Shown here one piece after another: positions 1-64,000 of a stretch of DNA of 64,000 nt. Each line of letters opens with the position of its first letter. Position 1 is the first letter of the stretch. The DNA is from a virus, in IMG/VR virus record IMGVR_UViG_3300042934_000519, positions 1-64,000 of that record, one strand, 5' to 3'. The notes beneath the pieces are model-generated. The model was not told where the DNA came from, searched no databases, and saw nothing but the letters and a program-made list of their open reading frames with translations. Both the position numbers and the translations under genes were made by a program.

Positions 1-9
1 CTTGCTGCG

Positions 10-942
10 ATGTCGCCGGGTACGCTGCTCACTGACAACGCATCGTTGCTTAACTGTGAATTCAGTGAATTGATGTACCGCGTCTCAGCTGACAGTGGTC
101 TAACCGGTGCCAGTTCTTGGCTCAAGTACGCCTTGACAGCGATTGGGTTCGGTTCGAACTATGAAGTGGGCGCTGCAACGATTTGCATGGAAAAGATGCC
201 GTCGCTGTATAACCTATTCCGTGGTTTCGCCGGGATCAAAGCTTCCCACAAAGGGGACTTCTCCGGTGCACCGACAACCCGTGGCTGGCGACCTGTTCTG
301 GAGCTGGTTGAACCAATGACCTTCCAAGGCGAAGTGGCTCAGAGCGATCTGATCACCTCCGCTGCTCTGGTCAGTGCACTGGGGATGACCGCTGGTGGCG
401 TTATCGCCGCTAATGCAAACGTACCGTGGCTCAAAGTGACCCAGGACGGGATAACTCGTTACATTGCCAAGAAACCGTTCCGTAACAACCTCTCATGGAG
501 TGCCCTGAACGACTTGGGGATTGCCACAGGAACGAAGACGATTCAGATCGGTGGAAGAACGTACAAGGTGCGGTTGCTCAAAGGGTCGCAGATGAACGGT
601 ACGTCGGTGCTCCCGGTGAACATCACGAGTTACGATCCACCCGTGTCTCAGTATTCGGAATGGAACACGAACCTGTACCACCTGTTCAACGGTGTTTCTA
701 CCGACACCAAGAACACCATGGCGTCCGAAGGTCTCTCGGTGGGGGATAAGGCGCAGTACTCAGAAGCCCAGCTCGGCTTTGGTAACAGCGAGCCAGGTCA
801 ATGGACACTGTGTCAGGAACTCAACACCGACGGTACCGCAGTTTGCCGCGGTGGGTTTGGCATCAGCAGTCACTCAGGTGCTAATGCCAGTGCATCGTCA
901 CCGACGTTTGGCTGGCGACCAGTGCTTGAATTGGTCGGCTAA
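10..942 (+). CDS. Putative virion protein with tandem 'WLK...GWRPVLE' (C-type-lectin-like) domains; probably begins upstream of the window
   Basis: Two copies of a domain ending GWRPVLELV; paralogs at 7777 and 8542. Confidence 0.7.
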   Translation: MSPGTLLTDNASLLNCEFSELMYRVSADSGLTGASSWLKYALTAIGFGSNYEVGAATICMEKMPSLYNLFRGFAGIKASHKGDFSGAPTTRGWRPVLELVEPMTFQGEVAQSDLITSAALVSALGMTAGGVIAANANVPWLKVTQDGITRYIAKKPFRNNLSWSALNDLGIATGTKTIQIGGRTYKVRLLKGSQMNGTSVLPVNITSYDPPVSQYSEWNTNLYHLFNGVSTDTKNTMASEGLSVGDKAQYSEAQLGFGNSEPGQWTLCQELNTDGTAVCRGGFGISSHSGANASASSPTFGWRPVLELVG

Positions 943-996
943 CATATACACCACCCGTCGTGTTGACGGGTGTCCTTCTACATGTGGAGATACACC

Positions 997-1458
997 ATGC
1001 TGATTAACATCAACACCCTCCAGCGCATCGAACCGTACGAGCTGCGTAGCTTGTACCCGAACACGTCCTGGCCGATCGAGCCTTCTGACGCTGCGCTGGC
1101 TGACATCGAATACCGCAACCTGTTCCCAGGCGAGCAACCGGCTGTGACCGACACCCAAAAGGTGATCGACAATGGTAGCGAGCAGCGTGAAGACGGCAAG
1201 TGGTACATCGTCTGGGCTGTGGTCGACAAGACCCCGGAAGAGATCTTCGCCGAAAGCCCACGCGTGTTCGAAATCCAGATGCGTCTGCCGCAGATCGATC
1301 CTGAATCGGTTCCGTTGATCCGCGCCGTGGTGACCAACAAGGCCACCCAAGAGCAGATCGACAAGCTGGCCGAGCTGGAGCAAGAGTTCCTCGACCTGAC
1401 TGCCGAGCTGAAAGCACTGACCCCAGTGCCGCCGACTCCGGAAGTCCCTGTCGAGTAA
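997..1458 (+). CDS. Tail-fibre assembly/chaperone-like protein
   Basis: GGAG RBS; YPNTSWP...DGKWYIVW pattern typical of small tail-fibre-associated proteins; lies between fibre-like genes. Confidence 0.55.
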   Translation: MLININTLQRIEPYELRSLYPNTSWPIEPSDAALADIEYRNLFPGEQPAVTDTQKVIDNGSEQREDGKWYIVWAVVDKTPEEIFAESPRVFEIQMRLPQIDPESVPLIRAVVTNKATQEQIDKLAELEQEFLDLTAELKALTPVPPTPEVPVE

Positions 1459-1460
1459 GA

Positions 1461-1498
1461 CGGCATAGACCTCACCGTCATCAGACGGTGAGGTCTTC
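1461..1498. terminator. Hairpin with CGGCATA (TATGCCG on the minus strand)
   Basis: AGACCTCACCGTC-atca-GACGGTGAGGTCT inverted repeat. Confidence 0.7.
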
Positions 1499-1524
1499 TC
1501 CTTATCTGTTTAGAGGTGTGCCGA

Positions 1525-3300
1525 ATGAAAAGTAATCTACTGGGTGCAGCTCGTTTTGTACCCAAACCCAATCCAAACAACGTGGGTTCGGTCACGCGTT
1601 ACATGTCGTTGTGGGACAATGAACTGATCGATGACGTCACTGAAAGGTTCGCTCTCGAAACCACAAGCGACGCGACCGTCTATCCTTCACAGGTCAGTGG
1701 TCAGAAGCTTCGGGTAGCCAACAAGTCTTACCGCGCCATGACAGCACACGAATCGTACCAGATTAAGTCTGGCCGACCCTTTTCGATTCAGTGTAAGTTC
1801 AACGTCACCAACGCACCCGATGCGTACGCAGGCGGCCTGCTGTCGGTGTGGTCTGAATCCGATGGTGCGCAGAACGGTTGGATCTTGGCAGTCATGGCGG
1901 ATCGTTCGATCTCGCTTCAGATCTCGCCTAACGGTTCTCAAACGACAGGTGTCGTACTCATCGGTTCTCCTGCCGGTGCTGTGACATTTGGCACGGATTA
2001 CCATGTGGCTGTTGAACGAGACATCAACAACAAGATCACCCTGTACCTCAATGGCGTGGCAGTTGCTACTCAGACGTCTTCGGTAGGATCGTTTGCAGCC
2101 ACTACTCGGCTGATGGTCCGTCGAGGTTGGTTGGGTTCGGTGTGGGACATTCAGTTCTCAGATGCCGTGGTCTTCGGAAAGACGTTTGTCCCTCCGTTGA
2201 AGTTCCCACGCTTGATTCCTGACCTGAAATACTCCCAAGCCATTAACGACTCCATCGTCACGCAATTGGCGTTTCGTCGCGATGACCCGCATTGTGAAGT
2301 GACCGGGCAACCTATCCAGTTCTCGACTACTGCGCAAGTCTACAGCGGGACATTGCTGGCAGGCACCACGCTCAGTGAGACCTATAACCTGCCCGTGCCT
2401 TACTGGGGTGCAGGGGACTTCACTTACGAGACGAAGTTCTGCATCAACGGTACTATCGGTGGTGGCGGAGCGATGCTACCATCACACTGGTTCAACGGTG
2501 GTGCAACCAGCACCGATAACCGTTTTCTGTGTTACGTGTTGCAGACCGGTGAAATCCGATTCGCCATTAACAATGGTAATGGGGTGCCTGGTTCAACCTT
2601 CGGTAGTTCCCCTGCGGGTGCGGTTGTAGTCGGCAAGGACTATCACTTTGTTGTTGAGCGAGTCGACGGCGTCGTAAAAGGCTACCTCAACGGTGCGCTG
2701 GTCTTTACCTTTACCTTTGCACCGGCGATGTGGGCAACCACCGGTAACCGTCTGTTCAACTCGTACAATGGCTCGACAGCTTGCCGTGTGACCGTGTGGG
2801 ATTTCCGAATTGCCAAACGTGCACTGTACAACGGCGTGATCGTGAAACCGAGTGTGTTGCCTAAGATGCTCGTGGACTATAAGAAGTCCGTGCCCAATTT
2901 CAAGTTGCGGGTCGGATCGCTCACAGGAACCACGAACGGTGAACTGCGGGGCTTTGCCAAGCATGTGCTCTACGGCGGACAGCCAGTTAGTTTCGGTGAG
3001 TTGTTTCCGCAGGTGTTTTACCACACTGGCTTGCAGCGGATGATTCGCATCAAAGCCATCATTACCCAGAACGGCCAATACGTGGTGTTCTCCTGCGCCT
3101 ACTCTAACGAAGTGCGTCAGACAGACACGCCATTGATGACCAACACCATTAAATTGGGCGCGTCGCAATGGAACATGTTTGCCGGTACGCCGCCTGGCAT
3201 GGGTAACACCGGTGATGTCAACTTCTATTACACGGGAGTCGGCGCTGCGGGTGCGTTGTTTGCGACAGACGAAGCGTTGGTTGACTTCGCTTTCGTTTAA
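1525..3300 (+). CDS. LamG/concanavalin-A-like domain virion (tail fibre/adhesin) protein
   Basis: Two LamG-like repeats (DYHVAVERD...LYLNGV; DYHFVVERVDG...YLNGA). Confidence 0.7.
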   Translation: MKSNLLGAARFVPKPNPNNVGSVTRYMSLWDNELIDDVTERFALETTSDATVYPSQVSGQKLRVANKSYRAMTAHESYQIKSGRPFSIQCKFNVTNAPDAYAGGLLSVWSESDGAQNGWILAVMADRSISLQISPNGSQTTGVVLIGSPAGAVTFGTDYHVAVERDINNKITLYLNGVAVATQTSSVGSFAATTRLMVRRGWLGSVWDIQFSDAVVFGKTFVPPLKFPRLIPDLKYSQAINDSIVTQLAFRRDDPHCEVTGQPIQFSTTAQVYSGTLLAGTTLSETYNLPVPYWGAGDFTYETKFCINGTIGGGGAMLPSHWFNGGATSTDNRFLCYVLQTGEIRFAINNGNGVPGSTFGSSPAGAVVVGKDYHFVVERVDGVVKGYLNGALVFTFTFAPAMWATTGNRLFNSYNGSTACRVTVWDFRIAKRALYNGVIVKPSVLPKMLVDYKKSVPNFKLRVGSLTGTTNGELRGFAKHVLYGGQPVSFGELFPQVFYHTGLQRMIRIKAIITQNGQYVVFSCAYSNEVRQTDTPLMTNTIKLGASQWNMFAGTPPGMGNTGDVNFYYTGVGAAGALFATDEALVDFAFV

Positions 3301-3320
3301 GGGAGAGGATTTACCTATCT

Positions 3321-3468
3321 TATGTACAGGCAGTTTCGACTGCACGTAAGGGGGTGATCCAGCCTAGTTCCTTCCCGGAACGGTGAGCATTGCCGCGAGG
3401 CATCGTATACGTTCCACGGCGCCTGTGCATGACCTGTCTCCGTTGCTGGGGACAGGTCACTTATGCCC
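3321..3468 (+). ncRNA. Candidate small structured RNA (about 110 nt plus terminator)
   Basis: TATG at 3321; 10-bp closing stem 3322-3331/3421-3430; internal hairpins; ends in hairpin 3430-3459 plus TATGCC. Confidence 0.5.
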
Positions 3469-3512
3469 TATCTTTACTTTTCGGAGTACACCCATCTACA
3501 GGACTCGACCTT

Positions 3513-3899
3513 ATGCCTAATACCGCACCAATGATGACTGGTTGGAGTCGGATGATCATTTCTATCCGGCGCCGTATTACACGGAGTAAAGTGAGGATGT
3601 TCACCGCAGCCGGTGAGATCCTTTCCCAGAAAAAGGAATGGTACGGTTCAGCCAACACCATTGATGGCGTCTTCACCTTTGATTACACCAACGCAGGGTT
3701 TACCAAGGTCCTGCATGTCGAGCCCGTGGCGGTCTATGTAGACACCACGTTCAATAACCAAGTCATTGCCTGCATGAACTCCGTAACGCTTACCAAGGCC
3801 ACTGGACGTACGGTCACAGGAGGCACTTCTGTTGTTGCCGGAAGCGGATTGACTAAGAAAGCAATCGTTTTGGTGATGATAAAAGTTGTAGGTTATTGA
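3513..3899 (+). CDS. Small beta-rich protein, possibly tail-fibre related (start uncertain)
   Basis: ORF 3390-3899; first in-frame ATG after the terminator is at 3513. Confidence 0.5.
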   Translation: MPNTAPMMTGWSRMIISIRRRITRSKVRMFTAAGEILSQKKEWYGSANTIDGVFTFDYTNAGFTKVLHVEPVAVYVDTTFNNQVIACMNSVTLTKATGRTVTGGTSVVAGSGLTKKAIVLVMIKVVGY

Positions 3900-4026
3900 T
3901 ATCGTGTAAAAAATTCCTACACTGGTGTTTAGTATGTGAAGAACCCGCCGCCTACACCCCAACGGTTCCCATCGACCGTCAGCGCTTCGCCTTGAGCGAT
4001 TGCTTACGGCGACGGGTCTTCACCCT

Positions 4027-4103
4027 GCTTCGTTAGCTCAGTTGGTCAGAGCACTAGCCTGTCACGCTAGGGGTCACCGGTTCAAGTCCGGTACGAGGCG
4101 CCA
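4027..4103 (+). tRNA. tRNA-Asp(GTC)
   Basis: Cloverleaf, loop CTGTCAC, T-loop GTTCAAG, CCA. Confidence 0.95.
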
Positions 4104-4104
4104 T

Positions 4105-4181
4105 TGGCGATTAGCTCAGATTGGTAGAGCAAACGGCTGTTAACCGTTGGGTCCCTGGTTCGAGTCCAGGATCGCCAGCCA
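4105..4181 (+). tRNA. tRNA-Asn(GTT)
   Basis: Cloverleaf, loop CTGTTAA, G73, CCA. Confidence 0.95.
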
Positions 4182-4221
4182 ATTTCACGATCATCCTATA
4201 GCCCTTCAATGGAGACTTAGG

Positions 4222-4479
4222 ATGATTAAGTTCTGGAAGTACCATTCATTGTCTATCAGTTTGTCCATCGTCTTCTTGGCGATGTTGATAGCCAGTTGGC
4301 CGCTAGGTCGTACCCTCTGGGACGGCAAGGGCGAATACTTCTACTTCTGGCTGGGACAGACAATCTTCAGCCTTGAAGCGGATGTGTTTGGGGGAATCAT
4401 TCTGGTGCTGTTTACCAAGTGGTTCAAAGAGCGCCACAGCGCTTCCTCTAATCCTCCTAAAAATCATACAGCCATGTAG
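4222..4479 (+). CDS. Small membrane protein (DUF6766-like)
   Basis: GGAG RBS; two hydrophobic segments; stop codon lies inside the following tRNA. Confidence 0.55.
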   Translation: MIKFWKYHSLSISLSIVFLAMLIASWPLGRTLWDGKGEYFYFWLGQTIFSLEADVFGGIILVLFTKWFKERHSASSNPPKNHTAM

Positions 4480-4545
4480 CTCAGTCGGTAGAGCAGAAGA
4501 CTCATAATCTTTTGGTCGGTGGTTCAAATCCACCCGTGGCTACCA
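4470..4545 (+). tRNA. tRNA with CAT anticodon (Met or lysidine-Ile2)
   Basis: Cloverleaf, loop CTCATAA, CCA; identity not resolvable by eye. Confidence 0.9.
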
Positions 4546-4579
4546 GTCTTTTCCAATCTTATGGTCACCACCAGAGAGA

Positions 4580-5260
4580 ATGGAAATGCACGTTGATATC
4601 TCGCAGTACAAAATCGCTACACCGTTGCCTGTCTCCTTGACCAACCCAGTTGCTTTGGAAGTCATGGGCGCGTACGCCTTGGCTAACTGCTCAAGCTGCG
4701 TTGTCCAGTTGGAAGACGGTTCCATTCAGTTCACTGCCCTGACTAAAGGTGCAGCCAGCAAGAGCGTTCATCGCACTCGCACTGAATGGAAGGAAGCGGA
4801 GTACTGGGCCCTTTCGAGCGCTGCCCATCACTGGAGCCGCCAAGAGATAACGCTGGTCAAGGTCAACTCTGCTCAGAAAGTCGTCGTGGCTCAAGTCCAC
4901 GTCAAGAACGCCAACACACCGGCATTGAAGGTGTTCTGGAACAAAGGCAAACTCACCATTGGCTTCCGTGCCAGTTTTGACAACCCTGAGCTTCAGAACC
5001 TGACGATCCTGGACAACGTGCCACTGGGCGTTCCGTTCAAGATTGCAGTGCATGTAACGAAGGCAGGTTCCGTCTCGGTCTCGGCGATGTGTCAAGGGCG
5101 TAAGTCCTCGCACCCACCGCTGCGTCTGGACAGCTCATGGCAAGACCGTGTCCTTCAGTTCCATGGCGGCATCTACAACCAGATCGATTACTCGTCGACC
5201 ACTCACAAGGACGACGGCTCGGTCTGCATCATTACGGAGTTGTCCACAACTCACGAATGA
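4580..5260 (+). CDS. Polysaccharide lyase family 7 (alginate lyase-like)
   Basis: PL7 motifs RTEWKE (R-x-E-L-R-E), QVH (QIH), QFHGGIYNQ (YFKAGxYxQ). Confidence 0.8.
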   Translation: MEMHVDISQYKIATPLPVSLTNPVALEVMGAYALANCSSCVVQLEDGSIQFTALTKGAASKSVHRTRTEWKEAEYWALSSAAHHWSRQEITLVKVNSAQKVVVAQVHVKNANTPALKVFWNKGKLTIGFRASFDNPELQNLTILDNVPLGVPFKIAVHVTKAGSVSVSAMCQGRKSSHPPLRLDSSWQDRVLQFHGGIYNQIDYSSTTHKDDGSVCIITELSTTHE

Positions 5261-5268
5261 CGTTTAAA

Positions 5269-5344
5269 GGGTGAGTAGTTCAATTGGCAGAGCGCTGGTC
5301 TCCAAAACCAGATGTTGCAGGTTCGACTCCTGCCTTGCCCGCCA
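5269..5344 (+). tRNA. tRNA-Trp(CCA)
   Basis: Cloverleaf, loop CTCCAAA, G73, CCA. Confidence 0.95.
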
Positions 5345-5580
5345 GTTCCTTTTCCTCAGCGTGTCCTATCTACCCTAGGCACCGAACTGCACGCTGAGGA
5401 TCATAGCTCCACGACCCCACGACACGAGCCTGACGGTTGCACCAGTCTTGTATCAGGGAAGTTCACCGCCATACCCCGACGCACCGTACCGTGATCTGGC
5501 AACGCAGTCACGACTACCGCGCACCCTTGACCTAAGCGATAACAAGGTCACCCGCCACTGGGTAACGTGGCACACTTTCC

Positions 5581-5668
5581 GGAGAGGTTCCCGAGTGGTC
5601 AAAGGGATCAGACTGTAAATCTGACGTGCGACCGCACTTCGAAGGTTCGAATCCTTCTCTCTCCACCA
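5581..5668 (+). tRNA. tRNA-Tyr(GTA)
   Basis: Cloverleaf with long variable arm, loop CTGTAAA, CCA. Confidence 0.95.
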
Positions 5669-5675
5669 ATTTCAT

Positions 5676-5850
5676 GGGTACGATCGCGGTAACGTCATAG
5701 CGTCGAGTAGCTCAAAGCAAAAGAGCAGCCCTAGTAACACGTAAGGGTTGGTTGGAGGTAGAGTCCGAAATCCTCCCTCGACACCCCACCGTGAAAGCGG
5801 ATTAACAATAGACGTTATTAAAGGCCGAAAGGCTGGACACTGATCAACCC
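5676..5850 (+). ncRNA. Structured RNA with nested tRNA-like domain (5701-5788)
   Basis: GTCGAG/CTCGAC acceptor-like stem, TAGCTCA..GAGC D-arm, enlarged anticodon and T loops; outer helices 5690-5696/5811-5817 and 5676-5685/5842-5850. Confidence 0.55.
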
Positions 5851-5870
5851 GCCCTTTAAAGAGACACGCC

Positions 5871-6074
5871 ATGCTTGAGTCCATTGAAGAGAACCAGACT
5901 TATCGGTCTCCTAGTGGCCTTGAGTTCAAGGTGTTGTCACTTGCAAGACACGCTCAAGACTGTTCATGGCCCATGGTCGTGTACACTAATCTGGAGCCTA
6001 CCAAAGACGCTCCTACTGGAACCGTCTGGGTAATCGCAGAGAGCATCTTCCTGCGAACGTTTTCATTGTTGTAA
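5871..6074 (+). CDS. DUF1653-like small protein
   Basis: YRS..G.EFKV...ARH....MVVY..L....VWV.....F pattern. Confidence 0.6.
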   Translation: MLESIEENQTYRSPSGLEFKVLSLARHAQDCSWPMVVYTNLEPTKDAPTGTVWVIAESIFLRTFSLL

Positions 6075-6076
6075 TC

Positions 6077-6151
6077 CCCTGGATAGCTCAGTCTGGTAGA
6101 GCAGCGACCCCTGGTTGCATGTCGTAGGTTCGAATCCTACTCTCGGGGCCA
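6077..6151 (+). tRNA. tRNA-like RNA with a 5-nt anticodon loop (non-decoding/pseudo)
   Basis: Normal D-arm, GTTCGAAT T-loop and CCA; anticodon arm GCGAC-CCCTG-GTTGC; one acceptor mismatch. Confidence 0.75.
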
Positions 6152-6155
6152 TTTC

Positions 6156-6272
6156 TGACAAACTCACACTCGCAGGCCATGGAGGGTGGGACATGCTGTA
6201 CGGCGTTCCTAGATCGCCAGCGGTGACCGCGTAGCCCCGTAACCAATCGGAAACGTGCCACTGAGTTTGTCA
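6156..6272 (+). ncRNA. Closed-stem spacer RNA between tRNAs
   Basis: 11-bp perfect terminal stem TGACAAACTCA/TGAGTTTGTCA enclosing internal hairpins. Confidence 0.45.
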
Positions 6273-6283
6273 TTCGTTTTAAT

Positions 6284-6361
6284 TGGGGTGTCGCCTAGTC
6301 TGGCCTAAGGCAACGGGTTTTGATCCCGTGAGCATTGGTTCGAATCCAATCACCCCTTCCA
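6284..6361 (+). tRNA. tRNA-Gln(TTG)
   Basis: Cloverleaf, loop TTTTGAT, U1:U72 mismatch, CCA. Confidence 0.9.
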
Positions 6362-6383
6362 TTTCGCATTGGAGATCTGCACG

Positions 6384-6599
6384 ATGTGCAACCGTTTAGG
6401 TAAACGCAAGCGCCTTCTCCAAGGCAAGACAGCTGACCTCCCCTTCTCTTTGAAAGGGTTAGCAGGTTACTGTCCGAACCCTTCTGACTTCGTCTCATCC
6501 GTGCCCAGTTCGGTCAAACGTACAGGCGTGCTTCACATTACGGAGCATCCAGACGGCAGCGTCCAGTCGGTCCTCGTTCCCGATTCAACAGTATCATAG
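6384..6599 (+). CDS. Hypothetical protein
   Basis: GGAG 9 nt upstream; stop codon inside tRNA-Ile. Confidence 0.35.
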   Translation: MCNRLGKRKRLLQGKTADLPFSLKGLAGYCPNPSDFVSSVPSSVKRTGVLHITEHPDGSVQSVLVPDSTVS

Positions 6600-6666
6600 C
6601 TCAGCTGGCTAGAGCGCCGCCCTGATAAGGCGGAGGTCCGTGGTTCAAGTCCACGTGGTACTACCA
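6590..6666 (+). tRNA. tRNA-Ile(GAT)
   Basis: Cloverleaf, loop CTGATAA, A73, CCA. Confidence 0.95.
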
Positions 6667-6733
6667 TCTACTGATCAATCCGTGCTTGCTCCGTAAACAG
6701 CGCATGCTGATGAAAGACCTGGCGGATAGATCC

Positions 6734-6811
6734 TGTTCTGTAGCTCAGTTGGCCAGAGCGTCGACCCGCATACGTCGAAGGTCCCTAGTTCGAGTCTAGG
6801 CAGAACGACCA
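6734..6811 (+). tRNA. tRNA-like RNA with an 8-nt anticodon loop lacking U33
   Basis: Intact acceptor, D and T arms and CCA; TCGAC-CCGCATAC-GTCGA. Confidence 0.75.
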
Positions 6812-6895
6812 TTTTCCTTGTAATGCCCGTCCATCGTGGTCTTAGGCGCCCTGGTGCTGCCGAGTACGAACACGGTGCGCTGGGCACCTTTTCAC

Positions 6896-6998
6896 AGCAC
6901 TGTATCTCAGTTGGCAGAGACTCTTCCCTGACTGGCCCTTCGGGGTTCGGTCAACCATTTGAAGAAGGTCGGTGGTTCGAATCCATCCAGTGCTACCA
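6896..6998 (+). tRNA. tRNA-like RNA with anticodon loop replaced by a 34-nt UUCG-capped hairpin insert
   Basis: Perfect AGCACTG/CAGTGCT acceptor plus ACCA, D-arm, GTTCGAAT T-arm; TCTTC/GAAGA stem encloses TGACTGGCCC-TTCG-GGGTTCGGTCA. Confidence 0.75.
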
Positions 6999-7008
6999 TG
7001 TAATGTCC

Positions 7009-7082
7009 AATCCCCGTACTCGCCGTCGCTCCTCGGACGCCTTTGAGCATTCCGATAGAGGGGCGAACCGACGACGGGGATT
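7009..7082 (+). ncRNA. Long imperfect hairpin RNA after the tRNA cluster
   Basis: AATCCCCGT/ACGGGGATT terminal stem; inner CGCTCCTC/GAGGGGCG. Confidence 0.4.
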
Positions 7083-7099
7083 GGGCTCCCAACACTAGA

Positions 7100-7125
7100 G
7101 TGCGGCCTTAGGGTCGCTTTCTTTT
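7100..7125 (+). terminator. Intrinsic terminator
   Basis: GCGGCC-ttag-GGTCGC plus TTTCTTTT. Confidence 0.6.
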
Positions 7126-7130
7126 GTCGC

Positions 7131-7508
7131 TGTAACGTGATTGTGCTGAAGCGCGCCTTCGTCCAAAACTTAGCTTCTAACTCCTTTGATCGGGAAATTA
7201 GCAGTGAGGACTCATGCCCGTCGGAAGAGTTGATCACTCGAACTCTGAGGCGGTGGTTGTGAATTCCGGTAGAACCCGAAATCCGGATGGCGTATTCTTG
7301 GCCGCCAAGTGCGGTGCAAGGGATGAAACAGGCGCAGTTGTGGGGACGTTACATTTCGAAGTATTGGCTGGCTGACGGGACCTGTGGAAAGGTTACTGCG
7401 CTAAGCCATAATACCGCGGTCTCGGGTCTTCGGAATTAAGTGGTTGAGTTTCCCCTCAGCTGCAAGAGGCACTATTTCATAAAGGCCTGCCTTCGGGCAG
7501 GCTTTTAT
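7131..7508 (+). ncRNA. Candidate pseudoknotted RNA of about 350-380 nt
   Basis: No credible ORF; crossing helices 7131-7138/7346-7353, 7217-7224/7372-7379, 7332-7338/7395-7401; UUCG terminator 7483-7508. Confidence 0.55.
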
Positions 7509-7529
7509 TCCGTCAGTAAGGAAATCGCC

Positions 7530-7730
7530 ATGACCTTGGAAGAGAAACACGCCAATCGTTACTACATCAAGAAAGTCAAGTGGCACCCGTGGGGCTGGGT
7601 AACTCTCTGTGGGGATGGAACGTTCCCAATCCATCGCGGTACCTACCTGCAATGTTTGCGCTACGCCAATCAGCTTCAGACAGCTTTCTACGATGGACTG
7701 TACGTCGGTCAGACCAAAGACAAGCTGTAA
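7530..7730 (+). CDS. Hypothetical protein
   Basis: AAGGA RBS; follows terminator. Confidence 0.6.
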   Translation: MTLEEKHANRYYIKKVKWHPWGWVTLCGDGTFPIHRGTYLQCLRYANQLQTAFYDGLYVGQTKDKL

Positions 7731-7776
7731 CGTGCACCGTATCCTATGCCCTTTTGTAATTCTCTAGGTATTGGAT

Positions 7777-8394
7777 ATGAAAACGCCTTTATTGGGGGCG
7801 GCTGGTCGTAAGAAACCAGTGACGCCTCCACCAGCATACGGCGACACCACAGCAGGCTTTTACGGGCAGCGCGCTGAGGAAGACGTCATCAGTGCTTCGG
7901 CACTGGCCAGTGCGGTCGGTTTGAATATCGGCGTAGTGGTGACAGATGTTAAACCCAGTTGGCTGAAGTTTGCCTTGGATGGCAAAGAAGTGTTTCTGGC
8001 CACCCGTGCCTTTCGACACTCCATCACATGGGATCAGCTGTACAACAAGGGATTGTGTTTTGATGTGCTGGGGACTCAGGGAAAACCGACAGCGGTTAAC
8101 CTACTCGCCCAGAACGCGCAAGTGACCATCAAGGGAATTCGTTATCGGGTCAGAAACATGACCATTGATGAATGGAATCGCTTGGTTGTCCCATTGCGTG
8201 AATGGTCTCCAGGGACGTTGTCTTTAATGAACATCGGTAACGTTCCTGCTGGAGCACGCTGGATGCTGAACTACGTGAATAACGTAAACGCCCGTGCTTG
8301 GCGGGGATGGACCAGCCTTACCACCGCGGGGAGTAACCCTTCCAACACCGGCGGTAGCTCCATGGGGTGGTCACCGATGCTTGAACCAATCTGA
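7777..8394 (+). CDS. 'WLKF...GWxPxLE' paralog family virion protein
   Basis: Similar to 10-942 and 8542-9198. Confidence 0.7.
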   Translation: MKTPLLGAAGRKKPVTPPPAYGDTTAGFYGQRAEEDVISASALASAVGLNIGVVVTDVKPSWLKFALDGKEVFLATRAFRHSITWDQLYNKGLCFDVLGTQGKPTAVNLLAQNAQVTIKGIRYRVRNMTIDEWNRLVVPLREWSPGTLSLMNIGNVPAGARWMLNYVNNVNARAWRGWTSLTTAGSNPSNTGGSSMGWSPMLEPI

Positions 8395-8541
8395 TCCCCT
8401 TCACGAGAGTCCGCCTACGGGCGGGCTTTTATGCCGAATCTTATGAATGTTAGACGAGAACGATGGAGAAACGTGTTCCTTCCTTACGTCTGATGTGTAG
8501 CCGTGGAGCGGGCTTCCCTATCCTCAATATTGGTAAACATA

Positions 8542-9198
8542 ATGAAATCGCAAGTAATGGCAGCAGCCCGTGTACTGTCAACCCATAAGCCAAAGGACTA
8601 TGGCCCTGGACCTTCCATCATTCTTTCGGGGGACGAGAAGCTTGGTTATTTTGGCCAAGTGGCTGCGAGCCTTGTAGCAACCTCAGCTGAACTGACCGCG
8701 CTGGCGGGCTACACACAGGGCAGTGCAATTTCAGACACCTCTCCAACGTGGCTGAAGTTCATTGACAACGGAAAGGTTCTTTTCGTTTCCAAACGCCCTT
8801 TACGTCACAGCGTCACGGTTGAAGAGATGCAGCGACTGGGTATCCGTTTGGGTAAAGAGATTACCCTCAAAGGCCGACAGTTCAAGATTCGCCTCATGAC
8901 CGGTGGTAACGCCGACCCAGCCACGGCAGCTGGGGGTGAATGGAATCGGTTGATGTACCCTGTCTGCGTAGCTCGACCAGCGGGTGTTCCTGCATGGGCC
9001 GCTTTCTCTCCAGCCGATTTGGGCATCAACACTGACTCTTCTTCAGGTGGGGCGACGTTCTGTCAGGAGAAATGGGCCAGTAACAACTATTACACCATCC
9101 GAGGCTTTACCGGGCTTACTTACGCCGGGGGTGGTAACAACATTGGGTCTAACGGCGGGGTCTTCGGTTGGCGTCCCGTGCTCGAACTCATCTTGTAA
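8542..9198 (+). CDS. 'WLKF...GWRPVLE' paralog family virion protein
   Basis: Similar to 10-942 and 7777-8394. Confidence 0.7.
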   Translation: MKSQVMAAARVLSTHKPKDYGPGPSIILSGDEKLGYFGQVAASLVATSAELTALAGYTQGSAISDTSPTWLKFIDNGKVLFVSKRPLRHSVTVEEMQRLGIRLGKEITLKGRQFKIRLMTGGNADPATAAGGEWNRLMYPVCVARPAGVPAWAAFSPADLGINTDSSSGGATFCQEKWASNNYYTIRGFTGLTYAGGGNNIGSNGGVFGWRPVLELIL

Positions 9199-9216
9199 CT
9201 TTTAAGTAGGTGCCTC

Positions 9217-9906
9217 ATGTCCTTGTACACTTTGCTGATCTCAGCTAACAAAACTCACAAGCAATCGACCAGTACGCTGTCGATCAAAAACCCCAAAGTA
9301 GGCCAAGACGGCATCTACCAGATCTACGACGATGCGGGTAATACTTTCCCCGCCTGGGTAGACATGACCACGGACGGCGGGTACTGGATTCAAGTCCTTC
9401 GCTGGAGTACACCCCTTGCGGCGGGTAACATGTCGCCCATGAACAAACAGCTGGTTAAAGGACAAGCCATCTCGGGGTTCTCGGCTGTACCCGGTAGTTA
9501 CCCGTCGATTCCTGCGGGCAAGATTGGCGCTAACCCGGCCAACGAGTTCCTGTTCCAAAACGAACACGCGCAATGGAAGACGCTGTACGGCAACTGGCAG
9601 CGTGGCAACCTCTTCCCAGCAGGCACTACGTCGATTCAACCCGGCGTACCGATCCCGGTGGTCACCTCCATTGGCAACAAGAACTTCTGGGGTGCACGCG
9701 GCGGTTGGAACTTGGTCACCGACATGACCTCGCTTCAGTTCTCGTTCTGGACTCAAGCAGGCGCGGGCGGACCATGTGGTGGTTCTGGTGTAGTTGGTAA
9801 CAACAAGTGCTGCCCGATGGCGGACAACGGGGCGTACTCGTCTCACTGCGACTACACCAACCTCAAACGCGCATACCTGCGCGCATCCAACTACCCAAAG
9901 AAGTAA
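9217..9906 (+). CDS. Fibrinogen-like domain protein
   Basis: DGIYQI...WVDMTTDGGYWIQV resembles the YCDMxxxGGGW motif. Confidence 0.6.
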   Translation: MSLYTLLISANKTHKQSTSTLSIKNPKVGQDGIYQIYDDAGNTFPAWVDMTTDGGYWIQVLRWSTPLAAGNMSPMNKQLVKGQAISGFSAVPGSYPSIPAGKIGANPANEFLFQNEHAQWKTLYGNWQRGNLFPAGTTSIQPGVPIPVVTSIGNKNFWGARGGWNLVTDMTSLQFSFWTQAGAGGPCGGSGVVGNNKCCPMADNGAYSSHCDYTNLKRAYLRASNYPKK

Positions 9907-10055
9907 ATAAAAACCAACTTGGGTGTATTATATGTAGAGTAGACTCAGATCACCTACGGCACTCCTCCTGCTCGTTCGCGACGAGTAGGGGGTGTATGCC
10001 GTGTGCATTCTTTTATCCCTATGTAAACGTATACTGTACAGAAACGGAGGTTACC

Positions 10056-10388
10056 ATGTCTGAACTCATTCACCATCAGCCACCAGTCCTGACCTTCGAC
10101 GGTCACGTCCCCGCGGTCAAGGGCTACTACAACCTGTACGATGCGTTTGCTGAATCGGGTGTCCAGTTGAGCGACCAGATGGCAAAGATCGAATTGATCT
10201 CGCTACTGGACGATAATCTTGAAGAGTCGTTCAAGGACAACGGCAGTGCACAGTACGCCTTTCGTGCCACGTACCAGTACGGGCCTATCAGCGGACGGCT
10301 GGATCATGAGACGGGTGTCTTGACCCTGAACACCTATAAACAGGTGCCGCACATCAAACTGAGGTTGCGGCTGCACGTCTGGCGCTAA
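10056..10388 (+). CDS. Hypothetical protein
   Basis: GGAGG RBS. Confidence 0.65.
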   Translation: MSELIHHQPPVLTFDGHVPAVKGYYNLYDAFAESGVQLSDQMAKIELISLLDDNLEESFKDNGSAQYAFRATYQYGPISGRLDHETGVLTLNTYKQVPHIKLRLRLHVWR

Positions 10389-10424
10389 TCGTATGCGATA
10401 ATGCACACTGCCTAGGCTAGCGCA

Positions 10425-11069
10425 ATGAAAACGCCTCTCTTAGCGGCCAAGGTTCCTAAGCCGCCCGTTGATCCATCCATCCTCGTTAATATCCCCTTTG
10501 ATAAAGATCATCTCGATACCGTGGGTAACACCACACTGGCGATCTTTGGCTATCCGAACAACGTGCCAACCATTGAACAAGTAGGTGGACGCGGCGCGCT
10601 AAGAGTGACGGCTAACCAAGGGATCACCTACACGGTCATTCCCGGCAAGCCTCGGTTGTTCAACACCCCGCACTGGCGCATGGAGTTTGAAGTGATGTTG
10701 GTCAACCCAACACAGTTCAAGCACGAGACAGTGATTGCGTTTCGTAAGGCCAGCAACCTGTCCGATTACATGTTCTTCTTCTGGAAGAGGGCTCAGAACA
10801 GCCATCGGTTCCAAGTGACCGGTTCGTCGTGGAAAGTTGAGACAGCCCCCATGTTTGCCGACACCACGACGATGTCCGTCAATGTCTGGCGTAAGTTTGC
10901 CATTGAGCGGACTGAAGCGGACAACACCATGCGTTTCTATGTGAACGATGTCCTCATGGGCAGTCGGGTCACCAGCATCGACCTCAGCTGTGATGTGATT
11001 GAACTCATTAAGGCTGCGTCTCCAGACTTCTTCAATGGCTGGATTCGTAACCTGAAGATCACTCGATAA
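10425..11069 (+). CDS. LamG/ConA-like domain protein
   Basis: WRKFAIER...MRFYVNDV...FNGWIRNLKI; N-terminus MKTPLLAA. Confidence 0.6.
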   Translation: MKTPLLAAKVPKPPVDPSILVNIPFDKDHLDTVGNTTLAIFGYPNNVPTIEQVGGRGALRVTANQGITYTVIPGKPRLFNTPHWRMEFEVMLVNPTQFKHETVIAFRKASNLSDYMFFFWKRAQNSHRFQVTGSSWKVETAPMFADTTTMSVNVWRKFAIERTEADNTMRFYVNDVLMGSRVTSIDLSCDVIELIKAASPDFFNGWIRNLKITR

Positions 11070-11135
11070 AGTCGGGTAATTAATTACAGCTGGAAAGGAT
11101 GGTGTGTAGATAACTCATTTTACAAAGGAAGGCTC

Positions 11136-11927
11136 ATGACTCACGAATACGTTAGCAACAAGATCGTCACCGCGTGGCCACAAGAGAAAGATGGCGCTGC
11201 TGGTTACGGTGTCAAGTACGAATCCGGCCACATCAGCTGGAGCCCTAAAGAGATCTTCGAGAAGTCGAGCGTCTCCATCGGCAACATCGCACACCTGCCG
11301 CCGCATCAACAACGTGTACTGGCTGAGAAAGTTCAGCTGGACGCGCGCATCAAAGCGCTCAAGTCGTTCTTGGCTATGCCTGTGGTCGTGCTGCCACCGT
11401 ACGAGCTTCAGCTCATGAACCTTCAACTGGGGCACATGGAAGAGTACTCCAAAATCCTCGACCTGCGCATCGGCGAGTTCGGTATCACCAAGCTGGGCAT
11501 GAACGACAGCTGGCTGCGTGAGAAGGTCGAAGAGCAACAGGCCGGTGACAGCCGCACCCAGTTCCAGAATGACTGGACTGCTGGTCCCGATCCGATCCCG
11601 TTCAAGCTGGACCTCAAGGCTCAGCAGGTCAATGCTTACGCACTGACCGACCCGAACGCGGAAATGGACAGCACCGATTCGCTGAACTACGTGGACGTGC
11701 GCAAAGTCTTCGACAGCGTCGGCAACGTACTGCCTTTCACCACCAACAAGGTGGAAGGCACACCGGTGTTCATGAACCGTTTCGCCGTGACCGGCCCTGA
11801 GTTCGACTTCTACGTCGAAGCCAACCTGCAACGCGGCACGGTGGAAATCGTCATCAATCAGGCAGCGCCTGGTCTGAGCGTCGAGTTCATTGCTCAGCGC
11901 ATCAACCACAACCGCCGTCAGGGTTAA
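11136..11927 (+). CDS. Multi-domain phage protein (GYxVxY..SWSPK module plus crAss001_48-like helical hairpin)
   Basis: Motifs GYGVKYESGHISWSPKEIFE and LPPHQQRVLAEKVQL...MEEYSKILDLRI. Confidence 0.6.
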   Translation: MTHEYVSNKIVTAWPQEKDGAAGYGVKYESGHISWSPKEIFEKSSVSIGNIAHLPPHQQRVLAEKVQLDARIKALKSFLAMPVVVLPPYELQLMNLQLGHMEEYSKILDLRIGEFGITKLGMNDSWLREKVEEQQAGDSRTQFQNDWTAGPDPIPFKLDLKAQQVNAYALTDPNAEMDSTDSLNYVDVRKVFDSVGNVLPFTTNKVEGTPVFMNRFAVTGPEFDFYVEANLQRGTVEIVINQAAPGLSVEFIAQRINHNRRQG

Positions 11928-12057
11928 TCCCCTCGTGTAAGGTGCTCTCCTTCGGGAGAGCGCTTTATGCTATGAGTGCACAATCTTTCAGTGCTACATT
12001 ACAAACGGGAACATACCCGTACTGCCAACACTTACACAACTCCAGAGGGTACTAACC

Positions 12058-12471
12058 ATGATGAGTCAAGGAATCAGTCTGATCCTCGTCGATGACGAGA
12101 ATGAAATCCCGAGTTTGTTGCCGTTGCTGCACATTGACAACGTCGTGGCGTTGGACGACATGATCAACCACCTCGACACGCTGTACGACGAAGTGTTCTA
12201 CGTGCTCTTCACAGGCCCTGAGAGCGCTGCTGAGAAGTACCTGCACATGTACAACGTCCGTCGGGCAATCGTTGTCCACAGCGGCAAAGCGAAAGCCCAC
12301 GGGCGTGACCTGACGTGGATCAAAGCGGTATTAGGCAATAGCAAGCGTGAAGTGGTGCGGGGTGTGCTCCCTGAACCCAAGTTGAACTTAGGTTTCTTGG
12401 ACCGCTCAGGTGGCTTCTCGCAACCTGAAGAGAAAGATGACCCGTATGCAGAGTTGGGCTACCGGCGATAA
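12058..12471 (+). CDS. Hypothetical protein
   Basis: GAGG RBS; follows a TACATTA motif. Confidence 0.65.
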   Translation: MMSQGISLILVDDENEIPSLLPLLHIDNVVALDDMINHLDTLYDEVFYVLFTGPESAAEKYLHMYNVRRAIVVHSGKAKAHGRDLTWIKAVLGNSKREVVRGVLPEPKLNLGFLDRSGGFSQPEEKDDPYAELGYRR

Positions 12472-12612
12472 CACTAGAGGCAGGGGCATTTGCCCCTGCC
12501 TCTATGCCGTCTCTTTTCTTTTGGACTGTAAAAACAAATGGCCATACATTATTCTCTGGAGTAAAGCAGTGTGCATGCTCATCCCTTAAGCAACTAAGAA
12601 GGATACTCTGTC

Positions 12613-12972
12613 ATGTCCGTACGTGTAAAAGCCGTTACACTGGAAATCCAACCAACTTCGGAACGCGTTAACCTGCGCCAAGTCCTCACTGGCCTGAACC
12701 TGTGTGGTCATCTGACCCCTATCCAGGTCAACCACGAACTGCTGCTCAAGAACAACCCGCACACGCAGATCGACCTCAGCGGTTCGGTGCTGACGTTCAA
12801 GAACAAGTTCGACCGTGCGATCGAGGTGGAGATCAGCATCTCGGAGCCACCGGCCAATACCAGCCCTCACCAACCGGGTCGTCCTGCTGACGCTGAGCGT
12901 CCGTGCAGCGAGATCCCATTGCCAGGTGGCGGTGAGTGCGTGCTCAAGGAAACCGAAGAAGACAAGCAGTAA
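12613..12972 (+). CDS. Hypothetical protein
   Basis: AAGGA RBS; phage codon usage. Confidence 0.65.
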   Translation: MSVRVKAVTLEIQPTSERVNLRQVLTGLNLCGHLTPIQVNHELLLKNNPHTQIDLSGSVLTFKNKFDRAIEVEISISEPPANTSPHQPGRPADAERPCSEIPLPGGGECVLKETEEDKQ

Positions 12973-13040
12973 CATGCTACACGTCTACAGCCGATGCGGG
13001 TCGGCTGTAGATCCCTAACCACATTTAAAGGAAAGCTCTC

Positions 13041-13673
13041 GTGAAACACGCAACCATCTATGCATTTGGTTCAGACAACGCTGGACAGATCCAGAAGTAC
13101 CTGGACAGCGACGTCTACAAACAACTGGCGGCTGACACTGGCGCTACCTTGGACATGTTTTTCGGTCCTCTGAGCAAAGCGCCATTTGACGTGGTCATTG
13201 CGCCGGGCAACAGCTACGGCATCATGACCGGTGGCTTCGATCAGGGTCTGGTGGACCTGTTCGGGGAGAAGCTTCAGAACCGTGTGCAACATGTCATCCG
13301 CACCAAACACGCCGGTGAACTGAACGTGGGTGCAGCCATCTTTGTCAAGTGCATGGACGAAGAGAACCGCCACTGCGCGTATGCTCCCACGATGAGGACG
13401 CCTAAAGAACTGCCTCGTAACAGCGACATTCCGTACATGGCCACGCGCGCTGCGCTGCTCATGATCGATAAAGCCGACATTGGCCCGGAACCCCAGATCC
13501 TCATCCCGTTGATGGGTGTAGGCACTGGTGGTCTCGACGTCAAATACGTGCTCATCCAGATTCACATGGCGCTTGGCAGTATTGCCAATCCGCGCAACGT
13601 GACCAACCTCAACGACGGCCAAGACATTGATCAAGCGATCACGGTCTACGGCGCAGCCTCTCGTTTCCGTTAA
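13041..13673 (+). CDS. Macrodomain (ADP-ribose processing) protein
   Basis: APGNSYGIMTGGFD, APTMRTP and MGVGTGG macrodomain motifs. Confidence 0.8.
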   Translation: MKHATIYAFGSDNAGQIQKYLDSDVYKQLAADTGATLDMFFGPLSKAPFDVVIAPGNSYGIMTGGFDQGLVDLFGEKLQNRVQHVIRTKHAGELNVGAAIFVKCMDEENRHCAYAPTMRTPKELPRNSDIPYMATRAALLMIDKADIGPEPQILIPLMGVGTGGLDVKYVLIQIHMALGSIANPRNVTNLNDGQDIDQAITVYGAASRFR

Positions 13674-13682
13674 GGAGCCATC

Positions 13683-14243
13683 ATGGCAACTGTACGTCAA
13701 TCCGCTGGTCATGCGATCAGCCATTTCTTCACCGTGTTCGTCCCACTGGCATTTCTGATGAATGTCTTCTTCCCTGTGCAGAATGTGTTTCGCAAACTGT
13801 GGTGGAAAGCGTGGGGCCATAACCCTGATGAGAACATTGGGTTTCATCTCGACAAATTGAGCTTTGACCACAACTGGCACAACCGCGCCGTGATCACCCA
13901 GATCGTGGCGGGCATGGCCAAGTTGTTCTACAGCGATCCGATGACCAGCATCGCTGTGAAGATGTACAACGATTACCGTTTCCATCAATACCAGCCGTAC
14001 GACGTCTGGGCACCCATTGACGTCTGGGCTCAACTGGAACAACCCGGCAAAGCCATTATCGACTGGTTCATTGATGTCGAAGGCATGCCGCGCTCGCGTC
14101 TGGACTACATGCTCAAGTCCAACCCGAACTTCGTCGAATGGTACACCGAAGCGATCGAAACCAAGATGCTCGACGAAGAAGGCTACGAAGCCCTCAAGGC
14201 GTCGAACAAAGCCAAGCGTGAAGCTGAATGTACTGTGCCGTGA
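13683..14243 (+). CDS. Hypothetical protein
   Basis: AAGGAG RBS; operonic. Confidence 0.65.
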   Translation: MATVRQSAGHAISHFFTVFVPLAFLMNVFFPVQNVFRKLWWKAWGHNPDENIGFHLDKLSFDHNWHNRAVITQIVAGMAKLFYSDPMTSIAVKMYNDYRFHQYQPYDVWAPIDVWAQLEQPGKAIIDWFIDVEGMPRSRLDYMLKSNPNFVEWYTEAIETKMLDEEGYEALKASNKAKREAECTVP

Positions 14244-14929
14244 CGTGGCCGCAGTATCCGCACCGGGAACCTGAAATGTGTCCGGTGCGAGAGATACCTG
14301 TATACGCATTTGATGTAAACCCTGAGCAAGTGGGTATCTACCAGACTATCGACTTGATCACTGACCCAATCAACCCTCCGACATCCCCGACTGAACAGGA
14401 AGCATCCGGCATGACTATCATCGACAGCAGTGCAGGTTTCGGTCCCGACACCGACGACGCAGGTAGCAAGGCCCGTGAGAAACTGGCCTTGACAGGCGCC
14501 GCTATCAAGCGCAAAGCGTTGTTGATGTGGATGTGGATCAAGATCATCACCTTCCTTGCGGTGTGCGGCATCGTAGCGTTTGGTTACTACTCCTACCAAC
14601 ACCGCGTCAAGACTTACGTTACCGACCACCGACCTTGCATGGTGGAAGCCGAAGACAAGTCCTGGAAGGTCACAGGCTCTCGCGCTTACTCCTACCAAAA
14701 CAACGAACTGTTTGGTTTCCGTTGGTCTGAAGCGGCAGCTGTCGAGGAGAAGACCGAACTGGACGTCACAGGTAACCTGATGGTCGGCGGTGCCTATGAA
14801 GGCGGTTACTGGTGGGTCGCTGTTACGGACAAGACCACCCGCCCTGTGTACCTCAAGCCAGCCTCGCTGTTGATCTTCATGGCCAACAACAAGATGCTGA
14901 TCACCAACAATGAGACCTTCTGCAAATGA
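14228..14929 (+). CDS. Single-pass membrane protein (start uncertain)
   Basis: Hydrophobic segment LMWMWIKIITFLAVCGIVAFGYY. Confidence 0.6.
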   Translation: MYCAVTWPQYPHREPEMCPVREIPVYAFDVNPEQVGIYQTIDLITDPINPPTSPTEQEASGMTIIDSSAGFGPDTDDAGSKAREKLALTGAAIKRKALLMWMWIKIITFLAVCGIVAFGYYSYQHRVKTYVTDHRPCMVEAEDKSWKVTGSRAYSYQNNELFGFRWSEAAAVEEKTELDVTGNLMVGGAYEGGYWWVAVTDKTTRPVYLKPASLLIFMANNKMLITNNETFCK

Positions 14930-14937
14930 GGTAGAAC

Positions 14938-15942
14938 ATGCACTATCTAGGCTACGTGTATGGGCCGAAAGATAAGGAGACCTTGACGCGGATCTTGGCT
15001 CCTTACAACGAGCAAGAAGAATACGGGGTCACCTTGGGTCCTGAGTTGGTGGTGTTGAGCAACATCCCGACCATGACGCTGGAAACGTCGCTGTTCGACA
15101 TGATCGTGGCCTTCCGTGAGATCGACCGTCCGTTCTTCAGCCGTGCCAGCCCGATCCTGATCGTGGAAAGTCTGGCTGATTATGAACTCAGTCAGGTCCG
15201 TGAACTAGGTGCGTTCGTGATCGCTTACGATCTGGACAGCAAAGAAGCCACCGCCAAGATGGCCGTGACTCGGGCTTTCTGGGATTGGTGGGTCGTCGGC
15301 GGGCGCTGGCCGATCCAGTTCGAAGGCAAGAACACTGCCGGTGGCTGGAACATGTACAAGAACATCATCAGTGAAGCTGAAGTGAGCTGGGCTGTTGACA
15401 AGGAAGCGTTGGAGGAAAAGAAAGCCAACCGCTTCACGTCCTTGCGCATGGGCGAGATCGACTGGAAGAAAGCCAAACAAGAGCGGGTCACGAATGCGCT
15501 TGAAGCCTGGGAGTTTGCCAACAAGCACCTGCCCGGTCTTCCGCGGATCTCGGACCTTGTCACCAAGATGAACCTGCCCAAAGGCACCCGCTACGTCGAC
15601 TTCAAACACGATGAAGTGTCGGCCTGGCAGAAACGAGTGGCAGAGGTGACACATGCCTTGCGACCTGACGACTGGGAGAAGATGTTCTCCATTCGTGATG
15701 TCGTCGGCATGACGCGCCGTGAAGTCATTCGTTATGCCCTGTTGCGTACGCACCTGCCGTTGTTCGGCATCTTCTGGGAACAAAAGTACGACAGCGACAA
15801 ACGTGGCATGGTGGAAGAAACCACGGTGTACGATTTCAGCTGGGCAACCTTCCCTACGGACAAGGACGCCAAAGACATCCTCCGTCGGGTGCGTAACCTG
15901 GACCCTTCTACTGTCGTCACTGCGATCGACATCCACAACTAA
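14938..15942 (+). CDS. Conserved phage hypothetical (WDWWVVGGRW motif)
   Basis: GAGG RBS; motif plus C-terminal DIHN. Confidence 0.7.
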   Translation: MHYLGYVYGPKDKETLTRILAPYNEQEEYGVTLGPELVVLSNIPTMTLETSLFDMIVAFREIDRPFFSRASPILIVESLADYELSQVRELGAFVIAYDLDSKEATAKMAVTRAFWDWWVVGGRWPIQFEGKNTAGGWNMYKNIISEAEVSWAVDKEALEEKKANRFTSLRMGEIDWKKAKQERVTNALEAWEFANKHLPGLPRISDLVTKMNLPKGTRYVDFKHDEVSAWQKRVAEVTHALRPDDWEKMFSIRDVVGMTRREVIRYALLRTHLPLFGIFWEQKYDSDKRGMVEETTVYDFSWATFPTDKDAKDILRRVRNLDPSTVVTAIDIHN

Positions 15943-15951
15943 GGAGACGTC

Positions 15952-16260
15952 ATGTCTACCGTTTCGTACATCATCAGTCTGCTCGTTCCCGGCGAAGAGC
16001 TGAAGTTTGTCCGGGTTGAACCGGAAGGTCTGACCGAAGAGTTCAACGAGTGTGCTTCGTGGCAGGACATCAACGATGCTATTGGCTACCGGGATGCACT
16101 CATGGAAGGCTTCAAGGCGCAAGGCTATCGCACAGCCACGCCTGAAGACAACCTCGGTACCGTTGAAGACCCGTTGGCCAACACCGTGATGTTTACGGTG
16201 CTGCGTCACACGCTCGAACCGATCCGTACCTCGCACCTGATCAAAGACGGCGTGCATTGA
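15952..16260 (+). CDS. Hypothetical protein
   Basis: AAGGAG RBS. Confidence 0.65.
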   Translation: MSTVSYIISLLVPGEELKFVRVEPEGLTEEFNECASWQDINDAIGYRDALMEGFKAQGYRTATPEDNLGTVEDPLANTVMFTVLRHTLEPIRTSHLIKDGVH

Positions 16261-16319
16261 TCTGAACCGGAGAGGGGGAACCCTCTCTGGCTTTATTCCC
16301 TTTTCTTTTGGAGTGCTCC

Positions 16320-16832
16320 ATGCAGCAACATTACCTTGACCGCTCTGTTCACCTGAAACAACTGTGGACAGCCTTGGCTGCGGTACGGGCCAAGTTCACC
16401 AGCCGTGAGGAGATCTACACCCACACGTTCCAATCTTTGAATGCGTTTGTACTCAGCCTGCGCACTCGTTACGTGAACCCTGAGGACAGTCGCTTCCGTG
16501 TCTATCAGATTCGCATTGACGGGGAATGCGATGGCCGCTTCATGCAGGTGTACTACACCCGTCTGGACGGTGTTGACATGTTCTTTTACGTCGTCGAGAG
16601 CGAAAGCCGTTTCTACATTGGCAACGATGACATGGGCATGTACGTCGACATGGCGAAGGTGGATGATGAGTATGACATGATCGGCATTGGTCCAGCGTGT
16701 GAAAGCATGCTGTGCGCGCAGTTGCAAGACATCGTGCTCGATTTCCGTGAATTCCTGACCGACCCTGAGCTGAGTTGCTTCGATCAGCAGTATTTAGGAA
16801 ATCGTGTGCCCCTTCATGTGGTAGTTCTTTAA
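16320..16832 (+). CDS. Hypothetical protein
   Basis: GGAG RBS after terminator. Confidence 0.65.
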   Translation: MQQHYLDRSVHLKQLWTALAAVRAKFTSREEIYTHTFQSLNAFVLSLRTRYVNPEDSRFRVYQIRIDGECDGRFMQVYYTRLDGVDMFFYVVESESRFYIGNDDMGMYVDMAKVDDEYDMIGIGPACESMLCAQLQDIVLDFREFLTDPELSCFDQQYLGNRVPLHVVVL

Positions 16833-16850
16833 TCACACAAGGTAAATGGC

Positions 16851-17231
16851 GTGGATCAGGAAGTGATCAAATGGCTGCACAGCGCTTCTGGTCGTAGCAA
16901 ACGTTCCAAGGTCACCAAAGAAGGCTGCTTCATGCTCGAACATGAGGCAACAGGTCGTTTCTACGTGTCTGAGAGCGCTTCTGTCAGCGAAGAAGTCGAT
17001 AACCAGCTCAAGCTACTGGCATTGAGCAAACACCCTAACAAGCTCCTCAACGGCCTCTACAGCAAGGATGGAGAAATCCGTGTCTACGAATACCCCGCCA
17101 AAGGAAAGTCTGCTCGGGCCAAGCTCGTTGGAGCCCTTACCGGAGGCGAAGAAGAAAAGGCCTACCTCTGCCTCAACCACAAACCTCGGCCCGTACGGCG
17201 AAAACGATTGGGACCTCGAAGCAGCGATTAA
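16851..17231 (+). CDS. Degenerate GIY-YIG-like protein
   Basis: GCFMLEHEATGRFYVSES...HPNKLL pattern; canonical residues altered. Confidence 0.45.
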   Translation: MDQEVIKWLHSASGRSKRSKVTKEGCFMLEHEATGRFYVSESASVSEEVDNQLKLLALSKHPNKLLNGLYSKDGEIRVYEYPAKGKSARAKLVGALTGGEEEKAYLCLNHKPRPVRRKRLGPRSSD

Positions 17232-17241
17232 ACGGGCGTGC

Positions 17242-17433
17242 ATGTACCCCAATCAGTTGGATGCCTTGAACTGGATCGTGCAGTGGGAACATGAGCGTGC
17301 CAGTGCTCAGTTCTTTCGCACCGGTAAACGGGAGGCCAACTTCCGGCAGTTGATGGGGCGTGTTATTCAAGAGCACACCCGGATGTCCATGATGACCGAG
17401 CTGTCGCCGTGGCCGGGTAAACCCGCTGAATAA
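17242..17433 (+). CDS. Hypothetical protein (start uncertain)
   Basis: 3' part of ORF 17068-17433, ending at a terminator. Confidence 0.45.
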   Translation: MYPNQLDALNWIVQWEHERASAQFFRTGKREANFRQLMGRVIQEHTRMSMMTELSPWPGKPAE

Positions 17434-17580
17434 GAGCAGGGGCGCTAAGCCCCTGCTTATGCCGCGTAAATACTTTACAGCGATACATTATTCACGGGAA
17501 TAACAGTCAATTTATAAAATCCCCAGAGATCATCTGATGTGACATGCCGTTAATAACCCCTTATTTCCGAGGCCTCTCTC

Positions 17581-19602
17581 ATGGAAATCGAAGAGACCAT
17601 CCAAACCGCTCATGACCGCGTCAAGCTGCTCAGAGAGAAGATCGATCACCTGAACTATCAGTACCACACCTTGAGCGTTCAAGAAGTGCCTGACCCAGTG
17701 TTCGATTCGCTTAAGCGGGAACTGGCTGAACTGGAAGTGGCGCTCTGTATCGATGATAAAGAGTCGCCTACCAAGACTGTCGGAGCGACTGCTGCGGGCA
17801 GTCACTTTGAGATCGTCAAGCACTACAGCCCCATGCTCAGTCTGGCCAACGTCTTCTCCCCCAAGGAGTTGATGGAATGGGTCCATGACACCATGGCCAT
17901 CAATGACGTGCTTCAGGAAGACCCCAAGCTTGATGGCTTGAGTCTGGACCTGGTGTACAAAGACCGCATGCTCAAACAGGCCATTACCCGTGGCGATGGC
18001 TTTGAAGGTGAGGACGTCACCGAGAACGCTGTCAACGTCTGGGGCGTGATCACCGACTTGGGTCTCTCGGCTCCAATGGGGTTGATCCAAGTGCGCGGTG
18101 AAGTGGTCGTCACCAAAGACCATTTCAACAAGATCAACGAAGAGCTGCGGTTGATTGGCAAGAAGCTGTACGCCAACCCTCGAAACTACGCTGCCGGTTC
18201 CCTGCGTCTAAAGAACTCTGACGAAGTGCTGAACCGTCGTCTGAACTTCGTGGCGTATGAAGTGGTGTTCGACAACAGCGCTGTGGACACATGGACCCTG
18301 GAACACTTGCAGGACTGGGGCTTCAATGCGGTCCCGTTCAAGACGTACAAACTCAGCGCCGAGCTGTACGCCAATGAAAGCTTCTACAACGAGTTGGTGA
18401 ACTCCGGACTTGAAGTGCGTCCTGAATGGCCATGGGAAATCGACGGTCTGGTGTACAAGGTCGCTGACCGTAAGTTGCGCGATGCCATTGGTCAGCGCAG
18501 CAGTTCACCGAAGTGGGCCACGGCGTACAAGTTCCCTGCTGAAGAAGCGGTGAGTTTCCTCTGGGAGATCCGTTGGCAAGTTGGGAAGTCCGGTGCCGTA
18601 ACACCTGTGGCGGGTATCAAGCCCGTGCGAGTGTGTGGTGTGACCGTCTCCAGTGTGAACCTGCACAACTGCGCTGAGATCGAGCGGTTGGATCTGCGTA
18701 TCGGGGACCATCTGGTCGTCACCCGTCGGGGCGATGTGATTCCGAAGATCGAATCGGTCATGAAGGATCTGCGTACGCCGGACATCGAGAATGCACTGAT
18801 TGTCTACCCCAAACATTGCCCAAGTTGTGGGTGTGAGTTGGAGCGCCATGATCACTCGATGTACTGTCCGAATAACACCGGTTGCTCTGCCCAGTCGGTA
18901 GCCCGTCTGGATCACTTTGTCAGCCGAGATGCCCTGAACATCAAGCACTTGGGTGAAGCCACACTCAAGGAGCTGGTGCGCCATGGGCTAGTGGGTTCGT
19001 TCTCATCCTTGTTCTACTTGGGGGACGAAGACCTGAAGGTGGTGCTCAAGTCGGATACGGTGCGCCGCAAGGTCCTGACCAATATCCATGCAGCCAAGAC
19101 TCAACCCTTCCGCCGTGTGTTGCTGGGCGTGGGCATTCCTGAAGTTGGGGAAGGTACCTCTGAGCGACTGGCGGTGTGGTACAAGAACTTCGGGGAGCTG
19201 TGTGAGGCTACTCAGGAGGAATTGGAACGCATCCCGGACATCGGTGAGGAAACCGCCAAATCGATCGTGGACAGCTGCATCCAGAACCGTCGTGAGTTTC
19301 TTTCTTACGACAAGCTCTTCACTTATGTAGAGGAGGATGATAGCGACCCTACGGTGGAGCGTGATCTGGAAGGCAAGCGTGTGATTGTGTCGGGCACTTC
19401 GTTCGATGGATTGTCGCGCAGCCAGATGGAAGCCAACGTCAAAGCCCGCGGTGCTAAGCTGACGTCCTCCGTCAGTCCTAACCTTGACATCCTGTTCGCA
19501 GGACCGGGTGCTGGGCCTGAAAAGATCAAGAAAGCCTTGAAGCTTGGCTTTGTCCAAGACGGCATCCAATTTATCAATCCGAAGGGGATCAGTAATGAAT
19601 AA
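17581..19602 (+). CDS. ligA: NAD-dependent DNA ligase
   Basis: KLDG active site, TRGDG, VRGEV, ANPRN, C4 zinc finger, HhH and BRCT-like tail. Confidence 0.97.
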   Translation: MEIEETIQTAHDRVKLLREKIDHLNYQYHTLSVQEVPDPVFDSLKRELAELEVALCIDDKESPTKTVGATAAGSHFEIVKHYSPMLSLANVFSPKELMEWVHDTMAINDVLQEDPKLDGLSLDLVYKDRMLKQAITRGDGFEGEDVTENAVNVWGVITDLGLSAPMGLIQVRGEVVVTKDHFNKINEELRLIGKKLYANPRNYAAGSLRLKNSDEVLNRRLNFVAYEVVFDNSAVDTWTLEHLQDWGFNAVPFKTYKLSAELYANESFYNELVNSGLEVRPEWPWEIDGLVYKVADRKLRDAIGQRSSSPKWATAYKFPAEEAVSFLWEIRWQVGKSGAVTPVAGIKPVRVCGVTVSSVNLHNCAEIERLDLRIGDHLVVTRRGDVIPKIESVMKDLRTPDIENALIVYPKHCPSCGCELERHDHSMYCPNNTGCSAQSVARLDHFVSRDALNIKHLGEATLKELVRHGLVGSFSSLFYLGDEDLKVVLKSDTVRRKVLTNIHAAKTQPFRRVLLGVGIPEVGEGTSERLAVWYKNFGELCEATQEELERIPDIGEETAKSIVDSCIQNRREFLSYDKLFTYVEEDDSDPTVERDLEGKRVIVSGTSFDGLSRSQMEANVKARGAKLTSSVSPNLDILFAGPGAGPEKIKKALKLGFVQDGIQFINPKGISNE

Positions 19603-20044
19603 GACGGTAGAAGACATCATCGGTTCTGTACCGGCCGAGTCGACTATCATCGGTTGGGGTGAGGTTCGGCTGATGCCGACCCTCTTCCGTGACATGGTGA
19701 TCTGGTGCACCAAGCACACTGAAGCGGTCAAGTTCCAGTTTGCTGTGGACATCGAGACAGCCAACTACATCAACACGGACGAGCTGTGCCCGATCGTAGT
19801 GAGCGAGAACTACCGCGCTGCTCCGCAAGACGGCAGCCGCATCGGTGCCTACGACGGCCAGGACATGCACGTCCTGGGCTTCGACAACGGCAAGCACTAC
19901 CTGGTCATGATGTGCTTGGATGACAACGACAAAGTGGTGTACGTCGCCACCTCGTTGCTCAAGGACATCGAAGCGCAGAAGAACATTCTGCCAAAGGTCA
20001 CTCCGTACAACGTCAAAGCCCTGTCGGGTAACTTCGAGGATTAA
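19595..20044 (+). CDS. Hypothetical protein
   Basis: Overlaps end of ligA; phage codon usage. Confidence 0.65.
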   Translation: MNKTVEDIIGSVPAESTIIGWGEVRLMPTLFRDMVIWCTKHTEAVKFQFAVDIETANYINTDELCPIVVSENYRAAPQDGSRIGAYDGQDMHVLGFDNGKHYLVMMCLDDNDKVVYVATSLLKDIEAQKNILPKVTPYNVKALSGNFED

Positions 20045-20046
20045 CC

Positions 20047-20736
20047 ATGCAAAACATCTATGATCTGATTTTCAGTGCTCTCAAGAACATCGAGAATCAG
20101 AACGATCCCAAGCGTCGCGGTGGCTTCAGCTTCTCTGCCCATGGCAAGTCAGCCGCACACAACCTTAAGTTCCGCTTTCAACGCGGTGACAACCCACACG
20201 GTCAACTGACTTGGACGCCAGTCTCCGGTAGCCTCGGCGCAGGCGGTAACACCGTACAAAACACCATCACTGACGAAGACATCCAGAATGTTCAAGTCCA
20301 GTGCGAGAAGGTCGAGATCAACCCGTACTGGGCAGAACGTGTGGTTCTGTTGTTCAAGGCCATGCAAAGTCTCGGTCTGTTGATGCCGACCTTTCAGGTA
20401 CAAGGCTACCATCCGTCGTGGCGCTCTGGCGGTGGTTACGCCCTGAAGGTCAAGGGCTGGCTGCACAGCGAAGAAGGCGCGCCTCTGGGTGAGCTGGAAC
20501 TCGAAGTGCACGCTTTCCCGATGGGTCAGTACGAGAAGAGCGCCCACCTCTTGGAAAAGGCACAAGCGGCCCGGCAAACCCGCCCACTGGACCGTCAACA
20601 GATTGACGAAGCGGCTCGCGCTGCTGTGCCTCTGGGCATCGCTGAAAAGCAAGACGTCGTGGTGCTGGGGAGCAGCCATAACTCGCTGACCTCTCTGGCA
20701 CGCAGCGGCGGTATCGGACACATTCCCAACGCCTAA
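20047..20736 (+). CDS. Hypothetical protein
   Basis: GAGG RBS; operonic. Confidence 0.65.
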   Translation: MQNIYDLIFSALKNIENQNDPKRRGGFSFSAHGKSAAHNLKFRFQRGDNPHGQLTWTPVSGSLGAGGNTVQNTITDEDIQNVQVQCEKVEINPYWAERVVLLFKAMQSLGLLMPTFQVQGYHPSWRSGGGYALKVKGWLHSEEGAPLGELELEVHAFPMGQYEKSAHLLEKAQAARQTRPLDRQQIDEAARAAVPLGIAEKQDVVVLGSSHNSLTSLARSGGIGHIPNA

Positions 20737-20769
20737 CACACACTAACCATTTTACTGAGGAGTAAAGTA

Positions 20770-21312
20770 ATGCCAACGCGTCATGCGATCTTCGCGCAGT
20801 CATTGTTCGGGTACATCGGCAAACGGGGTAACCATCCGCTTCTCTGGAAGCTTAAAGGTGACCTGCCTCGTTTCAAAGCCCTGACTGACGGCGCTGCCAT
20901 TATCATGGGGCGTCACACGATGGACAGTCTGCCCGGACTGCTGCCCAACCGCTTCCACATTGTCGTGTCTCGTACACTGGCACCAGGGTTGGATGGTGAT
21001 CAAAATGTCGCAGTGGTCAGTTCGTTGGATCAAGCGTTTGCTCTGGCAAGCGAATACGGTTACGAAGATCAATTCGTGATCGGCGGTGGGGACCTGCTCA
21101 ATGAAGCGATCCCTTACTGCCACAAGATCCATCGTACAGTTGTGTTGGAGCGTGAACCCATCGACGGCGACATGTCGATGGTCGCTTTACCGATGAAACC
21201 CCCGCACTGGGGGCGCTTCACCATGGATTCAATCGAAGAACACCATGACGACGAAACCGGCGGTTATGACTTCGAAGTGTACACCCAACCTGAGCCTCTT
21301 CAACCCAAGTAA
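20770..21312 (+). CDS. folA: Dihydrofolate reductase
   Basis: IG...LLWKL.GDL.RFK..T, IIMGRHT, LPNR, VIGGG motifs. Confidence 0.92.
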   Translation: MPTRHAIFAQSLFGYIGKRGNHPLLWKLKGDLPRFKALTDGAAIIMGRHTMDSLPGLLPNRFHIVVSRTLAPGLDGDQNVAVVSSLDQAFALASEYGYEDQFVIGGGDLLNEAIPYCHKIHRTVVLEREPIDGDMSMVALPMKPPHWGRFTMDSIEEHHDDETGGYDFEVYTQPEPLQPK

Positions 21313-21324
21313 GGAACATCAATC

Positions 21325-21681
21325 GTGAAACGCATTGCTCTCTTCTGTGCCTTATTGAGCCTCGCTGCAACTTCCCATGCAACAACCGCAGCAAAGCCCA
21401 CCAAGGTCTTTATCATGACGGCGCAACACTGTGACCTGTTTCAAGAAGGCACGGCCCGCATGGTGAAACAGAACCGTGAGGGTATGAGTCTGGAAGCGTC
21501 AAAGTTCAGCATCGAGAACGAATACCTGACCGGCCCTAACAAGCTGGTCTATTCGCAGATCAAACCCTATCTCTACGCTGTCACGGATGAATACTACGAC
21601 AACCAGTCTCTGGCGGAAATCGATTACGCTTCGGTGATCGGTCGTAACTGTCGGGACATGATCGGCCGTACGGCTCAGTGA
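21325..21681 (+). CDS. Signal-peptide-bearing hypothetical protein
   Basis: MKRIALFCALLSLAATSHA signal-like N-terminus. Confidence 0.65.
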   Translation: MKRIALFCALLSLAATSHATTAAKPTKVFIMTAQHCDLFQEGTARMVKQNREGMSLEASKFSIENEYLTGPNKLVYSQIKPYLYAVTDEYYDNQSLAEIDYASVIGRNCRDMIGRTAQ

Positions 21682-21778
21682 GTACATACACAGCCAGGGC
21701 ACGTGCCCTGGCTGTGTATGCCTTCTTTTTTCTTTCGAATACTATGTTGAGGACTTCGCACACACAGGAACTATTAAC

Positions 21779-22225
21779 ATGTCGGCACTGACAGATTACA
21801 ATGCTAAGCTGCGCCAGCTCTCAGAGTCGATCCGGCTCAAGATCGCTGGCAAGCTGGGCAAAACCGAACAAGCAGCAGACTCGGCCAAGTTGGGCGGGAA
21901 ATCCCTGACTGATCTCTACGCCATTTTCAACATCAAAGATTATCAAGTAGCCAGTGAATACATCACGGTTGCAGCAGATGGTGTCAAACAGTACGACCTT
22001 CAGACTCTGATGACGGCGGCTGTCTTTGCCACCTTCGACATCAAGACCGTCGAGATTCTGGTTCGCGCCAAGGACACCACCGCCTCCTCTCCGTTGTTCA
22101 ACGCTTACGCTAACGCTGAAGCCTTGGTCACTTACGGGATCAAAGATGAGCGCTATGTGATCATCGCCAACCAGTCCGGTGCGTCTATCGACTTGTACGT
22201 GAAGATTCGCGTGCAGCCCAAATAA
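21779..22225 (+). CDS. Tail-fibre-related structural protein (KLGKTEQAADS repeat)
   Basis: Shares repeat with 47701-49599; TATG upstream. Confidence 0.65.
   Translation: MSALTDYNAKLRQLSESIRLKIAGKLGKTEQAADSAKLGGKSLTDLYAIFNIKDYQVASEYITVAADGVKQYDLQTLMTAAVFATFDIKTVEILVRAKDTTASSPLFNAYANAEALVTYGIKDERYVIIANQSGASIDLYVKIRVQPK
21850..21885 (+). repeat. 36-bp inverted repeat, copy 1
   Basis: CAAGCTGGGCAAAACCGAACAAGCAGCAGACTCGGC is the exact reverse complement of 47933-47968. Confidence 0.9.
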
Positions 22226-22235
22226 GGACTGAGTC

Positions 22236-24797
22236 ATGGCCGATATCTCCTTTGACGTCGCAGAGGGTTATTACCTTTCGCCGTTCACAGCCAAGATGAT
22301 TCTGAGCGGGAACGTTCAGAGCCTGCAATTTAGCGTTAACGGTGCTCCTCCATCGATCTCCAAGTACGTCGCGTATGACCAACTCACTCCGCCTAACCCG
22401 TTCATTGCGGTTACGCAAGATGGGACAGGGAACGTGGTGTATGACGGCGGGTTCCCCAAGTTCTACAACAACGTTGCACCTACTGCGGGGATCAACGCAT
22501 CGATCTCCATGGAGTTCAGTGCCAAGTGCGTCGGTGTAGCAGCCGGGACCAATGCGTACTACTACAACGCCTTCAACGACCTGAACGTGACCTTGGCCAT
22601 TGGCGACAAACTCGTCTATGACATGTGGCAGAACAGTGTCGATTGCCAGACCGGTATTGACGGTGTGACAGCGGACTCGGCGGACCTTGCTACTTATTCA
22701 TTGCGCGACTGGGGCCGCACCACACCCGGTGTAGGCGGTGGGCAGATCAAGGATCAGAACGGACTGAGCAGTCACCCTGGAACCAACTTGGGGACACGCG
22801 CGGTCAACCAATGGTACCACCGTGAATTTGACCTGACCCCAGCGGCAGGGCACAAGTTCATTCGATGGTCCATGGCAATGGAAGGTGAGACACCGGGCGA
22901 CTTCTACGCTCGTTACCGTGACGTCTACATTCTGGACAAGAACGGAGCGATCAAAGCGACGCTGTTTAAAGACACGCTCAAATTACCGGGTAACTCGTCG
23001 ACTGAAGCCGGTGCCTCAGGCTACACCAACTTGGCCAAGTCGATCTACGACCCGCGAGGTCAGTTGTCGGCATCGTTTAAGTACTTGTACAACGCGATCA
23101 TCTGGACGGCTAACCAGAAGAAACTGGCTGCCGGTAATCGCAAAGTGCTGGTGCTGGGCGACGGTACTGTGAACTACCGGATCAAGGGCACGGGACCCAA
23201 TGACTTCAACACCAGTTTGGTGCGGTTGTTTGCAGCGGTTGGGTTCACCCCGACATTCAAGGATGTAACTGATTACACTGGTGGTAAACTGGATGAATCA
23301 GCAGCCAGTCTGGATCAGTACGTCTGTGTGCTTTTCATGTCCACTGCGAACGGCACCACTGGGTACTTCACCGATGCCTGTGTTCAAGCGTTGGTCAATT
23401 ACCGAGAAGCAGGGAACGGTCTGATTATTGTGACTGACCACGGTCCGGTGATCACGGACATTGCTAACGCGTATCCCTTTACCGAAGGCAACGCATTCTT
23501 CGCCTCGGCTAACCAGTTGATCAAGAACTTCGGTGCTTACTTCTCTGGCAACTACGACCGTACACCGGTCAACGTAGGTTTCCTGCGTTCAACGTACGGG
23601 GATCACCCCCTGTATGCAGGGATGACCAACGATGAGAGTATCGCCGCAGGTCCTTCTGAAAGCCGGGTGCAAGTGGCGGTGTATCCTACGGTATTGCCGG
23701 GGGATGTCCAACCGTTCAACATCGGCAATGGCAAGACGGTCATTCAAGTCACCGCAGTGCTCAAGTCAGGGGAAATCATCCCTTTCAAGATCACGTACAA
23801 CGTTGTGAACTTCAAGCTGTCGATCAGCGATGGAACACAGTCGGCTGACAACGGACAGAAGCTCAACGTCGGTGTCAAGAACCAGTCGCTCATCAATGTC
23901 GTGCTCACCGGTAACCCCGGTGTAAACGCATCGGGCACCGTACTGAAAAACGGCGTCAAGGTCGGGTCCATTGCCATTACGGCAGCAGGGGTGCTGAGTC
24001 AGCTCTGGGACAGTGGAGGCCAAGGGGCAGTGGCTGTGCAAGGAGGTGATACCTTCAGCGCCGTGATCACCACACCAGTCTCTTTGACCACGGTCATCAC
24101 GATCACCCGTTTCCAGCCTTCGATTAAAGGTAAGCGCAGTCTGGCAGAGGTCATGAAGACCCTGCGAGCGTACAAGCCAACACAGACCCCGATCAAGAAC
24201 GTCATCGCCATCATTGGTGAGATTGCCTCGGTCGTGCCTTGGTTGGGGCTCAAACCTTCGCTGAACATGCCCACCAACCTGAAACTGATCGGTGACTACT
24301 TCCTTAACCAAGGATTGGCTGCACTGGTCTTGCCGAATGCGGGTAGTAAACCGTATGACGCCAACGCTCGGCCATGGGCGGCAAGTGGGGCGTACGCGTT
24401 GTGGAAACCGGCCAACCCTGTTAACGGGACGCCAGTGGACTTTGGCTACTTGATGTTCTCCCCGGTCTACGGAACGGAATTGGTACCGGGTAACTTCAAG
24501 CTGGACTACTACGCCAACCTGTACATCCCGGCAGGGACATACCGGCTGTTTGCACAGGCTGATGATATCTTTGACTTCTATCTGGACGGGTTGCAGTACA
24601 CCCAGATCGGTGCTCAAGGCGAAGCCACGATCGTCATCCCTGAAAGCCGTTACTACGCTGCAAAGGTGTCCAACACCAATATCCCAGCCGATACCCCGTC
24701 GTATTGGACGTTTGCCATGGTCAACATGACAACGGGCGAAGTCGTCATTCGCCCTGCTCCTGGGGTCTGGAAGACCCAAGAGTACAGCGCTTCGTAA
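22236..24797 (+). CDS. Large virion structural/tail protein with putative carbohydrate-binding modules
   Basis: 853 aa, Gly/Thr/Asn-rich; C-terminal GTYRLFAQADD..FYLDG resembles PA14-like fold. Confidence 0.65.
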   Translation: MADISFDVAEGYYLSPFTAKMILSGNVQSLQFSVNGAPPSISKYVAYDQLTPPNPFIAVTQDGTGNVVYDGGFPKFYNNVAPTAGINASISMEFSAKCVGVAAGTNAYYYNAFNDLNVTLAIGDKLVYDMWQNSVDCQTGIDGVTADSADLATYSLRDWGRTTPGVGGGQIKDQNGLSSHPGTNLGTRAVNQWYHREFDLTPAAGHKFIRWSMAMEGETPGDFYARYRDVYILDKNGAIKATLFKDTLKLPGNSSTEAGASGYTNLAKSIYDPRGQLSASFKYLYNAIIWTANQKKLAAGNRKVLVLGDGTVNYRIKGTGPNDFNTSLVRLFAAVGFTPTFKDVTDYTGGKLDESAASLDQYVCVLFMSTANGTTGYFTDACVQALVNYREAGNGLIIVTDHGPVITDIANAYPFTEGNAFFASANQLIKNFGAYFSGNYDRTPVNVGFLRSTYGDHPLYAGMTNDESIAAGPSESRVQVAVYPTVLPGDVQPFNIGNGKTVIQVTAVLKSGEIIPFKITYNVVNFKLSISDGTQSADNGQKLNVGVKNQSLINVVLTGNPGVNASGTVLKNGVKVGSIAITAAGVLSQLWDSGGQGAVAVQGGDTFSAVITTPVSLTTVITITRFQPSIKGKRSLAEVMKTLRAYKPTQTPIKNVIAIIGEIASVVPWLGLKPSLNMPTNLKLIGDYFLNQGLAALVLPNAGSKPYDANARPWAASGAYALWKPANPVNGTPVDFGYLMFSPVYGTELVPGNFKLDYYANLYIPAGTYRLFAQADDIFDFYLDGLQYTQIGAQGEATIVIPESRYYAAKVSNTNIPADTPSYWTFAMVNMTTGEVVIRPAPGVWKTQEYSAS

Positions 24798-24958
24798 TAA
24801 GCAAGGCAGAGGACCTTCGGGTCCTCTGTTTATGCCGTCTATTGAAAAACAATGAGGTCCTACATTACTAACGTGAAGGTGGTCACTTCAAGTCGTCTTT
24901 TAAAGAAATACCTGATCGTATTCTTATACGCCCCTTAACCTTTGTAGGAACTCAACCC

Positions 24959-26398
24959 ATGAAATTCCGTGAACACCGCGGCAGTCTCGATGACTCGATG
25001 AGAACGTCGGTCGAACTGGGCAATCATTTTGCCGACCTCTGCAATCACCTTCGTATTCTGCAAGGCGGAGAAGGCAACGCGTTGCCAGTGATTTACCGCA
25101 ATGACCAGATCATGTTCAAAGTGGCTGGTGGGCCCGACGCCCGTATCGGTTGGGAAGGTTCAGTCTACGTCATCCTCGACGGACATGGCGTACTTGGCAT
25201 GGTAGACCGCATTCCGGAAGGCACTCCAGCTGTTCAAGTACTGCCTTCCGTTGACGCAGGTGTTGCCATGTTGGCAGCGCAGAACGAGTACAAAGCAGAT
25301 GAGCATGTAGGTGACACGCAAAAGCATTACTTCACAACGGCGGGCGGTGAAGCATCGCTGAACGATTTGATTGCACTTGCAGGAGCAACGACTACCCGTG
25401 CCGACGTCCCACTCATCCACGCTACTGGATCTCGGGAGCCTGAACATTACGACTCCGTTGTATCGGCTCTTCCTCAGTTGGAATCCACGCCGCTCGCCAA
25501 TGGGCAGCATGAGACCTTCAATGGTGCAGAGTGGCTCAAGAAGCTACGTGATATGGTTGCCAACGAAGACAACGACCAGGCACTCGTCTTCATCGACAGC
25601 TTGAGTTCAGCCACGGCGCAGACAATAACCCCTCCTGCAAAAGTCGAACCCGGTCAAGGGGCAGCTGCCTTTGCCAAGCTCGAAGATTGGGCTGAAGACT
25701 TCGGTCATCCTGACTTCCAGTCGTGGGTTCAGTCTCTGCCGCCTCACATCGTGTCTCAGTGGAAACAGGCCGACGCCGGTATGGTTATCGTCCCAGACGC
25801 TGAGCACATGACAGAAGCGATGGTGGATGCTTCTCGTGGGCTTCATCTGTATTACATGGAAGCCGGTAGTGGCGTACGTTGCGATCACATGCGCAAGCAC
25901 TTGGATCGTTACGCGCCATGGGCTTCAAAGCACTACCCGCAATGGTTCCGTGAAGACATGGGTCACCTGACCAAAGCCGGGCGGGCCCAGATCGCTCACG
26001 CGTTGACCATTGGCGCGTATTTCGACCCGGATGCACGCGCTGAGTACTTTGCCGAAGCGCGTGAACAGAAAGGTCGTATCTGGGACAACCCTCTGCATCA
26101 GCGAGTGCGGATCACCTTCAAGCCCATCGTCATGGGCGAACTGTTTGAAGGCGGTGGCTTCGTGGTATACAAACGCTTCATGGACGGTGCACAGGTAGGC
26201 GAGAACAAGTTCCTGATCACCCTTAACCGCAGCGACCTGCCAAAAGAACATCGCAAGAAGTTCAAGCAGACGGCGGTGGGTGTCTTCATGTCTTTGGAAA
26301 ACGAAGGCCGTGAAGTGGTGTTCGGCGAAGTGCTGGTCTACCCGAAACTGGAAAGCAGCACCTTCCAAGTGACCCCCAACATGGCGAGTCGTTTCTGA
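24959..26398 (+). CDS. Hypothetical protein
   Basis: 479-aa ORF, AGGA RBS, TACATTAC upstream. Confidence 0.75.
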   Translation: MKFREHRGSLDDSMRTSVELGNHFADLCNHLRILQGGEGNALPVIYRNDQIMFKVAGGPDARIGWEGSVYVILDGHGVLGMVDRIPEGTPAVQVLPSVDAGVAMLAAQNEYKADEHVGDTQKHYFTTAGGEASLNDLIALAGATTTRADVPLIHATGSREPEHYDSVVSALPQLESTPLANGQHETFNGAEWLKKLRDMVANEDNDQALVFIDSLSSATAQTITPPAKVEPGQGAAAFAKLEDWAEDFGHPDFQSWVQSLPPHIVSQWKQADAGMVIVPDAEHMTEAMVDASRGLHLYYMEAGSGVRCDHMRKHLDRYAPWASKHYPQWFREDMGHLTKAGRAQIAHALTIGAYFDPDARAEYFAEAREQKGRIWDNPLHQRVRITFKPIVMGELFEGGGFVVYKRFMDGAQVGENKFLITLNRSDLPKEHRKKFKQTAVGVFMSLENEGREVVFGEVLVYPKLESSTFQVTPNMASRF

Positions 26399-26697
26399 TG
26401 CGCTTTCTCTGGGAGTTCATTGGGACAGGTGCCTGGGTGTTCTTCACGTTGGCGGTGATCTACCTGGTCGCGTTCTGGTTTGATCGTCACTTGCTAAGGC
26501 TGGGTTGGCAAGCCGTCATGCTGATGATGCTCACCCTGTTGGTGATCGTCGGTACGGTCGATTGGTTGCTCATCTTGGACAACCTCAGTGAGAACCTGCG
26601 CTTCACAGCCACCTGCTTTCATCTGACCCTAATGATGATCGTCTCCATCAAACACCAAACCCTGCAAGAATACATCGGCTACCCATTTAAGCGGTAA
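26398..26697 (+). CDS. Membrane protein (about 3 TM)
   Basis: Hydrophobic; TGATG overlap with upstream gene. Confidence 0.65.
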   Translation: MRFLWEFIGTGAWVFFTLAVIYLVAFWFDRHLLRLGWQAVMLMMLTLLVIVGTVDWLLILDNLSENLRFTATCFHLTLMMIVSIKHQTLQEYIGYPFKR

Positions 26698-26703
26698 AAA
26701 GAA

Positions 26704-26820
26704 ATGCCACCTGTTAATGGTGTGAAATTCACCCACATTCAAACCAAATACCGTCTGAAGAAACCTACACTCTTCAGGCGGTTACTGAATTCAATCAAGA
26801 AGAAGGCGGAGCGTAAGTAA
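26704..26820 (+). CDS. Small basic peptide (38 aa)
   Basis: MPPVNGVKF...KKKAERK; TAATG overlap with next gene; weak RBS. Confidence 0.35.
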   Translation: MPPVNGVKFTHIQTKYRLKKPTLFRRLLNSIKKKAERK

Positions 26821-28742
26821 TGGAATATATCGTGAACTACGATAAAACCCTGGACGAACTCAAGGCAGCGGCAGAAGAACTGCTGACCGGTCCTCTGGGT
26901 CTGGGTCATCTGTACCAGATTCAAGACCGCAAGAAGCTGTTCCCCAAGTACCTGCACGCCATCGCGAACATCGCAGCCACCGTGCTGGGTGACGAGAAGG
27001 GTGAACTGCGCCAGTCTCTGAACTGCTCGCAGTGCCATCGCTTCATGTCCCGCGTGGGTGGTGTCGTTTACATGAACGGCAACAAGACTGTATCGGTCTA
27101 CTGGAACCCTGACGTCGTGACTGACCCGGTCATGAAGCAGGTCGTGGCTGAGTTGAAGAAGTGGGTCGAATCGTCCCGCGTTCACAACCTGTTCGACCCT
27201 GAAGGGGCGTACGCTCACTACACTGAGCACACCCACAACACTCAGGACCGTCGCCACTTCTTCATCGCGCCCGAGCAACTGGTTCCACGCAGCTCGGTGA
27301 ACGGCATCAAACTGTCCATGCCGCACAAAGGCACGTTCTTCGGCCGCATGCACGCCCTGATCGACTTCGCGCAGACCATCACCCTGCCGACACTGATGAC
27401 TGTGGACCAATGGTTCCAGACCAAGCTGCTGACCCCGGCCGGTGATTCTGTCACCACCATGAAGGCGCTGAAGAACCTGTTGACCTCGCTGGCCACCATC
27501 AAGAACCAGCCGGATTATCTGGGCCTGAAAACCTTCGACAAAGAAACCACGCTGGTCAACCTGCTGTGGCGTTACGCGTTGACGGACAGCAACCTGCTGA
27601 CGGCCAAGAACTCCTCGTTGGGTGAGCTGCTGACCCGCCTTCAGGCCTTCAACGATGGCAAGCGTGCAGACGACTCCATCGCCAAGATCCAGGCCGCCTA
27701 CAAGGATCAAACCAGCGCCATCAAGTACCAGCGCACAGTGGCTCCTGCTTCGGTCAACCAGATCGAGAAGACCATGATAGCGCTGGAAGAAGGCGATTGG
27801 CTGCGTTCGATGGAACAGCAAGAAGCGCTGGAAGCTGAACTGCCTGCGGTCTGGGTGTCGAAGGCTCCGTACAGCGAAGAAGCTCCGGTGCAAGAAGCCG
27901 AAGAAGAAACGTCGTTCGCGGCATTCGCTGCCAAAGCCAAAACCGGTGAAGGCAAGAAGTCCGGTGGCGTCTTGACGGCCACTGGCCTGACTGACGTGGG
28001 TTACTTCTTCAACGAGATCATGCCGAACGCTGAGTCGATCGCCATTGTCTTGGGCCAGAACAACCAGATGAAGCCGACCTTCATCAACCGCATGAAGCAC
28101 CTGGATGCCAAGCCTATCTTCCGCTGGGACAGCGCCGAAAAGCCAGGCAAGTTCATCCTGTTCGGCTACGAGCATCCGTTCCAAGTGCCGGAGCTGGTGA
28201 CCAAAGACGTACCGACCCAGAACAACCAGTTCTTCGTCAACGTCCTATCCATCACCACCCCGATCGTCATCGGCGTCGAGTTCTCTGAAAAGAGCAAAGA
28301 GCCGATCATGTTCAACCTCGGCGGTTTCCGTGCACCGATCCCTTCTCGCCCGGCGCTGTTTGCTGATGCGATCAAAGGCGAACTGTACGACCACCGTCGT
28401 GCGATCGAGGACTACTCCAAGAACACCCAGCTCAAAGTGCCGACCGAACAACCAGCGGTGGCTTTCATGTTGGGCGCTCGTTCCCCTCACCAATCGGCCC
28501 AGAGCATCCCTGGCCTGGAAGTGCGCGTCAAGTTCACCCCGGAATACGCGGCCATCATCGGTGCGGAATTCGGCGTGTACAAGATCGACCTGAAAGGCTA
28601 TATCGTTGAGCCAGAAATCAGCAAGTTCGAAGTGCTGCGTCCGCTCGGCGTGCCAACTCCTGCTCCAGCGCCTGTTCCTGAGGCAGCAGCAGAACTGGCT
28701 TCGCCTGCTATCCAACACTCCGAAGGCGCTGACCTTCAGTAA
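26820..28742 (+). CDS. Conserved jumbo-phage hypothetical (NCSQC motif)
   Basis: 640 aa, strong codon bias, GGAG RBS. Confidence 0.8.
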   Translation: MEYIVNYDKTLDELKAAAEELLTGPLGLGHLYQIQDRKKLFPKYLHAIANIAATVLGDEKGELRQSLNCSQCHRFMSRVGGVVYMNGNKTVSVYWNPDVVTDPVMKQVVAELKKWVESSRVHNLFDPEGAYAHYTEHTHNTQDRRHFFIAPEQLVPRSSVNGIKLSMPHKGTFFGRMHALIDFAQTITLPTLMTVDQWFQTKLLTPAGDSVTTMKALKNLLTSLATIKNQPDYLGLKTFDKETTLVNLLWRYALTDSNLLTAKNSSLGELLTRLQAFNDGKRADDSIAKIQAAYKDQTSAIKYQRTVAPASVNQIEKTMIALEEGDWLRSMEQQEALEAELPAVWVSKAPYSEEAPVQEAEEETSFAAFAAKAKTGEGKKSGGVLTATGLTDVGYFFNEIMPNAESIAIVLGQNNQMKPTFINRMKHLDAKPIFRWDSAEKPGKFILFGYEHPFQVPELVTKDVPTQNNQFFVNVLSITTPIVIGVEFSEKSKEPIMFNLGGFRAPIPSRPALFADAIKGELYDHRRAIEDYSKNTQLKVPTEQPAVAFMLGARSPHQSAQSIPGLEVRVKFTPEYAAIIGAEFGVYKIDLKGYIVEPEISKFEVLRPLGVPTPAPAPVPEAAAELASPAIQHSEGADLQ

Positions 28743-28792
28743 CCGCTACACGGCAGGGTGGTTCGCCACCCTGCCTTATACCGAGAGTTTAC

Positions 28793-29110
28793 ATGAACTT
28801 CAAAGGCGTGAGCATCAGAACGCGATGGTCCCTGCTTGAACTACTGCTTGTGTTGGTGGTTCTGGCAATGGCGTTGTATGTAGGTTATAGCTACTGGGCA
28901 AACACTGACCCCAAGGTCAAAGAGTTGGCTCGACGTTCATTGATCGTGGCGGGTTACTCCGACGTGGTCATTGGTGACTATCGCATGTGGGGTTGTTCTC
29001 GCAGCGACAGCATTCACCTCAGCTTCACAGGTAAAGGTCCTACAGGTATTCCCACCAAGGGCGTGGCCTGTGCAGATCTGTTCTCCAAAGAATTCACTGT
29101 CCGTCATTAA
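28793..29110 (+). CDS. Membrane-anchored hypothetical protein
   Basis: N-terminal TM; two Cys in the C-terminal domain. Confidence 0.65.
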   Translation: MNFKGVSIRTRWSLLELLLVLVVLAMALYVGYSYWANTDPKVKELARRSLIVAGYSDVVIGDYRMWGCSRSDSIHLSFTGKGPTGIPTKGVACADLFSKEFTVRH

Positions 29111-29119
29111 GGAGTCTCC

Positions 29120-29356
29120 ATGAGCATCGGTGCTATCTTGCTGTTAACTGCTACTGCTGGTGCCCATGGGTATTCCGTGAGCGTGACACCTGTGGCCGAC
29201 ATGGATGAGTGCTTTCGTGTCCGCGAAGCAGTTGCCCTGACGTTTGTTCGTAAAGACCAGTACGAGATGTCCAGCATCCCCAACGTGTGGAAGACCCGCG
29301 AAGGTCAGTACAACTACGGGCGTAACTCGGTCAAACTTGAATGCAAGCCCGTATAA
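29120..29356 (+). CDS. Hypothetical protein
   Basis: AAGGAG RBS. Confidence 0.65.
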   Translation: MSIGAILLLTATAGAHGYSVSVTPVADMDECFRVREAVALTFVRKDQYEMSSIPNVWKTREGQYNYGRNSVKLECKPV

Positions 29357-29365
29357 GGAGCGACC

Positions 29366-29638
29366 ATGTGTCGTCGTCTTGGTAAGAAGCACTTTCAGTA
29401 CGTCGGTACCGAAGGGCTGGAGCAACAAAAGAAAGAACGCATGATCCGTGCGCCGCATCGGTTCCTCTGCGACAGTTACATGGTGTGCATCCTTAACGAT
29501 CACACTAACCTTCGTGAGAAGCTCTGGAGCCCCCAGAACAACAACCCACAGGGCATTGCCAAACCGTTGCGCAACAGTAAGGCAAAACTGTACGCCAAGC
29601 TTAAACGCTATTACGACCGTGCCGGTAACGGCAAATGA
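29366..29638 (+). CDS. Basic hypothetical protein
   Basis: AAGGAG RBS. Confidence 0.6.
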   Translation: MCRRLGKKHFQYVGTEGLEQQKKERMIRAPHRFLCDSYMVCILNDHTNLREKLWSPQNNNPQGIAKPLRNSKAKLYAKLKRYYDRAGNGK

Positions 29639-30096
29639 CCAATGCGCCCAGCTACGTGCTGGATGAATCCATGAAAGACGTCTACCCAGGCGTCGATTAC
29701 TACCGTCAACTCCTCACCAAAGAGAGCATTCCCATGAAACTGAACCTCGCGCAATTCGTCACCCCTCTGATCGAATCCGGTGCCCTGAAGGCCACGGTCA
29801 TTGATGGCGTCAACTTCTTCGGTGCGACCGTCATCTCGATCGACGAGAAGAAGAACAAGATCCAGCTGGAAATCGGCGACGATCCTGACACCAACATCAG
29901 CGCTCGCCTGACCTACGAAGGCGACAACGAAGTGAAGCTGGGTGCCAAGCTCAAGTTCACCGTCGAAGGCGAAGTCAAGTTTGTCGAACTGCCGTCGGCT
30001 CCTGCTCGTCAGGCTGCTCCTGCTCAGTCGGCTCGCCGTAGCCCTGATCGCAGCATGGTCGATCCAATGAAAGCGGCTCGCCAAGGTCGCGAGTAA
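29635..30096 (+). CDS. Hypothetical protein (start may be the internal MKLNL)
   Basis: Strong codon bias in the 3' part. Confidence 0.6.
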   Translation: MTNAPSYVLDESMKDVYPGVDYYRQLLTKESIPMKLNLAQFVTPLIESGALKATVIDGVNFFGATVISIDEKKNKIQLEIGDDPDTNISARLTYEGDNEVKLGAKLKFTVEGEVKFVELPSAPARQAAPAQSARRSPDRSMVDPMKAARQGRE

Positions 30097-30155
30097 TCCC
30101 CGGTGCCGGGAGGGTTCGCCCTCCCGGTCTATGCCGTCAACCCTCGAGATAACCC

Positions 30156-30689
30156 ATGACCACGATAGTTTTCAAAGATGGCCATTTGGCCGCGGACACC
30201 CTCGCAGTAACAGGTAACTCAGTGACTTACCTGATTCCCCACAAGAAGATCAGTCTCAGTACCGATAAGCGCATTGCTTACGGGATCTCTGGGATGGTGA
30301 TTGAACCCGAATGGGTCCCTGATTTGGAACGAGCGCTTTTGGCGTTCGTCATGGAACACCGCAATGCCAAGAGCTTCAAAGCTCCGATGCCCAAGGAACT
30401 CGTTGACCTGATCGAACACCGTGACTTCATCCTCATGACCAAAGATCAGGTCTACACCAAATACGACGGCGTCTCCCCGGACGGGTCTCGTTTCATGTCT
30501 CGCCTGCTGCCCGGTGAACATGCCTCGGTGGGCACTGGTAAACTCTACGCCACCATGGCTTGCTTGTACGGGCATACTGCCCGTGGAGCCGTCCAGTTCG
30601 CCATGGAGAACGATTGCTTCACGTACCCTGGTGACATTGACACCATCAAGCAAACGTCGCTCAAACCGCTGCCTAAGGAGGTCAAATGA
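30156..30689 (+). CDS. Ntn-hydrolase, HslV/proteasome-beta-like peptidase
   Basis: N-terminal (M)TTI, AADT, K near position 33, VGTG (GSG-equivalent). Confidence 0.7.
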   Translation: MTTIVFKDGHLAADTLAVTGNSVTYLIPHKKISLSTDKRIAYGISGMVIEPEWVPDLERALLAFVMEHRNAKSFKAPMPKELVDLIEHRDFILMTKDQVYTKYDGVSPDGSRFMSRLLPGEHASVGTGKLYATMACLYGHTARGAVQFAMENDCFTYPGDIDTIKQTSLKPLPKEVK

Positions 30690-31231
30690 GCCAGGTCGTC
30701 GTCTACCGGGATGAGAGTCTGCTCTTCTCCACCAACATGTACACCATGAGCCTGACCACCGTACGCGTGCCGCTCGATTACTGGGTGTGCAAAGCCGGAC
30801 TGCTCATTCCGATCAACCAGACTGCTCCGGCGCTGATCAACTTCTTCAACGGCAAGAACACGGCGCCAATGAGTACCGAGTCCACGCCTCACGGGATTCT
30901 GGTGACCATCACAGGTGACATTTACCACGTCGAGATCAAACTCGAGCAAGGTAAGAGCCCGGAAGAAGGTGAACGCTTTGGCAAGTTGTACCCAACGGGT
31001 CCCGGCATCAGTTGGGTCCACTCCATCGGTGATGTCTCAGCAGGTAAAGCCGAAGCCGCCATGCGGCTGGCCAAGGACATGAACGAGGTCAAGAAGCTGA
31101 TGATCACGGCGGACGTATTCAACGCCAAGCAGCTGGAGATCTACACGATGAAGGACCTCATCGAAAAGATCTCAGTGATCCATGTCAAGAAATTCCCAGA
31201 AGACTGGAAGGAGAAAAAGAATGCAGTATGA
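30686..31231 (+). CDS. Hypothetical, possible degenerate Ntn-fold paralog
   Basis: MSQVVVYRD vs MTTIVFKD; SIG..AEAAMRL region; ATGA coupling. Confidence 0.55.
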   Translation: MSQVVVYRDESLLFSTNMYTMSLTTVRVPLDYWVCKAGLLIPINQTAPALINFFNGKNTAPMSTESTPHGILVTITGDIYHVEIKLEQGKSPEEGERFGKLYPTGPGISWVHSIGDVSAGKAEAAMRLAKDMNEVKKLMITADVFNAKQLEIYTMKDLIEKISVIHVKKFPEDWKEKKNAV

Positions 31232-31766
31232 CATGCACAGTGAATACCCTGTCATCCTTCGCCAGACCGACGAAGGTGTAATTGGGACGTGGTACGAGAA
31301 CCGCTTCAAAGACCCGGCCATCATCTTAAAGGATCTTGAAGCCTATCCTGACCTTAAAGAGAAGGTGGCTAAGATCCACGAGTACGCAGCGACTCACGGC
31401 GGCAAGATGCCGGAGTTCAAACACAAAGTGGAGATCTTCAGTCGCGTTCGTCATCTGGCCAGCATCACCAAAGGGTACAGCCCCTTTGATCTGGTGGAAT
31501 TGACAGGACCTGCCTACTTTGAACCGCTGTCACATCCTGAATGGGCGGTCTCCGGTGAATCGACGATCGAGTGGGACATCCCGGACGACCGCGACGATAC
31601 TGAGTCGAAGTTTTCCATGCAGTTAGATGGAACGGTCCTTAAGAGCCTCAGTGCTTGGAACGTTTCAGAAGAGCAATGGCTGCCTGTGGACAAGATCTTC
31701 ATTCCGTTCAACACCCTGATGACCGACAAGATCGTCGGCTTTGACCTGGTGCCGATCATCGTGTAA
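31221..31766 (+). CDS. Hypothetical protein
   Basis: AAGGAG RBS. Confidence 0.65.
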   Translation: MQYDMHSEYPVILRQTDEGVIGTWYENRFKDPAIILKDLEAYPDLKEKVAKIHEYAATHGGKMPEFKHKVEIFSRVRHLASITKGYSPFDLVELTGPAYFEPLSHPEWAVSGESTIEWDIPDDRDDTESKFSMQLDGTVLKSLSAWNVSEEQWLPVDKIFIPFNTLMTDKIVGFDLVPIIV

Positions 31767-31789
31767 TAAAATACACGGTGGCAAAGTGC

Positions 31790-32641
31790 TATGTGAAAAG
31801 CGAGCAGTAACCCCTTAACTAAGGACAGTCAATGTTCTCAACCAACGGGGTGTTCTCTCTCCTTCGTAAGATCGTGTCGCAGATTCGCTGTCAGGTTAGA
31901 CTGACCCGAGTCTTGGCACGGTTAAACCGGGAGAGGGCCCCTTCGGCGCCAAAGACGCTAATGCTGCGTGGGACGCAGTCACGCCACGACCATAAGGCGG
32001 TCGGTTAGGCGTCGGCTGCGACGAGATTAGAAAATCTTACAGCTTAATGAGGGGGTCGCGCTCCTCTAAGGATGGAAATTGGGGTTTACCGCAATCATCT
32101 GCGGGTTAATGCTGTACTGCAACACGGCCGTGAGCGATCTGTCTTTCAGACCGGCTGCACGCCCGGAGATTCCGTTAGTGATAGCTGCTCGCGATTTGTC
32201 GCTGGTAGCTGTAAACGCCTTCGTGCCCGCGCTTCACCCGTACAGTCCGCCCTACCAGGCTGACTCTGGGACGATGGCCCCACTGACGAACATGCACAGT
32301 CCAGCGTTGCTAATGCAGATGAGTACTACGGTCGTACCACGCCCAGGGTTCCAGACCCTGTAAGCCACTGGAACGATCGGAGTGCACACACATAGCTGCA
32401 CCCGTGAGCGGATTGAGTTCCGTACTTGATGTAAGAGGCAGTTGTCTCTCATTGGCAAGCACGTGTGTCAGGCTCGAAGACTGCGGTTGGGTCTAATCGC
32501 TGCGATTACCCTAGGATCAGATCTTCCCCTGCACCCTTGTCAAGATGCTAAACAATGATCCGCCACCCCTTCACGATTCCACTTCCTAGTCGCACTGGGC
32601 AGCCGAGAATCATAAGGGGCGGCGTTCATTCCTTTATGCCG
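31790..32641 (+). ncRNA. Candidate large (about 850 nt) structured ncRNA or RNA pair
   Basis: Long gap without a credible gene; TATG start; closing helix 31800-31807/32185-32192; many hairpins; pseudoknot 32344-32372; ends in hairpin plus TATGCCG. Confidence 0.6.
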
Positions 32642-32682
32642 TGATCTTATGTACGCTTTCTTTTTTCTTTGGGTATGCTGAC

Positions 32683-33126
32683 ATGAGTACGGTAGAAGCA
32701 GTGGATGCTCCAGTTCCTTTGGTGGAACTGATCAACGGTAAATTCAGCTATTTCGACACGCGTCGTGTTGATAAGCACAACCACTCAATGCTTAACCCTT
32801 TCCGTCGACTCGACGAAGTGGTCGGTGACATTCAGGTTCCCCAGTGGAACGTGACTGACTTCGCCTCCATTAACACCCTCCGAGATTTAGGTCTGTTCAT
32901 TATCTTTGCCTTGCTGGCAGGGTACGGTGATCAGTCCGCCACCATCCACGACTACCTCTACGGCGGTGGTCTTCCTGTCAGCGGTCAAGTGATCTATCGC
33001 AAAGACGCTGATGACATCTATTACCGTGCCCTACGAGCTGAAGGTGTGGCTCGCTGGCGTGCCGGTATCTTCTACGCGGGTGTTCGCCTCTTTGGGGCTT
33101 CCCGTTGGAAAGGAGCCGTTCAATGA
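32683..33126 (+). CDS. DUF1353 family protein
   Basis: TDFASI, IHDYLY, RKDADDIY, VRLFG motifs. Confidence 0.8.
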   Translation: MSTVEAVDAPVPLVELINGKFSYFDTRRVDKHNHSMLNPFRRLDEVVGDIQVPQWNVTDFASINTLRDLGLFIIFALLAGYGDQSATIHDYLYGGGLPVSGQVIYRKDADDIYYRALRAEGVARWRAGIFYAGVRLFGASRWKGAVQ

Positions 33127-33419
33127 GTGCACCCCTGTTTACCGTCCACAGTTCGTTGGCGGCCATCCCCGGTGACAAAGGCAAGTGGCTGGAGTCGTAC
33201 CGTCTGGCGGACCACATGCTGATCCTGATGGAGTGCTGGCGTAAAGTGCCTGCCACCCAATTGGTCGGTGATGAGTTCCAAGCGGTCAAAGGCATGCTCA
33301 GCTTCATCATGGCTTCCTCCGGTACGCACCTTGATGCTGTCCTGACGGCTCAGTCCATGGAAGAGCTGTTTGCCATCCAGAAAGAGTTCCAAGCCATTTG
33401 CAAGTCCCGCTGCACATAG
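33123..33419 (+). CDS. Hypothetical protein
   Basis: AAGGAG RBS; ATGA overlap. Confidence 0.6.
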   Translation: MSAPLFTVHSSLAAIPGDKGKWLESYRLADHMLILMECWRKVPATQLVGDEFQAVKGMLSFIMASSGTHLDAVLTAQSMEELFAIQKEFQAICKSRCT

Positions 33420-33459
33420 CCACCAGGAGTCCTCCGGGACTCCTGGTCTATGCCGGGTG

Positions 33460-33548
33460 TTCGATTCGAAAAGATTACGGCAATACATTAATAGCGTGAA
33501 TAAGGAGAATGATCTTCTTATCTTAACCTTAGTCTTTGGAGATTTACC
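33460..33548 (+). promoter_or_regulatory. Putative early promoter plus leader cassette, copy 1
   Basis: TTCGATTCGAAA..GGCAATACATT..hairpin..CCTT..GGAGAT; similar copies at 38247 and 59008. Confidence 0.7.
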
Positions 33549-34250
33549 ATGTCTGTTACTACCTGCGTATTGAACACCGCTTTGACCGCTGTTGGCTTGG
33601 GTCGTTTCCGTCAAGTGAAACTGATACCGGTCACCGAACCTGTGGTTGAAGCTGCCCAGCCAGACGAAGTCATCAAGGACATCTTGAAGGCGCCGATCCC
33701 TGCTGCTGTGGCTGAAGTGCTGGAGAAAGGTGCCAGCAAAAGCGATGTGGTTAAAACCATTCCTGCCGTACTGCGCGCTGTTGTGCAGCAGAAGGATGCG
33801 ATTGACCATGCTTTGACTGACGACACCGCTGCTCGTAAAGGCGTGACCGTCACCGTGATTGACGACAGCCAAATCCCTGCTGACGTTGGTTCAACGAACG
33901 CTGAAGTGATCATTGCAGGCCCTCGGTCGACTGAGTTGTACGCAGCCGCTCAAGAAGCCATGTTCTGGGATAACTTCATCGAGAAACTGGCTCAACGTAA
34001 AGTGCTGGATTTCCACTCGGCTTTGTCGCTGATTGAACATCAGGCAACCTTGGGTAAAGGGTACTCGGCTGTAAACTGTAAAGAAGTCAGCGAGCATATG
34101 GGGATTGTGCATGTGACCAAAGCCGGTCTTAATGCGCTGTTCCCATTGGACGACGGCACTTACCGCGTCGTCAGCAACAACAAACGTTTCAACGGAGAAG
34201 CGTTTGTCTCAGTAGCGGCTGCCAAGGGTTTCCTGAACGGCCGCTACTAA
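33549..34250 (+). CDS. Putative early hypothetical protein
   Basis: Directly after the promoter cassette. Confidence 0.7.
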   Translation: MSVTTCVLNTALTAVGLGRFRQVKLIPVTEPVVEAAQPDEVIKDILKAPIPAAVAEVLEKGASKSDVVKTIPAVLRAVVQQKDAIDHALTDDTAARKGVTVTVIDDSQIPADVGSTNAEVIIAGPRSTELYAAAQEAMFWDNFIEKLAQRKVLDFHSALSLIEHQATLGKGYSAVNCKEVSEHMGIVHVTKAGLNALFPLDDGTYRVVSNNKRFNGEAFVSVAAAKGFLNGRY

Positions 34251-34314
34251 GCAATACCGTTGTGCAATACTAACCCACGCGGCTTATAGGGCCGCACACT
34301 AGAAAGGACTTACC

Positions 34315-34683
34315 ATGCAACCGTTCAAACAAGCTGTCTACTCCTCCCGCACTGCTGACAAGTTCGTTGTGCGCCTGCCTGATGGCATGCGTGAGCGGAT
34401 TCAGGAAGTGGCGAAGGGGAACCACCGTTCGATGAACAGCGAGATCATCGCTCGTTTGGAGAAGAGTCTGGATGCCCCAGAACAAGAGAACGGCACGGTG
34501 GAAATCGACGGCGAAGGCGTCCTGTGGAATCCTTGCACGGGTATGTTGGTGAAGACCCCAGCCGGTATCGGGGCGATCCAAGGTGTCCATTACTCGGACA
34601 CCAGCATCGACACTATCATGGTCATGGTAGATGGTGCGTCTTACCCGCTCAATGACATCAAGCCTATCTGGTTGAAGTCCTAA
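34315..34683 (+). CDS. amrZ: AmrZ/AlgZ-like Arc (ribbon-helix-helix) regulator
   Basis: [21 protein letters not shown]...[13 protein letters not shown] closely matches the recalled Pseudomonas AmrZ DNA-binding domain. Confidence 0.88.
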
Positions 34684-34736
34684 CGGCATAGACAGGGGAC
34701 CTTCGGGTCCCCTGTCCTTGTTTCTTTTTTCTTTGG
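34684..34736. terminator. Bidirectional terminator cassette
   Basis: CGGCATA-GACAGGGGACC-TTCG-GGTCCCCTGTC..TTTCTTTTTTCTTTGG between convergent genes. Confidence 0.8.
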
Positions 34737-35285
34737 TCAGAACTTGAAATCCAGCGCTTGTCCCACAGGGAACTGGAAGGCAGTCTCCATGAGGTAGGTC
34801 AGATACGTGTGGTCGTTAGCGGAGATGTACCCGCCACCTGTGCCCACGTAAATGCACCGTTTACCATTGAGCATGCCATCACGGGCCAGCTTCGCCGGGT
34901 CAACGTTACCAAAGAACTGGAACGACACCCAACGCCATTCAGTGCCAGTACCTGCTACGGGGTCACTGCCCGATTCGATCCCACGGAGTTCGTAGCTGAC
35001 GCCACCGATCACCACTGACGGCATGGTCACGCTGCCTTGACTGACAGGTCCCGGTGTACCCACCGCCGGTCCTTGGCCAGCACGTGTAAACGATCGGCGT
35101 TCAACACTGCCATTGACAGAACTGGCCAGTGTGACCTGACCGCCCTTAGCCACGTAAGGGGGTTTCCAGACCTTCCAGACACCTTGGACGTTCACCCACG
35201 CTTGTTCGATGTCTTTCCAGACACCCGCTACCCTGACCAGCGGGACAGATTCACGAATCGCCCCTGCTACTTTGACCTTCTGCAT
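34737..35285 (-). CDS. Putative tail-associated protein
   Basis: Repeated VxGVWK N-terminal motif typical of fibre-associated proteins. Confidence 0.6.
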   Translation of the reverse strand: MQKVKVAGAIRESVPLVRVAGVWKDIEQAWVNVQGVWKVWKPPYVAKGGQVTLASSVNGSVERRSFTRAGQGPAVGTPGPVSQGSVTMPSVVIGGVSYELRGIESGSDPVAGTGTEWRWVSFQFFGNVDPAKLARDGMLNGKRCIYVGTGGGYISANDHTYLTYLMETAFQFPVGQALDFKF

Positions 35286-35297
35286 CGTGACCTCTCA

Positions 35298-35765
35298 TTA
35301 CCAATCATGGGCGCGGTGTGTACGGTTGACGACTTTGACCTTCTTGCGACCGAGCCACTGGGCAATGTCGATCTTCTCTTTGTGAAGGATCGAATCCCGG
35401 ATGGTTTCCTTGGTCTTGTACTCGTCCTTCATGCCATTGTGCTTGTTGTTCACAGGTCGCCAACGACCATCGTGCTGGATGGTGTACAGCCAGACGTCCA
35501 GCTTGAACAGGTCTGCCGTCACCGGGATGCGTCCTGTGGCGATCTCGATGATGATCAGGTCCCCATCGGACTTGTAGCGGTCCAGGTTGTAATGCTTCTC
35601 CAGTACCGAGGCAAACCCTTGGGCAATGGCTTCTTCCTTGGAGGCAGTGCTGTAGAGCCACTCATTGGATTCGGTCTCATCCCATTGGACAAGCTTTCCA
35701 GAGTGCTTGAAACCCGGCATCAGCTCGGTCTGATCGTAACCAGAGCCGTGGTAAAGGTTCATCAT
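35298..35765 (-). CDS. Hypothetical (LYHGS motif, possible ADP-ribosyltransferase-like fold)
   Basis: N-terminal LYHGS, then WLYST...A. Confidence 0.5.
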   Translation of the reverse strand: MMNLYHGSGYDQTELMPGFKHSGKLVQWDETESNEWLYSTASKEEAIAQGFASVLEKHYNLDRYKSDGDLIIIEIATGRIPVTADLFKLDVWLYTIQHDGRWRPVNNKHNGMKDEYKTKETIRDSILHKEKIDIAQWLGRKKVKVVNRTHRAHDW

Positions 35766-35829
35766 GGGTTCACCTGCGTTAAAATTGAAAGGATGTCATT
35801 ATGTTGTAGTAAACGAATGAGTCATCCCG

Positions 35830-36339
35830 ATGAAAAAGCTGTTGATCTTTCATACACAGTCTTTGTTCAGTGCCAATGACTTAGAGAACTACCTATACGA
35901 TACCGGGGCCACCAGGGACAGCTACTTGGACATGGAGCCTGTGACACAGGTGTCAGGGAAGCTAAAAGCAACACATTGGCATTACAGCGAATGGGACATT
36001 GCCGGTAAGGATGGAGAGGAAGGCGTTGATCTCTGGTATATGGGCTGGGCAGGTGGAGAAAAGTTTGTCTTCGACGACCCCTACCTGATGAAGCTCTTTG
36101 CTTTCGAAAAGGCATTTCGCGGCCCTAAAGCTCAATGTATGTCCGCGATCTGGAAGGACTATTTTACCTACGCAACATACCGAATTGATAAAGAGCTGTC
36201 AGCCATACTGAGCATCGTACTGGCAGATCTGTTGGAGCATGTAGATAATGAAACATATACTGTCGATGTTGCAGCTGCTATGGGTCTATCAGTGGACTAC
36301 TTGGCGGAAGAAGACACCCCAGCCAAAGAAAAAGGTTGA
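35830..36339 (+). CDS. Hypothetical protein
   Basis: 169-aa ORF in divergent position. Confidence 0.6.
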   Translation: MKKLLIFHTQSLFSANDLENYLYDTGATRDSYLDMEPVTQVSGKLKATHWHYSEWDIAGKDGEEGVDLWYMGWAGGEKFVFDDPYLMKLFAFEKAFRGPKAQCMSAIWKDYFTYATYRIDKELSAILSIVLADLLEHVDNETYTVDVAAAMGLSVDYLAEEDTPAKEKG

Positions 36340-36943
36340 GCCTTACTTCGAGGACGGGGTGGAGGAGAAGATCAAGCAGCAACTGGCTGACCGTATCAAG
36401 TTGCTCGACGGGCTTATGGCTGAAACCGTCTCCTACCTGACCAACACCATGTTCTGGCTGATTGAAGCCAACGGCAGTGTGGACAAAGGCAAACCGGCTG
36501 ATGTCTTGCTGCGCGAAGTGAACCTGATGTTCGTGGACAACATGGTGCAGTCATACGGTCTAGTCCCGGCGGATGAACACATCTTGCGGTCCAAGGTCAT
36601 CGACCTGCTCCGGCAGAACGCCATTCGCATGGAGCTGAAGAAGTTCCAAGGCAAAGAGAAGTCGCTGTTCAACATCCACACCTTTGTGGTGCGCAACGAA
36701 GGGATTGACGACGATCCCAACTACGTGCATCAAGTGGATAAGTTCTCGTTCACCGCAGGCATGGGCGTTAAGGAATGGGCTCGCTACTCGGTGCTTGAAC
36801 AGCAGGAGATCCGGGACTTTATCTTTGATGTCTATTACGGCGCTGGTGATCAAACCACCACCATGGACATCAAACTCAGTAACGAACGCTTCACCTGTGC
36901 CTTTCCCCTTAAACGCAGTGTTGTCCAGGAAGAACTCCCATGA
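36248..36943 (+). CDS. Hypothetical protein (start uncertain)
   Basis: 231-aa ORF overlapping upstream gene. Confidence 0.6.
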   Translation: MKHILSMLQLLWVYQWTTWRKKTPQPKKKVEPYFEDGVEEKIKQQLADRIKLLDGLMAETVSYLTNTMFWLIEANGSVDKGKPADVLLREVNLMFVDNMVQSYGLVPADEHILRSKVIDLLRQNAIRMELKKFQGKEKSLFNIHTFVVRNEGIDDDPNYVHQVDKFSFTAGMGVKEWARYSVLEQQEIRDFIFDVYYGAGDQTTTMDIKLSNERFTCAFPLKRSVVQEELP

Positions 36944-37338
36944 GTGTTGACCACGCCGAACGCATTGCCATGTTGCCGCCTCAGCAACGGGCCACTATCA
37001 CCAACAACTACGGCCAGATGGACGTGGTGCTGCAAACCGCCCGTACCTTGCACAGCGAGTACGTGGTGTCGATCATCACGGGGCGTCCTGAGCATGACAA
37101 GTCCTATTGGTTGGAAATCCTCAACCAGAGCGACGTCATGTACCACGAGTTCGACACGCGTCTGCACACACTGGCTGAGGTGGTCGCTAAGACCCTCTGC
37201 AAGCGCACTGACGACAAGTTTGGCCGTGGGATGCCCTACGTGACGCTGTTGGTGCAATCGCTGGCCATGGGTGCTGCTACGGGCAGTGAGAAGTTTGCTT
37301 ACCTCGTGGGCGGACAGGTCATTCCGTACGAAGCGTAA
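36940..37338 (+). CDS. Hypothetical protein
   Basis: ATGA overlap. Confidence 0.65.
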   Translation: MSVDHAERIAMLPPQQRATITNNYGQMDVVLQTARTLHSEYVVSIITGRPEHDKSYWLEILNQSDVMYHEFDTRLHTLAEVVAKTLCKRTDDKFGRGMPYVTLLVQSLAMGAATGSEKFAYLVGGQVIPYEA

Positions 37339-37400
37339 GGAGGAGGGCTTCGGCCCTCCTTTATGCCGTCTACTATGAAATACACTATCGAGTATTAACC

Positions 37401-37940
37401 ATGGGCTATATAACCGCGATCCGTGCTTTCTTTAGCGGTGCACTGGGCAAACTGGCATTGGTTGGTTTGGCTGTTGCACTGTTAGCTGGCACCGTTTACT
37501 ACATCATTGACTTGAACACTCAGCTGACCACTGCTCAAGACGAAGCCAAGGACTGGAAGAAGAAGTTCGAAGGCGTGGACCTGACCGTCAAGACCACGGA
37601 CGACGAGCAGAAAAAGGTCACGGAAACCTTCACCGGCATCGATGCCAAAAGCGTAGACCTGTTGTGCATGGCCCGCTACGGCAACCTACTGCCCAACTTC
37701 AACCAGAGTCCTGTCGTTCCAGCAGAGCCTCAGATCAAGGAAGTCATCAAGTACGTGGCGAGCAAACCACTGGTGTCGCCTGTCATCCCTGCCACTACGC
37801 CTTTGACCCCTTCCGACCTCACTGCCAAGAACAGCCAAGCGCTGTCCGATGAGATCCGGGTATCCGTGTTGAACAACTCGTGGAAAGCCTATTGCGCTGT
37901 GACAGGCAATAAGGACGACACCTGCGCCCCCTTTCGTTAA
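37401..37940 (+). CDS. Inner-membrane spanin (Rz-like)
   Basis: N-terminal TM, coiled-coil, Cys residues; followed by a lipoprotein gene. Confidence 0.65.
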   Translation: MGYITAIRAFFSGALGKLALVGLAVALLAGTVYYIIDLNTQLTTAQDEAKDWKKKFEGVDLTVKTTDDEQKKVTETFTGIDAKSVDLLCMARYGNLLPNFNQSPVVPAEPQIKEVIKYVASKPLVSPVIPATTPLTPSDLTAKNSQALSDEIRVSVLNNSWKAYCAVTGNKDDTCAPFR

Positions 37941-37949
37941 GGAACCCTC

Positions 37950-38198
37950 ATGAAAATCATCCTTGCAGTCTTGCTGCTCTGTGTGGCCACCACGTTGGCT
38001 GGGTGTAACCGTGGCGTGATCATGGTCCCTGAATGTGAGTACGGTCAGCCCCCTGATCCGGTTGCTTACCTCAAAGGCAACCCGGATGAGAACTTGGTCC
38101 TGATGAGTGCCGCGTATAACGATGGTCTGCGCAAGGCCAGTACGTGCAACGCCAACATCACCAAGATCAATGCCAAGAACAAAGCGCTCTTCGAATAA
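37950..38198 (+). CDS. Outer-membrane spanin lipoprotein (Rz1-like)
   Basis: Lipobox LAGC, Pro-rich, 82 aa. Confidence 0.7.
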   Translation: MKIILAVLLLCVATTLAGCNRGVIMVPECEYGQPPDPVAYLKGNPDENLVLMSAAYNDGLRKASTCNANITKINAKNKALFE

Positions 38199-38246
38199 GT
38201 CCAGTGCCACCAGCCTTTTACGGGGCTGGTGGCACTGTGCTATTTA

Positions 38247-38335
38247 TTCAATTCGAAAATATCATGGCAATACATTGTAGTGATGAGTAAGGAGAACAAT
38301 CTACTTACCTTAACCTTATCGTCGGAGATTACCCC
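38247..38335 (+). promoter_or_regulatory. Putative early promoter plus leader cassette, copy 2
   Basis: TTCAATTCGAAA..GGCAATACATT.. Confidence 0.7.
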
Positions 38336-38974
38336 ATGAACATGCCTACCATCCCTACCGTTCACAACACCATCGACACTCAAGCCATCGTTGACGCTGT
38401 GCGCGCTAACGGCTTCAAAGCGCTGGACGATCACCACAACGGTCGTAAAGAAATGCAACTGGACGGCGTTGCAGTACTGTGGCGTGACGAGAAACAAACC
38501 GTTGTGGCCTTGTTCACCAAGACCTTCAGCGATTATTACACCATCAACGAAATCCGTGTCGACGAAGACGGCATCCCGCACGTGACTCGCAATGCCTGCG
38601 GCGGCACCATCTTCAACGCCACTGACGACGTCCATGCTGACGTCAAAGCCAATCGTGCTGATTACGATTGGAAGCTGATCGAGAAAATGCCTGCTCTGCA
38701 TCCAGGTTGGTTGGTGAACATCGTCACTCCCAAAGACGAGTACAACGATTTCATCGGCACTGAGATGTACGTCGAACATGCTCTGTCTGGCCTGCAACTG
38801 CGCATCAACACCAGCAAGCACCTCGACGCTGGCATCGCGACTCTGGACTCGGAAGAGTTCCGTAGCCGTCTGGACGTCGTCAAAGGCTTGAAAGAAGCGT
38901 GGCAAGTAGAGCCTACCAAGGCTAAAGCTGTACTGCTCAAGAAAGCCTGCGAAGAAGCTCGCTGCCTGCTGTAA
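38336..38974 (+). CDS. Putative early hypothetical protein
   Basis: GGAG RBS after cassette. Confidence 0.7.
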   Translation: MNMPTIPTVHNTIDTQAIVDAVRANGFKALDDHHNGRKEMQLDGVAVLWRDEKQTVVALFTKTFSDYYTINEIRVDEDGIPHVTRNACGGTIFNATDDVHADVKANRADYDWKLIEKMPALHPGWLVNIVTPKDEYNDFIGTEMYVEHALSGLQLRINTSKHLDAGIATLDSEEFRSRLDVVKGLKEAWQVEPTKAKAVLLKKACEEARCLL

Positions 38975-39013
38975 CCTGCAACACCCTAACCATTGATCTA
39001 TTAGGAGATCACA

Positions 39014-39670
39014 ATGCATTACGAAGTCGCTGTATCGCAACAAGACCTCACCGAGTTCACTTACAACACCAAAGAGGTTCATGCCAACCTGTACATCAGC
39101 CAGTTGCCCACTTACGAGGAAACAATTGGCTACGAGATCCGCGGGCATGTGGCGGTGATCAAGTTCGAAGAAACAGAGGGCGACCGTATCACCTACGGTA
39201 ACCCTTCCTACACGCTGCAAGCGGTTTCCCAAGTGATTGCGCTGGCCTGTGTTCTGCACAAGGTCAAGCACTTTCAACTGGGCGCTTCAGTACACACCAT
39301 CCACGTGGCAGTCAACGACCCGCAAGGCGCGTTCATTGCTAAACAGGGTCAGCCGGGTGTGGGCATCATCAAGCACCAAGTCAATGGCTTGGTGTTCAAA
39401 GAAGAAGGCAACTTCTTCATGGCGTTGGAAGGCGGCATGGTGTGCTCGTTGTACGTTGACAGAATGGGCACCTCACTCGGCCTCCAGCTGATTGACAGAA
39501 CTTTCCTCATTCGTTTTGAAGTTGAGGGTAAGTTCCATTATTACCCAATGGCCCTTGTGTTTACTGACCCGGTGGTACGTTCCTCGTACCTTAAACCATC
39601 AGACCCTTTCTTTGACTGGGACAGTAAGCGTGAAGAAATTGAACAGTTTGTTGAGGAATGGACAAAATGA
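39014..39670 (+). CDS. Hypothetical protein
   Basis: AGGAG RBS. Confidence 0.7.
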   Translation: MHYEVAVSQQDLTEFTYNTKEVHANLYISQLPTYEETIGYEIRGHVAVIKFEETEGDRITYGNPSYTLQAVSQVIALACVLHKVKHFQLGASVHTIHVAVNDPQGAFIAKQGQPGVGIIKHQVNGLVFKEEGNFFMALEGGMVCSLYVDRMGTSLGLQLIDRTFLIRFEVEGKFHYYPMALVFTDPVVRSSYLKPSDPFFDWDSKREEIEQFVEEWTK

Positions 39671-39969
39671 CTACTACCGTTGACGTGCACCATCACGAAG
39701 GTGTGCTGTTCCAAAAGGTTGCCGCTGAGACTGGCATTACTTACGTCGCTGTCGACCCGGCTGAAATCAAGCACATGGACCGGCGCCTGCTGGTCCGCCA
39801 CGGCGACCCTGAGAAGGGCAGCTGCGGCTACTACCCAGCGTGGCTGCTGGTGGCGGGTGATGAGACCCGCAAGCGTATCGCTCAAGAGAAAGGCAAACGT
39901 CCACCGCATCACTCGTGGATCATTGGCAAAATCATGTCCCTGACTGCGTCGGGGGCACAGTTCCTCTAA
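39667..39969 (+). CDS. Hypothetical protein
   Basis: Coupled to upstream gene. Confidence 0.6.
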   Translation: MTTTVDVHHHEGVLFQKVAAETGITYVAVDPAEIKHMDRRLLVRHGDPEKGSCGYYPAWLLVAGDETRKRIAQEKGKRPPHHSWIIGKIMSLTASGAQFL

Positions 39970-40006
39970 GCTTCATCCCTAACCTTGATCATTGGAGATC
40001 ACCGCT

Positions 40007-40417
40007 ATGTCGTTCCTTAAAGCTGCTGTATCCGTTGCTGCTGTTGCTGGCGTAGGCTTTCTCGGCTACAAAATCTGCAAGTCCAAGAAAGTCCGCAAGG
40101 CTGCTGCCATCGCTGTTCAAGTGATGGCAGCTCCTTCGCCTGCTCCGCGTCCTACCTACCACGAACCCGTGCGCCCTGTGGCCACTGTCGTGGTGACTGA
40201 AACCGAAACCTCCGTCAAGGCTGACAAGTCCAAGATGGAAGGTGTCATGGGCGTTGCTGCTCATGTCAAAGCCCAACCTGTCAAAGTACACGTACGTGCT
40301 TCGGCCCGTACTACCGAAATCGAAGTAGAACGTACCACTGCTGCCAACCTGAAACCCCTCTCCGATAAAGAGATGGAAAACAAGTTCGGCTTCAGCGGCG
40401 CTACTCTGCCTCAGTGA
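40007..40417 (+). CDS. Small N-anchored membrane protein
   Basis: Ala/Val/Gly TM followed by a Lys cluster; GGAG RBS. Confidence 0.65.
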   Translation: MSFLKAAVSVAAVAGVGFLGYKICKSKKVRKAAAIAVQVMAAPSPAPRPTYHEPVRPVATVVVTETETSVKADKSKMEGVMGVAAHVKAQPVKVHVRASARTTEIEVERTTAANLKPLSDKEMENKFGFSGATLPQ

Positions 40418-40466
40418 TCCATCAACCCTTGCAACACAACCCTTACCTAACCTCAGGAAGTTACTC

Positions 40467-41765
40467 ATGTCTACTAAACTCTTCAACGAAGATGGCACCA
40501 TTGTAATCCGTCACGTCAGCGACGCTAATGTGACCGATCATGTCCCGGCTCACGTGTATCGTTTGCGCGAACACCCGATGAGCAGCGATCTGTACCTGGT
40601 GCCTGATCGCCTGAAGTTCGACGTCCCGGCCAAGTTCTACGGTCGGCACAATACCCACAAGCAAGAGATCCTCACTGCTTACAACAAGCACGAAGGTTCG
40701 GTGGGTGTTCTGCTGCGCGGTATTAAAGGCGCGGGCAAGTCGGCGTTGGCAGAAGACCTGTGCAACACGGTCCTGGAAAAGTACCTGCCGGTACTGTTTG
40801 TTGACCGTCCGTTCTCCCCCGCAGTGCTGCAACGTGTGACCACCCAAATGGGCCCATGCGTGGTGTACTTCGATGAGTTCGGCAAAGTGTACGGCGCTAA
40901 GGAACGCCGCGACCTGCTGACCTACTTCTCGGACTCCTCGTTCAAGAAGGTGATGTTCATCGTCACCAGCAACAGTAAGAAAGAACTCGACAAGTACATG
41001 ATCGACCGTCCGGGTCGTTTCCTGTTCCGCATCGACTTCAAAGCACTGGACCCACTGGCCATCATCGAGATGATTGACGACCACGGGTTGAAAGGCGAAA
41101 TGGCTCAGATGATGAACGCCTACGTGAATAACAACACGGTGACGTTCGACATGCTGCGCTTCTTGATGCCGATCGCGGTGGAAGCAGGGAACTACATGGA
41201 ATTCAATCGCCGGATCGAAATCCTGAACTGCCCGCCGCCGGTCTACCCTCACCTGACCCCGACCAAGGTCATCTTCCAAGGCGAACCGTTCTACGGCTAC
41301 GTCAAGCTGGGTGTGTCTCCGGGCATGAAGTTCACCATTGAACTGAAAACCGAAACCGACCCTGAGCCGCTCTACAAGGGCGAGTTCGACATGAACACCC
41401 GTAACCAGGTCCTTACCGAGAACTTCCTCGGTGTCGAACGTCAGTTCGTTCTGGAAGGCGACGTGATCGTGTTGGCCCGTGAAGAATGGCGCAACACTGT
41501 GCAAGAAAGCCGTAGCGATCGCTTCCGTGATCCTGCACTGGATGTCAAGCGTGAGGAGGCTCCTCGCGAAATCGGCATGTCGATGTCTGACATCATGCAC
41601 ATGGGCGGTATGGGTAGCATGTTCAGAACGCGCTCGGAACTGCTCGGTGGCGGTATGTCGGAAGATCAGAAGAAGCTGTTGGAACTGGCAGACTTTATCG
41701 TCAAGAACAACAAGCCTGCTGAAACGGCGGCTGTAGAAGAGACTGAAAGCGAAACTGCCAAGTAA
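40467..41765 (+). CDS. AAA+ ATPase
   Basis: Walker A GIKGAGKS, Walker B VVYFDE, sensor TSN, DRPGR arginine finger. Confidence 0.88.
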   Translation: MSTKLFNEDGTIVIRHVSDANVTDHVPAHVYRLREHPMSSDLYLVPDRLKFDVPAKFYGRHNTHKQEILTAYNKHEGSVGVLLRGIKGAGKSALAEDLCNTVLEKYLPVLFVDRPFSPAVLQRVTTQMGPCVVYFDEFGKVYGAKERRDLLTYFSDSSFKKVMFIVTSNSKKELDKYMIDRPGRFLFRIDFKALDPLAIIEMIDDHGLKGEMAQMMNAYVNNNTVTFDMLRFLMPIAVEAGNYMEFNRRIEILNCPPPVYPHLTPTKVIFQGEPFYGYVKLGVSPGMKFTIELKTETDPEPLYKGEFDMNTRNQVLTENFLGVERQFVLEGDVIVLAREEWRNTVQESRSDRFRDPALDVKREEAPREIGMSMSDIMHMGGMGSMFRTRSELLGGGMSEDQKKLLELADFIVKNNKPAETAAVEETESETAK

Positions 41766-41818
41766 CGGCATAGACAGGGAGCCTCACGGCTCCCTGTCTA
41801 GCTTTCTTTTTTCTTTGG
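41766..41818. terminator. Bidirectional terminator cassette
   Basis: CGGCATA-hairpin-TTTCTTTTTTCTTTGG. Confidence 0.8.
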
Positions 41819-42943
41819 TTACTTGATGGAGCGGTCGAAGTATTTCACCACGGCCACGGCCACTTGGTACTGGTTCAACGAATTCATGATGCCCCACGTC
41901 CAACTTTCAGGGTCAGACTGGAAGTAGAAGCGTCCGTAGAACTCGTCGTACAGGTTGTTGTCTGCGTCGTAAATCCATTTGGTGAACCGGCCACCGTCCT
42001 TGAAATCCAACCACGGGAACCACAGCAGTTTCATGCTAGGGTCCCAGTCCGGATCAGTCAACATGTCCTTGAGCAGTTTGGCTGCATACATCGCATCTTT
42101 CTTGGCCAGTGCCTGCATTTCTTTAACCGGGGTCGGTTCAGGCGTTGGAACCATGTCGATGCGGTCGTATTTACCCAAGGTAGGGACTTTGTTGCCCAGA
42201 CTGGTGGTTTGAATCTTTGGCAGTTTGGACACAGGGCTTGGGATGGCGTTGAGTTCCTCAACTGCTTGGCGCACCACTTCAAGAGCAGCTTCATCGTCAA
42301 GCGGTTTGTTGGCACACGCCATTTCCACACGCTTCTCGATCCCCGCTACTTTGGTGGCAATTGGCTTGAGCACTTGCGCCCAGGCCTTGCAGAACCCTTC
42401 AAGACTCCCCTTCGCCACGTTGATATTCCAGATCGGCGACGTGGTGATGTTGTCGTTGACCAAGAAGTGCTGGTAGATGTCACTGGCAGGCACCATGCCC
42501 TCCACGAACGTCTGTTTGTCCAGCCACTTCTGGTTCAGGTAGGTCTTTTCCAGTTCAGCCACGAACTTGGCCACCGCTTCACGGTGCTTTGCGTTGTACT
42601 CTTTCTTTTCAGGCAGAGTGCGCGGTTTCTTTCGACCGAAGATGGACAACGACGAGGTCAACATGCCTACCAGCCCTTCAGTGGACACCTCTTCAATTCC
42701 TTGAGTGCCCCCGACTTGCGTCAGCAGGGTAGCGACACTCTGTTGGAGTTCGACGTTGTCTGGGTTGTTCTTGACCACGGTGTCCGTCATGGCCAATACA
42801 GCGTCGAGGGTGGCCTCTTCACGTTTCTCTTCTTCGATCGCACCGGCGATGTCTTCCAGAGAGGACATCAATGTCCGGTACGCGTTTCGAGATTCGCTGG
42901 GCATCGCATCTTCTAATGCGGCGCTTAAGGCAGATAGTCGCAT
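41819..42943 (-). CDS. Putative internal head protein (protease-processed)
   Basis: N-terminal ALE, SLE and STE motifs like phiKZ head-protease S/A/G-X-E sites. Confidence 0.6.
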   Translation of the reverse strand: MRLSALSAALEDAMPSESRNAYRTLMSSLEDIAGAIEEEKREEATLDAVLAMTDTVVKNNPDNVELQQSVATLLTQVGGTQGIEEVSTEGLVGMLTSSLSIFGRKKPRTLPEKKEYNAKHREAVAKFVAELEKTYLNQKWLDKQTFVEGMVPASDIYQHFLVNDNITTSPIWNINVAKGSLEGFCKAWAQVLKPIATKVAGIEKRVEMACANKPLDDEAALEVVRQAVEELNAIPSPVSKLPKIQTTSLGNKVPTLGKYDRIDMVPTPEPTPVKEMQALAKKDAMYAAKLLKDMLTDPDWDPSMKLLWFPWLDFKDGGRFTKWIYDADNNLYDEFYGRFYFQSDPESWTWGIMNSLNQYQVAVAVVKYFDRSIK

Positions 42944-42945
42944 GA

Positions 42946-45051
42946 TTACGGCTCGTCTTCTGGTGGGGTAGGTTCTGCCACGTCAATCGGCAACTGCTCA
43001 CGCAGCTGTTCGATAAACGCTTCAGCATTGGTGATCGTGGCGATCGAGTTGTCGACCAAGTCTTCCAGCGAGGCTTCCACATCGTCCGGAGTCTTCACCC
43101 CCAGGATGGTTTCCACCGTTTCCTTGGACCATTGCAGGATGTCCTTGGAGCGCGTGGAGATGTTTGGTGCTTCGCCAGTATCAAGGAAGATGTCGTGCAC
43201 ATGGCAGCGCTGCTTCTGACCGATACGGTCCACACGAGCCACCGTCTGCGTCCGCTCGTAATCACGGAACGGGGAGTTGGTGAACGCCAGTGTATTGGCC
43301 ACCGTCAGAGGCACAGCCGTTGACAACGACTTGAAGGTCGCCACCAGAGGGTTGGCATCTGGGTCATCGTGGAACTTCTTGATGATCGCAGGCAAGTCCT
43401 TGTTGGTTTCCCCGTAGACGAAGAGCGGCTTGTACCCCGCTTGCACCAACAACACTTCCAAGGCTTTGACCACTTCCACGTAACTGGTAAAGATCACCGT
43501 CTTGCTCAAGGCATTGTCGATGATGTCTTCCAGCGGCATGTTGGCGAGCATGTCCAAGTGACACTGAATGCGCATCCGACCCAAGACCTGCGACAGCGCT
43601 TCGCCCAGCACCTTCAGTTCCACGTACTTGATGATCGCTCGCACGTTCAAGAACGGCTTGCGGTACTGCTCGGGGAGAGAAGGCACAATGTTCTTCAGCT
43701 CGTACCGGTTGCAGTACATCACCATGTCTTTCATGGTCACAGGATCGTAACCACGGCGGATCTGCTTGATGTAGCCTTTATACATCTCGAAGTCTTTGTT
43801 CTGCTGGGGTGAGCCACGGGCAATGGACTTCTGGTGCAGTTCCATGCAGGTGTCGTACAGCTTCATGTACTCCGGCATGCCCTTCTGGTAGAACTTGAGC
43901 TGCTCGGCGATGAAGTTGGTCATCTTGGTGCGGATCGAGTCCAAGGTGTAGTCAGCACCGTTAGGGATCTTCACCGTGACCGTGTGGTAATCCACGCCGG
44001 GTGTTTCAATGTCTTGTTTGAGCACCTTAAAGGACAGGATACCGATTCGGTTGGCCAGAATCTCCAGCGAACGCTTGGCCTCCTTACCGAACATCTTGCG
44101 GAACGCTTCACGGGCTTCAGGGGTGAAGTCATCGCAGAGCGTGGTCAGCAAGGTGATCGCTTCAGAGCCCATGGCCTTAAGCGGTGTACCCGAAGCATGC
44201 ACCACGTCTTTGCACTGAAGTGTCCGGCACAGGTCGATCAGGTGGGCTGAGCGTTGGCTGGACTCTTCGTTGAAGTTGTGCGATTCGTCGATGTCGATGA
44301 ACGACTTACCAAACGAGCGAGGATTGGCCTTGACGAACTTGAGGAACTTCTCCAAGTAGTCGTAGTGCACGATGTAGATCTTCTTGCCCAGCACTGGTTC
44401 AGTACCGTGCATGGACGACCAGTAATCCGGGATACCCGACTTGAAGAAGAACTTGCCACCGAAGACCGGGGACTCCTTTGCAATGGTTTTCTCCCAGACA
44501 TCCACAGCCGCGTTCTTGGGACAGATGAAGATCTGAGTGTCCGCATTCAGACACAAGCCCAGTGCGTACCCGGTGATCGTCTTACCGCCACCTGCGGCCA
44601 CGTCCATGAGCATCCCATTGAGGGAATACTCCTGCGTCACGCGGTCGTAGTTATGTAAAAAATTGTCTTGGTGGGCAAATAGTGTGACGTTAAGTTCCTT
44701 AAGCCGGGAGAAATCCAGCTTTGACTTAAAATCACTGGAGCCTATTTTCTTGAGCCATGTATGAAGGCGTATCTCTTCAATGGTCTTAAGGAGGATGCGA
44801 CGGGGTACTGACGTTCGGCGACTTTCGAGCAACCGTTCCAGCATGTACAACACTTCGATTGCAAAGAACCGAGGACACTTGATCTGGGACTTGGTAATAG
44901 AAGAGAACATGTTGGTGTTGATCTTACTGGTTTTCCAGTAATTATACACGTCTCGACTGAATCGCAGCCCAGGGATACCATTCACTATAATGTGAGAATC
45001 CGTTTCTTTAACAGACACGAACCCAACGAGTCGTGCAACACTACCGTACAT
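42946..45051 (-). CDS. SF2 (DExH) helicase
   Basis: AAGGGKT, IDESH, SGT and RVDRIGQ motifs. Confidence 0.9.
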   Translation of the reverse strand: MYGSVARLVGFVSVKETDSHIIVNGIPGLRFSRDVYNYWKTSKINTNMFSSITKSQIKCPRFFAIEVLYMLERLLESRRTSVPRRILLKTIEEIRLHTWLKKIGSSDFKSKLDFSRLKELNVTLFAHQDNFLHNYDRVTQEYSLNGMLMDVAAGGGKTITGYALGLCLNADTQIFICPKNAAVDVWEKTIAKESPVFGGKFFFKSGIPDYWSSMHGTEPVLGKKIYIVHYDYLEKFLKFVKANPRSFGKSFIDIDESHNFNEESSQRSAHLIDLCRTLQCKDVVHASGTPLKAMGSEAITLLTTLCDDFTPEAREAFRKMFGKEAKRSLEILANRIGILSFKVLKQDIETPGVDYHTVTVKIPNGADYTLDSIRTKMTNFIAEQLKFYQKGMPEYMKLYDTCMELHQKSIARGSPQQNKDFEMYKGYIKQIRRGYDPVTMKDMVMYCNRYELKNIVPSLPEQYRKPFLNVRAIIKYVELKVLGEALSQVLGRMRIQCHLDMLANMPLEDIIDNALSKTVIFTSYVEVVKALEVLLVQAGYKPLFVYGETNKDLPAIIKKFHDDPDANPLVATFKSLSTAVPLTVANTLAFTNSPFRDYERTQTVARVDRIGQKQRCHVHDIFLDTGEAPNISTRSKDILQWSKETVETILGVKTPDDVEASLEDLVDNSIATITNAEAFIEQLREQLPIDVAEPTPPEDEP

Positions 45052-45100
45052 TGTTCTATTCCTTAATAACTAGGGAATCAGGATAAAAGAGGATCATAAG

Positions 45101-46207
45101 ATGACTCAAGTTAACAAGGCAGCCGGTGGCAGCGTCCACCAGCAGCACGCCGAGGTGGTCAAGTTTCGTTCCAGCTTGGAAGCGTTGATGGTTGCCGGAC
45201 GCGAGTTCCTGGGCAATCCGTCACTGGAAGATTCCCAGGCTGTGGCATTCACCACGCTGACAGAAGACGTTCTGGAGCCAGCCGGTCTGGACGAAGAACT
45301 CAAAAAGATCGACGGTGTGGCGGACCCTGCTTCCAAGATCGAACTGATCATGCAGGACATCATCCAGCCTCAGCTGACCACCGTGGCCAAACTCGAAGAG
45401 CACCTTGCTCAGAAAGCCGAAGGCCAAGTCGATGAGCCGTTCACCACCCGTGACCAGATGACTGCTGCGCCGTCGTTTGAATCGATCGTGGTCGAGCGTG
45501 ATGAGCTACGCCTGTTCTCTCACGGCCTGCACTCGCTCAAGGTCATGGCATCGATGGAAGGCGTCACTGCGGACCACATGCGTCCTATGCTGAGCCACTT
45601 CCTGCGCCAAGTGCCGGACATCACCGCCCAACTGAACATCTCCATTGAAAACATGGAAGAGACTCAGGTGCTGGGCGAGATGACTGAAGCCGTTGACCGC
45701 ATGACCGCGGTGGTTGAGAACGCTCGTACCTTGGCTGAAACCCAAGTCAACGACGCTCGTGGCCAGAACGCTCAGATCGAAACCGACAACGCCACTGACT
45801 GGACCGAGAACCTGTTGGCCAAAGTCGAGAGCACCAAGCAATCGGGCGCTGTGTTGGACGACGACGTCAAAGTCTCCAGCACTCCATCTGACGGCACTGT
45901 GGCTTCGACCGACACCACTGGTTCCACTGACATGGAAGTGGACGAGACCGGTATTGACGGCGGTGAGGCAGGTGAAGCAGAAGCACTGGCAGCCGATGCT
46001 GCTGTGGCTGATGCAGACGCTGCGGCGGCTGAAGTCGATGCCAACACCGACACCGGTGCAGGCACTGGCGATGACGCTGGCAAGTCGTTGGGTGAAAACG
46101 CTGACGAGTTGAAAGACAACGTCGAAGAGCCTGAACTCGATGACGACGGTAACCCGATCGTCAAAGAAGAAGAGCAGGAAGAAGAAGAGGAAGAAGAGGT
46201 CAAGTGA
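45101..46207 (+). CDS. Acidic head/scaffold-like virion protein
   Basis: Multiple SLE/SFE/SME/SIE motifs; highly acidic C-terminus. Confidence 0.6.
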   Translation: MTQVNKAAGGSVHQQHAEVVKFRSSLEALMVAGREFLGNPSLEDSQAVAFTTLTEDVLEPAGLDEELKKIDGVADPASKIELIMQDIIQPQLTTVAKLEEHLAQKAEGQVDEPFTTRDQMTAAPSFESIVVERDELRLFSHGLHSLKVMASMEGVTADHMRPMLSHFLRQVPDITAQLNISIENMEETQVLGEMTEAVDRMTAVVENARTLAETQVNDARGQNAQIETDNATDWTENLLAKVESTKQSGAVLDDDVKVSSTPSDGTVASTDTTGSTDMEVDETGIDGGEAGEAEALAADAAVADADAAAAEVDANTDTGAGTGDDAGKSLGENADELKDNVEEPELDDDGNPIVKEEEQEEEEEEEVK

Positions 46208-46239
46208 CCTAGTCTTTTAAAACTGTGTCTCTACCATTA

Positions 46240-46686
46240 TATGTAGGAAACACGCTCTTTAAGAAACTGTTCTCCAACCAAACGCCACTGGCGTAACTAG
46301 GACGCTTCCATCGAGTCGCGTTCGGCTGCTCTTAATGGCAGCCCCAGAAGGACTAGGGGGCCTTAGGGTCCCCTCTTCCACTATTTTGTTGCAGCCCCAT
46401 GAACTCGTCGTGATAGTGGGGTTTTGAGGGATAGTTCCATACGACCCAGGTGAGTCCGCCTTAGACTCTACCGCACCCTGGTGCTCGTGTGGTAAACGAT
46501 GAAGCGTTGATGGTTTTGCCTCCGCATCGCTGTGACTAGGTAAGTGCCCGCTCCTCACTTGCTCGGTCAGTGTACAGCCTCTAGTGTCCACCGGTCCGGC
46601 TATAACCGTCTGGTCACTAGGGGATGAACATTGCTCTACAGCACTGAATAGACAGGAGGGCAACCTCCTGTCTTTCTTTTATGCCG
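46240..46686 (+). ncRNA. Candidate structured ncRNA of about 440 nt
   Basis: TATG start; end-to-end helix 46268-46275/46622-46630; long-range helix 46301-46314/46497-46508; terminator plus TATGCCG. Confidence 0.55.
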
Positions 46687-46698
46687 TAAGGACCCTTT

Positions 46699-47067
46699 AT
46701 GAAATGGTACACCCTCGCCATTCCTCAATGGCGTAAAGCGAAAGCATTGGGGATTGAGACGTTGGACATCACGGTCAAGTCAGGTGATAAACGCTTTGCC
46801 CCGTACGATGAAGTGCTGTGGGCCTACAAGCGCGGTGAGGTGTCTGATGAGGAGTACACCGAGATCTATCGCAGTAAGCTTACTAAGTTGCTCCACAGCG
46901 ATCCTAAGGCCATTGAGGACCTATTGACCGCAGAGGGTGAAGCAAAGGCTGTCATGTGTTACTGCACCGTAGGCAAGTTCTGTCACCGGCACATCTGGAT
47001 GGAGTTCATGCAGGATGTCGCAGACGATAACGGTATCCACTTCGAGCACTGTGGGGAAATAGTATGA
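46699..47067 (+). CDS. DUF488-like protein
   Basis: FAP...YK......YxxxY, CYC...FCHRH motif. Confidence 0.7.
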   Translation: MKWYTLAIPQWRKAKALGIETLDITVKSGDKRFAPYDEVLWAYKRGEVSDEEYTEIYRSKLTKLLHSDPKAIEDLLTAEGEAKAVMCYCTVGKFCHRHIWMEFMQDVADDNGIHFEHCGEIV

Positions 47068-47097
47068 CGCTCCATTCCTACACCCTTCAGGTGACGT

Positions 47098-47640
47098 ATG
47101 TCCAACGATTGCGATCAGTTTCTATTTGACCCCGAGAAGTCCGCCCTTGAGAACTTCTTTGCCCTTGTGTACCGTCGCAACAAAGTACGCCTGACGGATA
47201 AAGATGTAGCGGTGGGGGTACCTGTCTTCATCAACGATGACCCTGACGGTGATAACACCAAAGTCCGCTTGGACGGTAAACCCGGTGGACGATTCAAGAA
47301 CGGCGGTGACTGGTTCTACGCCCGTGCTGACATCGAGACCTATTACCCGGTCTACGACATTGACTTAGCTGCACTGGAAGGCATTACTACCAAAGCCCAG
47401 TTGATTGAATACATCGATGACCAGTTTGATCTGGTGGACGGTGAGTTTGACTTGGACCTTGAAGACCCGATTGGTTCTTTGATGGCCTACACCTCGATCA
47501 ACCTCAAAGCCAAACCGGCTTCTCTGATCTACATCGGTCAGAAGACCATCAACCTCTTCTGGTCTGGCGGTATCCGTCGGGTCACTGAAGAAGGCGTGAT
47601 GCGTGTAACAGACGATGGCCGTGTACGCGTACTCGACTAA
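47098..47640 (+). CDS. Putative virion structural protein (phiKZ-like repeat family)
   Basis: NTKV..FYARADI..SLIYIG pattern; similar to 50125-50661. Confidence 0.6.
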   Translation: MSNDCDQFLFDPEKSALENFFALVYRRNKVRLTDKDVAVGVPVFINDDPDGDNTKVRLDGKPGGRFKNGGDWFYARADIETYYPVYDIDLAALEGITTKAQLIEYIDDQFDLVDGEFDLDLEDPIGSLMAYTSINLKAKPASLIYIGQKTINLFWSGGIRRVTEEGVMRVTDDGRVRVLD

Positions 47641-47700
47641 CAGCATAGAGCCCCAGAGCCGTAGTGGCTCTGGGGCTCTATGCGTCACGCTACTGCGTCG

Positions 47701-49599
47701 TTAGACAGCAGGTGGGGTCTCGCCTTCGATCTCGGTCGCAGCGTCGTTGAACGCAGCGGTCAGAGAGTCAACCAGGCCTTGCAGCGCGGTGTCGCCCGAT
47801 TCCATGCTCAGTGCCAAGGCATCGAGTTCTGGTTTCAGGGTAGCCGGGGTCACGAACTTGGCAGCTTCGGTACCGGCAGTCACTTCGGCTTGCGAAGCGG
47901 TGACGTCAGCGAAGGACTTGCCACCCAGCAATGCCGAGTCTGCTGCTTGTTCGGTTTTGCCCAGCTTGTCGTCAACGGCAGTGATCAGGGCAGCCAGTGC
48001 ATCGCCTTCCTGAGTCAGCTTGTCAGCCAGTTCCTTCAGGGTGTCGAGTGCAGTCGGAGCACCGTCAACCAACGCGCTGATTGCATCGTCTACCTTGGCT
48101 TTGAGGGCCAGAGCAGTGATGTACTTCGCATCGTCGGTACCAGCGATGGCTTCAGCCGAAGTGGCCTTTTCCAGACCGCCAGCTTCTGCCTGAGCGATGT
48201 AGGCATCCAGCGCATCCTGAACAGCCTGGATGGTTTGAACGTCGCCACCACGGATGGTCGCCAGGATTTGCTCGAGGGTCTGGCCTTCCAGCTTGCTGGA
48301 ATCGACAGCAGTACCAGTCGCAGGCAGCGCAGCGTCAGCGGTAGCCTTGGCAGCATCAGCAGTGGCTTGAGCAGCAACGGCTTTACCGTCAGCAACCTCA
48401 GCAGCGTCACCAGCCAATTGAACAGCAGCGTCCACAGCTTCGATGGAAGTGTTGTGGCCAGACAGGATGTCTTTCAGCGCTTGTGGTTCAGCACCTTCGG
48501 TCACCACGACAGGGTTGTTACCCAGATCGCTGGTTTCAGTCAGGAAGCCAGAACCGCCACCGGTGGCTTCTTCCAGCGCGGTGATACGAGCAGCCAGCGG
48601 ATCGGTGATCGCTTTGGTGGCAACGTCGGCATCAGCGATGAACTGAGCGAGGGTCTTACCGCCGAACTTCGCAGAGTCAGCAGCAGTTTCCAGTTTGCCC
48701 AGCTTGTCAGCCAGAGACGAGACGATGGCCGCAACGGCGTCGTCTTGGTCAGCCAGCTTGTCAGCCAGCTCTTTGAGGGTGTCCAAGGCTTCTGGAGCGC
48801 CATCAACGAGGGCGTTGACCGCTTGAGCCACACCGGCTTTCACACCAGCAGCGGTGACGAACTTGGCGTCGTCAGTACCGGCTTCCACTTCTTCAGCAGT
48901 GGCCTTGGCAGGGATCAGGGCTTCAACAGCGTCCAGGTCATCCTGGATACCGGCGAAGATCTGAGCGAAGGTCTGTGCGCCAACGCTGTAGCCAGCGAAG
49001 TCGTCAGTCTTCTTGACCACTTCGGAGAGGTCCACACCGCCAGTAGCGGCGTCGAGGATCTCAGCGAGGGTCTTGCCTTCCAGCTTGCTGGAGTCAGCGG
49101 CAACGCCGGTCTTGTCCAGTTTGTTACCGACCGAGGTCAGCAGCTGGTTGATGACGTCCGGGTTGTTCTGAAGCGCAGCAGCGATTTCAGCGATGGTGTC
49201 CAGGGTCTCTGGAGCAGCGCCGACCTTGCTGGCCCAGAAGGCCGCCAGGTTTGCTGGAACGAGGTAGCGGTCAACGCCAGTGGCGGTAACAGCTTCAGCG
49301 TCGGTAGCCGGAGCGTAGTTCTCGACCTTGTCCAGACCCACTTGGGCCTTGGTCACCTGATGCGGGTTATCGCGACGGGCGATGAACGCGTTCAGGATGG
49401 TTTCGAGTGCGTCGATCTCAGCGTCAGTGGCGCTGGTGATCTCTGCCTTGACCTGAGCCAAGGTTTTGCCTTCGAAGAGGCTGGAGTCAGCAGCACGCTC
49501 GGTCTTACCGAGTTTGAGGCCGAGTTGAATTTTCAGCGCAGCGTTGAAGGCCGCGATGGATTGAAGCAGTTGAGCAAGTCTTTCAGGACTCAGAGGCAT
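47701..49599 (-). CDS. Repeat-rich tail-fibre-type structural protein
   Basis: Repeats KLGK..AADS..xGK, GAPxxLDTLKELA, AT..E..AGTDD.K.VT and RRDNPHQVTKAQVGL. Confidence 0.75.
   Translation of the reverse strand: MPLSPERLAQLLQSIAAFNAALKIQLGLKLGKTERAADSSLFEGKTLAQVKAEITSATDAEIDALETILNAFIARRDNPHQVTKAQVGLDKVENYAPATDAEAVTATGVDRYLVPANLAAFWASKVGAAPETLDTIAEIAAALQNNPDVINQLLTSVGNKLDKTGVAADSSKLEGKTLAEILDAATGGVDLSEVVKKTDDFAGYSVGAQTFAQIFAGIQDDLDAVEALIPAKATAEEVEAGTDDAKFVTAAGVKAGVAQAVNALVDGAPEALDTLKELADKLADQDDAVAAIVSSLADKLGKLETAADSAKFGGKTLAQFIADADVATKAITDPLAARITALEEATGGGSGFLTETSDLGNNPVVVTEGAEPQALKDILSGHNTSIEAVDAAVQLAGDAAEVADGKAVAAQATADAAKATADAALPATGTAVDSSKLEGQTLEQILATIRGGDVQTIQAVQDALDAYIAQAEAGGLEKATSAEAIAGTDDAKYITALALKAKVDDAISALVDGAPTALDTLKELADKLTQEGDALAALITAVDDKLGKTEQAADSALLGGKSFADVTASQAEVTAGTEAAKFVTPATLKPELDALALSMESGDTALQGLVDSLTAAFNDAATEIEGETPPAV
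47933..47968 (-). repeat. 36-bp inverted repeat, copy 2
   Basis: Exact reverse complement of 21850-21885. Confidence 0.9.
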
Positions 49600-50098
49600 G
49601 ATCTGCACCTTGTGGATCAGGGAGGTTGGTGTTGGAGATGTTCTCGGTCATAGCATCGAATTCCAAGGCCATCTTGGTAAACGCTGTATCTAGTTCATCA
49701 CTGAGGGTGTAGTCACCTGCTGGGCGACCGCCGAGATTGTTAGAGTCGTTAACAGTACCTGCTCTCGCCTCCGCAATGATTTCTTCTTTGGTGCTGCCGC
49801 CTAACTTCAGGGAGTTGACAGCAACATCATCGACGCCCAGCTTGTCCTTGAGAAGCTCTACCATCTGCTCAATAGTGTAGGAACCCACCTGTTCCGCGGT
49901 AACCTTGTTAGGGTTATCACGGCGTTTGGCGTACATCCCCAATACAGAGTTAAGCGTGGTACGGAACGATTTACGCCCCGTACCACCGCCGTCAAGACGA
50001 GTAGCGATCGAGATCTCGATGCTATCGTCCCCAGACAGCAGGTCCAGTTCAAGCGGATCTAGCTGAGCAATCGAGACGGTGAGGTTTTGATTGCCCAT
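49583..50098 (-). CDS. Tail-fibre-related protein
   Basis: RRDNPNKVTAEQVG and NSLKLGG repeats. Confidence 0.65.
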   Translation of the reverse strand: MGNQNLTVSIAQLDPLELDLLSGDDSIEISIATRLDGGGTGRKSFRTTLNSVLGMYAKRRDNPNKVTAEQVGSYTIEQMVELLKDKLGVDDVAVNSLKLGGSTKEEIIAEARAGTVNDSNNLGGRPAGDYTLSDELDTAFTKMALEFDAMTENISNTNLPDPQGADHASES

Positions 50099-50124
50099 CA
50101 CGTTCCCCTATATTGCTGGATGGA

Positions 50125-50661
50125 TCAGTTCACCTGCGGAGCGGCTTCGCTGTCGACTGGCGCAGGCGATTCAAGGTTTCCCAGTTCCGGGTTCACCTGT
50201 TCGGCCAGCGCTGGCTTGGCAACGGTCAGTTCGACAGCCAGTTCGCCTTTGTAACCGAAAGAGCCAGTGGCTGCCTTCAGGATCACAGAAGCTTCGCCAG
50301 CAGCGAATTCTTCAACGACGATGTCGGTCTCGTCGAATTCCAGGCCGTAGCGGGTGTTCAGCGCAGCAACCACGTCAGCGGTCGAAGTGCCGGTCACAGC
50401 TTCAGCGTGGACTTTCACTTCAGTGATGCCAGCATCAGTGAAGATCTGTTCCAGGTCGAGGCGAGTGTACAGCGCGTCGTTGTCACCTTCGTAACGCTCA
50501 GGAGCGGTGTACGAAACGGTGGTGTCGTACGGCATGCCGTCAACACTTACAGGTGCTTCGAAAACGAGGTCTTCGTCAACGAAGGTAACGCCGTTTTTGG
50601 CAGCAGCGTTGATCGCAGCCAACAGCAGGCCACGACCGGATTTTGCAGCAAAAGTGCTCAT
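50125..50661 (-). CDS. Putative virion structural protein
   Basis: YTRLDL..LNTRYGL..SFGYKG pattern; strong codon bias. Confidence 0.65.
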   Translation of the reverse strand: MSTFAAKSGRGLLLAAINAAAKNGVTFVDEDLVFEAPVSVDGMPYDTTVSYTAPERYEGDNDALYTRLDLEQIFTDAGITEVKVHAEAVTGTSTADVVAALNTRYGLEFDETDIVVEEFAAGEASVILKAATGSFGYKGELAVELTVAKPALAEQVNPELGNLESPAPVDSEAAPQVN

Positions 50662-50777
50662 GTTCGAATTCCTCGTATGAACGCAGTGACATGCAGTAAA
50701 AAATTAACTGCACATAGGATAACGGCATAAAGCAGTGGGCCGAAGCCCACTGCAATCAGTTCAGGGTAAACCGGTCC

Positions 50778-51104
50778 CTATGCTTCCTTATATTCCGGTG
50801 CTTCCATCAAACATTTGCGGCACAGGCAGACATCTGTCGACGGAACTTCCCGGCGAGTCACGTCCATGCACCAGCACAGATTGGCGGATTTACCGTCTGC
50901 CATCGCGCAGTACGCAGGACCTGTGCACTCAGGGCAATTGTGGGTGCTCGTCTGGCCACGCAGTTGCTTCATGAGCGCCATACGGTCGTCCACAGGCTTG
51001 CTCCTCCAGTCTTTGAGTTCGGTTCGGGTACGCAGGCACCCTTTGCAGATGTTGTTGGACAGCCCACATTCACTGATGCAAGGACTGACAATAGCTTCTT
51101 TCAT
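50778..51104 (-). CDS. DUF1289 plus cysteine-rich CWC fusion protein
   Basis: SPCISEC..CKGCLRT..E..W, then CPEC..CWC..CLCRKCL. Confidence 0.75.
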   Translation of the reverse strand: MKEAIVSPCISECGLSNNICKGCLRTRTELKDWRSKPVDDRMALMKQLRGQTSTHNCPECTGPAYCAMADGKSANLCWCMDVTRREVPSTDVCLCRKCLMEAPEYKEA

Positions 51105-51157
51105 TTACAGGCTCCGGAATAAGAAGGAGGCCCGAAGGCCTCCGACTTATGGCTTAC

Positions 51158-53389
51158 TTAGAACACGATTTCGCACACACCGCCAGCGCAACCAGCCGCG
51201 CCCATGGTGTCAACTTCGGTGTAGACCTGTTGGTTCAGTTCCACGGCGAAGTCAATCGCTTTGAGGTCACGAGTGATCGCTTCCCATTTGTGCAGGTTGT
51301 GCACGTCTTTGAGGCAGTAGGTCATCTTCAACTTATCGCCACCGAAATGGTTCTCGGCGAACTTGTTGGCACGACGTACCCAGTCACGCTTCAGGAGGTC
51401 CGCAGAGTTGTCTTCGCTCAGCGGGGCAGCGTTACCCAAGGCCGTAGAGCAAGCGCGCCACAGGTCGTCGTTGAAGGCGTGGCAGCCATCGACGATCAGG
51501 CCCGAGGCGAACATGGTCGCCGAGCCGTACATTTCCAGCAGCTGCTCTGGCGTGAAGACTTCGGTGAACGGAGCCTGCACGTAGTCGCGATCGCCCGAGG
51601 TGCCCAGCAAGCTGATGCCTGCGAAGAACTGACGGTTGTCGAAGATGTACTGTTCCACTTCAGCCCAATCGTCCACCGAGATGGTGTTGGAGATGTTGTG
51701 GCTCAGCCAGTCAGTGACGCAGTGCTCTGGGTTACGACCTTCGTTGATCCAGACTTCCTGAGCCTTCTTGACGAACTCCAGCTGCTTCTTGCCGTACAGG
51801 TCGGACTTGAAGATACTGCCTTCGTTGGCCACGATCGGGAACGAGATGACGACGTCGGTACCACTTGGGTTCCAGCGCGACAGCTCGGACATTTTCGGGT
51901 TGGCTTTCTCGATCAACTGAGTGACCGCATCCTGGTTGGTCATCTGCACGTTACGGAAGTAACGCTTGGCGTGGTCGCCATGGATACCCGAAGCGCAGCC
52001 CAACAACACCGAGGCATTGCCCGATGGCTTGCAGGTGGTGGTACGCGCTGCTGGCTTGATGCCGATCAGTGCAGCCACTTGCTTGTTGATCTTGCGGACC
52101 AGGTGCGCAGCATCACGCATGTTGTCTTCGTTGAACAGCACGTCCGGGTTGGTCATCCAACCGGTGATCGAGACGCCCAGCAGGGCTTCACGTTCGGTGA
52201 TGTCCGCCGAAGCTTGGTCCAGGTAGCTGAAGTTGGTGTAGCCCGCTTGCAGGGTACCGAGAATGGCACCGGCCTTGGAGGCGTACATCAGCTTCTCACG
52301 GGTGTCACAGAACGCACCGTTGGTTTCGGTCAGGTTGCACTTCTGGAAGCCCGAACGGCCGTCTTCGGTGTAACCACGCAGGCCGATCTCAACGCACGGG
52401 TTGAACAGCGCGTCAGCGTCGTCAGCGAAGATGAAGCCCGGCTCACCGAACTCTTTGGTGCGCTTCATGATGCTGGCCCATTCATCACGGGTCAGTTCAT
52501 CGCGGATCACCAGCACGGAGTTGTTGGAACGGCCACGCTGGGCGTTCTCTTCGTACCAGGCGCCCGTCTTGGCATTCATCATCTCTTCGTCGTCTTTGCC
52601 GAAGAGGGCGATGCAAGCAGCGCGACGGATACCGCCGGACAGAACAGCGTCAGCCATGTGCATAACGAAGTCGTAAGCGACGATCGAACGCATGTCGACA
52701 GTGCCGTCTACGTCTTTGGTTTCACGCTCGAGCAGCTTGCGGCACTGTTCCAGCGAACGCACGAGGCCATCAGGACCTGGGGCTTTGAAGCCGCCGGAGA
52801 TCATGGCACCACGAGGACGGATCTGGCTCACGTCGAAGTGAACAGTCTTGCCTTCGTATTCAGGGAACTCACCGCCACCGACGAAGTAGGACGCCAGCAG
52901 CACACCGAACGCGTCAGACCAACCTTCGATCGAATCCGGGACGGTATAGCTCATCACGTCAGTACGGCTCACAGGCGCGATTGCAGGCAGCTTGGCGACG
53001 TGTTGCTTTTGTACGGAGAAGCCAACGCCGCAACCACACAGCAGCAGGTACATGGCTTCCTGGAAGAAACGTGGACGGTCGACGTAGGACGCCGAGCAGT
53101 TGTACAGACGCGATTCGTGCTTGAAGATTTGCTCGCCACCGAATTGCAGGGCGCGTTGGCTGCCCAGTACTGCTTTCTCTTTGTACGCTTTCTCTGCGAA
53201 GGCAATGGCCTCCTCCAGCTCAGGACTCATGACATGCGCGTACTTTTGACGGTGCATGTTCATCACGCGCTCTACCGAGCCGTTCCAGTCCTCGTAACGC
53301 CCGATTGCATCATCCCAACGCGAGTAGCCCATGAAGAACTTTGAGTCGGCAAGCATGTTCTTCGCGGTGGTGACGGTTTCGTTGTTCAT
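51158..53389 (-). CDS. nrdA: Ribonucleotide reductase catalytic subunit (NrdAk / monomeric NrdJ-like clade)
   Basis: YNC, GCGVGFS, GGIRRAA, NPCVEI, KPSGN and C-terminal CAGGVCE; class not certain. Confidence 0.88.
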   Translation of the reverse strand: MNNETVTTAKNMLADSKFFMGYSRWDDAIGRYEDWNGSVERVMNMHRQKYAHVMSPELEEAIAFAEKAYKEKAVLGSQRALQFGGEQIFKHESRLYNCSASYVDRPRFFQEAMYLLLCGCGVGFSVQKQHVAKLPAIAPVSRTDVMSYTVPDSIEGWSDAFGVLLASYFVGGGEFPEYEGKTVHFDVSQIRPRGAMISGGFKAPGPDGLVRSLEQCRKLLERETKDVDGTVDMRSIVAYDFVMHMADAVLSGGIRRAACIALFGKDDEEMMNAKTGAWYEENAQRGRSNNSVLVIRDELTRDEWASIMKRTKEFGEPGFIFADDADALFNPCVEIGLRGYTEDGRSGFQKCNLTETNGAFCDTREKLMYASKAGAILGTLQAGYTNFSYLDQASADITEREALLGVSITGWMTNPDVLFNEDNMRDAAHLVRKINKQVAALIGIKPAARTTTCKPSGNASVLLGCASGIHGDHAKRYFRNVQMTNQDAVTQLIEKANPKMSELSRWNPSGTDVVISFPIVANEGSIFKSDLYGKKQLEFVKKAQEVWINEGRNPEHCVTDWLSHNISNTISVDDWAEVEQYIFDNRQFFAGISLLGTSGDRDYVQAPFTEVFTPEQLLEMYGSATMFASGLIVDGCHAFNDDLWRACSTALGNAAPLSEDNSADLLKRDWVRRANKFAENHFGGDKLKMTYCLKDVHNLHKWEAITRDLKAIDFAVELNQQVYTEVDTMGAAGCAGGVCEIVF

Positions 53390-53608
53390 TCAATGACTCC
53401 AGTGTCGTGACCCCTAAGGTTGGCTTGAAAGGGGTTGATTATTTACTTCAGCACATAATTAGACCCCATCCAGTTCCTAAAAAACCGATGGCTCAAAATC
53501 CTGCATTTATGAGTCATTCCACTATTTTTGGGTCCTACATTACTGCCCTGTATGAAGCAGTAAAATATAAAGCTGCTAGACTATTTTCTGATTAACCAAG
53601 GGGCTGTC

Positions 53609-54019
53609 ATGATGACTCTAATACCGAAGTGGATTCGTGTCATACAAGAAAACAACCGTAAACGCCGTGAGGTGTTCTACCGTTGCCAAGAGAACTACGC
53701 ATTACTTGAGCCTGTAGCGCTCAAGCTAGCCGAGTGGCCTAAGCTGACACTTGACGACCTGCAAGCGTCCATCGTAGCCATGCGCGCCAGTTACCTGCTG
53801 TTGCTGGCTGACAAGATGTGCTACCTCGCCACCCTTCACTTCATGGGCGTATGGGAGAACCTCTTCTATACTCCTGAGGTCAGTCGTCAACAACGCACGT
53901 TGGACGGGCTGGAAAAAGCTTTGGACGACATGATCAAGTCGACCATCAATACCACTGCATTTCTCAAGAAGTACCGAGGGACCGGGATACTGCCCAGTGC
54001 CTTCGAAGGACAGGCGTGA
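53609..54019 (+). CDS. Hypothetical protein
   Basis: After TACATTAC motif. Confidence 0.6.
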   Translation: MMTLIPKWIRVIQENNRKRREVFYRCQENYALLEPVALKLAEWPKLTLDDLQASIVAMRASYLLLLADKMCYLATLHFMGVWENLFYTPEVSRQQRTLDGLEKALDDMIKSTINTTAFLKKYRGTGILPSAFEGQA

Positions 54020-54020
54020 T

Positions 54021-54329
54021 ATGGAAACCTTTGCCGTTCACAAAGTGGACGATAACCTTGTGGTCAGTATCACCAAGCTACCCGGCTTTGGGAAGTTAGG
54101 GACCGCAACCGTGTGCTTGGGTGACAAAACCAAGCAGTACATCGAATTGTATTATGCAGGGGGGTTCTTCAAAAGAAACCCTGACGACGCAGTTATGAAG
54201 AAGGTGACCGATCAGGTGGTCACTATCGCTCAGAACTACGTCAACCGACGCAAGATCCCTGGGCGGGTCATCAGCGTTTCCTTTACATCTGTCTTAAGGC
54301 CAGTCAAAGAACATGAGCATCAAATCTGA
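54021..54329 (+). CDS. Hypothetical protein
   Basis: Operonic ORF. Confidence 0.6.
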
Positions 54330-55047
54330 TCGTTACATCATTCGCAAGTCCATGGTGCCGTCTCACCGTGTGTCGGTTGAGAACCAATTCACTGGCTGGG
54401 CGTGGAGCTGCTTGGGCGAATGCCCGGAAGGTGATACCAACACCTGCTCTGAGGGCGTGGTGAAGAACTTCACCCGTGTCAACGAAAGCGACCTCGCTGT
54501 GTTCCATCTCGAGAACCCGTGGTTCCCGATGATCGACCACTTCGAAGCCAAGCAGGTGCGCAGCAAAGTAGACGAGAAAGTCGTCTCCTACGGGACTTCC
54601 AGCTATGGCTACGACGTGCGTTGCGCTGACGAGTTCAAGGTCTTCACCAATATCCACTCGGCAATGGTTGACCCGAAGAACTTCGATCCCAACTGCTTCG
54701 TCGACGTCAAAGGTCCCAAGTGCATCATCCCGCCGAACTCCTTCGCGCTGGCCCGTACCGTCGAGTGGTTCAAGATCCCTCGCAACGTACTGACCATCTG
54801 CCTAGGCAAGAGCACCTACGCTCGCTGCGGTATCATCGTGAACGTCACTCCACTCGAGCCTGAGTGGGAAGGTCACGTGACGCTGGAGTTCAGCAACACG
54901 ACCCCACTACCAGCCGTGATCTACGCCAACGAAGGCGTGGCTCAGATGCTGTTCCTTGAGTCCGATGAAGACTGCCTCACCTCCTACAAGGACCGTGACG
55001 GCAAGTACCAGGGCCAAAGCGGTGTCGTCGTTCCCCGCATGAAGTAA
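54313..55047 (+). CDS. dcd: dCTP deaminase
   Basis: [40 protein letters not shown] motifs. Confidence 0.95.
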
Positions 55048-55115
55048 CACCCACCCCTATTCCGGGACACTTACGTCCCTGAAGTAACGCCACACTACGT
55101 GGCCGGAGATACACC

Positions 55116-55625
55116 ATGAAAGACAATCAACACGACAACCCAATCAACGCCATCAAGGAACAAGAGATCATTACCGGAGGTAATGGCGGTCGTGATGGTC
55201 GGGGACCGTTACTTGTGCCCAGCAACCTCGACGCGATGCGTCGGCAGATGCAAGAAAGTCAGTCCCGTGAGCTGTTCCGTCCGTTTCTGGTGCGCTCTAT
55301 CTACAGTCACTTGGTAGGTAAGGCGTTCCTGGGTCACACGACCACGTACGAGGCGATTGCCAACGAGTTTGGTCTCCCTAACAAGGGTAACCAGCTCGGA
55401 AGCACCCTGTCGCCTCTGCTGGCGGACATCTACCACTTTTGTCGGAAGAACCAGCAACCTCACTTGACTGCAATTGTTGTACGCAAGTCGGGCGAGGACA
55501 AGGACCTTCCCGGTAAAGGGTTCTGGGACCTGTACAACGCGGTTGATGATCGTCATGAGCGCCGCATCATGACCAAGGACTTGCAGAAGCAGGTCTTTGC
55601 TTATTGGGGCCAGCTGGGTCAGTAA
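55116..55625 (+). CDS. Hypothetical, possible winged-helix protein
   Basis: TYEAIANEFG...LTAIVVRK..PGKGFW. Confidence 0.65.
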   Translation: MKDNQHDNPINAIKEQEIITGGNGGRDGRGPLLVPSNLDAMRRQMQESQSRELFRPFLVRSIYSHLVGKAFLGHTTTYEAIANEFGLPNKGNQLGSTLSPLLADIYHFCRKNQQPHLTAIVVRKSGEDKDLPGKGFWDLYNAVDDRHERRIMTKDLQKQVFAYWGQLGQ

Positions 55626-55679
55626 GTTCCAAAGGTGCATGGGGTTTCCCATGCACCTCTTTATTCGTTAGGAGTACCC

Positions 55680-56675
55680 ATGACCATTTCACAAGACACC
55701 GTAGTGCTGTACCACCGTGGTTGTAACGATGGTATCGCCGCAGCGTGGGCTGCACACGAGGTGCTGGGTGACAGTGCTATTTACCTGCCGTACCAATACA
55801 ACGATCCTCTGCCGGATGCCTGCAAGGGCCGTCACGTGATCCTGGTGGACTTGTCCTTTACCATGGCTCAGATTCATGACCATGCGTACAGTGGCGAAGT
55901 CCTGTCCTTGATGATCATCGACCACCACAAGTCGGCGATCAAGCAACTCCAGAACATCCCGAACGTCAGCAACTACTCGGACTACCTGAACTTCCGCGAT
56001 CACAGCGTGGAGTACAAGGTGTGGATCTTTGCTGACACGCAGCATTCCGGTGCGGTGTTATCGTGGGCGTTCTTCAACAACAAGCCTGCCAACGAAGGCT
56101 TTGCGTGGAACAAAGACATTCCGCTGATCCTTCAGTACATCGAAGACTACGACCTGTGGAAGAAGAAGATGGACAACACCATGGCCATCAATGCATGGCT
56201 GGTTAACGGCGAGCTGTCCATTGAACGCTTTGCGAGCATGCTGCGCACGGACGGCACACCTCGCCTGAACATCGTGGAGACCGGCAATGCGCTGTTGACC
56301 TACGATGCCAAGATCGAGCGTCATGTGCTGCGCGAGTACGTGCAGTTTGTGGAGTACAACGGTCAGAAGGTCCCGTTGGTCAACGCCCCTCACCACCTGC
56401 GCAACAGCCTCGGCGAGAAGCTGGGTCGTAAGTACCCGTTCGTGATCCTCTACACGGAACGCGATGGTAAGACGATCTACAGCCTGCGCTCTGTGAAGGG
56501 TCAAGGCGAGGACGTCTCGGTGATCGCTGAGCAGTTCGGCGGCGGAGGTCATGCGGAAGCCGCAGCCTTCTCCATTCCTCACACTCCACTCGATCTGTAC
56601 AAGCACCAAGCACTGCTCAAGAAGCCTTCCTTCCTGGAACGCCTCAAAGCCGCGTGGGCTGTGCTCAAGGGGTAA
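55680..56675 (+). CDS. DHH/DHHA1 phosphoesterase (NrnB-like)
   Basis: YH..CNDG, IDHH, SGA, SLRS, GGGGHAEAA. Confidence 0.88.
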   Translation: MTISQDTVVLYHRGCNDGIAAAWAAHEVLGDSAIYLPYQYNDPLPDACKGRHVILVDLSFTMAQIHDHAYSGEVLSLMIIDHHKSAIKQLQNIPNVSNYSDYLNFRDHSVEYKVWIFADTQHSGAVLSWAFFNNKPANEGFAWNKDIPLILQYIEDYDLWKKKMDNTMAINAWLVNGELSIERFASMLRTDGTPRLNIVETGNALLTYDAKIERHVLREYVQFVEYNGQKVPLVNAPHHLRNSLGEKLGRKYPFVILYTERDGKTIYSLRSVKGQGEDVSVIAEQFGGGGHAEAAAFSIPHTPLDLYKHQALLKKPSFLERLKAAWAVLKG

Positions 56676-56678
56676 ACC

Positions 56679-57314
56679 ATGTCTGACATCAACAAGAACC
56701 TGATTGTAACGCTGAACCGTCTTCAGTACCGTCAGGAACTGCACGATTCGGTGTTCCACTCGGACATCTACACGCTGACCAAGCATCACCGCTTACAGCA
56801 CTTGGTATTGCACCACTGCAAGTACGTGGCAGAGCTGCACTTGATGCTCACCAACGAGCATTATGCAGATCTCCAGCAACACGGTCCACAGCGCAATCGC
56901 ATTGGACGGCTGGCAGTTGATGGTCTGATCATCTGCCTTTCGATGTTCAACGTGTGCGGTAAGTTGTTGTCTGCGCACATCGAACCCAACCACAACGACA
57001 CGCTGGCGTGCAGCGAGATCCTCCTGCACGGCGTAGGGCGCATGGCGAAGACGATTGAAGACGTCGACCACATGATGCAAACACGCCCGCTGGAAGAGAT
57101 CATGGAGCGCGCTGCCTTGATGGCCGTGTCGTACATGAACATCGCTGTGCGTAACTTCCCGGAGTACAACGTCTTCAACCTCAATGCCGTGATGCATCAG
57201 GTCGAGGACCGTCTGCTGGAAGTCGAGCGCAAGAACATCTACTTCGACAAGCACATCGTTGAGATCAACCGTCGTATGCAGATTTACGACACGCTGCACC
57301 GCGAAGCCCAGTAA
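56679..57314 (+). CDS. Helical hypothetical (possibly MazG-like)
   Basis: His-rich helical pattern; weak resemblance only. Confidence 0.55.
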   Translation: MSDINKNLIVTLNRLQYRQELHDSVFHSDIYTLTKHHRLQHLVLHHCKYVAELHLMLTNEHYADLQQHGPQRNRIGRLAVDGLIICLSMFNVCGKLLSAHIEPNHNDTLACSEILLHGVGRMAKTIEDVDHMMQTRPLEEIMERAALMAVSYMNIAVRNFPEYNVFNLNAVMHQVEDRLLEVERKNIYFDKHIVEINRRMQIYDTLHREAQ

Positions 57315-57342
57315 ACAGCACACAACCCACAGGGAGAGCCAC

Positions 57343-58215
57343 ATGGCTCTCCCTGTCTTATTCGCAACCCTCGAGGATCACACCATGTTGAACAAAGCCC
57401 TGTTTCAAGAATTCGCTCGTATGCTGAGTCACGGTTTCCCGAAAGACCATCACTACTCTCCAATGGAGCTGCTGATCCGCGACAACATTGCAGCCACGCT
57501 GGAAGAGAAGATCAAAGCCAGCATTGGTGGTCTGGATCACCCTATCGCCAAAACCAAGCTGTACAACTTCGTGGTTGGTCATCCTGAGCACGGCTTCAAC
57601 ATGCAGTGCAGCATGTACCACGAACCGTCTGCTGGGGGCTCCAGTGAGTTCCGCCTGAGCGAAGGGTTTTCGATGTTGATCGTCAACCAAGCACCTCCGG
57701 CTGAAGAACCAGCGCGTGATCGCGATGAAGGCGGCCGGTTCACCTCGGCACAACGTCGTTCGGAGAACTACAACCGTCGTCTGGATGCCCGCGACTTCGA
57801 CCCGGACACTCTGGCGTACTTCAAAGAACTGCTGTCGATCAGCATCAATGAAGTCATGCTCAAAGCCATCCCGGACGTGCAAGCCAAGGTGCCCAAGGAG
57901 TTTGCTCAAGGCACGATCGTGTACCGACTGCATTGCTCTGACAAAGTGCAAGCGGCGCACATGGTGGAAACGTGTGGGGTTACCACCATGACGGCGCAAG
58001 GTGACATGGCCGACATGTCGGTCTATGACATCGCTCGGCAGAAGTCGGTCTGGGTCCACAGTTCGGAATTCGGCAATGAGCTGGAATGGAACAAAGCACG
58101 TCAGAACGACGGTAACCGTGCACGCCGTGTCGAAGAGTTCGAAGGCGCAACGGACGCTGAGATCAGTTACATCCAAGGTGCGCGTCATCGCATCGAGGCA
58201 ATCTTGCGTGGCTGA
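57343..58215 (+). CDS. Hypothetical protein
   Basis: GGAG RBS; phage codon usage. Confidence 0.7.
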   Translation: MALPVLFATLEDHTMLNKALFQEFARMLSHGFPKDHHYSPMELLIRDNIAATLEEKIKASIGGLDHPIAKTKLYNFVVGHPEHGFNMQCSMYHEPSAGGSSEFRLSEGFSMLIVNQAPPAEEPARDRDEGGRFTSAQRRSENYNRRLDARDFDPDTLAYFKELLSISINEVMLKAIPDVQAKVPKEFAQGTIVYRLHCSDKVQAAHMVETCGVTTMTAQGDMADMSVYDIARQKSVWVHSSEFGNELEWNKARQNDGNRARRVEEFEGATDAEISYIQGARHRIEAILRG

Positions 58216-58277
58216 TTAAGCTGCGATGGTATGGGGGTAATTCCCCATACCTTTTTCTTTTCTTTTTGGTGGATACA

Positions 58278-58952
58278 ATGGCACGATTGACTCCCGGTCT
58301 TGGCGCAAAGGGCTCGTTCCTGCTCGAGACCCCTTTCACGACCGAGGCTGACGTAGAATATACCGTTGCCTCGTTGCGTAGCTTTGCTGAAATCCGTGCC
58401 CGCGGCAATGATCCGTTGGCACTCATCTACACCCCGGTCAACCTCGATGCTGTAGCAATGCAGAAGGACATCGATGAAGGCGCTGTGATCGTTGTACTGG
58501 CTACCAAGGCCGGTGTGCTCAAGTACGTCCCGGACACCTACATCTTGAGCTATCCTTCAATGGGCAGCATTCCGTACAGCCACCTGATCATCAGTGCCTC
58601 CTTGGGCATGATCCCCGACAGCATGGACACCACCTCACTGGAACAGGTGACCAAAAGCGCCATCTCCGACTTCATCGGTGTGGAACCGACCGTGTTCATC
58701 ACCCGTGGCGAAGTCAGTGACACGATTGATGAAGCCCGTCATGTGCAGCTGACCATCTCCCGAGAAGCGGCGATCAAGAACCGTGAGACTGACCGTGCTG
58801 AGAACATCCGTCTCACAGCCGCTCTGGTGGCCGGTAACGCCCGGTTAGTGGAATACGAGGCCATCATCCAGCAGTTGAGCCAACAAGCTGAAGCAACGGC
58901 TGCTGCGGCCGCTACGCCGTCGACTGATCCGACCCCTGATCAAACCGCATAA
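58278..58952 (+). CDS. Hypothetical, putative structural protein
   Basis: ORF ending in hairpin plus TATGCCG. Confidence 0.65.
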   Translation: MARLTPGLGAKGSFLLETPFTTEADVEYTVASLRSFAEIRARGNDPLALIYTPVNLDAVAMQKDIDEGAVIVVLATKAGVLKYVPDTYILSYPSMGSIPYSHLIISASLGMIPDSMDTTSLEQVTKSAISDFIGVEPTVFITRGEVSDTIDEARHVQLTISREAAIKNRETDRAENIRLTAALVAGNARLVEYEAIIQQLSQQAEATAAAAATPSTDPTPDQTA

Positions 58953-59007
58953 GGCCCACCCTCACCGGCTACTTAGGCTGGTGAGGGTGTATGCCGTCTC
59001 TTTAAAA

Positions 59008-59096
59008 TTCGATTCGAAATAATTACGGCAATACATTGTCAGGGTGAATAGGAAGAAAGATCTTCTTATCCTTACCCTTGATCATTGGAGATCACC
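59008..59096 (+). promoter_or_regulatory. Putative early promoter plus leader cassette, copy 3
   Basis: TTCGATTCGAAA..GGCAATACATT.. Confidence 0.7.
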
Positions 59097-59417
59097 ATGT
59101 TCGCACTTCTCAAACAACTTGCTGCTGCTACCCCTGAAGTAGAAGCCGTAGAACTGACCTTCATCCAGAAGGTGAAAGCGGTTTACCGCAGCTTCAAAGG
59201 CAAGCGTAAATTCCAAGCCATGGCGAAAGCCAAGCGCGAAGAAAAAGCAGCCATCGTCAAAACCAACACTCAGCTGGCTGACGAACTCGAAGCACGCGCT
59301 GACGCGCTGATTGAACAGAGCGCCTTGTGCAGACGCACGGATGCAGTGGAATCGGACCGTTTGTTCGAAGAAGCTGTTGAACTGACCACACAAGCCAACG
59401 CCCTGCGCTTCAACTAA
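59097..59417 (+). CDS. Putative early helical protein
   Basis: GGAG RBS. Confidence 0.7.
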   Translation: MFALLKQLAAATPEVEAVELTFIQKVKAVYRSFKGKRKFQAMAKAKREEKAAIVKTNTQLADELEARADALIEQSALCRRTDAVESDRLFEEAVELTTQANALRFN

Positions 59418-59435
59418 CCCCTCGGAGTTCAACCC

Positions 59436-59594
59436 ATGAATAAGCTTTTCGGATACGCCGCTGTTGCTGTTGTCGCCGGTGCTGCCGGTTACATCGTCGG
59501 TAAGGGAAAGGGACTGCCTGATCAGTTCTCGATCAACATCCCTTACGGTCCTAAGTTCAGCTACAAGAAAGCCGCCACGGCTAAAGCCAGCTAA
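59436..59594 (+). CDS. Small membrane protein (52 aa)
   Basis: MNKLFGYAAVAVVAGAAGYIVGK...; GGAG RBS; below ORF-track cutoff. Confidence 0.65.
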   Translation: MNKLFGYAAVAVVAGAAGYIVGKGKGLPDQFSINIPYGPKFSYKKAATAKAS

Positions 59595-59643
59595 GACGAC
59601 CTGTCCATCCTGGATAGGCGTCACCCTATCCAGGAGAATCACC

Positions 59644-59862
59644 ATGTTCGCACGTAATCTGATGGCCGCCCTGATCGTAGTCCTGTTCGGCTCGATGGCC
59701 CTGTCCTGCTTCACCGCTACTGCTACTGATGTTGTTGTTGCACAAACCGCTCTGCCGCTGGAAGCGTCTGCCCGCACTGTTGCGGTACAGAACGTTGTCA
59801 CTGACCTGGCTGCTAAAGTCAACATGGTCACTGTTGTTCCTAGCTACATCGCTGCAAACTAA
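59644..59862 (+). CDS. Small membrane/secreted protein
   Basis: AGGAG RBS; hydrophobic N-terminus ending ALSC. Confidence 0.65.
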   Translation: MFARNLMAALIVVLFGSMALSCFTATATDVVVAQTALPLEASARTVAVQNVVTDLAAKVNMVTVVPSYIAAN

Positions 59863-59895
59863 TCCCCCCCCTACCCCGTTCTTAAGGAGAACACC

Positions 59896-60051
59896 ATGAA
59901 TACTCTCGCTCAACGTGCTGCAATCGTAGGCGCTGCTGTTGTTGGCGGCGTTGCTTTCGCTTGGATCGGTGCCAAGACCAAGAACAAGATTGACAAGATG
60001 CGTCGTGACAAAGACGCCATCGCCAAAGCGCAATCCTGCGCTGCCAAGTAA
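59896..60051 (+). CDS. Small membrane protein (51 aa)
   Basis: AAGGAG RBS; AAIVGAAVVGGVAFAWIG plus basic tail. Confidence 0.65.
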   Translation: MNTLAQRAAIVGAAVVGGVAFAWIGAKTKNKIDKMRRDKDAIAKAQSCAAK

Positions 60052-60075
60052 ACCCTGTCCGATGGAGGACTGCAC

Positions 60076-60240
60076 ATGCTGACTAAATTCCGCAACACCA
60101 TGCTGCTGGTCCTCACCGTCGGCGGCTTGACCCTGTTCACCGCAGCCATCTACAGCTGCGAACCTCCCCGCAGTCACGCTGAGTCGGGTACGGCTCAAGA
60201 AATCATCGCCAGTAAAGTGGCAAAGAAAGAACTTCACTAA
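60076..60240 (+). CDS. Small membrane protein (54 aa)
   Basis: GGAGG RBS; single TM. Confidence 0.65.
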   Translation: MLTKFRNTMLLVLTVGGLTLFTAAIYSCEPPRSHAESGTAQEIIASKVAKKELH

Positions 60241-60254
60241 TTAGGAGATCCACC

Positions 60255-60374
60255 ATGAAATACTTCCTCGGCTTCGTCGTAGGTTCCGTTGTTGTGTCCA
60301 CTATCACCCTGCCGTTCCGCACCAAAGCGTTCAAAGAAGGTTACGAGGCTCAGAAGGCCAAGCTTAACCAGTGA
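60255..60374 (+). CDS. Small membrane peptide (39 aa)
   Basis: AGGAG RBS; MKYFLGFVVGSVVV. Confidence 0.6.
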   Translation: MKYFLGFVVGSVVVSTITLPFRTKAFKEGYEAQKAKLNQ

Positions 60375-60439
60375 TCCTGACCTACCTCTGCAACACCCTG
60401 CGGTTCATACCCCCTACCCTGATCTATTGGAGATACAAC

Positions 60440-60637
60440 ATGAAGAAGTTCCTTATCGGTGCAGCTATCGGCGGCGTTGTGGCTTACTGTGGTCACCGCA
60501 AAGCCAAGAAGTGGATTCGTGCAGCTGGTGAAGCGACTGCCAATCTGGAGAAGAACTTCTCCACCCTCGACTTGGGTGAAGTAGCTGACAACTGGCACAA
60601 GACTGCGGGTCGTCCTGATCTGCGCGTCGTCAAGTAA
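60440..60637 (+). CDS. Small membrane protein
   Basis: GGAG RBS; MKKFLIGAAIGGVVAY. Confidence 0.65.
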   Translation: MKKFLIGAAIGGVVAYCGHRKAKKWIRAAGEATANLEKNFSTLDLGEVADNWHKTAGRPDLRVVK

Positions 60638-60638
60638 G

Positions 60639-60692
60639 CGGCATAGACCCGGAGCCTGATGGCTCCGGGTCATAGCTTTCTTTTTTCTTTGG
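60639..60692. terminator. Bidirectional terminator cassette
   Basis: CGGCATA-hairpin-TTTCTTTTTTCTTTGG. Confidence 0.8.
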
Positions 60693-62285
60693 TTACGCTG
60701 CCTGCATGAAGTCCAGTTCAGATTCCATGCCCCGGTTATCAATGTCGTCCCACGTGCTGCCCCCACCACTGTGGATAGGCTTGCCGCCGACGGCGCGATA
60801 ACCTAACGAGTGGTCCAAGTGTACGTCGTAAGGGATGCCGTACATTGGGTACTCGTGATACTTCATGACAAAGTACTTTGCCCGCTCTGGTGTTGGCTCC
60901 ACTACGCCACGGTGCTTGCCCCACACGTATTCCAAGTAGGAACCGTCGTTGACCACCTGCTTGTTGACGTAGATCTCCCAGTCGACCTCGGTGTCCAGCT
61001 TCTTGCATCCTTGGTAGTAGCCCCCACCTGGCATGTCCCGAATGAACTTCGTCGGGTTGATGCGCTTCTCCTCCTTGGCTTGGGTGGAGAGCTGGTGAGC
61101 TGTCACGTGCAGGATCTTGTTCGGGTTGGTGTACTCACGTACCCGCTTGTACAGGTCTTGCAGGTCATCACCTGTGGACCCCTGAGCACACCCGTCCTTG
61201 CTGTACATGGTCAGGTAGTCACAGAAGACTGCGCAGACCTCAAAGCCTTTGGCCTTGTACTTCTCCAAATGCTGGATGTACTTGGCATAGGACATTGCCG
61301 AACCGAGAATCCGGTGGATCTCAACGTTCCAGCCCCGTGCCTGGAGTTTCTCCATCACGTACTGGGTGGCCATTGCCGCATTCAGTCCACGTGCCGACAC
61401 CGGCCCGCCCGTTTCGAGCTGTTTGAGGATGATGTAGATCTTTTGAATGATGACCGGCACGTCATCTTCTGTCGAGTAAAGCAAAACCAGCGGTTTCTTC
61501 AACGGGTCAAACAGGAACGGGTCGTTATAAAGACACGTGCCCATGAACATGTCGAGGAGGGTACCTGACTTGTTGTTACCCGGCAGGGCATTGACCAGAC
61601 CGAACTCACCGCGACGGCCGCCCTTCTGCTTACCCATGAGGTTGTTCAGCTCATGGAACGGGAATTGGATGATCCCGTCTGTCGACATGGTTTGTTCCAT
61701 GTCTTCAAAAGCTGACTGAACGCTCGCTGGGTTGTTGAAGTCGACCGTGGTAAGGAACGCAGGGTCATTGTGCTCATCGTTGTCCATGTCGATCGACAGG
61801 AGGTCCTGAGCCGTCTGTAGGATGAACCCGTCCCAGTCTTCTACCTCGGTTTCCTTAAAGGCGACCGTGTAGGAGGCTTTACGCAACACCTCGTTGAGTT
61901 TTTCTTTTGCCTGGAACCGTTTCATCTCCTTGATGATGTTCCCAGCCAGCTTTCGGATGATGCTTTCATCACCGTACAGCTTGATCGTCTTCTCCAAAGC
62001 CTTGTACGTGAACTCGTCCCCTTGGACGTTCAACCGCAAGCGCTGGAGCAAACTGTCAAGATCATATGTTTGAGTATCCCCGTTGCCCAGCATCCACATG
62101 ACTGTTGTGCGCAGGTTATTCAGGGTGTTGCGGTCGGAGCCGTGATCAGCCGCCGATTCCTGGATCTTAATGTCACCCAGCAATTGCCGAATGATCATCT
62201 TACCGCCAGATGTAGCTGGATTCTCAAGTTGACTCTCTAAAAAGAGCAACGAGATGGATTTAACTAGAAAAAGCTTGATGTCCAT
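60693..62285 (-). CDS. dnaB: DnaB-like replicative helicase (phiKZ-type)
   Basis: Walker A ALPGNNKS, STED, CDYL, TAHQLS, GKHRG; divergent from the capsid gene. Confidence 0.85.
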   Translation of the reverse strand: MDIKLFLVKSISLLFLESQLENPATSGGKMIIRQLLGDIKIQESAADHGSDRNTLNNLRTTVMWMLGNGDTQTYDLDSLLQRLRLNVQGDEFTYKALEKTIKLYGDESIIRKLAGNIIKEMKRFQAKEKLNEVLRKASYTVAFKETEVEDWDGFILQTAQDLLSIDMDNDEHNDPAFLTTVDFNNPASVQSAFEDMEQTMSTDGIIQFPFHELNNLMGKQKGGRRGEFGLVNALPGNNKSGTLLDMFMGTCLYNDPFLFDPLKKPLVLLYSTEDDVPVIIQKIYIILKQLETGGPVSARGLNAAMATQYVMEKLQARGWNVEIHRILGSAMSYAKYIQHLEKYKAKGFEVCAVFCDYLTMYSKDGCAQGSTGDDLQDLYKRVREYTNPNKILHVTAHQLSTQAKEEKRINPTKFIRDMPGGGYYQGCKKLDTEVDWEIYVNKQVVNDGSYLEYVWGKHRGVVEPTPERAKYFVMKYHEYPMYGIPYDVHLDHSLGYRAVGGKPIHSGGGSTWDDIDNRGMESELDFMQAA

Positions 62286-62325
62286 TTACCAGTCCTAGAA
62301 CTGCGGATGCAGAGGTAAAGAAGAG

Positions 62326-62853
62326 ATGAGTTCACTGAAGATTGTATTTGTCCCTCGGTGGCTAGACCGAGTGGCCAAGGAGACCGGCATCAGCAACGCT
62401 GATCTGATCTGCTTGCAAAAGTTGTCTGGCATACTATCCCAAAGGGATGTTGAACTTTACCAGATGGCCAATTTCAACGTCGCCGATTGCATCGCTGCGG
62501 TGGGCAAGTACAACGAGAAAGAGGCGGCTGCACTGTGCGGTGGGTTCGGTTCGAACATCCCGGTGCTGCCTTTGGAGAAACGTGCGGCGTACGCCAACGT
62601 AGACACCAATACCTTTATCTATGGGGCTACTGCGACTGTTGACGGCGAAGATGCCAAGTACGGCCTCTCGGTAGAAGTGGGCGATGAAGACACCCTTATT
62701 GTGCGGGTGACTACCCTGGATGACAATTCCGGCGACAGCTTCACCAAGCGCTTGACCAAAGTTTTGCACGGTTTGATGACCTTCCGCGACTTCGCTCGCA
62801 CGTTCGTTTTCAAACAGTATGTACGAGAATTACAAATTAACTCGGTCGTCTGA
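62326..62853 (+). CDS. Hypothetical between helicase and capsid gene
   Basis: GAGG RBS; position as in phiKZ-like genomes. Confidence 0.65.
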   Translation: MSSLKIVFVPRWLDRVAKETGISNADLICLQKLSGILSQRDVELYQMANFNVADCIAAVGKYNEKEAAALCGGFGSNIPVLPLEKRAAYANVDTNTFIYGATATVDGEDAKYGLSVEVGDEDTLIVRVTTLDDNSGDSFTKRLTKVLHGLMTFRDFARTFVFKQYVRELQINSVV

Positions 62854-62973
62854 TCGACTTACTGTACCGTTAGTAAATAATGGTATGTAAAAAATTGCCG
62901 TTTCATTGAGCGCCGAAAGCTCGGTGATAAGCAAAACCCGCTGCTCGAGCAGCAAACTCCGGAGAGTAAAACG

Positions 62974-64000
62974 ATGAGCGTAGTCGGTAAGAATACCGAG
63001 AGCGTTGGCAAGTTGATGACGGCTAAGGCCACTGAACTGCAAAACGGTCTCAAACAAGGCACCTTTGGTACCTTCGCCAAGGAAGTGAGCGGGCAGATCG
63101 CCTCGTTCGAATCCCTGGACGACCTTCAACAAGGCAACATCCAGACCAGTCTGGAAAGCATCGCCACTGAACTGAAAGGCCAAGTCGGCAATCTGTTCGG
63201 TTCCAAGGGTCCTGCTGAATCCCAGCTGAACGCCGCCGCTGTAATTGCAATGGCCGCTCAAGACCCTGCCGCTTACCACGCCATGGCCCTCAAAGCGCCG
63301 AACATGTCCGTGTCCAGCGAAAACATGCACATCGTCGGTATCGACGCGCCGGGCGAATTCGACTACGTCGAGAAAGCCAACCCATCCATGGAAGCGTTCG
63401 ACAACTCGAACCTGACCGACTTCATCGGTCTGTCCATGATGTACAACCTGAAGACCGCCCGTCAGGACGCCTTCGGTGAAGGTTACTACCGTACCGTGGT
63501 TCTGACCCCGGACAACGGTGGTGCAGACCTGTCGATCCGCAGCCAGCTGGTTCTGAACCACTTCCTGCACAACACCAAGGGCGACTACCAGGACTTCAAA
63601 CAGCGCCGTCTGCTCGAAGCCGCGATCAACTACAAGATCCTGGCCGACGACAGCACCACGCTGGTTCCTGAAATCCACGACGGCAACCGCGAGTTCTTCC
63701 TCCCGGAAAACGTTGTTGAGAGCCGCACTGTCGATCTGGGCAACCGCATCGTCACCACCGCTCCTCTGGTCTTCGGCAAGCGCCTGAACCTGGTTGGTCT
63801 GGCCCAGAACACTCTGGTCAAGATCGCTGGTCAAGCTGACAACACCGACTCCCTGGACCGCACTACCGCGCTGAAAGCGCTGTATCTGCAAAAGGGCGAC
63901 GCCGATGTTATCCGCATCGACACCGAATACATGCCGCGCGCTTCGTTCGTCAAGCCTCCACAGGGCCTGGCTCGTGAACAAGAGCTGAGCTTCCGCAACA
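62974..64000 (+). CDS. Major capsid protein (phiKZ gp120-like), truncated by window end
   Basis: Open frame from ATG 62974 (GGAG RBS, TATG at 62884); SFE/SLE/SME sites then AFD...YN...RQDAFGE.YY.TVV.TPD; very strong codon bias. Confidence 0.85.
   Translation, partial: MSVVGKNTESVGKLMTAKATELQNGLKQGTFGTFAKEVSGQIASFESLDDLQQGNIQTSLESIATELKGQVGNLFGSKGPAESQLNAAAVIAMAAQDPAAYHAMALKAPNMSVSSENMHIVGIDAPGEFDYVEKANPSMEAFDNSNLTDFIGLSMMYNLKTARQDAFGEGYYRTVVLTPDNGGADLSIRSQLVLNHFLHNTKGDYQDFKQRRLLEAAINYKILADDSTTLVPEIHDGNREFFLPENVVESRTVDLGNRIVTTAPLVFGKRLNLVGLAQNTLVKIAGQADNTDSLDRTTALKALYLQKGDADVIRIDTEYMPRASFVKPPQGLAREQELSFRN

Follow-up and report, generated by a model that had tools for sequence, protein, structure and literature searches.

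A conserved, strongly folded element with two small reading frames in a soil jumbo phage: a candidate large phage RNA

What occupies a stretch of about 850 nt without long genes in the DNA of a soil jumbo phage: a large non-coding RNA, a pair of small genes, or a transcript that is both? In the window, that is, the entire 64,000-nucleotide stretch of DNA analysed, a gap (31767-32682) extends from the stop codon of a 194-aa ORF (31766) to the ATG of a gene for a DUF1353 protein (32683). The element within it lies on the plus strand and reads rightward; its neighbours are small hypothetical genes and the DUF1353 gene. The initial annotation saw no credible gene in this gap and proposed a non-coding RNA unit of about 850 nt. 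The element is conserved and strongly folded, and the longest ORF in the gap on either strand has 94 aa (32079-32363); however, two ORFs preceded by the ribosome-binding motif TAAGGA are present and open in homologues, so that the unit does not appear to be purely non-coding. Given its two frames with ribosome-binding sites of the normal kind, the folded, conserved stretch most likely corresponds to a folded RNA, parts of which are translated as well. Specifically, we favour, at somewhat less than an even chance, an accessory cassette with a transcript that is mainly a folded RNA of about 675 nt (31960-32634) and in which at least the first frame (ORF-A) is translated.

Edges, setting and distribution of the element

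The 5' edge of the element is marked by GTGCTATG (31787-31794, plus strand), a putative phiKZ-type TATG promoter that is identical in the window and in two homologues (G004 and L034) and remains unchanged despite the different upstream genes in these genomes. A study of phiKZ (PMC4666361) describes the late promoter of that phage as TATG, with transcription from its G by the non-virion RNA polymerase, and states that TATG by itself is insufficient even in phiKZ. Under this model, TATG at 31791-31794 would function as the promoter and the transcript would start at G31794. The element resembles the phiKZ late units in the conserved TATG at its 5' edge, the enrichment of TATGCCG ahead of genes and the beta-like subunit encoded in relatives, and differs from them in that its TATG start is predicted from the motif alone. 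The phiKZ-like setting suggested in the initial annotation agrees with the conserved TATG and with the gene for the beta-like subunit of the phage multisubunit RNA polymerase in the complete relatives G003 and G005; polymerase genes were not found in the present record itself, which is 27% complete. Among the 20 runs listed with the element sequence, none is an RNA run.

The right boundary (32635-32671, plus strand), as delineated by motif counts and a terminator scan, consists of the promoter-like TATGCCG (32635-32641) and the T tract CTTTCTTTTTTCTTTG (32656-32671). TATGCCG is present in 16 copies in the window, compared to an expectation of 4.6 +/- 1.9, and most copies lie shortly before a gene start; the terminal copy precedes the next gene and thus marks the start region of that neighbour, rather than the end of the element as originally supposed. 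The T tract is the one used by the clear terminators of this phage: elsewhere, it is located directly 3' of G+C-rich hairpins, which identifies those sites as intrinsic terminators. Here, it lies 30 nt past the hairpin, after TATGCCG, and a scan of 31300-33200 yielded no terminator-like site at the 3' end of the element.

A search of 31600-32800 against the 4227 families of Rfam 15, one of the checks put forward in the initial annotation, produced no match even at E<=10, and the homologues L035 and L036 gave none at E<=1; across the whole window, the only matches at the gathering threshold were 8 tRNAs (4027-6663). By the Rfam covariance models, the element matches none of GOLLD, ROOL, OLE, HEARO, RNase P, tmRNA, introns, ribozymes or riboswitches. 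Two covariance models detected no second copy of the element in the whole 72,983-base record, so that it is not a paralogue of the candidate RNAs at 3321, 7131 and 46240. A self-splicing intron was rejected because the upstream ORF ends with TAATAA, the downstream DUF1353 gene has its own start and no intron model matches; moreover, the element stays in place where the upstream gene is replaced (run X11) or unrelated (G004 and L034). A CsrA/Rsm sponge, considered on account of three UAAGG motifs, was rejected as well, because these motifs match the Shine-Dalgarno sequence of the phage itself.

Syntenic homologues of the element were identified in two uncultivated jumbo phages (G004 and L034). 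At least two more lineages are indicated by protein searches, through the database proteins P0003, P0006, P0020 and P0021 and the group P0005, P0009 and P0010, one of which is encoded on a 271-kb contig; tblastn with P0009 against phages yielded no match. The 21-mer core of an invariant 26-mer discussed below is matched in IMG/VR by G004 and L034 only and has no match in genome contigs; a gapped pattern search recovered the same two and nothing more, and a 26-mer from 31870-31895 has no match in IMG/VR or genome contigs. No match was found among the INPHARED phages by DNA or by the upstream protein, and IMG/VR searches with the upstream protein and with a 640-aa protein yielded no relatives. 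In a single scan of metagenome contigs with the DUF1353 protein, only 3 distant loci were detected (42-44% identity); the loci L003 and L004, with 44% DUF1353 identity, have neither the gap nor synteny. An nhmmer profile run against 39 DUF1353 loci found only the three known copies, with no large upstream gap in the other loci.

The phage has its closest cultured relatives among the jumbo phages of Pseudomonas and Ralstonia. Four complete relatives lack the element, as does the most closely related cultured phage, Pseudomonas phage pPa_SNUABM_DT01; it is hence dispensable. The cassette region is plastic: in pPa_SNUABM_DT01, the flanking structural-protein gene and the DUF1353 gene adjoin. Between G004 and L034, the element differs at 11% of the positions, the next gene at 23.5%, and the upstream genes are unrelated; in X11, the upstream gene is replaced whereas 31760-32573 is kept at 3% difference. 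The low divergence of the element could result from recent exchange in a mosaic region instead of constraint.

Folding and selection on base pairing

On the plus strand, the minimum free energy (MFE) of the 852-nt element is -333.6, compared to -294.4 +/- 5.8 for 20 dinucleotide shuffles (z -6.82); this comparison, also proposed in the initial annotation, bears out its view of a highly structured region. The minus strand of the window element yields z of -2.19, and twenty 285-nt pieces of coding sequence from the same window give -0.61 +/- 1.04, with the minimum at -2.54. The consensus fold of the three sequences is similarly stable (-164.9 vs -124.3 +/- 6.0 for 25 column shuffles, z -6.7; reverse strand, z -4.0; structure conservation index 0.53), and three sub-regions folded in each of the three sequences span z values from -1.7 to -5.1. 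G004 folds equally well in both directions (z -4.85 on the plus strand and -4.80 on the minus strand), as does, approximately, the 675-nt core of the window element (-4.1 and -3.5 on the two strands), so that the assignment of the strand rests on the wobble counts, the orientation of adjacent genes and the z value of the whole element.

The equal folding of G004 on both strands is among the observations that would fit an element acting at the DNA level, such as an origin of replication, a site for DNA packaging or an accumulation of palindromic insertions. The same applies to the two long near-perfect hairpins (31857-31935 and 32563-32625), the latter being the variable long hairpin of the 3' domain, in which 32573-32614 is swapped for 67 other letters in three of four related runs. 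We consider a DNA-level element highly improbable nevertheless. The direct repeats amount to six families of 10-13 nt with two copies each, none of them iteron-like, and a replication origin was rejected for this lack of iterons. Between G004 and L034, single changes that preserve pairing through wobble are two to four times commoner on the plus strand (15 and 12, vs 7 and 3 on the minus strand), the z value of the whole window element is much stronger on the plus strand, and the ribosome-binding sites and open frames are all on that strand. Furthermore, the element is absent from complete relatives that must still replicate and package their DNA.

The DNA alignment consists of three sequences (window, G004 and L034) that represent two lineages only. 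In the RNAalifold consensus, 47 of the 210 pairs are changed on both sides, compared to 2-13 when the partners are slid; column-shuffled alignments, however, give 40.0 +/- 4.8 such pairs, with a maximum of 50. The observed count does not exceed this null, so that classical covariation is not demonstrated, and the raw count was dropped as evidence. Predictions made in one lineage nevertheless carry over to the other: among the window-predicted pairs with both sides changed in G004, 35 of 66 still pair, vs 25-39% in slid controls, and in the reciprocal test with G004 pairs, 32 of 61 do so, vs 31-45%. Between G004 and L034, 26 of the 93 differing columns break predicted pairs, compared to the expectation of 39.6 +/- 4.1 (P 0.001). 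These substitution patterns appear to indicate selection on base pairing, with changes that avoid paired bases or compensate one another.

The initial annotation described two domains with 14 pairs of helix arms, all of which are indeed found at about the positions given; in the window MFE structure, six of these are fully formed and one forms six of its seven pairs, whereas the others are not fully formed. The two-domain architecture is not conserved in G004 and L034, but six local hairpins are. The helix supposed to close domain 1, GCGAGCAG (31800) with CTGCTCGC (32185), forms none of its 8 pairs in the MFE structure, and 3 of the 8 are pairable in G004 and L034. The arms GTTCTCTC/GAGAGGGC, CGTGTC/GGCACG and GTCAG/CTGAC, as well as TAATCGC/GCGATTA and GGATCA/TGATCC, do not persist at the corresponding alignment columns in these homologues, and the H-type pseudoknot is lost with its partner CTGGA (32368), which falls in a stretch deleted from the homologues. 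Conversely, CTGCG/CGCAG and AGAGGC/GTCTCT are kept in both homologues with compensatory changes, CCGCA/TGCGG is kept in both, and CAGGGT/ACCCTG is invariant. Retention is partial for CTGGTAG/CTACCAG (5 of 7 pairs in both homologues) and for CGACC/GGTCG (4 of 5 in the alignment used), and ACGCC/GGCGT retains all 5 pairs in G004 but only 3 of 5 in L034. In the 5' part of the element, the predicted hairpins differ between the two lineages.

Two conserved hairpins (31963-32012, plus strand) map to the fast-evolving tail of ORF-A. In GCUGCG/CGCAGU (31963-31979, helix 9), three of the six pairs are changed on both sides and pairing is 100%; in ACGCC-CGACC [AUAAGGC] GGUCG-GGCGU (31981-32012, helix 10), 7 of 10 pairs are invariant. 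Almost none of the amino acids encoded across 31963-32012 are shared between the lineages, while the pairing is retained. Farther downstream, a conserved unit (32049-32072, plus strand) combines the hairpin GAGGGG/CUCCUC (32049-32066), in which a single pair has changed on both sides, with UAAGGA (32067-32072) as the ribosome-binding site of ORF-B, the second frame; CCTCTAAGGA is invariant in all three DNA sequences. ORF-B itself (32079-32363, plus strand) coincides with the central folded domain, where hairpins are predicted at 32089-32104 (CCGCA/UGCGG) and 32183-32210. Its stop codon is spanned by the 26-mer GCCCAGGGUUCCAGACCCUGUAAGCC (32341-32366, plus strand), which contains the hairpin CAGGGU[UCCAG]ACCCUG (32344-32360) and shows 100% identity among the window, G004 and L034, compared to only 62-66% for the adjoining DUF1353 protein. 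Synonymous sites within the conserved motifs are unchanged.

Beyond ORF-B lies a 3' domain (32364-32634, plus strand) of about 270 nt of conserved sequence that has no conserved frame (conservation scores of 0, 10 and 18 in the three frames) and contains indels that are not multiples of three, both between the lineages and among close relatives. Its conserved hairpins are CGGAUUGAGUUCCG (32409-32422) and AGAGGC/GUCUCU (32434-32449); in helix 27, two pairs are changed on both sides. A long-range helix is also predicted, with a 5' arm at 31803-31817 (plus strand) that pairs with the start region of ORF-B (32080-32113). The corresponding helices 2 and 3 of the RNAalifold consensus (columns 25-39 with 326-359) comprise 14 pairs, with 93-96% of the cells paired and six pairs changed on both sides, and the predicted pairing is kept in both lineages (three sequences).

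The two reading frames

ORF-A together with its ribosome-binding site occupies 31820-32008 (plus strand): TAAGGA (31820-31825), which matches the Shine-Dalgarno sequence of the phage's own genes and is at the normal spacing, is followed by ATG (31832) and a frame of 58 aa ending at 32006-32008. At the same position, G004 and L034 have AAAGGA and an ATG that open frames of 73 and 67 aa, respectively. In both lineages, TAAGGA or AAAGGA lies 6-8 nt ahead of the ATG, and all seven sequences keep the frame open. The in-frame BLOSUM score is 28 (21 identities), compared to 15 and 7 in the other frames. Among the relatives, residues 1-36 vary less than residues 37-64, and the replacements in the amphipathic N-terminal half are conservative; AlphaFold2 predicts a helix over residues 4-35, with pLDDT of 71-89 over residues 1-30. 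The product contains 12 lysines and arginines vs 2 aspartates and glutamates. To judge from these sequence features and the structural model, translation of ORF-A is probable and would yield a small, strongly basic peptide with a single helix. Its codon-usage score is -0.08, vs 0.36 +/- 0.12 for the genes, and there is no excess of third-position changes between G004 and L034 (codon positions 1, 2 and 3 have 10, 12 and 11 changes, respectively).

ORF-B starts with TTG (32079), has an internal ATG (32109) and terminates with TAA (32361-32363), for a total of 94 aa. The TAAGGA 6 nt ahead of the TTG equals the Shine-Dalgarno consensus of the phage, and an uninterrupted frame in the same register is shared by the window, G004, L034 and 13 database proteins, with lengths from 84 to 104 codons. 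The initial annotation had set possible translation of 32079-32363 against its own non-coding reading; with TAAGGA ahead of the TTG and the frame open in every lineage seen, this objection keeps its weight.

The codon-usage scores of both frames (0.07 for ORF-B and -0.08 for ORF-A) fall below the 5th percentile of the genes (0.18), and one off-frame of ORF-B contains just 1 stop in the window, so that open frames are not very improbable here. Both observations would suit a purely non-coding RNA of about 850 nt with the two ORFs as accidents of G+C-rich folded sequence, a reading that shares the fold and substitution evidence with the one we favour. We deem it distinctly unlikely: the ribosome-binding site and ATG of ORF-A are co-located in both lineages, the in-frame similarity of ORF-A is about twice that in the other frames, its helix is confidently predicted and the replacements in its amphipathic N-terminal half are conservative, and the same ORF-B frame is open in two lineages that were found without gene calls.

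At the other extreme, the locus might be an ordinary small-gene cassette ('moron') that encodes two fast-evolving accessory proteins, with a fold that stabilises the mRNA or tunes translation and with the 3' domain left untranslated; this is, in our estimate, a somewhat unlikely option, but one with several facts to its credit. Canonical TAAGGA precedes both ORFs, neither frame is interrupted in any sequence seen, both were called as genes in relatives by gene-prediction programs, and the alignment gaps within both are multiples of three. The plastic location between the structural-protein and DUF1353 genes is also what such a cassette would occupy, and in ORF-B, synonymous changes are in slight excess (10 of 16 changed codons, P 0.02), which favours a real protein. 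The details of ORF-B, however, run against this option. Conservation is not specific to its frame, with scores of 76 in frame 0 vs 66 in frame 2. Amino-acid changes are numerous in close relatives (17 and 24 of 93 positions, with Leu replaced by Pro twice), and 22 of the 31 amino-acid-changing base changes inferred in the window's lineage are on unpaired bases, which account for 29% of the region (P 2e-6); two of the 31 are compensatory (G32184A with C32209T). In the G004 lineage, CTG takes the position of the start codon present in the others. AlphaFold2 predicts no fold (pLDDT 49), and the language-model recognition score is low at 1820, a value of 2300 being reached by 91 in 100 real families. 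Searches of Pfam and PHROG gave no family match for either ORF, and an Atlas search gave no usable lead for either. The lack of synonymous-site change in the conserved motifs and the conserved non-coding sequence of about 270 nt 3' of ORF-B likewise count against two ordinary protein genes. If the locus were only a small accessory gene pair, it would represent ordinary phage mosaicism with an unusually stable mRNA.

Thus, from its substitutions, ORF-B seems to evolve like an RNA rather than like a protein, and ORF-A looks more like a real small protein gene than ORF-B does. None of the eight indel sites within the element in four related runs falls in ORF-B. A lipoprotein or spanin was considered for ORF-B and rejected, because no canonical lipobox was apparent by eye.

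A possible dual-function RNA and its counterparts

Under the favoured reading of a folded and partly translated transcript, a soil jumbo phage of the Pseudomonas type (phiKZ-like) would carry at this locus a lineage-specific cassette of accessory nature, about 850 nt long and read rightward. Transcription would begin at the TATG (31791-31794), late in infection, and stop before 32635 or at the T tract (32656-32671), and the transcript would be selected mainly for its fold, with the conserved hairpins and a closed central domain in approximately 31960-32634. The folded portion would do its work as RNA, perhaps in partnership with the basic peptide from ORF-A, which would make this a dual-function (coding and structural) RNA. 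Base pairing is predicted between the start region of ORF-B and the 5' end of the RNA, and this long-range contact may gate access to the ORF-B start; if ribosomes enter ORF-B, their passage might matter whereas the product would not. Translation of the ORFs, the partnership between RNA and peptide and the biological role are all things that we infer from sequence. An extended version, which we regard as unlikely, would see here a new class of large RNA in phages (about 675-850 nt), at once messenger and folded machine: the ornate core would be encoded with, and perhaps bound by, the ORF-A peptide, ORF-B would be kept open only for the run-through of ribosomes that remodels the fold, and the whole would travel as a mobile cassette among soil Pseudomonas-type jumbo phages.

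Gating of a downstream start by long-range RNA pairing is known from the coat-replicase interaction of MS2 and the 5'-3' pairing of the hok mRNA. The predicted pairing of 31803-31817 with 32080-32113, with six pairs changed on both sides in three sequences, is similar in kind; the difference is that ORF-B does not have the character of a short hydrophobic toxin frame along its whole length.

Large folded phage RNAs are few, and to our knowledge, none has a known role. If the favoured reading is correct, a new large RNA in a swappable region of jumbo phages of the nucleus-forming type would offer a tractable case for the role of such RNAs, and its mixed coding and structural constraint would add to its value for asking what they do. 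More generally, a gap that appears gene-free and highly folded can hide small frames with ribosome-binding sites, so that coding and fold tests are needed together.

GOLLD and ROOL RNAs usually reside beside tRNA genes in phages and prophages. The present element, in contrast, is located about 25 kb from the tRNA cluster (the nearest tRNA ends at 6663), has no Rfam match, carries two frames preceded by ribosome-binding sites and is known from a few lineages of one phage group. A report on GOLLD and ROOL (PMC12286853) describes their assembly into RNA-only complexes. The element shares with these RNAs the size class (about 600-850 nt), the phage-borne location and the many hairpins.

RNAIII/hld and SgrS/SgrT are dual-function bacterial RNAs that combine coding and regulatory roles. 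As in these cases, the putative transcript described here is highly folded, with a small frame beside or inside the RNA structure, a likeness drawn here from sequence alone; unlike them, the element is much longer and has two frames, one of which, with 84-104 codons, lies in the folded core.

The folded element and its phylogenetic distribution

The element, a strongly folded stretch of about 850 nt (31790-32641, + strand), lies in an interval that follows a 194-aa ORF, whose TAATAA stop is at 31766, and precedes a DUF1353 ('tail assembly chaperone') gene, whose ATG is at 32683; the longest ORF in this interval, on either strand, encodes 94 aa. The IMG/VR record is 72,983 bases long (completeness estimate 27%), and the window is its first 64,000. 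At the gathering threshold, the only Rfam matches in the whole window are eight tRNAs clustered at 4027-6663 (43-74 bits, with small ORFs between them); over 31600-32800, neither a large RNA family nor any other Rfam entry matches at E<=10. Folded as the + strand, the 852 nt reach a minimum free energy of -333.6 kcal/mol, compared with -294.4 +/- 5.8 in 20 dinucleotide shuffles (z -6.82), and the - strand yields z -2.19; the thirds of the element score -3.8, -2.7 and -1.7, and 20 coding controls of 285 nt from the same window -0.61 +/- 1.04 (minimum -2.54). All 14 arm pairs listed in the initial annotation are present in the sequence; six are fully formed in the minimum-energy fold, one is formed 6/7 and the rest are not fully formed. 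The shuffle, strand and control results, together with the arm pairs, therefore indicate that the folded gap is real rather than a chance product.

Nothing similar to the element was found among INPHARED phages. Searching with the virion structural protein of the window (22236-24797) retrieved nine related jumbo-phage contigs, one of which, G004, contains a colinear, diverged copy of the element, and a 21-mer from the most conserved hairpin led to one further copy, in the uncultivated jumbo phage L034. In both, a variable gene lies upstream of the element and the DUF1353 gene follows it; the DUF1353 product is 66% (G004) and 62% (L034) identical to that in the window. Two covariance models of the element had 0 matches in three complete relatives (G003, G005 and G006; 276 kb; DUF1353 52-55% identical), and a 471-aa ORF immediately precedes the DUF1353 gene in G005 and G006; a fourth complete relative, G008, has no DUF1353 match and no convincing covariance-model match (best E 0.03). 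An nhmmer profile applied to 39 IMG/VR DUF1353 loci recovered the three known copies only, with no large gap at the other loci. Among cultured phages, Pseudomonas phage pPa_SNUABM_DT01 is the closest (structural protein 65.8% identical over 81%); in it, the DUF1353 gene immediately follows the structural protein gene and covariance model R1 has 0 matches; the remaining structural-protein matches come from jumbo phages of Pseudomonas, Ralstonia and one of Salicola. Given its absence from many relatives, the element is an accessory insert in a plastic region, present in a few lineages only. Literature searches covering the closest phage and the large RNAs known from jumbo phages listed no account of it, which falls short of proving that there is none. 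The element is conserved, strongly folded and unknown to Rfam.

Closer relatives, about 95% identical, are represented by contigs of four public sequencing runs (soil and rhizosphere among the sources). In one of these, X11, the upstream gene is swapped for 446 unlike letters and 31760-32573 is kept, with 25 differences in 814 bases. Between G004 and L034, divergence is 11% in the element and 23.5% in the next gene, where third positions account for 53 of the 96 differences; the upstream genes are unrelated. The lower divergence of the element could also reflect recent exchange within a mosaic region. The upstream gene of the window (31182-31766), the one replaced in X11, directly adjoins the element, its counterparts in G004 and L034 differ from each other at 374 of 549 aligned positions, and its stop codon marks a sharp mosaic boundary. 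The tip of the long 3' hairpin (32573-32614) is replaced by 67 other letters in three of the four related runs (X6, X9 and X11), and neither G004 nor L034 has the hairpin at all; its behaviour is that of a variable expansion segment. More broadly, the ~7.9 kb (24798-32682) separating the structural protein gene from the DUF1353 gene (32683-33126) is a plastic accessory island that includes an HslV-like peptidase gene (30156-30689); the two flanking genes are adjacent in pPa_SNUABM_DT01 and differently separated in G005 and G006.

Selection on base pairing

The consensus fold of the window, G004 and L034 has an energy of -164.9, against -124.3 +/- 6.0 for 25 column-shuffled alignments (z -6.7; reverse strand, z -4.0), with a structure conservation index of 0.53. 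In the RNAalifold output, both sides have changed in 47 of 210 pairs (slid partners, 2-13), a count that we rejected as covariation evidence because 30 shuffled alignments give 40.0 +/- 4.8 and up to 50. Three further pairing tests free of this weakness were all positive. Among pairs predicted from the window only and changed on both sides in G004, 35 of 66 still pair (slid controls, 25-39%), and the reciprocal prediction retains 32 of 61 (31-45%). Between G004 and L034, 26 of 93 differing alignment columns break a predicted pair, against 39.6 +/- 4.1 under random placement (P 0.001). The counts of single changes preserving a wobble pair are 15 and 12 for the + strand and 7 and 3 for the - strand, which points to the + strand as well. 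That the element acts at the DNA level is highly improbable.

The third test concerns ORF-B (32079-32363), a small frame inside the element, where 31 base changes were inferred from the related database proteins P0001 (82% identical to the ORF-B of the window) and P0002 (71-74%): 22 of the 31 fall on bases unpaired in the window fold, which make up 29% of the bases (P 2e-6), two (G32184A and C32209T) convert a G-C pair into an A-U pair, and four break pairs. Applied to the G004 lineage, this test finds 11 of 21 changes on unpaired bases versus 33% (P 0.05). Compensatory changes occur in conserved hairpins at 31963-31979, 32049-32066 and 32434-32449, a 26-mer (32341-32366) is identical in the window, G004 and L034, and both lineages preserve a predicted long-range pairing between 31803-31817 and 32080-32113. 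Altogether, the evidence for selection on base pairing is good, above all over ~31960-32634. The closing helix, the pseudoknot and the two-domain scheme initially proposed find no support in the homologues.

Two small frames within the element

In genuine genes of this phage, TAAGGA(G) precedes the start codon by 5-8 nt, and the gap contains two sites of this type, one ahead of each small frame. ORF-A (31832-32008, + strand, 58 aa) starts with ATG 6 nt after TAAGGA; at the same place, G004 and L034 have AAAGGA, 8 nt and ATG, opening frames of 73 and 67 codons. In the two-lineage translation alignment, this frame scores 28 with 21 identities, and the other frames 15 and 7. Across four relatives, residues 1-36 show 3, 0, 4 and 13 differences, with conservative replacements, and residues 37-64 show 13, 1, 8 and 15. 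AlphaFold2 predicts a single helix (residues 4-35; pLDDT 71-89 over the first 30 residues), and the peptide has 12 K+R and 2 D+E. Counting against coding are the codon usage (-0.08 versus 0.36 +/- 0.12 for phage genes), the lack of a third-position excess between G004 and L034, and the absence of a protein family match. Of its 30 inferred nonsynonymous base changes, 9 fall on unpaired bases, which is no enrichment (P 0.55). In the tail, which overlaps two conserved hairpins, amino acids differ nearly everywhere and pairing is kept. On balance, ORF-A probably encodes a small basic helical protein.

For ORF-B (+ strand, 94 aa; TAAGGA, 6 nt, TTG, with an internal ATG at 32109), the frame is open in G004 and L034, with a shared TAA end within the invariant 26-mer. 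Thirteen database proteins from no fewer than two additional lineages (P0005/P0009/P0010 and P0006) keep the frame open as well; they are no independent proof of openness because they were found as called genes. The four related runs together show eight indel sites in the element, none of them inside ORF-B, and there is a weak synonymous excess between G004 and L034 (10 of 16 changed codons, P 0.02). Against coding, the frame scores 76 versus 66 in another frame, so that the similarity is at the nucleotide level; compared with close relatives, there are 17 and 24 differences in 93 compared positions, with radical changes. The codon score (0.07), a pLDDT of 49 from AlphaFold2, a low language-model recognition score and CTG at the start position in the G004 lineage all count against coding, and the conserved 'peptide motifs' AAI[IV]CG, D.SL and PGFQTL are exactly conserved RNA hairpins. 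Ribosomes might enter ORF-B, which we propose only tentatively; its product is not conserved.

The initial annotation of an 850-nt non-coding unit is thus real and partly right: the conserved, strongly folded element stands, and its plain non-coding character does not, in view of two frames preceded by ribosome sites. The 3' domain (32364-32634) has no conserved frame and gap lengths that are not multiples of three. A pure non-coding RNA, with which the codon scores of both frames would agree, is unlikely. A plain cassette of two genes whose mRNA is very stable would accommodate the ribosome sites; we consider it rather doubtful. A mixed coding-plus-structural transcript has a nearly even chance of being correct.

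Putative transcription signals around the element

The left-edge motif GTGCTATG (31787-31794) is conserved in the window, G004 and L034 despite the differing upstream genes. The phiKZ late promoter is given as TATG, with transcription starting at its G (PMC4666361), and the genomes of G003 and G005 include a gene for a beta-like phage RNA polymerase subunit (above the Pfam cut-off). The window contains 16 copies of TATGCCG, for example, at 8430, 24831, 30130, 32635, 33449, 37362 and 46680 (+ strand) and at 34684, 41766, 50723 and 60639 (- strand). The expected number is 4.6 +/- 1.9, and 16 is reached in 0 of 100 shuffles; most copies occupy short intergenic stretches that immediately precede a start codon. 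This sequence is likely the extended promoter or start motif of the phage's own, phiKZ-type RNA polymerase; given this usual position, we assign the copy at 32635-32641 to the DUF1353 gene. The clear intrinsic terminators of this phage share a T tail, CTTTCTTTTTTCTTTG, which recurs at 32656-32671; a terminator scan called none at this tract, the nearest strong hairpin being 30 nt away. None of the runs listed for this sequence is an RNA run, and we infer both the transcription of the element and the ends of its transcript.

The terminators form a near-identical family consisting of GGCATAGAC, a G+C-rich hairpin and the T tract, with all copies on the + strand (21690-21736, 34690-34735, 41772-41817 and 60645-60691) and many copies of the terminator 16-mer in G003, G005 and G006. 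The left-hand GGCATA corresponds to TATGCC on the opposite strand, so that a rightward terminator may be combined with a leftward promoter at some of these sites. At many loci of the window, long open frames of near-equal length oppose each other, as in 40461-41771 (-) with 40467-41765 (+), 47680-49653 (+) with 47701-49608 (-), and 51149-53344 (+) with 51158-53389 (-); therefore, gene strand assigned from ORF length alone is unreliable here. The orientation of the terminators suggests that most genes of the window are read rightward.
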